Positions 1 to 64,000 of a DNA stretch of 64,000 nt are shown one piece after another. The notes beneath the pieces were generated by a model, which searched no databases, had not been told where the DNA came from, and saw only the letters and a list, made by a program, of their open reading frames with translations. Origin of the DNA: Takakia lepidozioides (lineage: Eukaryota > Plantae > Bryophyta); the NCBI GenBank assembly GCA_030704615.1, contig CM060733.1, positions 38,936,001 through 39,000,000 on the forward strand. Reading direction: 5' to 3'. Position numbers and translations under genes: made by a program. Within the stretch, counting starts at the first letter, position 1. Every line of letters starts with the position of its first letter.

Positions 1-3000
1 GGTGCTCGAGGTGAGAGTTGGCAGCGAAGGCAGAGTGATGGATGAGGTTGAGGAGTCTACTCGGGATGAGGAGGTTTCAATGAGGAGTGATGGGGCCGGA
101 TGAGGCCTTGTCATTGACTGAGCAGGAAGGGGGTACGCTCAAGAGGTTGCAGCAATCGAACCACGGGATCGTCCTCAACTCTAAGCCCACTGGACTTTAG
201 GGGCAGTTACGGAGAACAATTGGGAGCCTGACATTGGACCCATTGTCACCGGAGGAGAGAGACGACGTATACGGCGGTTCCTGAGGGCTTATAGGAATTG
301 CTTTGCCTTCAGTTTGAAGGACTTGGGGAGCACTGAAGGGTCAAGAGATCGTTATTGAGTTGGCCACTGACACGCCATCTTTCGGAGACCTATAGATACA
401 GTGACATAGAGAGGTCTTTGATTCAGATGAGGACTCAAGATCTCTGGGAGGCAGGTTTGGTGGAGCTCTCTGGTGGAGAGTATGACTTCAGCCACAGTGA
501 TGCCAGCTAAGAAGGATGTTATGGCAATGACGGGAGAGATGTAGAATGTATGTGCGGTGATTACCGGCCTGTAAATCGTCAGACCAAGTCCGATAGGTAT
601 GCCATGCCAACACCCAGAGGGACTTTGATGCCAGTGGGCATTCCAAGGTACTTTGCAGTTGGATTTACGATCGGATATCACCAGTTGCCGATCAGGAGGC
701 GGATACAGCAATAGACGGCATTCTGGGGATCAATGAGCACGGGAAGGATTGCTATACCAGTGGCGTTCTTACCATTTGGGCTTAAAAATGCTCCCGCTGA
801 GTTTCAAAGAGTCAGGACAGGATTTAGCAGGGGTTTGGAGTTTGCTCAGTTGCTACATAGATGACATCATCATCTTTAGTGCTTACGGTGAGGAGCATGA
901 GAGACACCTTCAGGGGGTATTTGAGCGCTTGAGGAGCATGGATTGAAGTTACATCCGGGCAAGTGCAAGTTTTTTCCACAACCAGATTGGTATCTGGGTC
1001 ACATGATATATCTGGAGGATTGGGGGTTACAGCAGACTAAGGTAGAGTCCATTGCACAGGTTCCACGCCCCCACGGATGTGAGCGAGTTCGAGCTTCATG
1101 GGGTTAGCAAACTATACAGACGGTTTGTTAAGGGATTTAGGCCATTGCCAAGGCTCTAACCAAGCTGACCAAGGTGGACCGGAAGTGGCAGTGGAAGATG
1201 AGCAAGAACAAGCTTTTCAAGAGCTCAAGGCGAGGTGACCTCGGCGCCCATCTTGAGACGACCTATCAGGGGGCCGTCCTTTTAGCTACATACAGATTGG
1301 AGATGATGCTGGGCTTGGAGCGGTGCTCCACACAGGTGGATGATGAGGGAAGAGAGTTCGTAGTGCTTATGTAGACGCTCGAAAAACTGCTAAGAGTCTA
1401 AGTATAGCTCATATGAGGGAGAATGCTAGCTGCAGTGTGGGCCGTGGCACACACTTCAGGTGCTATTAACGGGCAATCCTCTCACCCTTGTCACGGATCA
1501 ACCACCACTCAAGTGGTTGCTGGAGTCAGACAAGCTTACGGGGAAGCTTGCACGGTGGGGCACTCATCCTTCAAGAGTATGACTTTCAGGTGGTGCATCG
1601 ACCGGGGTTGGTCAATCGAAATGTAGATGGGTTGAGTCGCAATCCATGCACGGCAGCAGGATGCACTGGCGCTGGAGGGTGGCATGGTGAGACGGACGAG
1701 GAGGATGGTGCCAGGATGGCATGCATCTGCCATTTCTGGTATCTTGGCAGCGGAAAAAGGCCAGGTTGGACCTACAACAGGGATGACTGTAGATCAAGTG
1801 TATTGGGGACCTGAGGCCAGCAATGAGCAGGGTTGGCCGCAAAGATATACATGAGGATCAGTTGTGTTGGACTACCTCCGCGGAGTGGAGACCGGCAGCA
1901 CGATGACTGCCAAGAGAGAGGGATCGGATCCTACAACGAGCCAAGAGGTTCAGGGGGCGGGGACACACCTACTCCGAGTGTGGGAGGATGGTTGAGTGAG
2001 GATTGTGCCTCACCCAACACAGCGGGCACGGTTAGTGCGGCATGCCATGAGGAGTTGGGGCATTTTGGGGTGCGACGCAATATAAGTCTACTGCAGGTGC
2101 AGTATTGGTGTGCGTGGTATGCACACAGAGGTGCAACAATTTGTGGCTAGGTGCATGGTGTGTGACAGGGTGGTGCTTCATTACAACGGCACTACTACAC
2201 AATTGCACCCTCTTCGATCATGGATTGGGCTTACAGATGGGAGTCTTGACTTCGCAAGGCCGTTTGCCACTGACATGCGCCAAACAAGTAAGTTGTTGGG
2301 ATGGTGGAGGCATTCTCCAAGTGGATTGATTGGTTTCATTGCCTGATAAGGCTAGTGAGGAGCTGAGTATGCATTCCTTGGATTGTGTGCTTAGCCGATT
2401 CGGTTGCTACAGCTGAGGTATACTCACGGACCAAGGGAGAGATTCTTGGGGGAGAGTTCAGGCTTTGGTTGACAGGCCACGGAAACTGATAGACCACGCG
2501 ACCACTTCTCGGGATCATCCTGAAGACGATGGCTTGGCCAGAGAGAGTTGTTCAGACAGTAACAGAAGGGTTTTGCGCAAGGAAGTATGGTGCAGAAGGG
2601 ACACCTAGGAGATGGACCTTGCAGTTACCCTGGTTAGCCATGGGATACAGTTCAGCAAGAAAGCATCACTTGCCTCCTTTCACCATACTTTCTTCTCTTT
2701 GGCCGAGAGCCGGATTTGCCTACATCCATTGCAGAGAAGCTGCCAGTTCTTAACCTTGACGATCGGACGTGGTGGGCACGTGCATGTGAAGCAGCGTGCA
2801 GAGTGTTCAAGAGAGTCCTTTCCCATGGCCCTTTCGAGAACCTTGCATTGCACAACACCGTGATACTTTCTGAGGTATGTACCATTAATGTGGTGGGGGT
2901 ATCGTCCTGGGGTTCGGGAGATTCAACCCTGGTGACTATGTCTATTGCAAGCAGACTGCTCCTACGACCCTGGCTGTGCAGCGCGGACGTGTTATTTTGA

Positions 3001-3154
3001 GGGTTCGAGAGGTTCTTGCCCTCAGGCGGTCTTGGTCTTGGAGGGTCGGGATGGCATAACTTGGAAGGGGACCATGTGCGTCTTGTGCGCAATGTCACCT
3101 TCCGAATTCGATGGCAGGATTGACAAAACCTGGCAGTGGATCTGCAGGTTTGAG

Positions 3155-3295
3155 GTGCATGTTGTGTGTGGGTCTGCTAAAGGGGCAGCCCACAATGCTG
3201 GTGTATGGATCGATGCTCTGAGGTGGGATATGGGGGTGCTTGACTCCACCTCTTGAGATGGTTCCAAATGGGGATTGGTTATGTCCACAATGCAT
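3155..3295 (+). other. PHD finger at the integrase C-terminus (frameshifted)
   Basis: Read across frameshifts it gives approximately C-x2-CGSAKGAA-x-MLV-C-DRC-x2-GW-x-MGCLTPPLEMVP-x-GDWLCPQC, the C4HC3 PHD pattern with the typical CL-x-PPL…VP-x-G-x-W-x-CP-x-C tail. Confidence 0.8.
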
Positions 3296-3558
3296 TGGAT
3301 AGTGGGGAGTGGATAAACCATGGGAGGCTGAACAAGCAACGCAAGCCCAGCTACAGGAGACCTTGAATACACGAAGTCCTGGCTCAAGTTCACAGATGCA
3401 AGACGGCGACTAACGATGGGGCTCTTTGCACCGGCCGTCTTGGTCTATCGAGTTTTGAGTACGATAGGGACGGTGTGTACAGGACTTAGTACGGCTATGG
3501 CTATTACGTATTGTATATCTGGAGGTAGAGGGACCTAATCCACCAGCTAGGGGGCCGA

Positions 3559-4088
3559 TTGTGGTAGACTACTTTATTGTGCCTGTATGTGTGGTGTGGT
3601 TTGGACGGCGAGTAGTTGTGTAGCGATATGTATGCGCACGACAGTGTCAAGTTTAAAAAGCCCAAGTGTGAAAACAGCTAGCATAAAAACTAGTTATTTG
3701 TATTTAACACTGGATTTAGGTCAAGTGTTTTAAATCAGGTATCAAGTTTAGTTTGACACATGGTCCGTCTTATCTTCACGAGACGGCAGTCGCGCAGCTC
3801 ATCTCTATCGAGTTGAGCCTGCGCGAGACGAGCGCCTTCATGCTTTAGAATATGAGTGTGCTTATGTAGGGGTATAGGTTGTTGGGGGGTGGAGTCCCCA
3901 TAGCTGGGGGTGGTGGCCCCTGGCTCGACTTATATATTAAAGAGTGATGTTGAGGGATTTCATTATTGGTGTGAACAGTGTGTTGAGTTTTTTATCATTG
4001 TGGTAGACTACTTATTGGAAGATATGTGTGGGGTGGTGTTGGACAGCGATTGTAGTTGTGTAGTTGTAGCGTATGTATGCGCACGACA
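3559..4088 (+). repeat. 3' terminal repeats B1 (3559-3643), A2 (3645-3997, TGTCAAG…TTATCA) and B2 (3998-4088)
   Basis: B (ttgtggtagactac…gcgcacgaca) occurs on both sides of A. A matches 42622-42972 (-) and 28211-28492 (-). A purine-rich tract (agggggccga) precedes B1. Confidence 0.85.
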
Positions 4089-7000
4089 CCTGCTTGATTG
4101 GTACGGACCCGGTTCCAGTTCAATCTTATGCTGACAGATTTCAGGTGGTATCCCTTTTAGATCCTCATAGCTTCCCAAGCAAATACATCTATGTATTTGA
4201 TGAACAAACTCTAGCTTCTTAAAGAATTCTGGCTCCAAATCAGCTCCTACCTTGCACCATCCTCGGTTCCTCTTTAGTCCCACATTCACTCCCTCACGCT
4301 CATTCAGCTGTGATTGTCCAAAAACCAGTCACCACTTCATCCTGTAAAATCACAGTGGCTGGGTTCCTCTAGTATTCCATTTATCATTATCTTTCTTCAT
4401 AGAAAATGTGATGGGTACTACGGGTTGCCTCTTCAATGGTGTGTTGCTGACGCTACACCACAGCGATACCTCTTAAACAACTTAGGCCTTCCAGCCGCAC
4501 TTGCAACCTGCTCCCACTCTGGGATGGCAGCAAAAAGGGTAGCTTCCGATCCTCATCCAGTCCTCCTCTCCAGTCATACTTCTCCTGACCCTCGAGGTCT
4601 TCTCGAACAGTTAATCTAACTAGATTTCTTGTGGTAATTGTATCTCGTGCATCCCATTATGCACGATTAGTAACTGAGAATTCCAGTCATGGAATACCCT
4701 GGCCTGTTTCAGCCACGGACGTCCCAATAATAAGGAGTAAGCCTCAATGACTTCATCCCATCTCAACACAGTTACTGTGATAATAAAGATCATCTTCTGT
4801 ATCTGATCTAAGTCCTCTTATAAATCCACCACTGGTTCGATTTGCCATTGTTACGGTAAATGGGGGGCTGGTTCATGTTATTAGACAAGCTTCTTTCTTA
4901 ATTGGTATGTCAGGAATTTACTCTAGAGCTCCATCTATCAGTACATCAGTTAGGTTCTGTGCTTCCAATTCTCTCTCAATTGGAGTACTGGCAAGAATCA
5001 TCAAAGCCATGATGTTTCTCGCCCTTCGGCTTCACATTATAACTGTGGCACCTTTGCTGTAGGTCTGTGTTTACTGTCTCTGGGCAATTCGATTGCTGCT
5101 TGATACAGCTGTGTCTACAATAAGGTGCCACAGCAATAGCTGTCCAATGGTAATCTCTGCTTTTGGTCTAGCATATTACTCAGCCAAAGTCCCTCATTAT
5201 TTGCATGTCTGCATCTTCTTTCTTCATTTCATCCTCACTCACTTCTTCTTCTCCATCAGAATCAGAGGATCTGCCACAGGAATATCAGTACTCTTCTGCA
5301 TTTCCCTTATGGTATCTGCCACTTCCTTGTGCAGGTCCTTCTCATCTCTCCAAGCTCATCATCTTCAGGCATATCACTGCCACCTTCATATCATCATCTT
5401 CATCAACTACTGAGGTATAGTTGTGGTTTCTTTTGTTACTATCATTGTACTTACTTCGGTACAACACATGCTTCTAACCATGTGAGCTGCCACCACTGGG
5501 CCCTCATCACAGGAGCTCTCATTTCCTTCTGGTGGCTAATCCAGAATGACAGGCTGCCTTCGAATGTCCTGGCTTGATACAATAGTAACTAGTTCTTCAC
5601 CATTGGGTCCCTCGCCCTTGGTCTGCTCGGATTATTTCTGTCATCTGATTCCCGGGTTGGTAATTCCCTTGGTTACCCTGATAGTTGCCTCGAATTTCAT
5701 TGGTAATTCCCTCTTGAATTACCTCTCCCTTCCATGCCATTGTTATAACCACCAGGACCTACCATAGTAGTCCTGATCATTGTTTTCTTGGCGGGGCTGC
5801 ACTTGATGGCACCCTTACTGCCTAGGTTCATAGCTGCTGTCCTTCTGTTGTAGTAAAACAATTCTCAGTAGAATGGTATCCATTTTACAAATAGTACAGT
5901 GTTTCCTTATGTGGCATTCAGTGGTGGTATGGCCGTCATTCTGGCACTTTGCACACCAAACACCCTTCTCCAATGTGTGCAGCCTCTGTGGCCCACTTCT
6001 TCAAGATTTCTTCTAATCTTTTTCATGTTATCCCTCTTCAACTTCTCCTTTCTCGTACTCTTCCTTTTCAGTTCTTGTCCTCATCATCTTCTCTCTTGAT
6101 CCCTGCTCAATTGTTTGCCGTTTCATGCCTCCTCACTGTATTATGGGGTAACATATCCACTTTCTTCTGCACTCTGGTCTTAGTCCACTCACAAACCCAA
6201 GTCTTCTGTAACCCTGGTGCTGGTACAGCAGCCAGCTTTTCATCATCAATTCCATCTTTTCCATATACTCCTCAACAGTTTCATGCTTCTTTTGCTTTAA
6301 CTGTTGTAAACTTCCATACACTTCATCCTCAGTTTACTTGTCCTGAACTATTTCGGAATGTTGTATTCAAGCCATTCCAAGTTAGAAAATGGTTATCAGG
6401 GAATCTTGCATACCATTCACTTGCTTCTTGATAAGTGAACAAGGAAACAATCTCATTGGCATCTTCGCCATTCTCATTGTTCACTATACACATGTGCTCA
6501 AATTGGCTAATGTGTACATCGGGATCCCCTTTCCCTGAATATATTGGAAAAGGTGGTTTTGCCCGTGTTGTTTGTAACGCCATCTGTGGCCCTACCTTCT
6601 GCACTGACAGGTGCTTGCACCCTTGCTGGTGCTGGTCCTTCAGGACCATGTTGTTGTGGTGGATCTTCCACCAAGTGGTGGCCCTTGAGCACTCCTGCTA
6701 CTGGCCCACGATATTCACAGTATTCCCAGCTCCAGTTGCACTACTTCCCACACTCCCTGTCCCCCCAGAGCCAGGTCCAGGCAGCCCGCCTGATCCCCTT
6801 AGCCGACCTTTCGTTGGCCTGTGATCCAAGTGCTCCACTTGATCCAGGTCCAACGGGTTGGGATGTCCTGGTTGTAGTCTCAACCTCAGCTGTTGGGTCT
6901 ACTTCTTCATACTCTTCCTCTTCCAATTTCTTCTATCTATTTTCATCCTCCAAGTTCTGCCCTTGGGTTTCTTCTTCACTCATATAACTCAACTGCAATG

Positions 7001-9250
7001 GTGTTGGAGAGTCTGAACTCTCCGTTGGCTCTGCCACATCTTCTCCTCCTTTCTTCACCTTCCGCTTCAGAAACTGGAGTTCCTGCTTTTGGTGTTCCAT
7101 GCCAACTCTTATCAAAGATTTCTGTCAAATCTTTTATCCAGGGATGTACCTCAGATCTTTCACTCGTGATTGATCTTCTTCCCCCCGTACCAATTCCCTT
7201 AATCTTCTTGCAAAGAAAAAAAGAAGGAGTGGCATCCAACTCTAGTTCTTCCGGTATGGGTGATGTACTCTCTGATCTTAATGGTGTGAGAGGTCCAGAT
7301 GATTCCCCTATGTCTATTCCTCTCTCCCAAAGATATGGATAATTAGCTTTCAGATAGCTTTTCTTTTTGCTGAATATCTCTGGCGTCTAGTTCTCTTTCA
7401 TCACTCATGTCCCATGTCTTTCATTTCTTTTAATGTGGCAATAACCAAACTCTCTTCTGTAATATCTCTGGTATATGCCTGGGTTCTTTCAAGCTTCAAT
7501 GCACCCTTGGCTACACTAGAAGTCTCCGTTACCATATAACCATATGGCAAACAAGTCTGGAAAGTTGTTCTTGGTGTGAGTTTGATCCACAAAATATCCT
7601 TTGGAATCCAATTCTTTACCAGTACAAGCTCTTCATGCATATGAGTAAAAACATTCACCTTTCTTTCCTCCCAGCCTTCAAACTCTACTCGTTTAATGGA
7701 TAGCAATGCTATCACATAAACCAGTGTTGGTAACCAACGTGCTCTTCCTCTACATGCCACCTGATAAATCTTTATCACTCCTTTCTCCAGACCCCATTCA
7801 GGGTCAGCATCATGCACTCTCTTAAGAATGTTTTCCTACAACCGTCTGACAATTCCAAGAACCTTGAAAGAATCGTTTGGACAATCTTTCCTTCTCAGTT
7901 TCAAAGGAATTTGATTCACATCAAATTCTTTAATTCTCCAACCACCATGATCCCACCAGATGCCTGTCACATCTGGTTGTTCATGACCCAGTTCCCCAGT
8001 ATGGTCGCCAAATGTCGTGCGGCTTTTACTCACCCATCCCTTCGCTATCCGAGGCGGAAACTCCAAGATAGAAGAGTTGGAAATCTCTAAGCACTCAGCC
8101 CGCTCAGAACAATCAGTCATGACCTACAGCTAGTGTATCATGGGGGTGTTTCCTATTTGTTTTCCTTCCCGCATTCATGTTAGCTAGTTACCTTACTGTT
8201 GGTAATTAAGTATCAGTTTGCTTCAGCAATCTATCAGATTCCATCAACTCATCCATTCATTCCACAGCTTCACTCAGATCTCTCTACACAGTGTGAGTAT
8301 GAAGTATGTATCAGATTAATATCTATCAAGTATCAGGCTGAAGCCATGGAGTCTCTAATCTGCTCTACATTACAACTTTACTGCTTGCATTCATTAAGCA
8401 TCAACAGATCGTCCTCCTCCTACTCCGTGCTCTCCCTCTTTCTGCTCAGAGATGCGCTCTCTGCCTCATTTCCCCCAGTAATATCCGAAGTCCCCCCAAG
8501 AAGTGCCCCCCAAGAAGTGCTCTCCCAGAATTGATCATTTTCCAGTCCTCGCTCCTGGCTTTATCTTCCTACCTGTTGTTCTAACCGTTTCCCTCACTAA
8601 CCGTCATCCGTGAACTAACATGTTCCATTCACAGATGTTGTTCCCCACAGTCGTTCCCTGTCCTGCTATCCATTCCCTATGGTCATGACAGCTGTGTCAA
8701 GCTGTGACTGGCTGTGTGAAACTGTGACGGGCTGTGACCGGCTGTGTTGGGCTGTGACTGGCTGTGCGACTGTGTTGGGCTATGTTGACTATGACTGGCT
8801 GTGTTGGACTGTGACGGGCTGTGTTGGACTGTAACTGGCTGTGTTGGCTGTGTCGGGCTGTGTCGGGCTGTGTCGGCTGTGTTGGACTGTGATGGGCTGT
8901 GTAACCCCCCCTAAAGTGCGCTGCTGTCACCCCTAAGGCTCCTGTTGGTCTCAGTCTGTGTAAAAATTTAAGGGTACCCCACAGATCCCGTAAAAGTGTC
9001 TAAGTCCCAGACAGTCCTCTAACACATGTGCCCGTATATCAGCGGAAAAAGATTGGATACTTTTTGCACCTCAGAGGACCACACTCTGGCTTGACACACC
9101 ATTTTAAACTAATTACTAGAAAAGAGGTCACAGGCCTTTGTGGGTTTTCCTGTGCCTGACATCATTCACTCAGATGAGGGGAGCAGCAACCACTGCTCTA
9201 CAATCTCTCCTTTTACCCCCTCACGGCTTTTGTGATTTTTCTCTCTCTAT
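4089..9250 (-). mobile_element. Degenerate second Ty3/gypsy element (extra upstream ORF, gag, zinc knuckles, protease, start of RT), cut at 4088 by the first element
   Basis: Gag-like FPIYSGKGDPDVHISQFE…ASEWY (6329-6649); two CCHC knuckles ~5860-5970; protease-like VLIDG ~4940; RT start DLKGIPPEICQHKIELEPG (4100-4170). The 5' boundary is approximate. Confidence 0.75.
8690..8903. repeat. Degenerate ~10-bp tandem repeat (ggctgtgNNg)n
   Basis: About 20 visible units such as ggctgtgttg, ggctgtgacg and ggctgtgtcg. Confidence 0.9.
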
Positions 9251-9896
9251 GAGGAATACTGCAGCGGGGTAGAGATATTGACAAAAGATTGGAAGGAAGG
9301 GTACAAGGTTAGAGATCCACGTTCAGGAAGTCGCAGTGTTCTATGCAGGGAACATCGATATACTGGCAGAGTGTTTGTTCTATGTATGCACATGAGATAT
9401 GATTCGGAACTGAAGCGCCTCAGTGGGCATGCATTTTTTACAAAATGATCGGCAATAATGCAGGTGACATATGGATGCAAACACTGACGTTGTTTTCAAA
9501 CCCTGCACAAAATTAGATTTTACTTTGTACATTGTTAATAATAATAAGCGAACAACCAAGTTCAATAAAATAAAAGATAGAGATAATATCGTTGGTACCC
9601 TCTCCGGAACTTGAACGATGATGACCTGTAAAATACTCCAACAAATGGTGAGAAAGAAAGAAAAAACAAACAAACTACGGGTAGGAGCCCTATTGACTTC
9701 CTCCTAGTGGAGAATTCACTTAATTATTGCAACTTTGTTGCCCCGCACCCCGGGTTGCCATTCCCGGAGCTCCAATAATACATGGTAAAGAAATAGTGGG
9801 AGGAAGATGACTCACACATGATAGTATTTACACCGGATACCATTGACCTAATTGGGGAACGCCTCTCCCCGTAGAGTCTTCAGCTGCAATGAACAT

Positions 9897-11190
9897 CTAT
9901 CCCGCGTCTCGAAACTCTCTGAGTGAAGATAATGGTGACTTGGCTACTTGCCCCAAGCTCAATGCGGCTCCATCGCTTTCCCTATCAAGAGGTTCATCAT
10001 CTCTTGACATGTCGACCGGATGCATCTCCACCTGTAACGTAACCCTGGGGCTAGACTCAGTATCCATGGCAACTGACTGAGTCTGCTCTACATATGACAT
10101 GTAAGGGGCATTGTCTCTCACGACATCCTGGACTAGATTATCTTTACCTACAGTCTGCATTTTAATGACTTGATCAACCTCCTCATGAATGACACCATCA
10201 CTCAGACTAGTCTGGTTGGAAAAAATAGTGAATTGTGACTTTTTAGATTTGACTCCCATCTCTGAGGATGGCGGAATGTCCTTTGTGTCTATTACGTTAA
10301 CTGATTCTTCTTGAAACTGGCTGTCTCCATATAACCATTCCAAACAGTCCGAATCGGACGCGCATTCATAGAAACCATGATCTAGAGGCTTAACTTTAGG
10401 TTCTAGATTGACAACAACCTTTTCTCTTCTCTTGGCAAGTGTTGAGGTCAGAACCTTACATGTACCTTCAACATGAGTTCTCAGTCTTTTTCTCACCAAA
10501 GATGCTTCCAAAGTTTTCTTCAATATGGGGGATACAGAAATGAGTTGGGCAAAAGTGATGGTCGCCCAAATGTGACGCAAATCATTCATGAAATTGTAGG
10601 GCTCTATCTCGTCTGTGACTTGTATGGTTGATGATATTCTTCTTTTGGGCAAACTCGCCAGTGCTGTCGGTCGACACGCCGGAACTTTCGATCTTGCCGC
10701 GGGTGGGAACGAGGGCGTTGGATTTATCACCAAGGGCTCCACCTCTGCGTATGCTACCTCTTTCTCCTTTGGTTGTGTATCTGACTTCGTCACTGTGAAG
10801 TCCAAATCATTTTGCCCTGAGGCGGATGTGGTTGACTCCGACGCCACATACCCAGGTCCTTTACCTAGTGTATCTCTTTGCTGTCGGGTCATGATGGCAT
10901 AGCTACCTTTCTCGGGGCTAGCTTGCGTGGTTGGAGCAGCCTCAGGCTCACTCACAACCCCCTTATGTTGCGTCTCTTGCTGGCGCACTACATGATTTTG
11001 TACGTCGGCCTGCTCCTGCTGGGGAGTCACCAAAGTTGACACCTGATGTCCTCTCTGCACCCTTATATCCTGAGGGGGAGACCACGCGTTAGAAGAGCCA
11101 TGGGCTATCTGAGCTGCATGACTAGAAAAAACTACCCGAGGTGCCTGACTAGTGGCTGCAATGCCTCCCAGTTGACATGACCCTGCTTGA
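9897..11190 (-). pseudogene. Retrotransposon gag-pol linker-like fragment (387-aa ORF)
   Basis: PYNFMNDLRHIWATITFAQLISVSP resembles the conserved pre-protease segment of Ty3/gypsy polyproteins. No catalytic domain is visible. Confidence 0.5.
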
Positions 11191-11199
11191 TCGTTGCAA

Positions 11200-12400
11200 A
11201 AGCACTTGATAATGCTTATTGACTTATTTGGTTTCCCACTACATTAAAAGGCAAGGCATTGACCTGGTATTGGCAACAGCCCAATGGATCTTTTGTGGTT
11301 TGGGATCAGATCCGAGATGCGTTCTTGAATCGATTTCGTGGAGTACATCAATTTAGTAGTGTTCTGATGGCACTGGCAAGAATCCATCAAGGCCCTACGG
11401 AGGAAGTAGAGGACTTTGAGGTGAGATTCCGAGAGCTTATGGGGCTCCAGAATCTGTTGACTCCTTTGAATGATGAAGTGCTTAAGGATTGCTTTTTGAG
11501 TGGTTTACGAGAGGCTACTCACTTTCATGTTTTGCAAAAGACCTGCAACGTTAGCAGACGCTATTAATGTAGGGAAGGAGTTTGACAATATGCATAAGCA
11601 AGTTCAACGAGCCAAGATGCCGGAACTTGCACTTCCATCATACATAACCATCGAGCACGCCCGAGAGCCGGCCCCATTACTGGCAGTTCAGTCAGCTTTG
11701 CATTACATGCCCTCGTATGTCGAAGGAGCAAGACCTTACGTCCCAACAACGATTGCAGGACCAGTTGCAACGCAATCAGCGCCGGGCTACATCAGTGTAA
11801 TTCCCACCAACTTTTATGTTAATTCAATGGAACAGTCATATTCACAAGTTGGCCATATGCAGGCACAAGTGACATCCCTCATGAAGACAATCGAGACGAT
11901 TGGAGACCGAATGAGCTCCATCAGTCAACAAATCACCTGCGACGTCGAATATGCAGATGCAATACAAGTCGGAGAGTCAGACCCCAATCCAGCAAAGGTC
12001 TGGTGTTCAAGTTGCATATCTTCAGGTCCTTCCCTACAATATTGTCCTTATCCCACAAGGAAACGACAAGTAAACCAACACCCAAACTATCATGGTAGAC
12101 AGAACAGTCAAGTCAACCGACCTCAGAGAGGGTATCAGAAGTGTGGGAGAACAAACCACTGGACAGAAGAATGTTGGAGTGACGTTGTGTGTCTTTATTG
12201 CGGTAGTCGAGGTCATCCCTCTAACAAGTGTTATAGCAGGCAAGATGATAGACCCGCACCTGCCACCCCACAACATGTGGAGATGAATTTGGAGGGCCAA
12301 GGAGCTCCATTTCCAGCTCAGTATACGACGGTTCAGCCAGCCTCTTTGCCATCACAACATATCATGTATTTTGCTACGCCAACGCAAATTGCGCAGCACC
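11200..12400 (+). pseudogene. Retrotransposon gag fragment with zinc knuckles
   Basis: FPTTLKGKALTWY…WDQIRDAFLNRF…QGPTEEVEDFEVRF…FLSGLR, then CGRTNHWTEEC and CLYCGSRGHPSNKC. One frameshift ~11530. Confidence 0.8.
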
Positions 12401-12799
12401 CTATAATATATAATCTTTTTATTTTAATCTTTCAGATCTGCTCTCTCCACCTGAACGGTCCAGATCGAACCTCGTGTTTTTCCTCCATCCATTGTCATCC
12501 GTCCAGAGATCCAGCCCGTAATCCATCCATCCATGGTTCCATCCGCTGATTTCATCCATTTTCATTCTTCCTCATAATTTTCATCCATTTGTAACTTTCA
12601 TCCATCCTGGAACATGACCAACTTAAGTTGGTACATGACCAACTTACATTGATACATTAGCCATTTTAAATCCTCATGAATGTTGCTCCTCATCCATGTC
12701 ATTAATCCATTTGGGAAGTGGGGATCGCTACCCTTGATCAACCAATATCCAACGGTTCACATTTATCCTTGTTTTCCCATTAGCTCCCTTTCCCGTGCT

Positions 12800-13328
12800 A
12801 TGTTGAGGTCGGGGAGAGGTTCCTATGCTTGAAGTAGCGAATTGTAGCGTTGTTCTGAGAGTCGTTTGCTGGTGAGATCCTCCATCAAGATTCTAGATCA
12901 TACCTCCATACCATGTAATCTCTAGAGTACTATCCGCAAACCAAAAGCTGAGTACATGTAACTGCCGACTCTTTGTTAGAAACTTCAAAGGTATAATCCA
13001 CAGGGCAGCCTGGCAGACAACGCCAACGCGTACTAATGGAATCAAATGCCCACCACTTCCATGCACTTATGAGAGGCTGTACATTGTGTGCAAGACCAGC
13101 CAACATGTAAACCCATTCCTCCTTGATCTCTACCCGTTTGCGAGTCTCAAGGACGTCGTTGCGGCCTTCGTTATTAACCACTGCTAGCGCATTCTGCCAT
13201 TTCTTACAACCACCTGTCAACAATAAATAATAAGAGCGAGGCACCCGTGCAACGCATTCTAGTGTCACATGGTCTGTCAATCCCGGAATCAAGGAGTTGT
13301 GCTTCGACTGGTCCTCCGGCTCTGCCAT
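12800..13328 (-). pseudogene. F-box/kelch-repeat protein 5' fragment
   Basis: SLIPGLTDHVTLECVARVPR (plant F-box), EEWVY, WWAFD…RWRCLP and NKESAVTCTQLLVCG (first kelch). The ORF then stops. Confidence 0.8.
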
Positions 13329-15033
13329 TGCTAGAATTCCATTTATTTATGATTTTTTAATATGATTTCATACTAAACTTCATAAAATATATACTAATGT
13401 ACATAAAATGTGCTATTCTAAATTATGATCCGAAAAAGTGATCGACACTGGGCGATTTTTATGTAAGAAAGCCTCAATTATACTCCGGCTAACTTTGATG
13501 GTAGGGGATCTGCACTGGAAACTGCTACTACACCTTGTTATTGACTGATACAAAAGCTTGTTGAAACTAGCACGCTCATTCTCCCTTTCATGGGAGGGAT
13601 AAAGGTCTCACTTCAGCAATCGCACACTTATGAAATCGCAGTTTATGACACGAAGGGCGGCGGTGGGATGGATGTTAAAGATGTAGTATGCAATGACTGG
13701 AAAAGGTAAATCATTCCGCGGAAATAAGAACCTACCTCACGCCTCTGGGCTCACGATCTAACATTGCCCCCTTCCGCCTGTTCTGTCCGCGGTTATAGGT
13801 CCATGCCTATGGAAATGACGTGGCATGACGTGACATGGCGTCAACTACGCTGGCAAGGACTGCTGACGTGCCGTAACACCCGTGAACCAACGTGGCGAGA
13901 ACTGCTGACGTGGCGTGAGCCTGACTGCGCTCACGTGCTCACACGCTCACGCGGAGGCATCCTCCTTGTAGGACTCCCAACTCTGGCCAACCCTAGCTCT
14001 GGAGAATGCGAGCTGCCCGCATCCCTTGCAATGCCTCGATTACCTTTCTTCTTTATCTACAGCCTCATTTTTGGTCTTTGTCACCTTCAATCCTTCAATG
14101 GCTGTAGTGAGCTCAAATTCCCGCACCCAATGTGTCGACGGACTATCAAGGATGAGTTCCGGTCGCGGAATCGGCTCCCCCCAAGATTATTCAACTTCTA
14201 CAACTAGTTTAGGATCAATGGACGTTCTGAGCACCCCAACAAAAACTGCCTCAAAGTTATCTTCTGGGGTCTCTGCATACGCGTCCAACTCCTCCGTAGT
14301 TGAAGAGTGTGATGATGTCGACATAGCTGTAGGTTTCGGAAGCACAAGAAAGTTTTGACACACCAGACACTCCACAACATGCAACTTTCGCAGAGTAGAT
14401 CACAACGCCGCCATGGTTGCTCACTCTTTATCCCCCGTACCTGCAGAGAATGTTTCGTCGATGGTGATGACAAAAAATCTGCCAACCGTCTCCACCAAGA
14501 TTCTCACACCCCCGGGTTATTCCCCTTCCTCTACGGGTTTGAGTCAGTCAAGGGATGTTAGTTTAGTAGAGCATGCATGCGAGGAAGAAAAGATCAATTG
14601 ACGAGGATTCCAAGTTGTCACGTAAAGCAGACTAGTTCATCTAGCTTGTTCACTTTCATCCACAGTACATACGCAAGAATGATTACACCAAAGCACACCA
14701 GTCACCTTAGGCTTCCAGCTTGCAGCTTTATATAATCTTGGAACATAATCACAATAGCCCGCTTGTCTTCTTCTGATTGGTTTCCCAAATCTTATCCAAG
14801 TGCCCATCCAGATAGGATGCCACGTTGTCTGATTAGAGATGAGCTAGCTATTTACGTGAAGACAACTTACTTTATTCATCACATATACGCCAACTCACCA
14901 TACTGGCTTCATCCTAACGGTCATCCAACTCCATCCATTGCCAAGGAGAGTAGAATCAATGCCATCACAATGGCACAACATTATCTGCCGGGCATGTGGA
15001 CTTGGTCCATTCAAGTATCAATTAGGGTAGCAT

Positions 15034-15790
15034 GTGCTGTTGGCCCAAATGTCCAATGTCATCTAAGTCCAAGTGCAATCCTCTCCATATCCAAGTGCCT
15101 CTCCTATGTCGAGGCCCAAATGCGACCTCTAGGTTAGCATGTGCCGTGGGCCCAAGTGTCAAGTGTCATGTAAGTCCAAGTGTAAGATCTTCTATGTATC
15201 CCAGTGCATCTCCTATGTCGAGGCCCAAGTGCAACCTCTAGGATAGTCTGCACCTTTGGCCCATGTGTGAAAAATTGAAAATCTAAGACCAAGTGCAATT
15301 TCCTATGTATCCAACGCGTCTCCTATGTTGAGGCCCATGTGTGAGCCTATGCCGTTGGCCTATGTGTGAAGAATTAAAATCTAAGTCCAAGTGCGATCTC
15401 CTATGTATCCCAGTGCGTCTCCTATGTCGAGGCCCAAGTGCGACCTCTAGGGCAGCTTATACCTTTCGCCCATGTGTGAAGAACTGATATCTAAGATCAA
15501 GTGCAATTTCCTATGTATCCCAGTGGGTCTCCTATGTCGAGGTCCATTTAAGCCCATGTGCAATCTTCTATGTGTCCAAGGGCATCTCCCATGTGCATCT
15601 CCTATGTCGAGGCCCATCTAAGCCCAGTATGCAATCTCTTATGTATCTAAGTACGTCTCCTATGTTAAGGCCCGATTTTTTCCTTTTTACGAATTTATTG
15701 AGTCGTAATATATCCAATCATTAGTGATATTATATCTCTTGTCGATTCTCCAATCAATGTCCTAGGACACAAGTGTCCAATGTCATCTAA
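15034..15790. repeat. Degenerate tandem array (~60/120-bp period) with core ctcctatgtcgaggccca
   Basis: The core and 'ctaagtccaagtgc' recur 7 or more times. Confidence 0.85.
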
Positions 15791-15860
15791 GTCATCTAAG
15801 CCTAATCATTTTTTTTCCACATAGCCTATGACCAGATTTCAGTGGAGACCTTTCCCTTGA

Positions 15861-16090
15861 TATATGTATATATATATATATTTTAAAGGGAAACACGCGA
15901 CAGCTCACAATCAGGCCCCTTGATAGTAAGAGGAGAAAATAACCTCTTTCACAGTAACCCGCCATGAGGCGTAAAAATGGGGCACCACCTAGGAACCATA
16001 CCACACCCGTCGGTAGCAAGATTTGACCCCAGAATCATCTGGGTGGCACTGAGTGCACTTAACCAACTGTCTAGGGTCCAATCATTGTCC
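15861..16090 (-). mobile_element. tRNA-derived SINE-like element, copy 1
   Basis: Colinear with 24646-24887 (ttaaagggaaacac…ctcacaa…aaaataacct…atttgac…gtggcact). Ends in a (TA)n tail. Confidence 0.65.
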
Positions 16091-18014
16091 CAAGAATGTC
16101 CACTTTGCTAATTTTCCCGAATTTCCGGCGACTAAAAGTACTTGAAATTCCGTATCTCCCACACCGGAGGTCCAAAAATCATGAGACCAAGCCCCTACAC
16201 CCCTCTCTCATGGAGGGCTTTCCAACGTTACCAAGCACCAGGGCTGCGGGACATCTCAACGTGACAAAACAAAACAAAACAAAACAAAACATACGTCTCG
16301 CTTCATATATTGATATTGATAAGCTTCGCATCAGTAGAGGTTTTCACTGCCATCTTCGTCTAACGTTACGAAAACACCAATGGGCTTCTGGATGGGCCAC
16401 GTGCAATCTACAGATATCGCCACTTGCTCATTCAAACCTTGCACAACCGCTCATGCCGAGAAGGTCAAGTAACTTATCGGATTGAGAGAAATGAAAGTAC
16501 CGCCAGGAACGTGGAAGAAAGAAACAAGAAAGAGAGAAGGGACAATAGCCCAAAAGCGACTAAAGCGCAGGGGATTGTCTACGAGAGAGAGAGTCTACTA
16601 AACAGTCCGAAAAGAGACGGGCCATGGTCTCGAGCATCACGGGCGCATGTGTCGCACCCTCTGTGGTCTCGATACATGTATTCATTCCCCCCCTTGACCA
16701 GCATGGCAGCTTACAATCTGGGTGGTTCTCACCCTTCATATTCAATCAGGGTGTGAAGAGAAGGACTGGTGTGTCCTTTGCAAATATGAATACATACCAG
16801 GAAAATGCCACCGGTTAGTGCCCTGCTGCCACTAGTTTTCAAGCATGGGCATTTGACCTTATACTCGTAAGTTTCCAGACTGAACGTTCAATTGGGCGCT
16901 TGATAATTCCATATGATGATTATTATTCTGTCAGCGAAGAATGGCTGCACAATTTCAACATGTGCTTTGTTGAATATATCTGTGGTTTATGATTTTCCAC
17001 CATTCCGGTCTATTCAAGTCAATTCGGTCACCAAAACCTGCTGGTTGCAACTCTTGGGCGGATTTGAAGACTAGCACATACAGGAACAAATTGATCATAG
17101 AACTGGGTTGTTGTCACTCCCTTTTTCATTCTTAGTCTTCCGGTGGGAAAAAGTATTGTTGACGCTTCTCTTTCGATGGCAAAAAAATTAGAGGTTTTGA
17201 GAGGAATCTCCTGCCATCTTAGTGTGGAATGGAGAGTCGTCGGGTTGCATAGAAAGTATGTGGGTTTGCCTTGCCAACTCGATCAAACTTTGAGTTTTAA
17301 ACTAGTTTTCAGGGTTCGGGAGTCTGAAGAGTCGGTTTTCTCCAGGATCATGTGTGTAGGAGAGCGTAACTTCATATCTGGCAGATAACAAAGAGCCCAC
17401 AATCCTAATCAAAACAGCAAATTCGACCAATCTCACCACTCCAAGTCATCAGTTATCAGTTATGAGAGTCACATTGCAGTATTTGAATATCAGATAATGA
17501 CTAGGGGATATTCTATGCATTTTTACATCACATTTTCAACATGGATCATTCCGCCAGAGGCTGAAAACGCCTTGATTGGTAACAGGTTTGGCACTGACCG
17601 ATCAACCTTGCGTTGTCATTCTACTCATTTGTATATCACCACCCACTTGGGTTTTCCACACATTGCTTGTGCTGAAACATCCTGGTGCCTTCAACAGGTG
17701 GTTTTGGTTAGATATCGTGTGTTTGCCACTGAATCCTTCAGTTCCATTCCATAACTTGCGCTGCTGTTAAATTCTGGATTTGAAATAGTTAGACGAATGT
17801 AGTACTTTCTAGCGACTCAGAACCTGTTCAGCATGGCAGTAATGATCCACCAAGATTTCTGTGGAAACTATTAATAATAAACAGAAGTTTTATTAGGAAT
17901 TCTCCTACTAAACCCTCAATGCACCGCCAATTGTACAGGGTTTATCTACTTATTTAGGAATAGAGAATATGGTGGATTGATGTATTCCAGCACAATGGTT
18001 GTTGTGTGCTGCAG

Positions 18015-21000
18015 ATCTGATGTCGTTAGGGAGAACTAATCTTCGAGTCTCAAGGCTAGGCATTGGAACACTGCAATGGGGGGACCCTAATAGCGGATTT
18101 GGAAAAAGCTTTGGGGAGCCAGAGCTGACAAGTGCGTTCGATGAGCTGGTGAAGGGTGGCATCAACTTCTTTGATACTGCAGAGGTAATGTAAGTACAGT
18201 GTTAAGTTGCATGCAAGGGTAGTGGAGAAGGACAGTGTTCTCAGGGCTAAGAAAGTTCAATTCAATGCTTAACCCTCAACTGCAGTATTTTGCTATTATA
18301 CACATGCCATGGCATTGCAGCCCTAATCCCAGCAGCATACGATCCTTTCACAATCCTAGTATGGAGCTGCCACAGTTCTCTCAACAACTTTCTTACTGAA
18401 ATATGTCTCTTGTAGAATGTAGAGTTTGACATAAGGCAGAGAGTAGAAGAGACTTCCGAGAACCTGCTCCAAAGCAGATAATTTTGAAGTTGGTGCTCAA
18501 AGTCCAGCTCAAGCATTGAGGGGTCAGGAGATGGTGGGCACAGGTGTATGGATACCAAAATATTCAGACTGGAACATCGTCAGAGCAGCTGTTGGGAAAG
18601 TTTGTGCGCAACAAAACTAAACAGCGTTCAGCTCAAGTAGGGGATGAGGGTCAGGGCCTCCCACCTGTCATCGCTACCAAGTTCTTCACCATTCCCTGGA
18701 CCAATTTTCTCATTGGTAAGTTGGTAAGTTGGCTTGTGAGGCCTGTTCCCAAACCTCATCCCTATTAATTGGGTTAGGCCACTCTTTGATTCATTCACTA
18801 ACTTCCTTGAAGTCAATTCAAGTCTCGGGAGATAGCGACCGGAAAGACTCATTATTTATGGCATAGAATGTTTCTGAATTGTCAATGGTCGATAGTCACT
18901 AGAGTAAGCTTAATTGGGCAAATTATGTTTGATATGCCTACTCTCTCCAGATTGAGGATCAACACAAGTAGCGGTCGCACTGATTATGTGTTAAAACCTA
19001 CTCTCTGCAACCCAATTATGAAACTTGAGACAGAATCTTTCACTGCAACTTATACTTGAAACCCCAATCGAAGGAAGGTTTGTAATTATGAATTTCGGTT
19101 ACAGTGTAAGTTCTTAAGTCAGTATTGTCTTCTTATCTCTGTGGACGTTTTAGAGTTATTGTGTTTCTTCCACAATAGCAAGCTAGTCTAATACCTGCAT
19201 TAATTCAGGAGGAGGGTTTAGGCTGGGGCGCCAGTCCTTGCTGGCAGCCCTGCGTGAGAGCTTGAAGCGGATTGGCCGAGACAATGTTGATCTCTACCAG
19301 GTAATATGGATTCCATGCTATAGAATGCAGGACATATGATCGATTGAAAGCAAGTCTGGTACAAGTTTTTCCATGCAGTAAATGGCTCTTTTCCAGAGGA
19401 TGACTGCAAATTGTTTTGTATGCAGGCAAGAAAGAAGGACATGGGACCCATTACTGTTCACTGTGAATCTTTGCCATGACACACCCTTAGTCCCTGGGAG
19501 ATGCTGGTCCTCTTGGAGCCATCTGTGGCTATCAAACCACTAGGAATGAAATTCCCCGTAAAACTGCCATACATAATGCATGTAACCCACTAGGTTACAA
19601 CAACTGAATACTGGTGACTGATTGCACTGCCAATCTTTAGTTCAAAAAATTTAAGAGAGGATGAGAATGTACTCAATAAGACGTTGTTTGCCGTAGCCTT
19701 GTGGCCATTGACCCCGCGCCCAGTTTGAGCGGAAACCAAAGGGACAGAACCTACCTCTGTCAGGGGCTGACGTTGGTAGTAAGACTTACCTTGATACATA
19801 GAATTGATCCGGGTTTTCCAGATATCCTCTAGAAATCCCTTCACACAAGCACCAATCTGCTGTGTGTGATTTGCCCAAAAACTAGGCCTCAGAAGGGCCT
19901 GGGCTTTTGGTTCAGCCTCGAGACTTTCAAAGTTGGTAAACAGAGGTACAGGCACAATTCCCTTGATAGATTTGAAGAGAGCGTCTCTTTGGTGAGAGAA
20001 CCCCGGACAGTGTATCAGAAAATGAATACTGTCTTCAGGTTGCCCACACACCGGGCAATTGCACTCTCCCTTTCCTCTCTGCTTCTGTTTGCTGTTCAAA
20101 GGTAGGCTTCCTGCCCTGAGTTTAAATTTCAGTCTAGTGCCGAGAGTGGGTAGACCCTTGAGGTCATCCAAGATGTCCTTCCCCATGTCACAGACTGGAA
20201 ACAAGTTCAGGGAAGTTTTCTGCCTAACTTCATTTTCGTCAGACAATTTCATGGCAACAGACATGGCTTTGGACACTACAGCCTCTAAGTCAGATTTATC
20301 CAGCAGGGTCAAGACTTGCGGATCCAAATCCAGGTCCTCGAGAATCTCTTCTACTCTCTTCTGCCAGGACTTAGCCTGTTTGACAGGGCGGTCCTGTTTC
20401 CAAGATATAGAGTCGATTAACTTAGGATATCTGGTGTTGGACATATGTTGCAGCTGACCCCACCATCTGACCTTGAATTCATCTTGTTGGGGGCTTAAGG
20501 ATGGAATGCCAAACTCACCCCGAACAGCCACATTGGCTGTTTTGGAGCATGCTGACATACACTCCTTAAGCACCCCCACTTGAATGGATTCTAGAGACTT
20601 AGCCTGGTTGGAGTTATCAACCCATATTGCAGATCCGTACTCCAAGGCAGGTCTAATAACGCGACAAAGCATGGTTTTCTTAACCTCAGAGTTGACCCCT
20701 CTGCAGTGGAAAAATTTAGTGAGCCCCAGAGCTTTGCCCTTGCCAGTTTGAACAACTTTCCGGATATGTGCATCCCAATTACAATGGGAGGAAAACTCAA
20801 CGCCCAGGTAAGTGTAGGAAGGAGGACCGGGATCTCTTGGCTACCCCACTGCCACTTAAGATCACTTCCTCCCTCTCCTCTGTCGTTGAATGCTACCACT
20901 GCACATTTGCTGACGTTAGCCTCTAGCCCCCAAAGATCAAAGTATCTCTTCGCGCAATCAATCAACTCCTGGAGATTGGTTGGAGTCTCCCCTATGCCTG

Positions 21001-24000
21001 CGAAGTCATCCGCAAACATAAGGGCTGGTTATGGTGGTATCACCCACCCTTAACCCAAATCCCTCACTTTCCACATCCTCGAGGAGTTGATTGATAAAAC
21101 ATTGAAGAGCAGAGGGGAGAGAGTACATCCTTGAGCTACACCTTGGTCTATGTCAAATAAGTTGGACTTCTGTCCATTAACAGTGACACAGCTTTTGGTG
21201 TGAGCATACAAGTTGTGGACAACTCTCCACATCTTTTCCCTTGATCCCACAAGACCAGAGGCGGAGCCATAGGCCATCTCTCCACACTGTGTCATAAGCC
21301 TTTTTGACATCCAAGAAAAAAACCTAAGTGGGTTTCCCTTCTTTTTTCCTTCCCTGGATAATCTGGCTTAGAGTGAAGATATGATCCACACAGCCCCTGT
21401 TTCGCCGGAAGTCAGCTTGGCCTTCGTGGAAACAAGCTCTAGATTCGAGATCAACCTCGAGACGAGTACTTATAACTCTGCAAAAATTCTTGCCAACAGC
21501 ACTGAGGAGCGTGATGCCATGGTAGTTTCCCGGTTCTTCTCTGTCACCCTTCTTGCATAGATTGACAATGACCCCCTGTCGCTAGCGAAAAGGGATCATT
21601 TCAGTCTTCCAGATAAGGTTAGAGAGGAGAACTAGGGCCTCTATCATGGGATCGCCACCGTGCTTGATAAGCTCGTTGACTATGCCATCAGGTCCACCAG
21701 CTTTATATCTTATAGCTTTATAAGAGAGGATGAGAGAGAAGCAGAAAGAAGAGAGACGTACTCCTTTGCCCAGCTTATCATATCCTTTGGCCTACACTGG
21801 GATGGAGCGCAAAGGTTTTAGCAGGGGCAGGTCTAGCCTGTGGCTCCATGGTGGACATGTTGACAGAGCTGGATTTATGGACCTAACAGGGACAGCCCTT
21901 GCATGCAGATCCATTTCCCATTTCCGACATTCAGTAATGCGGCACTGATGGAGAGCTTGAAGGAGGCTGTAGATGAGGGTCTTACAAGGGCTGTGGGTGT
22001 GTCCAATTACTCGCGTGATCAGGTACCCACACAGTTCTATTCCAAATCACCATAAAGACTCTCTAACAAGATTTGTCAGGTGGGACCTTGCATATCAACT
22101 TGAGGGTGGTGATAACGGGGTAGATTCTCGGGTAAAATCTGTTGAGACCATTTGCTAGCACTACCTGACCGCACATTACTGTATGACTCAGAAGTCAAAG
22201 AACTTATATTGGAGTAGTTCCAACTAGTTGTGCAACTGGACTAGAACAATTTACTGAACCAATGTGCCAGGCACTTGTGTAGATGGAGGAGGCGGATGAC
22301 TTGCTTGCTCGTTATGGAATCCCTTTGGCCTCTAATCAAGTTCAGTTCAGGTAATGAACATGTATAGAGGGGTTGTTCACTCTGTAGATTGTATTGCTGT
22401 AGCTTTGTTACCCACACATGATTTGGACTGAAAAAGACGGGGTTAAGAACCAGATGAGGGAAAGACAGAATATAACTTGCTACTCGGATAACTGTAGTAA
22501 TTCTACAGCTAATACCTGTACTGACTACTGACTTCTGAAGGGACGTACTTATTAGATAAAAGGCTGGCCTGGTAAGATGGTGACTCACAATAACTCGTCG
22601 AATGGAAGGCGTTAGCGCTGGCAATATTTCATTCAACCTTTTGCCCTATCAACTTTATTATTAACTTTATGATAATTATCTATGTGAGGGGAAAGAGCAG
22701 AAAAAGCAAGCATATATCTCGGAGAATATTAACTCTCCTAGAGCCCCTTACGCAGTTTTTATCCACCAGACAGAGGCATAGAGCAATTAAAATTGCAGAA
22801 TCATAGCTCTTTTGTTGTAGCCTGCTTATGGACCAGTGTCACCAGGTTGGTTCAAATGTCATTCTTCCTAGTCATGGCTAACTAGGATTGATTGAGTCAC
22901 AGCCTGGTGTCCCGAAGCCCGGACAAGGATGGACTTCTGAAGTCATGCAAGGTAACCTCTACAGTTCTCTTGCCATCTGCCTGAATGAAATACAGTGGTG
23001 ATCAAATGTTTCGAAAGGGCAGATCGAGTTCAGTGCGCCATTCCAATTGACATCGTTAAGCCAATTGCATGCTTTTCATTTGGTTTTTGGCCCAAAGGCA
23101 GGCGGTCGGTACCCTCGCAAGAAAATTGTCCGTGTACCCCATCCAAGTTTTGTTGGAAAAACTGATATACAGATAGTTCAAGAGTGCCCTTCTCGTGCTG
23201 GGGTGGATGCCACCCAACTTCTGCTTCAACATTATGTACATTTGAGAAGAGAGGTGATTCTAAAGTACTACGTCACACTAAGAGTTCATAAAGTGGAGTC
23301 CATAACCATGAATGTGGTGAGTGGTGCAGGAACGAAGCATCACCTTGATAGCGTACTCTCCTCTGGCATCAGGTTTGCTAACTGCAAAATCCTTTCATCG
23401 GAAGGACAACAAAGCCTTGAAGGTAAGTATACCCCACTTTCACGTAGAGATGATGTAAAAGTGCTTGCTTTAGCCTTGTAGTGTCAACCCGGCACATAGT
23501 TAACTTGTACTTGTGGTCATTTACCAGGTTCAACCTTTGTTGAAGTTGATGGGCTCGATTGGGGCAGAGCATGGCAACAAATCAGTCTCTCAGGTGCATT
23601 AATGTCTATTGCCCCATCTTATATGCAGCTTTACTTGCAACATCTGACTTGGCTTAAGCCTTTTATGCTTTCTGTCTCTCTCATTCGAATGTTTGAAGGA
23701 GTACCTCCCTGCAAAGTGTGAGCTGAAAAAGGAGTTTTGAAGAAGATTATCAACCATCCTGAATTATGTCCAAGCAAACATATGGGTCTTAGTAAGTAGA
23801 AAGCGCTATTCAGCCGGCTATAGGGACTTTTTGTGCCAAGCCCATAGCTAGTCTTACTAGGGGTCCTGGTTACTGGTACAGGAAAAATCAAATGGATTCT
23901 TTGGCTTGGCAGGTGGCATTGAATTACTTGATTTGTAAAGGGGCTCTTCCAATTCCAGGGTACATGTTCCTTTTACCTGCTTTAAGTATCCTTTTATCTT

Positions 24001-24550
24001 GTCTTAGTTCCAGCTAGAAAAGCTGTATTTTTTAAAATGGAGCTCTATGGATGTGGCGGAGATTGTAACTGGAAGGGAGAACATTCAGCAGGTCAAAAAG
24101 CAAGGCTGTGGGACCTTTATTGTGCCAGAGCATTCTCGTAGGGATGTATTCCCTTCTTGGGTTTCTATCAAGGTTTGCTTGGAATGGTTATTATGTTGCA
24201 TGACTGTTTCAAATGTCCAAATTATTTACCTTCTATGCAAGCAGGTGCAAAACAGCCGAGCAAGCAAAAGCACATTGTGAGGTGCTAGGTTGGCAACTAG
24301 ATAACAACCACGGTCAGTTCTATTACCTGCTCCATAGTGGCCATGATCACCATCACATCATCCTAGTACCTGTGTCATTCAGAGGTGCCTCTCAGAGCAT
24401 AACATGCAATGAATGAAGTGGGTTGGAATGTGAAACTGGTTGCCTTGTCCTTTGATGCAGATCATGATAGCAAGTTTTTGACAGAGATGGTGGGTTGGTA
24501 TTTGTGCAGTCGCAGCTCTTGAGAGAAAAGCTATGTCTTTGAAGCTTTAG
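18015..24550 (+). CDS. Aldo-keto reductase (pyridoxal-reductase-like plant AKR); spliced; 5' exon(s) not identified
   Basis: GT-AG exons at approximately 18015-18184 (LGIGTLQWGD…GINFFDTAE), 18544-18715 (VYG…SEQLLGKF…IATKF), 19209-19300 (SLKRIG…VDLYQ), 21909-22022 (IHFP…AVGVSNYS), 22283-22350 (LASNQVQFS), 22903-22951, 23330-23422 (LIAYSPLASGLLT), 23528-23593, 23913-23958 (VALNYL…PIPG), 24245-24312 and 24510-24550 (stop). The catalytic D/Y/K/H tetrad is present. Confidence 0.92.
19667..21720 (-). mobile_element. 5'-truncated non-LTR retrotransposon (LINE; RTE-X-like by inference) in an AKR intron
   Basis: RT motifs GVAQGCTLSPLLF and FADD; C-terminal CPVC…HFLIHC knuckle; flanked by a 15-bp direct repeat TAAGAGAGGATGAGA (19652-19666 and 21721-21735), read as a TSD. 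Confidence 0.92.
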
Positions 24551-24645
24551 TGAGTAATGGAGAGTTGCTGTGACTAAAGCTGGGATGAACTGTAGAATAT
24601 TATTCTTTCAGATGAAATGGCAGGCACTGTTGTGTTCAACACACT

Positions 24646-24887
24646 TTTTAAACAAAAATATTAAAGGGAAACACTAGGGAGCTCACAAATCAGGTCCCTT
24701 AATTACAGTGAGAGGAAAAATAACCTACTAGTATCGTCACCATGATGCGCCAAGCTACACAAGGCTGATGGGCCACCGCCCAAGGGAGAGGGGGAGAAAA
24801 CCACACAACTAAGCAGCAGGATTTGACACCAGTAGCACCCCAGTGGCACTTGGTGCTCTATCCAACTGAACTATCCACTAGTGGTCC
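24646..24887 (-). mobile_element. tRNA-derived SINE-like element, copy 2
   Basis: The minus-strand head ggaccactagtggaTAGTTCAGTTGGatagagcac…GGTGTCAAATCC carries Pol III A- and B-box-like motifs. A/T-rich tail. Homologous to 15861-16090. Confidence 0.7.
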
Positions 24888-26044
24888 AGATAGGCACTAG
24901 GCACCTTGGACTTGAGAGTAGAAAATTACGGTTTCTTACACAAGAGTTGGATAGCATGCACAAGTCATTTTCTTTCTGGTTACAATTATGTCCTTGAATA
25001 TCCACCCTTAGGATAAGGTCGCATTATCTCATTTACTTTAAAGAGTGTTGGACTAGAAGTATGTTCCGATGAGATTGCAAACGCACACAATCACAATCTG
25101 ACATCTACAATTCACCAATGCAATGGTAGGTTCATGCATTTGCAAATGCTGCATTGATAATGTGTGCACATAATAAAGCTGAAGTGGTTTGTGCTTCAAA
25201 CCCAACTTTTCAAAGATGCCGATCTAAAGAAACATTGGCACCTTGCTTTAAACTGAACACAATGGAGTGATTTGCAATGGGATGATCCCTGTAGAGAGAG
25301 AGGGTGTCGCGGCCCTTTGCCTTGAGGACCCGGGGGGGGGGGGTATTGGGACATAAGAGGGGCTGTCCCTATGGTGGGGGCAGCGGCAACAACAGTGGGA
25401 ATGGGGGCTGAACAACCTTGGTGTGTCGAAGGTACTCAAGAGGACGGAGGCGCACACTAAGTGGAGCCCCGCAACCGGGTTACGGTGGGCTCCGAGTGGG
25501 GTGGTCGTAGTATAAGGAATCGTAGTGGGGGTGGCATAGGACTCATCGTGGGGCTAAGGCCTTGTGGTGGGAGTCGTAGGGAGTCTTGGGGTTCATGACC
25601 ACGGTCCATTGGGGCCGTGGTGTAATGAATCGTGGTGGGTGGGCCAAAACTCACTGCAATCATCACAGGGAGTTGAGGTTCACGGTAGTGGTTCACCAAA
25701 AAGGACTTGGGCTGTTTGTGACCCCCGTTGACATCTACAGAACTACACATAGGGAGTAGTAACCGCGAGAACGGTGCAAGCCCGTTAAACAACCAAAAGC
25801 TAGTGAAGCAAGCAAGCGAACCAGAAGGCGACCAAATTGTGGGGAGCTATTCTAGACTACCTACAACCAAAGGGAATTTCCAATCAGCCCGCATAGTCGA
25901 GGGTTACGTGGGGGAGCAAAGGGGGACCGTTATGTCTCGGCGAGCAGGCGAAGCTCCATGCTTGCCCAGTGGCCATTTTGGGAGTTAGGCGCGCGCATCA
26001 AAGTGAGTGTGTATGACATGAAGGGGTGTTTACTGAAGTGAGGT

Positions 26045-26443
26045 GTGCGACACGTGATATTAGAGCTTAGAGTTGAGTATGTGATTGTCCTTGAGATCAG
26101 CCTCACCATAGGGTCGGCAAGGCCAAGCGAAAGCAGAATGGCCCGAAAGCCGATGAGCCTAGTGAGTCCAGTGGGGGCGACACGGCGCCGGAGCGACGAG
26201 CGGAAGAAGCAAGCTATTTTTCTGAAAGTAAGGCCGCTCAAGAGTAAGAGACATTTGAGGAGTCGGGACCCTTCAAAGGCTCCGTCGGACCAACAGATGT
26301 CTCAAATGCCACAAACCTTCTGCGAAAGGCTTTTGGCTCAATTTGGTGGGACCCTAAAAGAGGTGATGAAGGCTAGGCTACCCATGCCATTTCCAAACAC
26401 TAAGTTTAAGGTGAAACCAAATGAGCCCGACACCTTTGAGGGG
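26045..26443 (+). pseudogene. Possible retrotransposon gag N-terminal fragment
   Basis: …KVKPNEPDTFEG resembles the start of a Ty3 capsid domain. It is interrupted by a TIR-like sequence at 26444. Confidence 0.4.
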
Positions 26444-27789
26444 GGGATTTGCTATTCCGTGAGTAGAACCCGTGAGCAGAAAATACTGTGAGCAGAATTC
26501 TACTCACATTCCTCGGAATTAGAATTTAGGGTTGGGCCTATTACCGCGGTGCGTCAACTCCTAGAAGCCCTATTGCCGCGAGGCTTAACCGTCGAAAATG
26601 TGAGCTTAGTATTCCTGGAGTGTGACTAAAGCTTGGCAATAAGATTGGTGAGTGGATGAATGATGGATGAATGTGATAGGATAAAAATCTGGATGAAAGT
26701 AGAGTGGTTGAGTGAGGAATCATTGCAATATAGTTGCTCTAGTTACATGTACCGTGAGGATCAGCGGCAAGATAGTTACATTAGAGAGTCTTACGTCGTA
26801 GTCCCCGGGTAAAGCGGGGATGCACTAAAGGGGGGAGATATACCGTAGTACCTAGGCAATTTCGACACAAATTTTAATATTTCAAAGGTTGTTGAAAATT
26901 TTGGAAGCTGATTTTGTGAAATTAAATAACTTTGTGAATGATAATAAAGCATCTTTTGGAATATTTCATATGTCAAAATGAAATTCTCAAAATAAAATAA
27001 ACATTCGACAGATGATTGTCGATCTTGCCAAGGTACTACGGTATATGCCCCCCTCCTTGGGTTCATGCAAGGGCTGCCAATTGAGGCAGATGCCATTGGG
27101 TTCAAATCCCACTCTTACAACTTGTAAATATGTTGCTGGTGCAGATAAAGTGTTGGGCTCTTTCTGATGACTCTCTATGTAGGTTTGTTTTGTTAGTTGT
27201 AAGGGATTTGTATAAATGCTACAGGTTTGAAGCTGGCTGAGCAGCCTTCAATCACCATTGATTCTGGAGTTGAGTCAGAGACAGACCAAGAAGAGGTGTG
27301 GGGCGCAATGATAGGACCCCTTCAAGTCATCCTTGCATTTTTGGGTGTTGCAACTCTTTGAATTTGCAATTTTACATGCCTCTGTTGTGGACCAGCCCCC
27401 CCCCCCCCCCCCCCCCCCCCAACTTTGACCAAGTGCCTAGGAGCCTACACTGCACTGTTTGACATATTAATGGGCTCAAAAGATGTGGATTCTCGTGAGC
27501 ATTCGGTTCTCAGAATCTCAGTCTATTCGACATTCATCCCGATACTAGAAAAAATGGAAAATTGCCAGGGAGTTGATTCTGCCCAAAAAAAAAAGAAAAA
27601 TAGAAAAAAATAGAAAAACAATTTCTCAACGGTGGCATTCGCGAGATCTTTCATAATTGGCCTAAGACTTTTCCAGCAGGGCTGCCAGGTAGTTGAAAAC
27701 CTAATGTCCGGTCAACTTTTACGATTTTTTTTAATTCATTTTTTCTAAAAGTTATGCCTGATTTTTCGTGCAGGGGTCCACTTTTTGAA

Positions 27790-28124
27790 CTAGGGTAGTG
27801 GATGTTTAAGGGATAATATGTAGAATGCAAGCCTCTCATTTGTCGTTAATAGGTTTATTTGTCCTCCAACTCGGTTGGGCGTTTCTGAAACTTTCAAGAC
27901 TTTGCTACCGTTTCCACATGGCAACGTGACCAACCGCTTGCGGCCATCTATGACTCCGTGCAGTTTGCTCAAAAACGTCATTCCCAAAATGAGGTCGACT
28001 TCGTCTATCTCGCAAATCGTGAGGTCTTCACGCCTTTCCCAGCTTCATATTTGGAGAGGGACGTTGAACGCCACTCTCGTCGCCATTTATGGCTCTCATT
28101 GGGCAGAGCACACTGCAATAGAGG
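27790..28124 (-). pseudogene. Retropepsin (gypsy protease) fragment
   Basis: …DEVDLILGMTFLSKLHGVIDGRKRLVTL matches the C-terminal D-x-ILG-x-x-FL motif of retroviral-type proteases. Confidence 0.6.
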
Positions 28125-28492
28125 TGTCGTGCGCATACATATCGCTACACAACTACATCGCTGTCCAAACCACACCACACATATATGCACAATAAAGTAG
28201 TCTGCCACAATGATAAGAAAACTCAAAACACACTGTTCACACAAAATATGAAATTCATCAACATCACTCTTTAATATAATAGTCGAGCCAGGGGCACCCC
28301 AAGCTATGGGGACTCCACCCCACAACAACCTATACCCCTACATAAGCACACTCAGATTCTAAAGCATAAAGGAGCTCGGTCGCGCAGGCTCAACTCGAGA
28401 GAGATGAGCTGCGCGACTGCCGCTCTTGCGAAGATAAGACGGACCAGGTGTCAAACTAAACTTGACACCTGATTTAACACTTGACCTAAATC
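28125..28492 (-). repeat. 3' terminus (A+B) of a further copy of the DNMT-gypsy family, cut by the assembly gap
   Basis: Reverse complement of ~3710-4088. B = 28125-28210; A = 28211 up to the gap. Confidence 0.9.
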
Positions 28493-28992
28493 NNNNNNNN
28501 NNNNNNNNNNNNNNNNNNNNNNNNNNNNNNNNNNNNNNNNNNNNNNNNNNNNNNNNNNNNNNNNNNNNNNNNNNNNNNNNNNNNNNNNNNNNNNNNNNNN
28601 NNNNNNNNNNNNNNNNNNNNNNNNNNNNNNNNNNNNNNNNNNNNNNNNNNNNNNNNNNNNNNNNNNNNNNNNNNNNNNNNNNNNNNNNNNNNNNNNNNNN
28701 NNNNNNNNNNNNNNNNNNNNNNNNNNNNNNNNNNNNNNNNNNNNNNNNNNNNNNNNNNNNNNNNNNNNNNNNNNNNNNNNNNNNNNNNNNNNNNNNNNNN
28801 NNNNNNNNNNNNNNNNNNNNNNNNNNNNNNNNNNNNNNNNNNNNNNNNNNNNNNNNNNNNNNNNNNNNNNNNNNNNNNNNNNNNNNNNNNNNNNNNNNNN
28901 NNNNNNNNNNNNNNNNNNNNNNNNNNNNNNNNNNNNNNNNNNNNNNNNNNNNNNNNNNNNNNNNNNNNNNNNNNNNNNNNNNNNNNNNNNNN
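28493..28992. other. Assembly gap (500 N)
   Basis: Run of N. Confidence 1.
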
Positions 28993-29790
28993 GCATTTCC
29001 GTTCTGGAATGTTGGTTGGTGCGACTCGGATGAAATACGGTGCCGCGGCATTTTTAGTTGCAAAAATGGTTCACGATTTTCAGTCAGAACGGAAATGCGT
29101 TGCCGCATTTCCGTTCTGGATAGTATGAATGTCTCAAGCGGGGTCGGCGGATTGCGCTTGTATGTGAAGCTGGTCGGAATCGCAACTCGGCTCCATGCAT
29201 CGATAAAAATGGAGAAATGCGGCGCCGCATTTCCGTTCTGGAATGTCGAAAAGTGCGACTTCGGACGGAAATGCGGTGCCGCATTTCTGTTCCCGTTGTT
29301 CATAATCTCAATCAGAACGGAAAATGCGGTACCGCATTTCCGTTCCACCTTCACCATACCGTGCTTGTTGAATGAAAATGCGGAATTCGTGTACGCATTC
29401 CGTTCTGGAGAGTACTGAATGTCTTTTAAGGACGGAAAATGTGCTGCAGCATTTCTATCCCTCAGCTCCATGCATCAGATACAAAATGGAAATGCGGCGC
29501 CGCTTTCCGTTCTGAAATGTCGGAAAAGTGCGACTGGACGGAAATGCGGTGCCGCATTTCTGTTCCCGTTGTTCATCAATTCTCAATCAGAACGGAAATG
29601 CGGTACCCGCCTTTCCGTTCCACCTCACATAACCAACCGTGCTGCTGGATGGATCGTTACCGCATTTTCGTTCTGGAGAGTATAAAGGTTTCCCCCGGAC
29701 GTAAACTCGGTGCCCGCATTTCCGTCGCTCTGGTGCATGACCCAGATGCAATACGGAAATGCGGCGCCGTATTTCCGTCCACCGGCAATC
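28993..29790. repeat. Array of imperfect palindromes (C)GGAAATGCGGCGCCGCATTTCC(G) upstream of the MULE-1 transposase
   Basis: About 12 variant copies at ~55-65-bp spacing (e.g. ~29214, 29266, 29538, 29755). Confidence 0.88.
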
Positions 29791-30034
29791 GAAAGAATCA
29801 ATCGGGACGGGAAATTTGGAACCTGAATGGGTTGCATTGTTCCGAAACAACACAATTGCGGCCAGTCTTGATGAGCACAACTGGTTGTCCTGACCGTTTT
29901 AACCAGCATTCCTGGCACTTGTCAGTGCGAACGTTCCTGTCTCACCGAGAATACTGCTGGATCCACCCTCAGGAGAAACTGTCAGGAGATGTTATTTCGT
30001 CGCCGAATCGGCCATCATTGTCATACTCACTGGC

Positions 30035-33000
30035 TATGGAATCAAACCTCCCACCTCATGCATGTAGCTTGAAAAACAATACTTTCCACTTCAATGTGCG
30101 ACTTCCAATCGTCGATGGACTCCGCATGGTGCCTGTGAGCCTTGGTCTGTCGCTATACTGAACCTCGCACTTGCCAACTCCGTGCGGTGTTCGATGGCTT
30201 CCGAATTCCTACGCTATAGTTTGCTGTCCTCCGCAACTGGGAGAGCCTGGATCCCAAACGAGGGAGGACTTTGCAGAGTGACTGAAACTTACCTTTGTTC
30301 CAAATTCAAGCTCAACCCGGCACAGTTTATTTGGAAGAAGAAAGGAAGGATGTTCCTGGACAGGTTGACGAGACCATTGTCGTGCTAGGTAACGACGGAG
30401 GTTGCGGAATCGAATGGCACGTTCCCCCGTCAGACACCATCCTGTACCGAGCTGTGGGAATGCCCATTCCCTTTCCGAATCAGTCGCTGCCCACACCTCC
30501 ACAAAGGAGTCGGAAACCGACAGGCGGCCACTGCCAACAGAGAGGTATGCAACGATAATCATTCCCCACCGACCTGGACCGTCAAGACCCTCCATAGCTT
30601 CTTGTGTGGACGTATTCGACATTTCCGACGAGGAAGATGATTGCATTGAGGTACCCATGTCCTCCACACGGTCGTTCAAAATCCGGCATTACGTCTCTGT
30701 AGGTGCTACGCATGTGCCCTCGAGCAAAACTCCAACCCGGTCCATTGTGCAGCTCCTACGACAACATCACCTCGATGGTTCTCGCTCCGAGCTGGCTGCT
30801 CTCGACTATGCCAAATTCCCAGTCAGAAAGGTAACGTTTCTGCCTCCCGAAGTCGATGGCAATGTCATCTTCGAGTTTCCACCTGTTTCTTCTTTGTCAA
30901 AGAAATCCTCCGGGATGTTAACAGACATGGATCGAAAGCATGACGGACACCCCTGGTGTGTGACGAAGACCAGTAGCACGAAAATTGCTGATGGTGTTCG
31001 TGTACGATATGTCCTCTGTGCGGGGAAGCTGAGGTGCCTCAATCCCACCTGCTTCCACTTTCTCTCCAAAGGAGGGCGGAGAAACGAGACGGATTGGACT
31101 GGCACAACGCATCATCCATTCATTGTCTCCAGCCAAGCTCTTGCGGGTTCTTTCAAGTGTGCACATTGCAAAGAACCACCGACGTGCATGTCCATGTGCA
31201 GAGCCAAGCAATACTACGTTATCCATTTGCTCCCGGACTTGACTAGAGCTTGCATACACGTTGGGGTCCACTGCCACCCCCTTGGCGAGAGGCAACATGC
31301 GTGAGGCTGTGCAGGAAGCACACGACATCATAAAAGAGGAGGTCAAATTGAGCCCCGGAGCCAGACCAAAGCAGATTCAGCTGAAGGCAGCCCACAAGAT
31401 TGCTCTTGGCAAAATCATGTCTGAAGATGGTTCCGACCGAGAGCCCTTGACCGAAGACGAGATGCGTGACCTCTTGGAGTCCGTCTCGCACGTTTGTAGT
31501 CCGAATGTGCGGAATCACATCGTATCTTGCAAGCAGGAGTTCGGCAGGGGGTCGGACATGTACTCAATCCTGGAGGTGAAACGAATGACTGGATATGACT
31601 ACATCCAAGGTAGCAGGTTTCCAGGGCAAGGCAGCGAATCCGATCGTTGTTACATTTTCAAAATGTCGACGTGTGGGCCTGGGAGTGGAGTCGACTTGGT
31701 CACTCGCATGACAACTGGAAACTTGTCGAATGCTTGGGTGATGTTTGATCACATCAAGCGAATTACAAACCATCAGTGTTGACTATGGGTGGCGCATGTT
31801 TTATGACTATCACTCCAAGAGGCTCATGACGATTGCAATCTGCGAGATGAAAGGGGAGGACACACAGTCCGAGATGCATCTGTGGGAGGGCATAAACCAG
31901 CAGATGGCAAGGGCGGGATTGCCAGAGCCCAATTTCAGGGGATTCATGGCAGACAACGCTCAGGCCAACTGGGCAGCGGTGCGGCGTGTGTACGGTGAGG
32001 ACCCTATGTTCCAATGGAGGGGAAAGAGAGATCCTGTGGATTCCATTGGATGCAGAGTCTATCCACTACACTACCAAGTTTGTTGCTAGCTCATTCCATC
32101 CAGCTGAACACCGTGTCCTTTGTACGGCGTGGAAGGATGCACCCACATTTGATGACGCGGAGGTTAAGTTTGCTATCATCGAGGCTTGGTGGAACACGTC
32201 AGGTGCAGTGGAGACAACCAATCTGGGAGCATTGCACAGCTGGTTGGGGTGGTGGCATTTTCGGTATCGACAGTTCGGACAGTACATGCGGGAGGTAGGC
32301 TGCTGTCAATTTCGTTCATTTGTCTTTCTGTTACGGACATTTCGATTGGTCCCTCACCATTGTTTGTGTCCTTCTAGGAGCGGTGCTTGGATTCCGACAC
32401 GGACATGCCGAACACGAATATGGCAGAATCGGTCCACTCCTCCTGGCGAGCGTCTTCTGCCGCACATCTGGTGGACGTAGTGACGGCCACAACGGAGGAC
32501 ATCGACAGAGCAATCATGCAGCAAGCCACGTACTACAAGTTCTTGAGCGGCAAACAATGGGGCTTTGGGCCGGACAGGGAGGAATTGTTGGTACGAACAG
32601 CTTCGAGGTCCAAGAATCCAGTGAAATGGGCGACAGCATTGCGAGAGAAGATCAAAGGGACGCCTCTGCACCGCAGAGGTGAACACCTAGAGGGGACGTC
32701 CGAACTCGCCCTGTCATGCGGAGGATTGAAGAGGACCCGGGTGCGAAGAGGATTCCTGGAGATCCGACAGGAACATTCGGACAGCACCTCGAGGTCCCGT
32801 CATGTTGCCGCACAATGTGTCCTTCCAGCAGTGGAAGCCCAAGAAATTCCAGATCGCCGTCGCCTCAACCGGGGATTTCATGCCACAAATTCCCACAGCT
32901 CCTTGCCCCACATTCCGCCCGTTGTTATGCAGTATGGCCAAGCCATTGTGGAGACGACTGTGTCTGCATCACAGTGGAGAATTGCTCGCACAAACCGTCG

Positions 33001-33798
33001 TTTCGAGGAAGGTGTTCCGCAATTCGTGTGGATACACGGCAACGTTGTTTAGAGATGATAAGGAGGAATCCAGATGGGGCTGTCCCTACTCCTCTTTTAC
33101 AGGAAGATTTGTCCATGCAAAGTTTGCGGAGGCGACAACCACCCAGTTCTGGTTCTGCAGGCACGACATTATGACTTGCGTGTATGGAAAGCCCAAGTAC
33201 GGCATACAACACTGCCAGAGGCTCCCCCGGTGTGGCCGGTGGAACCAGGCTGCGATCTGAGTCAGGTTGAGGCCGACGCCCTTACCGCCGCAGGATTTCG
33301 GATGGTGCAGCGCACTGACGTCCCCAGACAACCATTTTCCGCTTCCACAGCCTCCACCACCGACCCCTGTGAGAGCAAGAACATGGGACACGACAGCTCT
33401 AAGCATCCTACACACCGTTGGGGGAAACCGAAGAGGCGCGACCTCCCTCAAAAGTGAACGAGACGGATGGGGAATGCACTTCGGATGAACTGTACAATCC
33501 AGAGCTCGACAGAAGTGCCCCCACCAGGATCCGGGCGTGTGTATCAGATGGCCACGGCGGGCTCAGCTGTTCGCAATGAGGTGTACACCATCACCATTCA
33601 GAATTACCCACCTGCAATTGCAACCGACTTCCAGATCATGGCGAACAAGGGGCATCATACTGCCCTTGCAAGCATTTGTACTACGTGTACCTAAAGAGAC
33701 TCCGTTGTAATTCCACAACTCATCACTTCATACATGCACCAGGGTTGAGCCCCCAGGAGGTTCACACTCTTCTGAATATGGATCCAGGGGACCAGTGA
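30035..33798 (+). pseudogene. MULE transposase: GCM-like N-terminal Zn domain, DDE core, SWIM; frameshifted; one intron ~32296-32377
   Basis: WVMFD (D1), GFMADNAQAN (D2), CGFHW (MuDR CxxH), NMAESVH (E), and SWIM C-x-C-x-DF…CKHLY ~33610-33690. Confidence 0.88.
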
Positions 33799-35139
33799 GC
33801 TTGGCTTGCGGTCCACATACAATGGTACGCCCATCCTTTTCGGATAGTAAGAACTGTACTGCTGCCCAGTACCTCAGACTCTGGCCACACAAAGGTCCGA
33901 CATATGTCTTGCTACCAGTAACCTGTTTTTGATCGAACTAAGATATTACTATATCGTTCACGTTGTTTCCACGTGCATGTATTTTTTGTATGTTGGAGGG
34001 TTCATGTTTTTCTGCTTTCCGAAAACTTGCTCTCCTCATTCGACCTCCGACAAGGAAATGCGGCGCGAATCTCCAAGTATCGTCGTAGGTACCCCCAGAG
34101 GCGGCCTTCGCCAACACCAAACCGCTCCGAAATTTCGCACGTGCGAACCCTAAATGCGGCACCCTATTTCCCAGTTCAGTTGCAAACATTTCCCGCCGAA
34201 TACCCGAAGAAGACATAATTGTGAAGTACTGCAGACTGTATTGGTGCAGCAGACTCCATTGGTTCAATCGCGGCAAAAGGGTCAGCTTCATTCCAATGTT
34301 AAGGCATGTAAAACCGCGGAATACTCTATACAGGCCAGTATGCGACGTCCTTTTGCAGTGGTATACTGGATTTTCCCGTTGCACGGTCACTTATTTCCAT
34401 GAGCGGATCTATAAAACCATGAGCGGACTTATTACTGACGACATATCTTCGCCGCATTACATGATCTGGAACGTCCAAAAACGGCAAGGTCAAATAAAAA
34501 ACTATTATTTTAATACTTGTTTAATCTGCCGCATTTCCAAATTTGGAGGAGTCCGCTCATGAAATCCGCGTATCTTAGACTTTGGCTCACCGCTCATGCG
34601 GCTCATGGCTCATGGCTCATGGTTTCTGCTCATGAAATAGTAAACCTCCTCCCAAGTCCTTCAAACTGAAGGCAAAGCAATTCCTGTAAGCCCTCAGGAA
34701 CCGCCGTATACGTCGTCTCTCTCCTCCGTGACAATGGGTCCAATGTCAGGCTCCCAATTGTCCTCCGTAACTGCAACCTTAAGTCCAGTGGGCTTAGAGG
34801 TAGAGGACGTGTCCCGTGGTTGCTATGCTGCAACCTCTTGAGCAGTACTCCCTTCCTGCTCAGTCAATGACAAGGCCTCATCCTGCCCCATCATCTCATC
34901 ATTGAGAACCTCCTCAACCCGAGAAGAATCCCCAACCTCATCCATCACAACTGTCTTGGCTGCCAACTCTCTCTGGACCTCGAGCACCTCCCACGTGTGC
35001 CATGGATGTCTACACCCCGTGGTCCTCACCGGCTCGCCCCCACTCGCTGCCTGTACCGTCTCGGTAGGCAGAGAGACCATGAAGGGGAGTGCACTCCACA
35101 CTCTACGTTGCTCAGCCATAGCCAAGCTGATAATCCAGG

Positions 35140-36080
35140 TCAAGCAATTGAGATCCATTGCTTGCCCCAACACTTGACGCCGTGATGCCTCAGAAAGAGA
35201 AGGCACCGCCGTGGTCCCAGTGGAAAACCCCATAGCCCGCTCTCGCTCGTCGGCATTAGGCTCCACTAACTGCTGCAACTGAGCATCCCACAGGAGGCCA
35301 GGTCCACCATCCCGAAAAGCATGGGATCCTGGGAAGCTGAGCAGTGTAGGTAATGCTGCTCGTGGTTGACCCACCCTGTTGACCACTGCCAAAGGCGAAC
35401 GGTCATTGTGTCTCACACGTTGAGACTACCTCCCTGTGTCCAAAATGCCATCCACGGTGAGGTGTGCTGGCCGCTGCACCCCATCAAATGCACGCTTGAG
35501 TAGTGCGGGTGGCATCAAGTTAGTCCACCAAAGCCGTGGACGATGAGCCCGTGACCCCACTGCGGCTGCATCCAGCAACACTGCTGACCCAAGCCACGAC
35601 CGGACTTGATGTACACTGGCCATCACCCTGGCCCGAGAATCACCCATCAGTGGCACATTCTCCAAGATGTATGCTGGAGATACAGCTTGATGAAGTTGCA
35701 AGTAGCCCAAAATCCGCACCATCTCCCAAAACAGACCCGTCCTCGAGTCTCGCAATCCATTGCCATGCCCGGCTGATGAATGCCCTTGGCAGGGCCAACC
35801 TGCCACTACCAGATCAATGGAGCCAACCTGCTCCAAATCCTACGCCCCCAGCAAGGAAATGTTTGCTGGCAAGGCTTGTTGGTATCCACGAACTGCAGAC
35901 ACTGGCAACAAGTCAAGGTATTGTTGTACCAACTAAGCAATATGGCGCAATGAGACGCGTCGTGCAGTCTCATCCCTCTCCACATACAGGTAACGTCGAA
36001 CTCGTACACCTGCCTGCAGCACTGCAGCCAATCCAGTGCTGATCCCGCCAAACAAGTCCTGAAGGCATATGCCTTCATCC
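35140..36080 (-). pseudogene. C5-cytosine DNA methyltransferase domain (DNMT3-like motif spacing) within pol; in-frame stops
   Basis: Motif I DLFGGISTG, II LYVE, IV IDLVVAGWPCQG, VI YILENV, VIII HRPRLWWTN, IX ERERAMGF and X LGQAMD, all in one reading frame. Confidence 0.93.
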
Positions 36081-39000
36081 GGGCACTGCCACACAAGAGG
36101 TGTGGTGTCCAATGGCGACAACTGGGGTGGTTCTGGTGCAATCACCGCACTCTCCTCCTCTCCTGACGGTACGAAAGCTTCTACCCAAGCTTGTTGCCCC
36201 CGTCCATCAGCAGCCTGCTGCAAATCCTTGCTCGTACCCCACAATGGAGTGTGAGTAACCATGGCAGGCAACTCCGCCATACCATGCATGTCATCCTGCT
36301 CTGCTAGAGGTGGCACATCCTTTACGTGGGCATTGCCCTCCAGCAACTCTCCAGGCCAACTAACTGCAGCTGTAAAGGCGGCTAGTGTTGGCATCTTGCC
36401 CGCTGGGCAGCCGCTATACCCCCAATGAATGTCACAGGGAGCTGTGCACGGCGACCATCGCCTGACTGCCATCCAGGCCTATAGGATGCTGACTCCTCCC
36501 AAAAGTCCAGGGTGAAGCCCATAGGATATAACACTGCCCCACCAACGAGGACATCGTAAGAGATTGCGTCTGTCACAATGGCCTTGGCTTGCATCACTGA
36601 GCCATCTCTAGGATGATCCGGCTGTAGTCTAATGGCCAACTGATGCCGTGTCATGCCCCGAGCCTGCTCTGATCCTCCCAGAGATGTCTGTATCTGGAAA
36701 GGACAAGACTCCATATCCGCCTCCATAAGGCCCAAACCTGCAATAGCAGCTCTGCCCAACATCAGTGGCTGAGCTCCCGAGTCCAACAAGACCCGAAGTG
36801 GCCGGTACTTCTTGCCTGCCGGTCCACTCAAAGTGAAAATGCCTCCCTGGTTGTCTAACAAGACAACTCAAGGTGTCACCGTGGCGCGCTCAAAGGCTGG
36901 CCTAGCTGGCAGCTCTGTCAACCTGGCAGCTACAGCTTGCCATGGCGCAGCCGTGGCAGTCTTGACCCTCAAATCCGAGGATCCCTCTGCCACTACACCT
37001 TCCACTAACTCCGTAGAAGATGAAGTGACCTCCCCACTCTCACAGAGTGTTGCTGCTAGTCTGAACACTGCAGCTGGTCTCACCCCCGGCGTCGCAATCA
37101 TTGTTGCCGAGAACAGTGAGGCCTGACACACAGAGGTGGCTGCCCCCAATAACACACCGGATGCACTAGCCTTGGCAGCAGGAGTCAATGCTGCACGTGT
37201 AGCTCTCCCCAATGGCATAGTAACCTCCGCCTCGGTAACAGTCGGGCGAGAACTAGGTGCCATGGATGGCGTCGACACAGTCTCCGCCAATGTGAATGAC
37301 TGAGGAAGCCTCGCCTGACGGCTTGCCTCCCCACGCTGTGGATCCAATTCCACCTCTGCACCTCGTGGCTCAGGAACTCGTGATGCTCCTCGAGTCACGG
37401 CTGTAGCAGACTTCACCTGCTCTAGTTGTAGCGCTGCTCCGCACATGAATCCCATGCCTCCCATATCTCCTCTCTCAGGAGCAGGAGGTGGACCATCCCG
37501 CCTGGGAGCCGGTACCGCCTGAGCTATAGCCATGGCAGTGAGCCTCTGCTCTAGCTGCTGAAGCCGATTGGCCATGCCTTGGTCAACACCCTGACCTCCG
37601 TGTCCTTGGCCATGTGGAGCTTGCCCTTGGCCTGCACCTCGTGCCCGACCACCTCGTCCTCTTTGGGCTGGTCCACCTCGCCCCCGGCCACCATTGTTCC
37701 CTTGGAACTGGCCTGGGCGCAACTCAGGATGCAAGTCATAACACTGGGCATCTCCATGCCCATACTTGCCACAATGCCCACACTGCAACTGTGCAGGTTG
37801 TGCTTGTGCCGGCCTTTTGCCACTCTCTGGGCAATCTCTCTTGACATGGGGTCCTCCACATGTCCAACATATCACCCCTGGTTGCTGTTGGCCTGCAAAA
37901 GATGCCACGGGCCTCTGTACCTGAGGTCCCTTGTAAGCTCCATGGAACTTGGGCTGGGCAACCTTGCCCCCCTGACCACGCTGTTGGGCAGTCCCTTGTG
38001 CCTGTGGGCTGACAACTGTGCCCCGTGCAGGCATGTCCTTGCCAAATCCAATTGTAATAACTCGCTCCTCCACCATGTTGAGCTCAATCCGCTCAGCCAG
38101 CAGAAACACATCTGCTAATGTGGGTTGGGCTGCTTGTAACAGGGTTGCATCTCGCACCCTTCTCTTGAGCTCCTTGTCCAGAATTCCATACCAAAACTAG
38201 ATTGCCTGAGCTTCAGTAACCCCTTGGGTCACACTTATCAAGCGCCTCATACGAGTGTACGCCTCTCGCAGGCTCTCACTGGGTTTGCGCTGGAAGTCTT
38301 GCAAACTTCGCAGCTTCTCTGTCCGTATACCTTGGTAGTTCCTCCGCAACTCCTGGAAGAACTCCACCACCGGGTTGAATCTAGGCACATGTGTTGTAGT
38401 CGTGGCAGGAGGAGTAGTAGCACCTTTTGAACTGGTACCACCTGCAGAAGTACCAGCACTACTTGCTCCACTACTAGTGCTGACAGTGGGAGCTATTGGT
38501 ACTGATGCAGCTACTGGTCGCGTCGTGCCTCGAGTAATGGAGACGTAGTCAGGTGACCAATACATCCTCCACTCCTCAATCTCTGCTTCATGTCCTCGCA
38601 TGAACTCGTGGTAGTCGTCCATAGGCGGGCCTTCCAAATGCTGGAACAGTCCCTTCCACGCCATGAATGGGGTGAATAGCTGTGGATTGCGCATCTGCTG
38701 CAAATCACACCAGCTGTCAAACTCTTGGATAAAGTCATCCAACTCGATTGTGCCCACAGCTCTAGAGTACCTACGAGGCCCCTTGGTAGCTCCATACATC
38801 TCCTCCATGTCGTCCCACAACAATGGCGAATGAAAGTGCACACCTGTTGATGAAGCCTCCAAGTCTGTGTCTGACTCTACAGTAATTGAGGGTGGCGGTG
38901 AAGGTGGACTGAACCGAATACCTCGTCTTGTGAACCCACTCTCACTGTTACTGCCTGTAGCCGTACTCCCCTCAAAACCCTTGGGTAACTCCGTAATGAC

Positions 39001-39578
39001 ACTCACAATGTGCACCTCCTCCACGTGACACTATAAGGCTCTAGTACTAATCTTATAGTGACACGGGTAGGCACCTGTTGTAGTCTAAGGGTCATATCCC
39101 AATGGCTCAGGGCACCTGCACCTGCATCCACCGCAAGAACTCCTATGGTTGGCTGGTCATCAACCCAACCTCACCATAGAAGAAACACTGGTGGTCTTGC
39201 TGGTCATCACTCTAGCCTCACCACCGACAGCATACTCTAGGATTGACCGGTGATCAAATCTGACCTAATCCCTATGAAAGCAAGCGCCCACACAAAACCA
39301 ACATGACGCACAGTCAAGCATGCAGGTGTTGGGGGGATCCAAACACAAGAAATCAAAACATCAACACCCCCACACCAAAATCCAGCTGCAATGCTGATCC
39401 TGCAGAATATCCCAGCCCAAAACCCCGGACTGACTGGCCTCCACAAAGAGAGCCTTTGGCAACTACGAGTACAAGGTAATGAAAATAGTACAGAGATGGA
39501 GGGGAAGAATAAAAGCCCGCCCAAGCAAGATCTAATCCTGATCTATGCTATCAACTTCCAGACTTCTCTCAAAGTGCC

Positions 39579-40190
39579 TCACTCTACTTGATGGTAAGGT
39601 GTAGGAGGTATATCTATGTCCAGAAACCTGCCACTAACCTTGTCCCAAGCTACAGTAGCTTGCTCTAACCAACCCTCCTCCTCTTTCTGCCAGGTAGAGA
39701 CAAAGCAACACTCTGCTATCTCCCGCTCACTGAACACTAAAGAAAACAAAGGTAGGGTCTGATAGTCTCTCAACTCGAAAGCTTTGAGACCGTTGCGGGT
39801 GTCCTCATTGCGAATGATTGCATCTCCTTCAAACAGAACAAACTTGTCCTCGCTAATGAACCCCCGCTCGTGGTTGCCTTGTGCAGAGCGTGTCCGGCTG
39901 CAACGCTGTCTGATTGCACAAACTTGTGTAGCTCCTGCTCCTCTACTCCAGTACACCACGGCCTTGTGGCTGAACACCTTGGTCCCCGGGGCTGTCTTTG
40001 GCTGTGTTCCAAGCCTAGCTTTCACCCACTTTGGTATTTCACCTACAGCTGCAGAACTGCTGGCTCCAACAGAGTTCTGACTGTCCAAAGCGCTATTGAG
40101 GCCCTCAACGCCAACTACAGCAGACTGTTGTCTACTGCTAATGCCTGACTCCCAGTATGCAATCAACTCGTCTAACTGTTCTCCACTCAA
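39579..40190 (-). CDS. Uncharacterised ~203-aa extra ORF upstream of gag
   Basis: Open ORF on the element's sense strand between the LTR and gag; no motif recognised. Confidence 0.45.
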   Translation of the reverse strand: MSGEQLDELIAYWESGISSRQQSAVVGVEGLNSALDSQNSVGASSSAAVGEIPKWVKARLGTQPKTAPGTKVFSHKAVVYWSRGAGATQVCAIRQRCSRTRSAQGNHERGFISEDKFVLFEGDAIIRNEDTRNGLKAFELRDYQTLPLFSLVFSEREIAECCFVSTWQKEEEGWLEQATVAWDKVSGRFLDIDIPPTPYHQVE

Positions 40191-40729
40191 ATCAGTCTGA
40201 GTTTAGGGAAAAAACATCATCTTCTCCCCTTGTGTGCACAGGCTAAGAGATGAGACCTGCCCTTCAATTACGTCCTCATTTCCCCCAGCCATACAAGGAG
40301 TACATCCCCAGATTTATCTCTCATGTAGACCAGAACAGGTTCTAGAAACAGGATTGTGGATCTTTCATGGCACACTCACACTCTAAAAATTCCATAGATT
40401 TTTAGCAGAGTCCCAAAAACAAAAACCAGGTCTAGATAGGTAGATATCCCTTCTGCAGCTATCCCCCCAAAAACTGAGTCAAACGGAGCCCATTTGACAA
40501 AGATATGACCAACCAGGCTCTTTAAACATAACACATTTTATTTTATTTATTTATTTTTTAAATAAGACAACAAATACAAAGAAAACTTTTTTAAAATAAA
40601 AATAAAAATACTTGTCTTGGTTCCTGTTCCCTGGTTATCTACAGGTTCCCAAACATGTTCATGTAGTTCTCACAGTCTGGATTCACCCCTCCTCTCGTTC
40701 TGTGCTCTTATGCTGTGGCAGTGCGTGGG

Positions 40730-40915
40730 ATGTGAAGGTCGGTGATGCGGGTCTTGGCCTTTCTGTCAAGGAGAACCTGAGAAGGCTTCAGATCAGTACA
40801 CCCTGTGCTCCGGGCACTCAGGATGCAGGTACGCCAACGCGCGTTTGTTACACCGATGGCAACGTTGAGTCGATCCCTTCAGCTCATATCCCGCTCATAC
40901 ACCAAGTGTCACCTG
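40730..40915 (-). pseudogene. Receptor-like kinase domain fragment
   Basis: TLVYE…DRLNVAIGV…LAYLHPEC…DLKPSQVLLDRKAKTRITD, read across frameshifts (RLK subdomains V-VII). Confidence 0.65.
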
Positions 40916-41183
40916 GTGAATTCACAGTCTCCCACTCTCATGCTTTCCTGCAACAAACACGACCTTGAGGTTCAATCCTCCAAAACCTGAGGATCGCCAG
41001 CCTGTGAGGTTGACACTGTCAGAAAGCGCCCCTCCCTTCCAGCAAATGGCCTAAGATCTGGTGACCTCGTCAATCCTCCCCTGGACTGCTCTTGCTTGGC
41101 CTTTCTCACAGCTGCCTGCACCTGTCACTGTGTTTCTGCCTGACATTTGACTACCCTCCCAAGAATGTAGAAGTCCCTGCGGC

Positions 41184-41513
41184 AGTCAGGCTTTGCCCTG
41201 GTGTCACCTTCACCTCCCCACCTTTCTTCATGGCTTCAATCACCTCTTTAAACTGCTCGTAGTTATGGACAGCCCCAACAGGCTGAATGTGGTTAGTAAT
41301 GGGGGGTGTTTTCTGGGTAGTGTGATGCTCAAGGTCTTGCTTTGGGGAGCCTTGACTATTGATCGGGTTGCTGGTGCGGTCGTGACGGAATTCCGCCTGG
41401 GAGGTGGACGTGGGCTGACCGTTGCATGTGGCTGTCGAAGAAAAGGAATTGGTCCGTGAGAAGCCTTGGAAGAAGCCGGTCTTACTTGCTGCACCAATAC
41501 AAGTATTGCCCAT
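41184..41513 (-). pseudogene. Calcium-dependent protein kinase (CDPK) N-terminal fragment
   Basis: MGNTCIG acylation-type start and …EQFKEVIEAMKKG…PGQSLT, breaking off just before the kinase domain. Confidence 0.7.
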
Positions 41514-42621
41514 TTAATGTCCTCTCTTTTCCATCTCTCCCCACCTTAGCTCCCGGAAGAACTGTCCCCCAGTCTGTATGTCTTCTCTCCTTCTGTGCGT
41601 TAGCCTACACGGTTTTTTACGCACGGGGAAGCAACCAACTGCACACTGCAGACTCTTTAAGAGAGAACGGACTAACAGGCAAAAAACTCAAGCCCGTGAC
41701 GTTCTTCCTAGAGAAGCGACCCTGCCACCCATTCGCCAACACCAGGTCTTCTGCAAAGTAGCATAAGGACGGACACTAGATGCCACAACAACTGTACTCA
41801 GCATTGGGCATGAGTTCCGCCTTCAGCAACACGGAGACTCTTATCTCTCCAGCGTACTCCAATACCATCGCTCCGACATCCACAGCCACTGCCTTTGCGC
41901 AGTCAAACACGGAAATTTCCCTCTACAAAACCTGCTCATCAGTGCATCTTCTCACGCTTCCCCGTCGTACACACGCCCCGGTCACACAAGAGAGGCTTCG
42001 CAGGAGCTTCCTCCCGTCCGCCATCTCACTTGCGTGGTATGAACAAGACAACTGGTGCTGGCTGGTCTACAGTCTATTTCCTAAGTAGACACTGCTCATC
42101 CACACATGCCTGCTCGGGCACACCCTGCAAGACTTCGGAGCGAATCCCCTCGCGCAACAGTTCGGGATTTGACTAACACGTCGGTGCAGCAACAGCCGCC
42201 TGGCACCTTCAGTTATCAGAGGATTGCGACATAGCCTGTTGTGTAAACCGAGCACACAACCCAGTTGACTAGCATCTCAACCCCAGCCTTTCCCTCTCAG
42301 TGGAGCCTCCCTGACAAATGGGAGCACATGACGCGGTTACAGAGTTCGTCTCCATGCGCGCAGGCTGCAGTGTGAAGAAGCTTGAAAGTGGCAGGCAGCC
42401 ATGGCCGAGCTGCTGCCGTGCTTCAACCACTCTACCTATACCCCCCGAGTCCCACCATTGCGACTGAGGATGTGAGACGAACTCCAGCTAGCGCCGTTCT
42501 ATGCTCATTGCTTGAGCTGTGTACAAGACCATGACCATCTATATTATAATAGTGCTTAAAAAAACAAAAACATCATATCTAGCTTAGCACTGAAAACTAG
42601 ATAGAGCTCATCTCTCTCGAG

Positions 42622-42972
42622 TGATAAGAAAACCAAAGAACACACTGTTGACACAAAACATGAAAACCAAAACCATCACTCTTTGAAATAGTAGTCGAGC
42701 CAGGGGCACCCCAAGCTATGGGGACTCCACCCCACAACAACCTACACTCCCATCATGAGTACACTCAGATCTAAACGCATGCAGGAGCTCGGTCGCGCAG
42801 GCTCAACTCGAGAGAGATGAGCTACGCGACTGCCGCTCTCGTGAAGATAAGGCCGTTCAGGTGTCAAACTAAACTTGATACCTGATTTAACACTTGACCT
42901 AAATCCAAGTGTTAAATACAAATAACTAGCTTTATTCTAGTTCTTTTCACACTGTGCTTATTTAACTTGACA
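42622..42972 (-). repeat. 5' LTR (repeat A1) of the DNMT-gypsy
   Basis: TGTCAAG…TTATCA, homologous to 3645-3997. It interrupts the MULE-2 transposase after PNVPMEG. Confidence 0.88.
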
Positions 42973-44990
42973 CCTTCCATGGGAACATTGGGGTCTTGCC
43001 CGTACACCCTTCGGATGGCAGCCCAATTTGCTTGTGCGTTGTCCGCCATGAAACCACGGAAATTCGGAGGGGGCAATCCCGCCTTGGCCATCTGTTCGTT
43101 TATTCCCTGCCAAAGAAGCATCTCCGATTGTGTGTCCTCTCCTTTCATCTCACAAATAGCAATTGTCATTAGCATCCTGCAGTGGGTGTCGTAGACATGT
43201 GCACCCATTGTCACCCACTGGTGATTTGTAATTCGCTTGATATGGTCGAACATGACCCAACTGTTTGACAAGTCCCCACTCGTCATCCTGTCGACCAGTT
43301 CGACGCCGCTGCCAGGTCCACACGTGGACATTTTGAATACGAAACAACGATCTGCCTCAGTCCCTTGTCCTGGAAACCTACTTCCATGAATGTAGTCATA
43401 TCCACATCGTCGCTTCACCTCTAGAATGGAGTGCATATCCGAGCCACGCCCAATTTTCTGTTTGCATGAGACAATGTGGTTTCGGACATTCGGTGAACAT
43501 ACGTGGGACACCCACTCCAGCAATGCCTCCATTTCCTTCTCGTCGAGAGGAACTCTATCGGAGCCGTCTTCCGACATAATTCTGGCCAATGCCATCTTAT
43601 GGGCGGCTTGGAGCTGTATCTGTTTGGGTTTGGCACCCGGTCTCAACTTAACCTCCTCCTGAACGAGCTGCTCTGCTTCGTGGGCAGCCTCCCGCGAGTT
43701 CCCTCTCGCCAATTTGTGACAATGGGAACCAACGTGTATGCAAGCTCGGGTGAGGTCAGGGAAACGGTGCAACACATAGAACTGCTTGGCATTACAAACA
43801 GACATGCAGTGTGGTGGTTCTTTGCAATGCGCACACTTAAATGTGGAGTTCGGAACCTTCTCCTGAGCTCGAAATGGTTGATGAGCTGTGCCTATCCAAT
43901 CGGTCTCGTTCCTGTGACCCATGGATTTAAAGTGGAAGCAGGTTGGGGAGAAACACCGCAACGCGCCCGCACAAACAACGTAGCGCACCCGCACACCATT
44001 GAGCATCTTCATGTTGGTGGTTTTGGTAACGCACCAAGGATGACCGTCATGTTTTCTATCCATATCTGTCAACATTCCGGACGCCCTCGAGTAGTCCGCC
44101 CGAGGAGGGAACTCAAAGAAGATATTACCGTCGACGTCGGCGGGAAGGCATGTAACCGATTTAATTGCGAACTTGTTGTAGTCCAGCCCGGCCAGCTCCG
44201 ACCGGTGTCCCTCCAGGTGAAGCCCTCGCATAATTTCAAGAATAGATCGAACTGCGGTGCTCATGCTGGGAATATGACTCCCTCCTCCACTGACGTCCAT
44301 TGAGGACTTGCCTGATTTCTAGGATGACCTCGGAACTTCCATGACCTCGTCTGAGTCGGACAGGTTGTGAACAACCCGGTTCTCGCTCGTCTTCATGGAT
44401 GGGTTCGGCTCTGGATTTACTTCGTTGCGGACTTCTCTCTTTGAGGTAGCCACTCTCTGATTCGCGGATTGTTTCGTGGAAGGCGCCAGGATAGAAGGTG
44501 CATTTGGCGGGCAAATGAAGTCCCCAACAGCCCTGTATATGACGTTGTCCGATGGTGGAACTCGCCATTCCCTGCCATCGCCGAAATCATCGTGGAGCAC
44601 AACAATACTCTCGACAACAAGGCCGTTTGAGTCCTTCCTTTCCTCCTCCAAAAAAACTGACCCCGGTTTCAGGTGGTATCGAACGCACATATATTTCTCC
44701 ATCACCCGGCAGATGTCCCCTCTGCACGGAAATGAAGCTCTATGCTCGTGAGGAGGGCAGTACACTGTAGCGCTCGGGTTTTCCACCATGGGAGATGTGC
44801 ACACAAGACTGCCAGGATGGCGTGCGGGGAAGCTCCCTGGTAGAAGGGGGATGCAGCGATGGGAAGGAATGTGGTGCCGATTTGTCCGAGCGACAAAGCC
44901 TGATCCAAATCCAAGGAACCAACTATCTCAAAAATCCACAGTCAGAGTGTTAATGAACCTTGTCTCCGGAATGCGGCTCCTGGTCTTTGC
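42973..44990 (-). pseudogene. MULE transposase N-terminal half (GCM-like domain, D1, D2), truncated by LTR insertion
   Basis: 462-aa and 161-aa ORFs in the same frame, strongly similar to MULE-1 (MDRKHDGHPWCVTKT, WVMFDHIKRITNHQ, GFMADNAQANWAA). Confidence 0.9.
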
Positions 44991-45034
44991 GCAATAACTG
45001 CCAACGGTATGCAGTCAGAAAGTGAGGGGCCGTC

Positions 45035-46270
45035 CGGATGATGACGGCTGAAGGGGAGAAGCCGGCACCGTGCCGTCACATTACTACCCCCGAATGGAAA
45101 TTCGGCACCCAATATCCAAAAGGGGCCACACGGATGAAGTCGTCTGGGGCAGAGATGCCGGCACCTGTCCGACAGAGAACATCCCCCGGACGGAAATTCA
45201 GCGTCGAATTTCCATTCGGATCCCCCCAAAGGAAGTCCTGTCGGGGGGTCAGGCCGAAAACTGGCCGACATAAGAACCTACGGGGATGGAAAAACGGCGC
45301 CGAATTTCCATCCGAGGCCTTTCGGATGCAGTCGGCTCGGGGGAAAGGCCGCCATCTGGCCCTCACATTACAACCCCCGGACGGAAATTCGGCACCGAAT
45401 ATACAACAGGGGAAGCCCGGATGAAGTCGCCTCGGGCGCAGAGGCCGGCACGTGTGCGACTGATAACATCCCCTAGATGGAGATTCGGCGCCGAATTTCC
45501 ATCCGGGCCCCCCCAAAGGAAGTCGTGTCGGGGGGTCAGATGGAAAAACGGCGCCGAATTTCAATCCGGGGCCGTTCCAATGCAGTCGGGGAGGGGGGAG
45601 AGGCCGGCACCTGGCCGTCATATTTCAACCCCCGGACGGAAATTCGGCACCGAATATCCAACAGAGCGGCGGAGAGGCCGGCACCTCTCCGACAGAGACC
45701 ATCCCCCGGATGGAAATTCGGCGCCGAATTTCCATCGGGGCCCCCTCAAAGGAAGTCGTAAAAACCTACCCAGATGGAAAAACGGCGCCAAATTTCCATC
45801 CGGGGCCGTTCCAATGCAGTCGGGGAGGGGGGAGAGGCCGGCACCTGGCCGTCATATTTCAACCCCCGGATGGAAATTCGGCACCGAATATCCAACAGAG
45901 CGGCGGAGAGGCCGGCACCTCTCCGACAGAGACCATCCCCCGGATGGAAATTCGGCGCCGAATTTCCATCGGGGCCCCCTCAAAGGAAGTCGTAAAAACC
46001 TCCCCAGATGGAAAAACGGCGCCGAATTTCCATCCGAGGCCGTTCCAATGCAGTCGGGGAGGGGGGAGAGGCCGGCACCTGGCCGTCATATTTCAACCCC
46101 CGGACGGAATTTCGGCACCGAATATCCAACAGAGCGGCGGAGAGGCCGGCACCTCTCCGACAGAGACCATCCCCCGGATGGAAATTCGGCGCCGAATTTC
46201 CATCAGGGCCCCCTCAAAGGAAGTCGCAGAAACCTCCCAGAATGGAAAAACGGCGCCGAATTTGCGTCCG
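45035..46270. repeat. Tandem array: three near-identical 234-bp units (starting 45542, 45776, 46010) plus degenerate upstream units, each with three palindrome variants
   Basis: ggaaaaacggcgcc recurs at 45542, 45776, 46010 and 46244. Confidence 0.93.
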
Positions 46271-46384
46271 AGGCTGTTCCGATTTGCCTCTAGCAGTGAA
46301 GGATTCCAAGAAAAATCTGAAAAATCAATCGAACACGCTCAGAATTACCTGCAGGAAGGTAATTCAGCGCTTCGAAATTCCTAG

Positions 46385-46990
46385 CGAATGGAAATCCGGC
46401 GCCGAATTTCCATCCATCCGGGACTCCACTTACCTGCTGGATGGAAATTCGTCGCCGGATTTCCATCCATCCAGGACTCCACTTACCTGCTGGATGGAAA
46501 TTCGGCGCCGGATTTCCATCCATCCGGGATTCCACTTACCTGCTGGATGGAAATTCGGTGCCGGATCTCCATCCATCGACTCTCCGCCCAACCTTGCGGA
46601 TGGAAATCCGGCGCCGGATTTCCATCCATCCGCCTCCGAATTACCTGCTTGAGGGAAATTTTGCGCGCCGCCCTACCTGCGCGGATGGAAATCCGGCGCC
46701 GGATTTCCATCCATCCGCTTCTGAATTACCTGCGTGAGAGAAATTTGGCGCGCCGCCCTACCTGCGCGGATGGAAATCCGGCGCCGGATTTCCATCCATC
46801 CGCTTCCGAATTACCTGCGTGAGGGAAATTTCGCGCGCCGCCCTACCTTGCAGGATGGAAATTCGGCGCAGAATTTCCATCCTGCTGCGCTCCGAATTAC
46901 CTGCAGGATGGAAATCCGGCGCCGGATTTCCATCCTGCAGCGCTCCGAATTACCTCTACGTTGGAAATTCCGGGCCTCTTTCCGTCGATT
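46385..46990. repeat. Array of ~30-bp palindromes GGATGGAAATCCGGCGCCGGATTTCCATCC (52- and 85-bp periods)
   Basis: Perfect copies at ~46598, 46683 and 46768. Bases 46901-46940 form a perfect 40-bp palindrome. Confidence 0.93.
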
Positions 46991-47190
46991 TTCATCCGAC
47001 ATGGAGGGCTTCATCCGACATTTAATTGCGCAGTTGGGCAATAAATGTCCACAGCCGTCGGTTTCATTCAGGCTGGCGACACATGGCTTCCTGGATACGT
47101 ACCCTAAATCTCATGCTAATCTTGGATTAACATGCTATTCGAGGCATGTACCCCAAAAACGGAGATCTTTTTCCATTTTGGCTGGGACTT

Positions 47191-50100
47191 ATGCCGCCTG
47201 AAGGGCGTGGCTCTCCTGAGAGAGACCTCACATCCAGACCGCGGCGGAAGTTGAAAGCTCTGTACTACGGACGACGGCCAATCTCTCGCATGGCCAAACT
47301 GAAGCTCCAGCAGGAGATTCCAGTGTCTTGCTCACAACCCGCGCCAACTGAAGCCGAGTACTCTCAGGCAAGCCACTTCTGCTTTCGCTTTGTTCGATTT
47401 ATTTTTTGCTTTCGCTTTGTTGCCTCGCTTTGTTTTTGCATCTTCATCCTGGCTTCGCTGGATGAGTGAACCTTAGATAGTTGAGTGAACCTTAGATTGT
47501 TTGCAATGCGTGTGCAAATCCGACAGCTCTGGAGAAGGCTGCTTGTGCATGTCATTCTCAGGCAATGGTTGCATTTGTTTTCATTGTTGTTGCATGGCTC
47601 TCCATACTTCCTAAACTTGTTATGTTTTCATTTTTGTTACACGATTGTTGCTATGGTGGTTGCGCTGCTCGTTGCGATGCTGGTTTTGCACCGATGTTGG
47701 TTCTCACGATTTTTGGGAATGACAGAGTGACGACGAGCCCGGTACGCTGGTGGTATCATCGACAGCTCCAACTCGTCACATGTTTGAATCGCCCAACTTG
47801 GGGCGAGAGGGCAAACTTAAACCTTTTGTTGGTGGACGGGAGGACTTGCAACGAGAGTACGACAGAATAGGCATTGGGGAGGTTGGTGCAGGCGGCATGG
47901 CAGGTGAAGGGCGTGAGGACATGAGGACAGCAGATCCGGCAATGGAGGTTGTTGATGCACATGCAGTAGGGCCCGCCCATGCAAAGAAAAAGAAGAAAGC
48001 TAAGCACATGCAATCCCCGGCGAGAGAGCCGTCACGGGCTGCGGAGGGGGGAGTGAGCAGTGCGCGCGAGGGTGTCAGTTCGCCTCAATCAAAGGTGGTC
48101 GTCCATCCGGGCTCCCCTGCTGCTAGCCCTAGTAAGAAACAGAAAGCCCGTGAGAGGGCAAAAGAGAGGGCAAAAGAACAGACGAGACAGAATGCTAGCC
48201 AGGAGGAAAGAGAAAAGGCCACTGAAGAGGCCAGGGGTGCCCAAATGACAGATGTCAATGTAAGCGAGGGACGCACAGAGACGGTGGATCCCTCCAAGAC
48301 ACCACAGAGAGGCAGTAACACACCGGTTAGACCATCGCGGGCAAGAGCAGCCCCTGCAATTACCCATACGGTGGAGAGTGGAGGAGAGGAAAGAACACCA
48401 GAAAGAGCACGGATTGTGCAAGTTCGAGGTGAAGCCAGGGAGAGGGCAGTAGAGACGGAGAGAGTATTGGAGGTGGTTTCGCAGGTGGCTGACCCTGTTG
48501 AGGAGGACGACAGGGAGCTTTCTGACCAGGATGACATCCTTCCGGACATCCCCAGGCCCCAAACCCGGAGCATACAGGCTGGATTTGGCGGTCCTGGTGG
48601 GCTGCCGGAAAACCCCTCTGCAGCAGACGTCATGTCTGAGGCGGATATGAAGTTGGCCGCTGCCAAGATGTTGGAGGCAACCCACAGCAACATTGGCAGG
48701 GTGCTGGGGGGCATGGTGTACCCGGCCAAGCTTCGAATTCCCCTTTGCCGCTTGGTGTCATTGCAGGTGGTGAGACCTGCCCTCCCAGGCGATATCGACA
48801 AGCTGAAATTCTCTTTCCGGGATGGATATCGAATGGGGTCTGCCGCGTTTTACGTTTCCATTGAGAACGACCACGGAGCTTCCCGTGCCCACACTTCCGA
48901 TGAGGTGGACAAATGGGGTCCCCATTGGCAAACGCAAAATGAGGAGTTCAAGAGATCGATTGCTAGTGATCCTCTTTTCCAGCACTTGTCCGGTAAGATG
49001 TTCTACGCGTGGGACGGCAATCATCGCCTCCTGGCATGGATGGAGCACATTGCCCAAGCCCACCCCAACGACCTCGATTGGCATTTCGCCGTGGATTGTG
49101 TTGTGCTGAAGGTTGCGGGGCCCAAAGATCGCAGTCTTCTCAAAGCTGCAATGGTCGACATCAACTTGTAAGCTACAACGCCTCTCGCTTTTGGACTTTG
49201 AATTTGGAAGTCATTTCATTGCGAATCCTCATATATGATGAAAATTCCCATTTCAGTATTGTTTGATGGAAATGTGGCACTGCGGGATGACTGAGAATGC
49301 CTTCATTGCCACCAACTTGTCCCATATGCTCTTCCGAGTGAAGGATGTCGGGAAGCAGGGGGTGCAAGAGTTTGCCAATTCCCTCAGTGCCGACCTCCTA
49401 CGCAAGTCGGAGGCAAAGGCAGACAGAACCTGGTATAGGCTGAGCGTCGACGCCATGGTGGACTACATATTTCGGGTAAAGCTCCTGACAGTTTTGTTGA
49501 GCTAATCTGTCTCTCCTCCCCCAATAGAAGAAAAGGTCTTCACCGTGATTTCTAATCTCCTCCCCCAATAGAAGAAATTGTGTTGAGCAGGATCTCTAAT
49601 CTTATGTGCGCATTCTTGACAGACGAAAATACAGCAGGATTTGGCACATGCGCGGAGGTTCTACATGGAGTCAGAGGAGAAGAATCCAACCCTCCCGGAA
49701 CTCGAATCGTATGTCAAAGCTGCGGAGGTGGGGCCCGCATAAAGTACAAGTCGCGGATGGTAAAGTACGTGGCCATAGCTGATCTCGCCCTTGGTGCCGA
49801 CTTTCTGGTGGAGGTGGGGAAGCACTACTCTCGCGCTCTAAAGCCCACGATGACATTGGAGAAGCTCCATCGTCTAGCCACATCCTGTGTGGATGCAACA
49901 GAAAAGGTGATACATTCTTAACCAAATTGTGGTGGCAACAACTCCTTTTTGTGGTGTTTGGCGCTTACGAATATGCTGGGTGGTTGGACAGACCCGGTGG
50001 CTCCAAATCTGGAATGGTTCCCAAAGTACCAGGGACATGTGGAGCTTCCCCAAACCGGACAAACTCTCTGACCCCACATTCGACATGTGGATGAACCGCA

Positions 50101-53100
50101 TGACATGGTGGTTTCAGGTACTTCCCCACGCTTCGTTTGGGGTTTCTACTCTAGTAGGGGGTGGATTCATTGTATTTTTTCAGGAAAGCGATCTGATGGA
50201 GAATCTCCACATGTGACAACGAATGCGCAACAGCAGCTGGACACACAAGCACATCAGTTCAAGATGGAGATATTTCCTGCAGCAGAGAGCCTACGTGACT
50301 ATGTGACGAGGTACTTTCTGCTCTACAAAACCAACCTATTCTTTCGGGAGATAGCAGATGCTCGCCGGAGCCACGAGTTCACCGACCAGCCGAACGCGGA
50401 CAAAGCAGCAATGCGCCTTCTGTACAGGTACATACGCGCGGCCTTTCTTTCAAGTCCTTGCATTTCAGGATGTTAGAGGCCTCATGTGGTGTTAGGGAAA
50501 ATGGCGCCGAATTTCCAGTCAGGGCTCCGAAAATGGCTAAGTCCCTAGACTGGCTGGCCTTGAACTGGAAATTCGGCGCCATTTTCCAGTTCTAGGCCCT
50601 ATTGCCGTTCAGGGACTTGGCCATTTTCGGACTAAATCCCTAGACTGGCTGGCCCGGAATTGGAAATTCGGCGCCATTTTCCAGTTGTAGGCCCTATTGC
50701 CGTTCAGGGACTTCGCCATTTTCGGGCTAAGTCCCTAGGGTGGCTGGCCCCGAACTGGAAATTCGGCGCCATTTTCCAGTTCTAGGCCCTATTGCCATTC
50801 AGGGACTTAGCCATTTTCGGGCTAAGTCCCTAGGGTGGCTGGCCCGGAACTGGAAATTCGGCGCCATTTTCCAGTTCTAGGCCCTATTGCCGTTCAGGGA
50901 CAGCCATTTTCGGGCTAAGTCCCTAGGGTGGCTGGCCCGGAACTGGAAATTCGGCGCCATTTTCCAGTTCTAGGCCCTATTGCCGTTCAGGGACTTAGCC
51001 ATTTTCGGGCTAAGTCCCTAGGGTGGCTGGCCCGGAACTGGAAATTCGGCGCCATATTCCAGTTCTAGGCCCTATTGCCGTTCAAGGACTTAGCCATTTT
51101 CGGGCTAAGTCCCTAGGGTGGCTGGCCCTGAACTGGAAATTCGGCGCCATATTCCAGTTGTAGGCCCTATTGCCGTTCAGGGACTTAGCCATTTTCGGGC
51201 TAAGTCCCTAGGGTGGCTGGCCCTGAACTGGAAATTCGGCGCCATTTTCCAGTTGTAGGCCCTATTGCCGTTCAGGGACTTAGCCATCTTCGGGCCAAAC
51301 CGGGAAAAATGGCGCCGAATTTCCAGTTCAGGGCTCCCAAGATGGCTAAGTCCCTAGGGTGGCAGTCACCGAAAACCTCGATTCGGCGCCATTTTTCCAT
51401 TTCTTGGCCCACTCGCATCCGCCCCAACCTGGGAAAATGGTGCCGAATATGCATTTCAAGGATCTCATTGTGTTTTTCATGAATGCAGGTACTGCAAGTT
51501 CTCCCTTTTGGAGAAATGTCATCTGTCTTTCGAGCCACCATTCTTCCTGGCATGGAGGAACCCTGGGGCTGACTCCATGTACACTGACGATATTGTGAAG
51601 GAGTGGCATCTGCAACATTTGCGTGATTGCCCTTGGTATGTGGACCTTCCGCCCGGCTCGTTCGACCCATCCGAGTTTCAATTGAAGCTGGATGCTGAAT
51701 TCCGACGAAACCGGGCTCCGCTGCCTCCGTTGGGTGCAAAAGAGGCAAAAGCGCTTGCGAACTCCAGGAAAGCGGTAGAGCTTGCTCAGGCAGGAATTCA
51801 GGAGAAATTGCATGAGAAGAGTAAAGGCCAAAGGAAAAGGACAAGGAAACAGGTGAGTGCAGTAACACCCAAAAAGAAGAAAACCATCGGGGCATCTGCG
51901 TAGGAGGGGACCCAAGAGAGTGACTCGGACAACGACTTTGTTCAAGGTCCTGCGACTGCTCTTGCTCCTACCCAGTCACCGGTCGTCCGGGTTCCCAAGT
52001 CAGTTCGGAGTGGGACTGGCTCTGCCAAGAAGTTGGCATTTGAGGGCGAGCCTACACGGCGGTATTCGGCGGTGACGTTTACGCACAGGCCAAAGCTAAA
52101 CCTCCAACCATCATCCAATGCGTCAATGAGAGCTTCCTTGACGCTCTCGCTGCCAGGGCGAAGAAGGTGGCACACAACAAGTCTCTGGCGGAGCAGAAGG
52201 GGAAAGCCAAGAAGAGGGCTGGCGGTACAGAGCCTAAATACACCCCTGGTTTTGAAGCCATGATGGAATTCTTCACGGCTGTGAGCACGAATTGCAAGAG
52301 CACTCGGGGGGGGGGTTGAGGTGGAGAGAGCTTGCGACATGATTCTCCTCGACATTCCAGATGGGGAGCTGCTGGAGGGCCTGGATGGTGTGCCTACCTG
52401 GAACAGGTTTACTGAGGACTACTGGAAAGCCGGGTTTGGGCTGGCAGGGATGCTTCTGGATGACGGTGGATGTGTGGTTGTCCTTGCCACGAGAGGGAAG
52501 ACCACAGAGAATGCGGTGGCAAGGTGGACACCGAAAAGTGTCACCCCGGTCCTCCTCAGAAAATGGTTCTGCATCAGTACACAGGGGTTGCGAACAGAGG
52601 GCCAAAGTGTAAGTTATCAATCTATTGCATTCACTTCATATTGTGGTGTATGTTAAGTAGACCCTGGAGTTGATCCCTTCTTTGTTGGATGTGCAGACAT
52701 TGGTGTTTGAGGCATATTGCTTTGTGAAGAGAGGGTCTACGTTCAAATTCCACAACGACGGTCGTCTTGTTGATGCCGCTGTGGACCCTGTAACCTACGA
52801 TGTCCTCTACAACTATGTGCCCCACTCCAGTATGCCGAAGGACACAAAGACAGGCAAACCGTGGCGGTACAGCCGGACCCGGAGCCCAGCTTTCATCCAA
52901 ACCCTCATGGAGACGTGCTCGGATGTCCAAGGGCGGATTCTGGACTAAGCCTTCACGTGATCAGTTTGTCCCCTGGCCCGATTGCAATTGTATGCCGCAA
53001 GCTATTAACCGTCCGCTTTGTTCCTCAGGTGCTTCAATGTGGGCAGGGACGTTGTCCGACAGGCATGTGTTCGCCTTCGAGCCAGATACTGCCCTCCACA

Positions 53101-53231
53101 ACTCGGAACTTGCAGCGGCTAAACGTCTGCCGAAAGAGGAAGAGGCATCCTCGGAGGATGAGGAAAAATCCGAGAAGGAGCAGGGGGAGGAAGTTGGGAT
53201 CGAGGCCGAGGAGCCCCCGGTTTACGAGTGA
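47191..53231 (+). pseudogene. Spliced cargo gene: disordered N-terminus, ParB/Srx-like domain, helical middle, beta-class amino-methyltransferase-like C-terminus; some stops and frameshifts; may extend to ~53766
   Basis: LRIPLCRL…VRP…DIDKLK-x-SF…FYAWDGNHRLLAW (GxxRxxA, ~49010); DMILLDIPDG (52336-52365); LLDDGGCVVVL; RSPAFIQTLMETCSDVQGRILD; GASMWAGTLSDRHVFAFEPD. Exons link via plausible splice sites (47726-49167, ~49285-49475, …-50427, 51489-, 52697-, 53029-). Confidence 0.7.
50497..51360. repeat. Intronic tandem array of eight 95-bp units, each with two hairpins
   Basis: ggaaattcggcgcc at 50567, 50662, 50757, 50852, 50945, 51040, 51135 and 51230. Each unit contains ctggaaattcggcgccattttccag and agggacttagcc-attttcg-ggctaagtccct. 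Confidence 0.95.
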
Positions 53232-54227
53232 GTGGTGGCATTGTAAGTTGCCTCCAGATTTCGTGAGGCACCTCCCTCCGCTCTCTTATTTCATTGAAAA
53301 CCCTTTCTGGTTGTGCTGGTATTGACATTCTTGAAGTGGATTTGTTCTTACTGTAGGATGCCAAGTACTGCCGGAGGGACGTCTACACCGGAGTTCATGG
53401 GCAGGAGGAACGTGCCTTTTTTTGCCAGGGGGGATTTCATGCCTAGTCGAGAAAGGGAGTACATCCTTCCTACTTATGCTGCCCGGCTTGCTTCGGTGTC
53501 CATTAGGAGGTGTTCCGAACGTAGTCGTGTACAGCAGATTTATTAGAGCCCGTCGGGCTCGTAGATTTGTCTTGGATTCTGCTGAGGAAAGTGGGGGAGA
53601 AGACACAGAAGATTCCCAGGAGGTGAGGTGGACAGTCCCCCAAGGAGAGGACGGGATTTTTGAGAGGCATAGTGGAACTGATGCATCACAGAGCTCGGAG
53701 GATGAGGGGGATGAGGGGGATGAGGAAGAAGGTGGGGCAAGTTCCTCGGAGGGTGTAGGAGAGTAGTGCCCATTCCGGCTATGACAGAGAACACACTTGT
53801 ATAGACGTGGCTTGCCACAAAATTTGCAATAAAATGTTGCATTTCAAGTCCACTGGTGCCACATTTCAACTTCACATGACCCTATTTCCGTGCCTCCTAA
53901 CACTATTTCCGTGGACTCACAATGGTCTGCTCATGTTTTTCTTTTTTCCGCTCATGCTCATGCCGCTCATGAAATAGCAGCCCCCCGGAGAGTGATCAAC
54001 TCACCTTCATGCAAACGTCAATGTGGTGTGCACTGTGGCCCTAAAGAGATTCCAGAGCAATAGTCCAGTAAATGTACAAACATGTGGTAAAGAGAGAGAG
54101 AGAGCCTTGCAAACATAGAATTGATTGAACACATCCTTCTCCAGCCTCCCCTTGAGGTACGAAATCATGAAATCAGAACCATGAAAACCTGCACGCGGTT
54201 ATGGGGGTAGGCTACAGGTGAGCATTC

Positions 54228-54358
54228 TAGCCGTTGAGAGCATAGAGATCGTCGATGCATATCGGACGGTGGAGAGCGGCGTACCGTTAGGCAGGGTGGG
54301 TTCCCGTTCCTGCGGACATAGCCGTTGGACTCCTTCTCTCTCTCTCTCTCCCTATAAT
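54228..54358 (+). promoter_or_regulatory. Cyclin B promoter: MSA (mitosis-specific activator, MYB3R-binding) elements and TATA box
   Basis: Reverse-strand TCAACGGCTA (54228-54237), CTAACGGTA (54282-54290) and TCCAACGGCTA (54319-54329), then TATAAT at 54353. Confidence 0.8.
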
Positions 54359-54455
54359 TCAGTCCAGTTCTGTGTCTGTTATCTGTAGTCCTCGTCCCAA
54401 GTCTGTGCTTGTCAGTCCCTTTGTCGCAGTTTTGTCTTATTCCACTCTCTGCACG

Positions 54456-54458
<3 letters not shown>

Positions 54459-54500
<42 letters not shown>
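54459..54500. repeat. (CT)n microsatellite in the cyclin 5' UTR
   Basis: About 21 CT units. Confidence 0.95.
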
Positions 54501-54504
<4 letters not shown>

Positions 54505-55011
54505 TCTGGGTCCCTTCATCTGGCTTCTGCTGCGGCTCTGTCCCTTTTGCGCTCTGCTTTGTGTTTTTCTTTCATACACATAGAACCAGAACGCATCGTT
54601 TGTTGTACCAAAATTTGGACTCAAAATGCTGGATGCAGCCTATCTTAAGGAATTGAAAGCACCGTTGGTAGACTGAGGTAACGCCAGCATTGAGCATTCG
54701 TGGACCTCATAATCAATCGGAAACCATGTTTGCAACAAGGGTGAGTTGAAATTTCCCCGTCTACTGTGATATCGCACGCTGGGTGACAGTTCATGACGCC
54801 AGGCATCCGGTGATTTGGGATTCCGATGAAGGATTGCGGGTAGTTTGGCATGAGATTGTCTTGTGACCTTCTTTGCAGCCGTCTTTGTGTGTGATAATCA
54901 AATGCATTCTTTCAAACGCGTTGCTCTTCGCCGGGGGGCAGTCTTTGAGTCTCAGATTTCCTCTTCAGCTAGTCATGACTGGAAATATTGGCATTTAGTT
55001 GATTGGTTTTA

Positions 55012-58000
55012 GTGGGTGGGGTGCCGCAGCAACATCCTGGATGCTACGATGAGAACAAGCGTGGGGATCATGGTGGGAAGCCCGCTGTGCCCTCTAAAGG
55101 TCTGTCCTTACCCGTCTTCTTGTTTTCAGTTCTAGAATACGTCTCACAATCAGGAGAGAGAGAGAGAATAGTACGCCGGCCAAAGCCGGCGTGACTAAGA
55201 GCCTCTTTCCCTTGTTGGGTACTGCCCCATGTCGGCAGTGATCAAGAGATGTGCATATCCTTGTCAAAATGGCACATTCGGATTGGAGTGAAAATGTGTG
55301 AAACGGTTTAATGCAGGCCCAAGCCTTGCGGGGGCCAACCACGTTACCAGGGCAGCTCAGGCCAGCAATCGGAGAGCGCTGGGAGACATCGGAAATTTGG
55401 TGGGTGCCATGTCGGTGCGTTGCAATGTCAGCAAAGACGTAGTGCCTGTCGACCGTCCCATCACTAGGTGAGGCATTTTGATCCTTCTGAATGTATGGAA
55501 CTCTACGCCTGGATTGAGCCTGTTATTTTCTAGGGGATGCCGCTCTACTGCAAGAGGCGAGTCCCTCGTTCCAATAAGTTTGGCTTCTGAACGAGTTTCA
55601 GGCTTTTCTTCAATAAGATGGTCGTACACAGTGGGAATCCGATGGGGTTGCTGAATGCCTTGTTTGTTTTGGCCATCGGAATTTCATTCCTTCACTAAAG
55701 ATGTATTACGATTGCGGCAGGAGGTTTGGGGCCAACTTGCAAAACAACCAGGCTGCATCGAGAGTACCCGTCTCTACGGTAGGGTACCGAGTGCCATTGA
55801 GCTCGAGTGATTTTCTCTTGTACTCGAATGATCTCTCAAATGTCATACCGCATCTAAGGTTTAGCAATCAACCATTCACGGCATTTGTTTGATGTGAGTT
55901 GTTGATTGCATATTTCAATGCCCAATTGCAGCAACCGCCAGCGGGACAGACTGTGAAAGTGGAAGATGTGAACACCTGGGGTGCGAAGCAGCGGCGCACT
56001 CTAGCATCTGCAAAGGTGCGTGACGCCACGGCGGTCACTTCAGCCCAGGCGGATGTCCCGCCAACATCAGCAGATGCCACTGCAACCTCCACAGCGAGTA
56101 GCAGTGCATCAAATGCGCCAGGGTTGCCAGTGGGCCACCCTTCCCGCTTGAAGGCTCATGCCCGAAAGGTTGCTGTGAAGAAGGAGAAGGAACAGACTCT
56201 CACTGCCCTGTTGACCGCTTGCAGTGAGGTAGGCATTCCAAATGCTGACTGAGTTTTGGGTTTGATGTTGTCGTGTTGCCATTACAAAGCCCCAATAGTC
56301 TTACAGTAGATATTAGGAAAAGCATACATATGTATGGAGGACATTGGTCTTGTGGTCGCTTTCATCTTCAATGAACCCCTTTAGGTATCTTTTCTCATGA
56401 AGTTCGAATTTTCACTTGGTGACTTGCAGGCTGCATGTGGAGGGTTCAATTCTGAAAACCAATATGCAGTGCCCAACATTGATGAGCATGATCTGGACAA
56501 TCAGCTGGCAGTTGTTGACTATATTGAGGACATCTATAGCTTTTACCGGAAGACTGAGGTCAGTAGCTCCATGCTTGATCACAAAGTGAGCAGCCATCTC
56601 CACCCATGCGTGATTTTTATAGAGCTTGGGGGATCTTCTGATGCTGGACCCCGCATCTGTTTTCTGACGTTGATGAGGTTTCATGAATATGGGCAGGTCC
56701 AGAGCTGTGTGCCACCAGACTACATGACACGGCAGGCTGACATCAATGATAAAATGCGTGCCATCCTCATTGATTGGCTAATTGAGGTTTGCTTCTCTTT
56801 GGCCTTCAATGGATGTCGTAAATATTTCTCACTTTCTCGTCTCCAGATTTTGATGGATGTTTTAATGTGGGTTTCTTTATTTCTATTGCTCTATTTCTTT
56901 GTTCTACTGCTCTTGGCACTTATGAACTTCAACCAAGCTGTGCAGGTCCATCTGAAATTCAAATTGATGCCAGAGACGCTCTACCTCACAACAAACTTGA
57001 TTGATCGCTATCTTTGCATTCAAAACATTCCGCGCAAGAATCTGCAACTGGTGGGTGTCACAGCTATGCTTCTCGCCGCAAAGTACGAGGAAGTTTGGGC
57101 CCCTGAGGTAAACTCCCACTGGAATTCAGCTCGTGGTATGTTGGGTAAGCAGATGCCTACAAAGAATTGTTGTTGTCCACTAATAATTGTAGCCTGTAGG
57201 AAAGAACCAGTGAGACAACATGTGAAAGAGGTGGCTGTCTGCCTGCCCAGGTGGAGGACTTTGTCTTCATATCCGACAACGCATACACTCGTGATCAACT
57301 CTTGAACATGGTATGATTTCCCTTTCTTTTCCCCCGACCTCCTCTCTTTGGTGATCTGCCGTAACTGTTTTACAGGGTTTTTATCGTCACGCTTAACTCA
57401 CTTTCCCAGCTCTTTAGGGGCAGAAGGTGCAGACTCTCGAGACCTATGCGCAAATGATGTGGTAAAGGACTATAGAGCTCAATCACATCACATATGTTTG
57501 TGTTTGTGTATGTTTGTGCCCAAGGTCTGGTCATGTCATTTGTGCAAGCCTAGCAGTCATGGAAAATGGCAAAGGTGTTGTTCATGGTGACATTGTCAAA
57601 GGCAGTCAACTGAAAACCATTTTGTCAATTGGCAGGAGAAGGTAATGTTGAACTCGTTGAAGTTTAACCTGACTGTGCCTACCCCATATGTGTTCATGGT
57701 GCGTCTCTTCAAGGCTGCCGTCGCCGATAAACAGGTACTACACTACTTGTCTTAAAGAGTGGACATAAATCGGTTGATATTCTGTATGTTGCGGGCACTT
57801 CTTGTGACTTCTGTAAAGAATAAGGGTTTAGTGTTGCAGTTTCGGTTTTGACACTCATCTTTGGTTGGTCTGTGATAAGGAAAAAATTGCTACTCAGCTC
57901 GAGATGGTGTCGTGGTATCTGGTAGAGCTTTGCCTGACGGAGTATTCCATGGTTAAGTTTTGTCCCTCTCTACTGGCTGCCTCAGCGGTCTACACAGCGC

Positions 58001-58499
58001 AGAACACACTGGCACTGGAACCTTGCTGGGGTCCTGCACTCCAGCGCCATTCTGGCTACAATGAACTCCAGCTCAAGTAACCACAACTTTCTATTATCAG
58101 ACTCCATCCTTCACTACTGCTTTCATATTCCCTTTCCAGAGCTGGTTCAACCATGCGAGAGGCATTAGGTCCATAATTGCTAGGTATCTTAGTATATTCA
58201 TGAACTACTCCATACTTTCTAAGAATCACTGCAAGTTGGGCTGTAGGTTGTACACTGTGGTGGGGATGGCTTCCGGGTTTGGGGGGGGTGGAACCTTACT
58301 TTTCTGTTCTGTTTCCTATTTTTCTTCTCTTGTAATATTCTGTCATTGAGTTTGTAGGGAATGCGCACGGATGATGGTGGGCTTTCACGGCAAGGCAGGG
58401 GAAGGGAACCTGAATGTTGTGCACAAGAAATATTCTTCCTCCAAGTTTTTGTCTGTTGCCAAGCTGAAAACTGTTTCCATTGGTTCTCAGGAGGATTAG
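55012..58499 (+). CDS. CYCB: B-type (G2/mitotic) cyclin; spliced; start codon not pinned down
   Basis: D-box RRALGDIGN (~55372); QLAVVDYIEDIYSFY; cyclin box MRAILIDWLIE|VHLKFKLMPETLYLT…LQLVGVTAMLLAAKYEE; LKFNLTVPTPYVFM; final exon VHKKYSSSKF with stop at 58499. About 12 GT-AG exons. Confidence 0.95.
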
Positions 58500-59490
58500 T
58501 AGGATTAGTAGGCAGCTGCAAAACTCCTTCAGTTCTTGGATATGGACAGAGAAATAGCACAAAGTACAGTTATGAGCAAAAAGCGGCTATGAGAGACGGG
58601 GGGGAGAGCTTAGGAACAGCTGCCCATTGATAAGATTTATGTCTCCTTGCAGCAACCAAGGCTCAGATGAAAAGTAGATCATTCACAGTCCCTCGCTGTA
58701 CAGTGTTAAGGCACGGTAGTCACTTTTGAACTTCCCCCTCATCACTGCCCCTGGTCTGTCACCTCAAATTATTGACTAGTCAGGTCATTTGTTTACGAAG
58801 GCCAGGTAGCTGGTAGGTTTGTATATTCAGAAAGATGTAAGATCTGAGATAATTGTCAATTGTCATCAATTATTCTCCTCTTCAAAAGTAAATTTCTTTT
58901 CATTCGAATACCACCAAACGCTTCGGATTTGTGAATGCTGAAAGTGAGCTTCGGATCTACCCCAGTTACTTGATTTTTCCCATCTATACAACCATCAAGC
59001 CGGAAATGGAAATTGAAATACTAGCAGACACTGTTATGTTGTCGCATGTGGGACAGAGCATGTATGCCCGCTGCACAGACGCGGGGTCACCCTCCCCGCC
59101 CCGCCACCCCCACCCCCACCTGCCAGCCGCGCAGCGCGGTCGGGAACCCCGCACGCTGCCCAGCTCACCCCAGACCACGGCCCCCGCCCGCCCGTCCCAG
59201 TGGGTTTGCCCGGGCCGGGGTCTGCCCGCTGATGGCGCATGTCGTCCGGCAGACCACCCCAGACCGGCACAGCAGACCCAGACCTACGTGGCGTGCATCT
59301 GCCCGTCCAGATCCGGTTTTATCCAGACCGTCCGGATTTAGGGCATGCCGTGGCACTCGCCAATCTCCTCAGACCCCCTTTGCTCTTTTTCTTTTTTTCT
59401 CTGTTGCCGTTGGTGCTTGCTGCTGTTTGTTGTTTGACTGTTTAGAACCAACAAACTCGCCGGTTGTGAAGAATCCCTTTGCATGACTCC

Positions 59491-61241
59491 ATGCAACGTC
59501 GGAGTGCCCCTCGCCACAAAGCCAAGAGAAGGTACTGGTATGAGCCAAGTGAGTACGATGCTAAAATAGTAGAAGCATTTTTGGATTTGCGCGTAGCGAA
59601 GGAGAAAGAGAACTGGCCAAAGTGCACATTTTGCCCCGATATTGTCAAGGACAAAGAGACTCTAAACCGCCATGCCCTTGATGGAGGATGCAAAGGTATG
59701 GTCCCTGAGAACTAAGCCTTGGCCCAAGCCAAGTTCGTCTAAGGCCGCAAAAGAAATCACTGCAAAGTGTAGGGGTGCGCATGCCGTCGCTCGGTCTGCT
59801 GAGGAAGTGCGGCAGCATTATTACACTGAAGCCGGCCTGCTGGGCCCCAGCCTCGTTGTGCCAGTGAAGAAAAGGAAGCTCAGTGATGGAGCTAAAAAAA
59901 ATGTAGACCGCAAAAGTCACAGATCTGCCAGTACCAGTACTAGCAGACCACGGGATATGAGAGTGAGTAGCAAAGAATTGCAACCAGGTCGGTCCCAGCA
60001 GACCACCACCAGCAGACCATAGGCTGTCGTTTCAACTTTGTCATCCAGTGGGGATGACTCAAGTAAGGAAGACTCTCATGAAGAGGAGGATCATGTTCAG
60101 GACATGTCGACGGAGCGGCCGCGACTAGTTGTGAGACCGTACTTGGGGAACGACCCCATTGGGTACGCCCCGCCGGTACATGACATAACCCTTGACTCTG
60201 ACATCTCCATGGAGGAATCACACCCTCAAACAGACCCACGAAGCACACCACATATCAGACCTAACAAGCAGACCAAAAAATAGCAGACCCTGACTGACGC
60301 TCATGGAGATGTAATGGGCACCCCTGTCCGCCCTGGCACATTGTACCTTATTCCCCACGGTCTTCTGCTAGACCAGTACCCAGATGAATCAGATCCGGAC
60401 TTTTTCTCTTTTTTGTATGTTTACGTGAGATCAAGGTAGATACAGCAGACCATTGACACAGAAGAAAAGAAGTGGGTAGAGGCACGATCACACCCAAGGG
60501 ATGAAGACTACAACGGCCTCCAGGTACTTGAACCACTCTTTCTATGGTCTACCATATTTGAGTGTTTCGATTTCCTGGTTGCAATTAGTGATATGCTATG
60601 TTGGGTGTTGTATGTGTGGCCTGCTGTTGTCGGTCTACTATTCTGGGTCTGCTATTCTGTACATGGTACTGCATTACTTGTTCTAGCTGTGGTCTGTTCT
60701 ATAGGTCCAGAACCGTGCGTCTATTTTCCCCTGTTACAAATCATGCTATAATGTTTTTTGTTATTGTTATATGTATGGTCTGCAGCGAACGGTCTACTGT
60801 TTTGGGTCTGATTTTCGCAACATGGTACTGCAGTTGCTTTGAAAGGCGCACTATTGTCGTGACTGTGGTTTGCTGCATAGGTCCACGGCTATGGTCTACT
60901 ACTATGCTCTACTGGTTTACTGATATGGCCTACTGGTGTATGGTCTATTGGTCTACTGTCAGGCCCAATTTGGACTGGTCTACTGGTCTATAGTCTACTG
61001 GTCTAATGTGAAGGCCAATTTTGTTGTTTGTTTTCAGGAGGCAAATGTGCAAGACAACCGAGTGTACAGGGCTTTGCAAATCTGGAAATACAGGTTGAAC
61101 GGTCTTCCCTTGGAAAATACACTTGTCTGGAATGAGGTCCGTGATATTCGTGACTACATCCTGAGTCTGTATCCACAGTCGGCTGATGCCATTGCATCAA
61201 TTCAAGATGCAACGACGCAATGGCGTGAGCGTTGCGCGTGA
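59491..61241 (+). pseudogene. Uncharacterised TE-associated gene remnant with a Zn-finger-like motif
   Basis: WPKCTFC-x10-RHALDGGC, basic and acidic tracts, and a last exon-like segment after ttttcag (~61018-61241). Interrupted by stops. Confidence 0.35.
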
Positions 61242-61828
61242 GCGCGCGAGCGTACGCTCACGCCAGCTGACGTGGCGTGAGCCTGCACACACGCTGACGT
61301 GGCGTGAGCATCATGTCAGCATGTTGATGTGGCGGTAAATGATGACATGGCACTGTCCGCCATCTGCCACGTCACCATTAACATGCGCCGCCTATAACCG
61401 TGGATGGTCCTATGACCGTGGAATTAATGCAGGGAATCTTGCCTAAATAGAATCAAGACGAGCATTGAGGCCTACAATTGCAGCATCCAACATTGTGCAA
61501 TTACAAATGCTTGTTTCACTTTTACAATTACGAGGACGACAAAATATCCTCACAAAGTGTGCGCCATAAAGGCTGCCACGGGAAGACCTTCCTCCCTCCT
61601 CAAATAACAATGAGAGTTAGGATCATCTTCAAAAGATGATTGTAGTGCATAGCGACAGCAAGACATGTAGACTTCGAACGGTGCAATGACAAATGTGCAC
61701 TACCTAAAAGTTGTCACTCAGAGCTGACTCCGTATAGTTGGAGGCCATATCATTGCACAGCCGACGAATTGATGTGAATTACACATTTCAAATCATGGTC
61801 ATCCACATACCACATTACATAGTTCATG

Positions 61829-64000
61829 CTACCCATGTGTTGTATCCCGCTGCAAAAGAGTATCGACCTCGTTGAAACTCATAGTGGCCTGATGAATGAA
61901 GTTGTCACGTTTGGGATCGCAAACCATCCTCCTCAAAAATATGAAATACAAATGTTTGCAGGGTATGAATTTACCTCTCTTGCCCAAACTGGTTGATAGC
62001 ATATTCACAAAATCAGGACATGTGCAATTGGGGAAATTGGAAACCGTGATGTCGTAGGTCCTGTCATGAACAGCAGATGTGGAAGTGATGATTGTGAATA
62101 CCCGACCATATCCTGGATCGGGTACTTCCGTGGTGCTTCCAACACGAGCTTGGAGCATTCTTGCGGACTCCACTTTGCCAAAGTGTTCAGCGGTTGGAGG
62201 GAAACGCCGAACGAGCTTTCCATCTCGTTTGGTTGGCCACAAGTCAGGATTTGCCGGGGGGACCCGGGAGGACGCAGAAGTAGTAGCATATGCATGGAGT
62301 TGGGGTTGTCTCGCAAGGGAAAAACCTGCCTCCTCCAGCATTTCAATCTCCTAAAAGCTGAGATGTGTTCCCACCTTCACGGGCCAAACGGTTGGAGGAG
62401 TGGCTTCATCACTACGGAAGGACGCACAGTTCCATGCACACATCTGGCACAATCATCTGCGCAGAACCAGAACTTGTGGTTCTTGGCTTCTGGTTGACCG
62501 TATGGACGCATCAAGCCCGTGAAAGTCGGAGCAGGAGTTCGGGCACCACCTCTGGATATAGATGAAGTGCACTTCTCGAAATTAGTTGCCCTGATCGCTG
62601 TACATTTCACACGAGACCCTACACTTGTGCGTTCTATGTGCCAAACGTGGTCGGGGCATGCGGACTCAAGCACATCAAGGGGGTTGTTTCTCTCCTGCAC
62701 CATTTCAGTGGCACTGTTTGATGCTGGAGCTTGCCGTCGTGTTGGAGGTTCCTCCACAATGGAGGTTCCGGACATGGAGCTGTCATGCAGGGGAACACGA
62801 GGCTTCGAGAAGTTATCACGGTCTGCCCTGTGGGAATCTGAATCCGAACCAGGTGGAGTGTTCAATTTCCTCTTACAGGAGCCGAATCTCTCCTCCCCTT
62901 CAAGATGTGGAACTCTAGAAACAAGTGGCGTTCCCTGGGCATACATGCTCACCGCCCGTGCTATCTTGATTGGATCCCCAGATCTGTTTGCAGCACGCAA
63001 CATCAACTCCCATTTGTCCGGACCCTTGCCACCAACCCCACCTCGTAAGAAATCACGGTATCGGGTTTGTTGTTGCAAGGCACGTATCAAATCATCTGTT
63101 GTTGCCACATACAAATCCCGACCTCGTTTCCCAGACTGCTGCAACCATGCGTTGTGCACAGTTTCTGCCAAATTGCAAGATGGCATGTCCGCCATTTCCT
63201 CAATGGACATGTTCTGCAAAGAGGATAACCACACTTCAGAACAGTGCACAGGAAACAACATAAAGAAAGCAATGAGTCAAAATATGGAAAGCAAATGTAT
63301 GAATAAAGCATGAAATAGAAGCCTCGTACCATTGTCATGGCTGCTCCCCACTGTCTATACCGGAAGTGCCAAAACGCCAGCCAATCTTTCAATGCTCTCA
63401 TACTCTCAAGTGATGCAGCTCCAGAAGAGAACCACCATGCACGAATTGTCTGGAACAAAGTGTCCGCCTCCTTCATTGTTCTAGCATCTTTGTACTCTTT
63501 GCACAATTTACGGTGCTGAGTCTGCATCTCTGGTTTGATGTCCGACTTTGTATGTTTTTCTAGAGATTGTGTCCAATGGAATAGACATGTACGCTCTCTT
63601 CCTGGCATAGGCACTTTTGGGTCGCCCGATCCGAAGACAATACGAACAGCATTGAAATTTGCTTGAGCACTATCCGCCATGAAACCTGCGAAATTTGGAG
63701 ATGACAGCCCATGGCAGCCCATGACACGTATCAGGGAATTCCACATGAGCTTCTGGGATTCCGTATCCTCGGATTGCAATTGTCATAACTCGTTGGTACA
63801 CTGGATTGTAGACATGACAAGCCATTGTCGTCCAATCCTTCACTCGTTTCACATGATCAAACATAAGAAAACAGTTCTGCAAGTCCCCAGTCTTCTGCAT
63901 CCGCTTCACGAGGCTAACCCCACTGCCCTCCCCAACAGTCGACATTTTGAAAAGAAAAACTTTGATGGCACCTTGACCTGGGAATACATTGTCCTGGATG
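61829..64000 (-). mobile_element. MULE-3 transposase C-terminal part (DDE + SWIM), running off the window end
   Basis: FLMFDHVKR, GFMADSAQAN, CLFHW, CNLAETVH and SWIM CTCPDF…CKHLY. Intron (~63218-63328) at the same position as in MULE-1. Confidence 0.9.

Follow-up and report, generated by a model that had tools for sequence, protein, structure and literature searches.

Organization of the element copies

The window, which is the whole 64-kb stretch of Takakia lepidozioides DNA analysed, contains parts of three copies of a retrotransposon family, located at 42972-34649 on the minus strand (copy 2), at 1-4088 on the plus strand (copy 1) and at 28492-28125 on the minus strand. This agrees with an earlier note on this DNA, which counted at least three copies or termini. 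No complete element is present within the window.

Copy 2 (all coordinates on the minus strand) carries a gag-protease-DNMT stretch at 39030-34649, with all C5 motifs and a predicted DNMT3-like fold, as judged by profile and structure comparison. The copy starts with the 5' repeat A1 (42623-42972), which begins with TG, is 85% identical to repeat A2 of copy 1 and is preceded by AAGG, within another repeat element. A predicted self-priming primer-binding site (PBS) follows at 42605-42622, its 18 nt being complementary to 42806-42823 within A1, compared with a maximum of 10 nt in shuffled sequences. The leader between A1 and gag (39031-42604) is 3.6 kb long, against 1.2 kb in relatives, and may contain an insertion; the 207-aa frame at 39582-40202 matches no Pfam family and has atlas scores under 0.8.

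Gag begins at 38808 and includes a capsid region (38065-38808; PF03732, E 0.002) and two CCHC zinc knuckles (37741-37869; at 37869 and 37782). The aspartic protease (36439-36867, with LLDSGA at 36789) and the DNMT3-like C5 cytosine methyltransferase (35123-36073) lie in different frames with a break near 36400, unlike P0003 and most relatives, in which this region is a single frame. A conserved stop with its context, TAG CAA CCA (34817-34825), fits CARYYA and is the predicted readthrough site at the end of ORF1. The RT-side ORF starts directly after it (34649-34816) and is cut by another repeat at 34649. Copy 2 is dead: it has five decay stops, two in gag-protease (38199 in the capsid region and 36870 at the protease) and three in the DNMT (35935, 35842 and 35428), in addition to the frame break and the cut at 34649.

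Copy 1 is heavily decayed. Its positions 1-3293 comprise the DNMT-RT linker, RT (from 391), RNase H (1250-1646), integrase (2025-2665) and a PHD finger (3081-3293). Window positions 1-327 align with 34988-34651 of copy 2 at 90% over 339 columns, so that the colinearity claimed for positions 1-330 is real and leads on to RT, RNase H, integrase and, beyond these, PHD. A conserved PPT-like purine tract (3540-3556, ending in AGGGGG) lies directly 5' of a split 3' end (3557-4088), made of B1 up to 3643 (ending in CA), a 1-bp spacer, A2 from 3645 (starting with TG) and B2 up to 4088 (ending in CA). The third terminus (28125-28492, minus strand), part of A2 with B2, adjoins an N gap. It is a separate insertion, since its flank CCTC differs from the AAGG of copy 2.

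The methyltransferase domain

The core motifs reported earlier downstream of the protease were all located between 36058 and 35170 on the minus strand: I (DLFGG, 36058), II (35989), IV (GWPCQ, 35800), VI (ILENV, 35668), VIII (HRPRLWW, 35545), IX (ERERAMGF, 35248) and X (LGQAMD, 35170). The domain matches PF00145 with an E-value of 1e-11 (45 bits, cut-off 22), and the solved structures closest to it by sequence are DNMT3A/3B (E 9e-9). The predicted model (pLDDT 95) is most similar in fold to DNMT3B (Z 28.8, rmsd 2.7, 277 aligned) and DNMT3A (27.4), with lower scores for M.HhaI (22.2), ZMET2 (18.1) and MET1 (17.8). The motifs run in order from I to X, not permuted as in DRM, and a CMT-type chromodomain insert is absent. 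The closest class thus appears to be DNMT3, a placement by sequence and fold and not by tree grouping, as the DNMT trees took in no host DNMT3. Phage DNMTs resemble the element DNMT as well (E 1e-16, atlas score 0.96). Within the domain, Pfam detected neither a PWWP nor an ADD nor any other chromatin reader.

Across 48 aligned DNMT sequences, down to 35% identity, the catalytic Cys and Glu are invariant, and the motif VIII arginines are at least 90% conserved. In motif X, GQAM stands in place of the GRSW of DNMT3A. Pairwise counts, as opposed to a codon-model omega, give a DNMT dN/dS of 0.10-0.18 between families: 0.12 for L025/L028 (at dS 0.26), 0.10-0.12 for these two against L043, and 0.10 for the window against L005, where dS is saturated. 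Among close decayed copies the ratio is 0.57-0.69. The comparison across copies proposed in the earlier note thus indicates purifying selection on the DNMT of the family. The element enzyme is predicted to methylate DNA.

A conserved stop between DNMT and RT

The locus had been read as a Ty3/gypsy polyprotein with a DNMT between protease and RT. The placement was confirmed, the DNMT end being followed by RT within 700 bp in 59 of 80 related loci (about four families, with repeat assemblies of the same insertions included); the fear that other copies might lack the DNMT was unfounded. The single open polyprotein, however, does not exist. An in-frame TAG-CAR stop separates DNMT and RT at 34825 in copy 2, and 39 of the 40 relatives that are in frame here have it at the corresponding position. 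The DNMT frame does run into the pre-RT sequence, as had been stated, but with this stop intervening. The comparison identifies the stop as a family feature and not as decay. Because it separates DNMT and RT, the DNMT is part of the ORF on the Gag side.

A frame-free search found a stop followed by CAR in 51 of 73 loci (17 were without anchor, and five fell outside the class, four through wrong-frame anchors and one through a changed context), compared with 24 of 833 decay stops. Every family has CAR 3' of the stop. The window, L006, L025, L028 and L043 conform fully to CARYYA; in the largest sampled family the sequence is CAACCC. The reading frame is kept across the stop; in L025, 1369 open codons are followed by one stop and 1047 further open codons, with the first Met at +117, inside RT. 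Positions 34817-34825 showed no variant reaching 5% among family copies from four runs, although with 25 variable places in 221 these nine unchanged bases are not significant by themselves. In Marchantia, four ORF1 proteins terminate 97 residues past motif X, an observation on protein ends and not on DNA. The single-ORF relatives P0033, P0034 and P0097 fall outside the stop clade in both the DNMT and the RT trees. RNA structure 3' of the stop gave no consistent signal in eight sequences, with z from +0.15 (window) to -3.0. CAR YYA is the TMV readthrough signal and works in plants, according to the available sections of PMC2754532. RT, RNase H, integrase and PHD are therefore likely to be made only by occasional readthrough of the stop.

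Distribution and inheritance of the family

Relatives that are 60-73% identical occur in Marchantia, Calypogeia, Riccia and Sphagnum. Wider relatives were found in liverworts, mosses and Closterium, together with a chlorophyte form in which the DNMT lies between RNase H and integrase; in this type it adjoins integrase-PHD in 75 of the 82 proteins with RT, RH and IN. On this comparison, the family of copy 2 is old and is shared with liverworts and peat mosses. No relatives of P0034 were detected in the viral contigs searched.

The same main groups appear in the DNMT tree and the RT tree (Mantel rho 0.57, 0/999 permutations, 63 rows), which shows, at the level of sequence, that the DNMT is a family trait co-inherited with RT. 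For the DNMT tree, 314 domains were reduced to 198 by redundancy and then to 93 by removal of fragments without a class and of 61 of 107 RH-DNMT-IN rows. In the RT tree, the row for the window spans frameshifts, and its branch is long. Clades were read rather than counts of the automatic "stop" and "one ORF" labels, which are noisy owing to contig-edge fragments and spliced gene models.

Copy 2 is cut short and has an N gap nearby, as would be expected of a one-off capture of a host DNMT or an assembly chimera. This explanation is practically ruled out by the 80 related loci, the named liverwort and moss proteins, 253 clusters matched at E<1e-30, and contigs that bridge the junction. Past 34649, contigs in four of four runs continue into the sequence that leads to RT in copy 1, and a single contig bridges the DNMT end to beyond the cut; the concern that the sequence upstream of window position 1 might contain no DNMT was thereby removed.

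Element ends

The ends are split repeats, with A at the 5' end and B-NN-A-B at the 3' end. TG...CA ends and a 4-bp target duplication were found at all seven loci with both ends (six insertions). The A2|B2 joint joins the PBS boundary to the PPT boundary; it is exact in six cases, and two joints carry extra bases (L038/L040 and L068), one of them beginning with PBS sequence. A DDE (rve) integrase is present, and no tyrosine recombinase was found in the family. Short A...B forms had been considered as proof of 1-LTR circle insertion. This was dropped: L052 and L070 share a flank and differ in form, so the short forms come from collapse or recombination. The split ends, the 4-bp duplications and the self-priming site fit integration from a cut circle, and we infer such circles from them.

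Comparison with known elements

The closest known element, compared by its published description, is KnitGypsy-Dnmt3 of Klebsormidium nitens (PMC5890265). As far as the available sections of that paper go, both are gypsy elements whose DNMT3-like domain is intronless and unpermuted, and both combine a DIRS-like repeat layout with gypsy domains and show purifying selection (<0.2 in the alga). The layout matches this published type rather than a separate land-plant capture. However, the algal DNMT is described in one ORF with RT and RNase H, whereas the bryophyte family has a conserved stop in between, and the algal element was reported from one alga, in contrast to the wide distribution described above. 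It did not methylate yeast DNA, a result its authors call inconclusive. SymbioDIRS-Dnmt3, which methylates CG de novo in yeast (same source), shares a retroelement DNMT3 and split direct repeats, but DIRS elements use a tyrosine recombinase. Membership in DIRS/PAT was rejected for the present family in view of its rve integrase and 4-bp duplications. Troyka, also considered in view of the odd repeats of the present family (for Troyka: CG...CG ends, 3-bp duplication, animals only, as far as described in PMC12440569), was rejected on the TG...CA ends and the 4-bp duplication.

The family resembles Ty3/gypsy in the order PR-RT-RH-IN, the DDE integrase, the TG...CA ends, the 4-bp duplication and the PPT; the closest solved relative of L043 is Ty3 Gag-Pol (E 8e-102). 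It differs in lacking two identical flanking LTRs, with split ends and an internal CA-NN-TG junction instead, in having a PHD and no chromodomain match at the integrase C-terminus, and in placing protease and DNMT with Gag, ahead of the recoding site. Tf1-type self-priming likewise uses a primer site complementary to the 5' repeat, and in the copia element SIRE1 readthrough occurs between pol and env. The in-frame UAG followed by CAR YYA recalls the TMV type (PMC2754532, in part) as well as SIRE1, but here the predicted readthrough would divide Gag-PR-DNMT from RT, and one large family has CAACCC. The foamy virus DDE integrase cleaves a palindromic 2-LTR circle junction (available sections of PMC1180852), as proposed here for the internal junction, whereas in the present family the junction forms part of the repeat itself and every cycle would depend on it. 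Gypsy-7a_cRei and REM1 of Chlamydomonas are green-lineage gypsy elements with a PHD finger, the former with an LTR drawn in subparts; their domains as listed in the available sections of PMC9940879 do not include a DNMT, in a comparison by description and not by sequence.

No description of this family in land plants, of the stop or of the circle route was found in the literature searched; supplements, Repbase and subscription papers lay outside the search and may bear on novelty. The available parts of 10.64898/2026.05.21.726589 and PMC12344493 speak of streptophytes and do not mention land plants by name.

Proposed mechanism and alternatives

In the best joint reading, to which we give an even chance, a Gag-protease-DNMT3 ORF1 ends at the TAG-CAR stop, the RT side is made by occasional readthrough, and an abundant, particle-packaged DNMT methylates the cDNA before insertion. 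The DNMT would be produced at the Gag level, in bulk with the particle protein, and readthrough would leave many DNMT molecules per RT or integrase. The protease would release the DNMT within the particle. Self-primed reverse transcription would give the cDNA a B-NN-A at each end; these ends would then be joined, and integrase would open the internal CA-NN-TG junction. Methylation at the end-joined stage would let the copy arrive pre-marked like host heterochromatin, to which the PHD finger likely steers it. A broader version, which is rather doubtful, extends to a superfamily throughout the green lineage, including Marchantia, that would pack an active DNMT3 at a readthrough-set dose and pass through an obligatory end-joined circle, opened at the CA-NN-TG palindrome and protected or licensed by methylation.

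The bulk-made DNMT might instead enter the nucleus and methylate integrated copies or the insertion site rather than cDNA, which would restrain the element itself or influence where it lands. Gag-level expression would far exceed the enzyme need of one cDNA, self-limitation is raised in the discussion of PMC5890265 (available in part), and in chlorophyte-type relatives the neighbouring integrase-PHD would carry the DNMT to its target. The missing chromatin reader and the stop, which separates DNMT from PHD in most products, make this rather unlikely. The domain might also be kept because it binds DNA or serves as a decoy, shielding cDNA or competing with host DNMT3, rather than to transfer methyl groups. 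This would explain the lack of observed activity of the Klebsormidium relative in yeast (same source) and the difference in motif X, but hardly the invariant Cys and Glu and the whole fold kept, and is quite improbable.

It is also unlikely that the stop is a true termination, with RT-RH-IN-PHD translated from a spliced or internally started mRNA and the DNMT still made with Gag. TAG fits a YAG splice acceptor, and gene models P0007 and P0038 of Marchantia and Sphagnum splice around the region. TAA variants at the site (8 changes, 11 rows) had been considered as an active-subfamily marker and rejected, as they do not cluster on the tree; they are scattered decay and hence compatible with an acceptor. 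The gag stop of Tca2 is bypassed without flanking signals (PMC2194720, available in part). On the other hand, a pyrimidine tract is absent 5' of TAG in the window, L006, L025, L028 and L043, and the kept frame, the CAR context of all families and the late first Met of L025 argue for readthrough. A less remote alternative, still doubtful, is that the split ends are copied from RNA as in DIRS/PAT, or arise when linear cDNA is cut and rejoined, without a closed 2-LTR circle. The six exact joints favour it, end joining usually being less exact, and the short A...B forms need no circle. The fusion of PBS and PPT boundaries, the extra bases at two joints, the DDE integrase with its 4-bp duplications and the failure to find a tyrosine recombinase speak for the circle.

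Significance for bryophyte biology

Why a transposon carries its own silencing-type enzyme has been an open question since 2018, in part because the hosts were hard to handle and the algal gypsy enzyme produced no signal in yeast. The Marchantia annotation lists open Gag-protease-DNMT frames, among them Mp4g09160, as hypothetical proteins; a tractable plant is therefore at hand for tests of enzyme activity and its sequence context, of readthrough and of circle formation, with the conserved stop predicting the dose and place of the enzyme. Bryophyte DNMT gene counts and methylome studies may need to allow for element copies. If a superfamily with a packaged, active DNMT3 does exist, bryophyte cells would harbour in it an abundant, hidden supply of de novo methyltransferase.

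Structure of the Retroelement and Its Methyltransferase

The minus strand of copy 2 (42972-34649) encodes, from 38808 onwards, Gag, two CCHC knuckles, a protease and a C5 methyltransferase (DNMT). The position of the DNMT downstream of the protease, proposed in the earlier note, is borne out: motifs I, II, IV, VI, VIII, IX and X follow each other in the normal order, and Pfam PF00145 matches at an E of 1e-11. In its list of 30 sequence matches among solved structures, DNMT3A/B/C take the first 29 places. A structure model based on a 48-sequence alignment (pLDDT 95) predicts a fold close to DNMT3B (Z 28.8, rmsd 2.7, 277 aligned) and DNMT3A (Z 27.4), with lower scores for M.MpeI (25.3), M.HhaI (22.2), ZMET2 (18.1) and MET1 (17.8).

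Copy 2 is a dead element, because of two stops in gag-protease, three in the DNMT, a frame break near 36400 between protease and DNMT and the cut by another repeat at 34649. The pre-RT sequence is colinear with the window start, as had been noted: 34988-34651 is 90% identical to 1-327, beyond which copy 1 (1-4088, plus strand) continues into RT, RNase H, integrase and PHD, all decayed. The copy 2 leader (39031-42604, minus strand) measures about 3.6-3.8 kb, compared with 1.2 kb in relatives, and contains a 207-aa frame (39582-40202) without a family match. Between 34810 and 39168, 25 of the 32 well-supported differences between copy 2 and other copies are of the C-to-T type, 12 in CHG, 10 in CHH and 3 in CG context (available C: 528, 1583 and 322); the places form a non-random subset, and the pattern hints at host CHG methylation.

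Two related decayed elements (28993-34648, plus strand, and 42973-44220, minus strand; 72% identity over 1264 bp), carrying subterminal repeats, surround copy 2; one cuts it at 34649 and it sits inside the other. A third piece of this kind is likely at 62377-63780. Near 33600-33690, the pair shows a SWIM-like CxC...CxH motif, without a Pfam match. Elsewhere, the window contains an intron-bearing B-type cyclin gene (about 56400-58400, plus strand), whose nearest named match is Ceratodon purpureus (86-88% over 58 residues, one short conserved region), making a moss the likely host, and a 416-aa frame (19590-20840, minus strand) that resembles by eye the C-terminal part of LINE ORF2, without a Pfam match. 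Two long frames on opposite strands at 9897-12549 are likely remains of other retroelements; CCHC-like knuckles in one of them match PF14787 weakly (E 0.006). Tandem arrays occupy 45053-46976 (unit about 234 bp), 50440-51402 (about 53 and 85 bp), 8682-8853 (about 95 bp) and 15026-15546 (about 10 and 110 bp).

A Conserved Stop between DNMT and RT

The single polyprotein running from DNMT into RT, as envisaged in the earlier note, is interrupted by a TAG at 34825 (minus strand). This stop first appeared to be decay. Compared across loci it is a family feature, since DNMT and RT share a frame in 40 loci and 39 of these have a stop at the homologous place; the sole exception, L078, is scrambled there. 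A frame-free search of 73 loci found a stop followed by CAR in 51 and a sense codon at the site in none (the other 22: 17 without anchor, four anchored in the wrong frame, one with changed context). After decay stops inside domains, CAR follows in only 24 of 833 cases. The window and L006 read TAG CAACCA at this place, L025/L028 read TAG CAGTTA and L043 reads TAG CAATCA; these three contexts all fit CARYYA. The large Sphagnum-like family carries CAACCC after TAG or TAA. UAG followed by CAR YYA is described as the TMV readthrough signal, working in plant reporters (PMC2754532).

In L025, 1369 open codons, a single stop and 1047 further open codons follow each other, the first Met of the latter being located inside RT. 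In Marchantia, ORF1 proteins (about 1280 residues) terminate at the matching place, as judged from protein ends only. Family copies in four sequencing runs show no variants at or above 5% at 34817-34825, which is weak alone, as 25 of 221 places vary. Readthrough accounts best for these sequences; splicing into the TAG may produce pol instead. With readthrough or splicing alike, the reading frames place the DNMT on the Gag side. In this the family differs from the gypsy elements described in 2018, in which, according to their authors, the DNMT shares an ORF with RT and RNase H (PMC5890265).

Distribution and History of the Family

Annotated relatives (60-73% identity) occur in Marchantia polymorpha (many loci), M. 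paleacea, Calypogeia, Riccia and several Sphagnum species; Closterium and Scenedesmus carry less similar ones. Among the matches listed, most of them without a name, there are no fern, lycophyte or seed-plant names. At E<1e-30, 253 clusters are related. Two members of this plant and algal family, P0070 and P0317, are filed under bacterial MAG records, likely through binning contamination.

A one-off capture of the DNMT, considered in the earlier note, is at odds with the other copies: the DNMT end is followed by RT within 700 bp in 59 of 80 metagenome loci (the best 80 of 168, many being repeat assemblies of the same insertions). The other refuting case, a sequence upstream of window position 1 that lacks the DNMT, failed too: loose contig ends at 34649 carry on as in copy 1 in four of four runs, and one 2173-base contig spans 35197-34649 and extends past the cut. 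On this sequence evidence, the DNMT is a family trait. In one run with window DNA, 45,788 small contigs were placed on a 4.9 kb element stretch, which points to many copies, though not to a copy number.

Among stored proteins with RT, RNase H (RH) and integrase (IN), the order RT-RH-DNMT-IN is found in 75 and DNMT-RT-RH-IN in seven (cluster members). RH-DNMT-IN rows form one group in both the DNMT and the RT tree (support 99); a second group in both joins the window with named bryophytes and stop-bearing loci (97 with 28 rows; 96 with 11 rows). The trees contain no host DNMT3, and the RT one is unrooted. Between pairs of rows, DNMT distance correlates with RT distance (rho 0.57, 0 of 999 permutations). 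Since tree groups agree and distances correlate, the data would fit a single old acquisition, long co-inheritance with RT and one move of the domain. The dN/dS check suggested earlier gave 0.10-0.18 for the DNMT between families, 0.12 for one unsaturated pair and 0.57-0.69 among close decayed copies, values to be expected there under prevailing neutral decay. The domain may derive from a host DNMT3 or from a DNMT3-like enzyme of phages; phage enzymes match the DNMT at E down to 1e-16.

P0104 and related proteins form a large sister group with a named Scenedesmus member; here a single ORF carries the same DNMT after RNase H and before integrase. No published account of Gypsy-DNMT3 in chlorophytes, or in land plants, was found in the open literature searched; supplements or Repbase may have them.

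Split Ends and a Proposed Replication Route

Sequence comparison places repeat A1 at the start of copy 2 (42972, minus strand), and copy 1 ends in the order B1, A2, B2. In relatives, seven loci (six insertions) include both ends, and every one of them is bounded by TG...CA and flanked by a 4-bp duplication. The B1-A2 gap is 2 bp in eight of eight loci; copy 1, which is rich in indels, has 1 bp. B precedes the upstream A start in 0 of 20. A purine tract adjoins B1 upstream in both families.

Directly 3' of A1, an 18-nt stretch is complementary to mid-A1 (shuffles reach at most 10). At this position the sequence differs in the Sphagnum-like family and is again complementary to A1 (19 loci: 17 nt in three, 10-11 nt in nine, at most 8 in seven). 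Tf1 primes its own reverse transcription, and the stretch fits a predicted self-priming site of this kind. With this site and the purine-tract site, ordinary reverse transcription would leave B-NN-A at both ends; joining of the ends and opening of the junction beside the PBS would give the inserted A...B-NN-A-B form. At the A2|B2 joint the PBS boundary meets the PPT boundary; the fusion is exact in six cases, and L068 and L038/L040 carry additional bases. We infer insertion from an end-joined (circle) intermediate; cleavage of circle junctions is described for foamy virus integrase (PMC1180852). The short A...B form (10 loci, nine insertions) was dropped as evidence for this route, L052 and L070 having the same flank and different forms. 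A figure legend of the KnitGypsy-Dnmt3 paper mentions a DIRS-like layout (PMC5890265). The stop, self-priming and circle route of this family have no account in the open literature searched.

Proposed Role of the DNMT

The window element is real and a variant of the gypsy element with DNMT3 already known from Klebsormidium; two later papers use the word "streptophytes" (10.64898/2026.05.21.726589; PMC12344493). A DNMT acting on chromosomes is an unlikely alternative role, and a non-catalytic one is still less probable. The latter would agree with the lack of observed activity in yeast of the related Klebsormidium enzyme, reported alike for human DNMT3B; SymbioDIRS-Dnmt3 is described as methylating CG there (PMC5890265).

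The sequences show the anatomy, the stop, the conservation, the selection on the DNMT and the ends. Methylation of the element's own cDNA, to which we give an even chance, would proceed as follows. The element RNA would start in A1, and most ribosomes would terminate after the DNMT, a minority reading through into RT, RNase H, integrase and PHD. The protease would free the DNMT inside the particle, where it would methylate the cDNA, and integrase would insert this cDNA from the joined intermediate.
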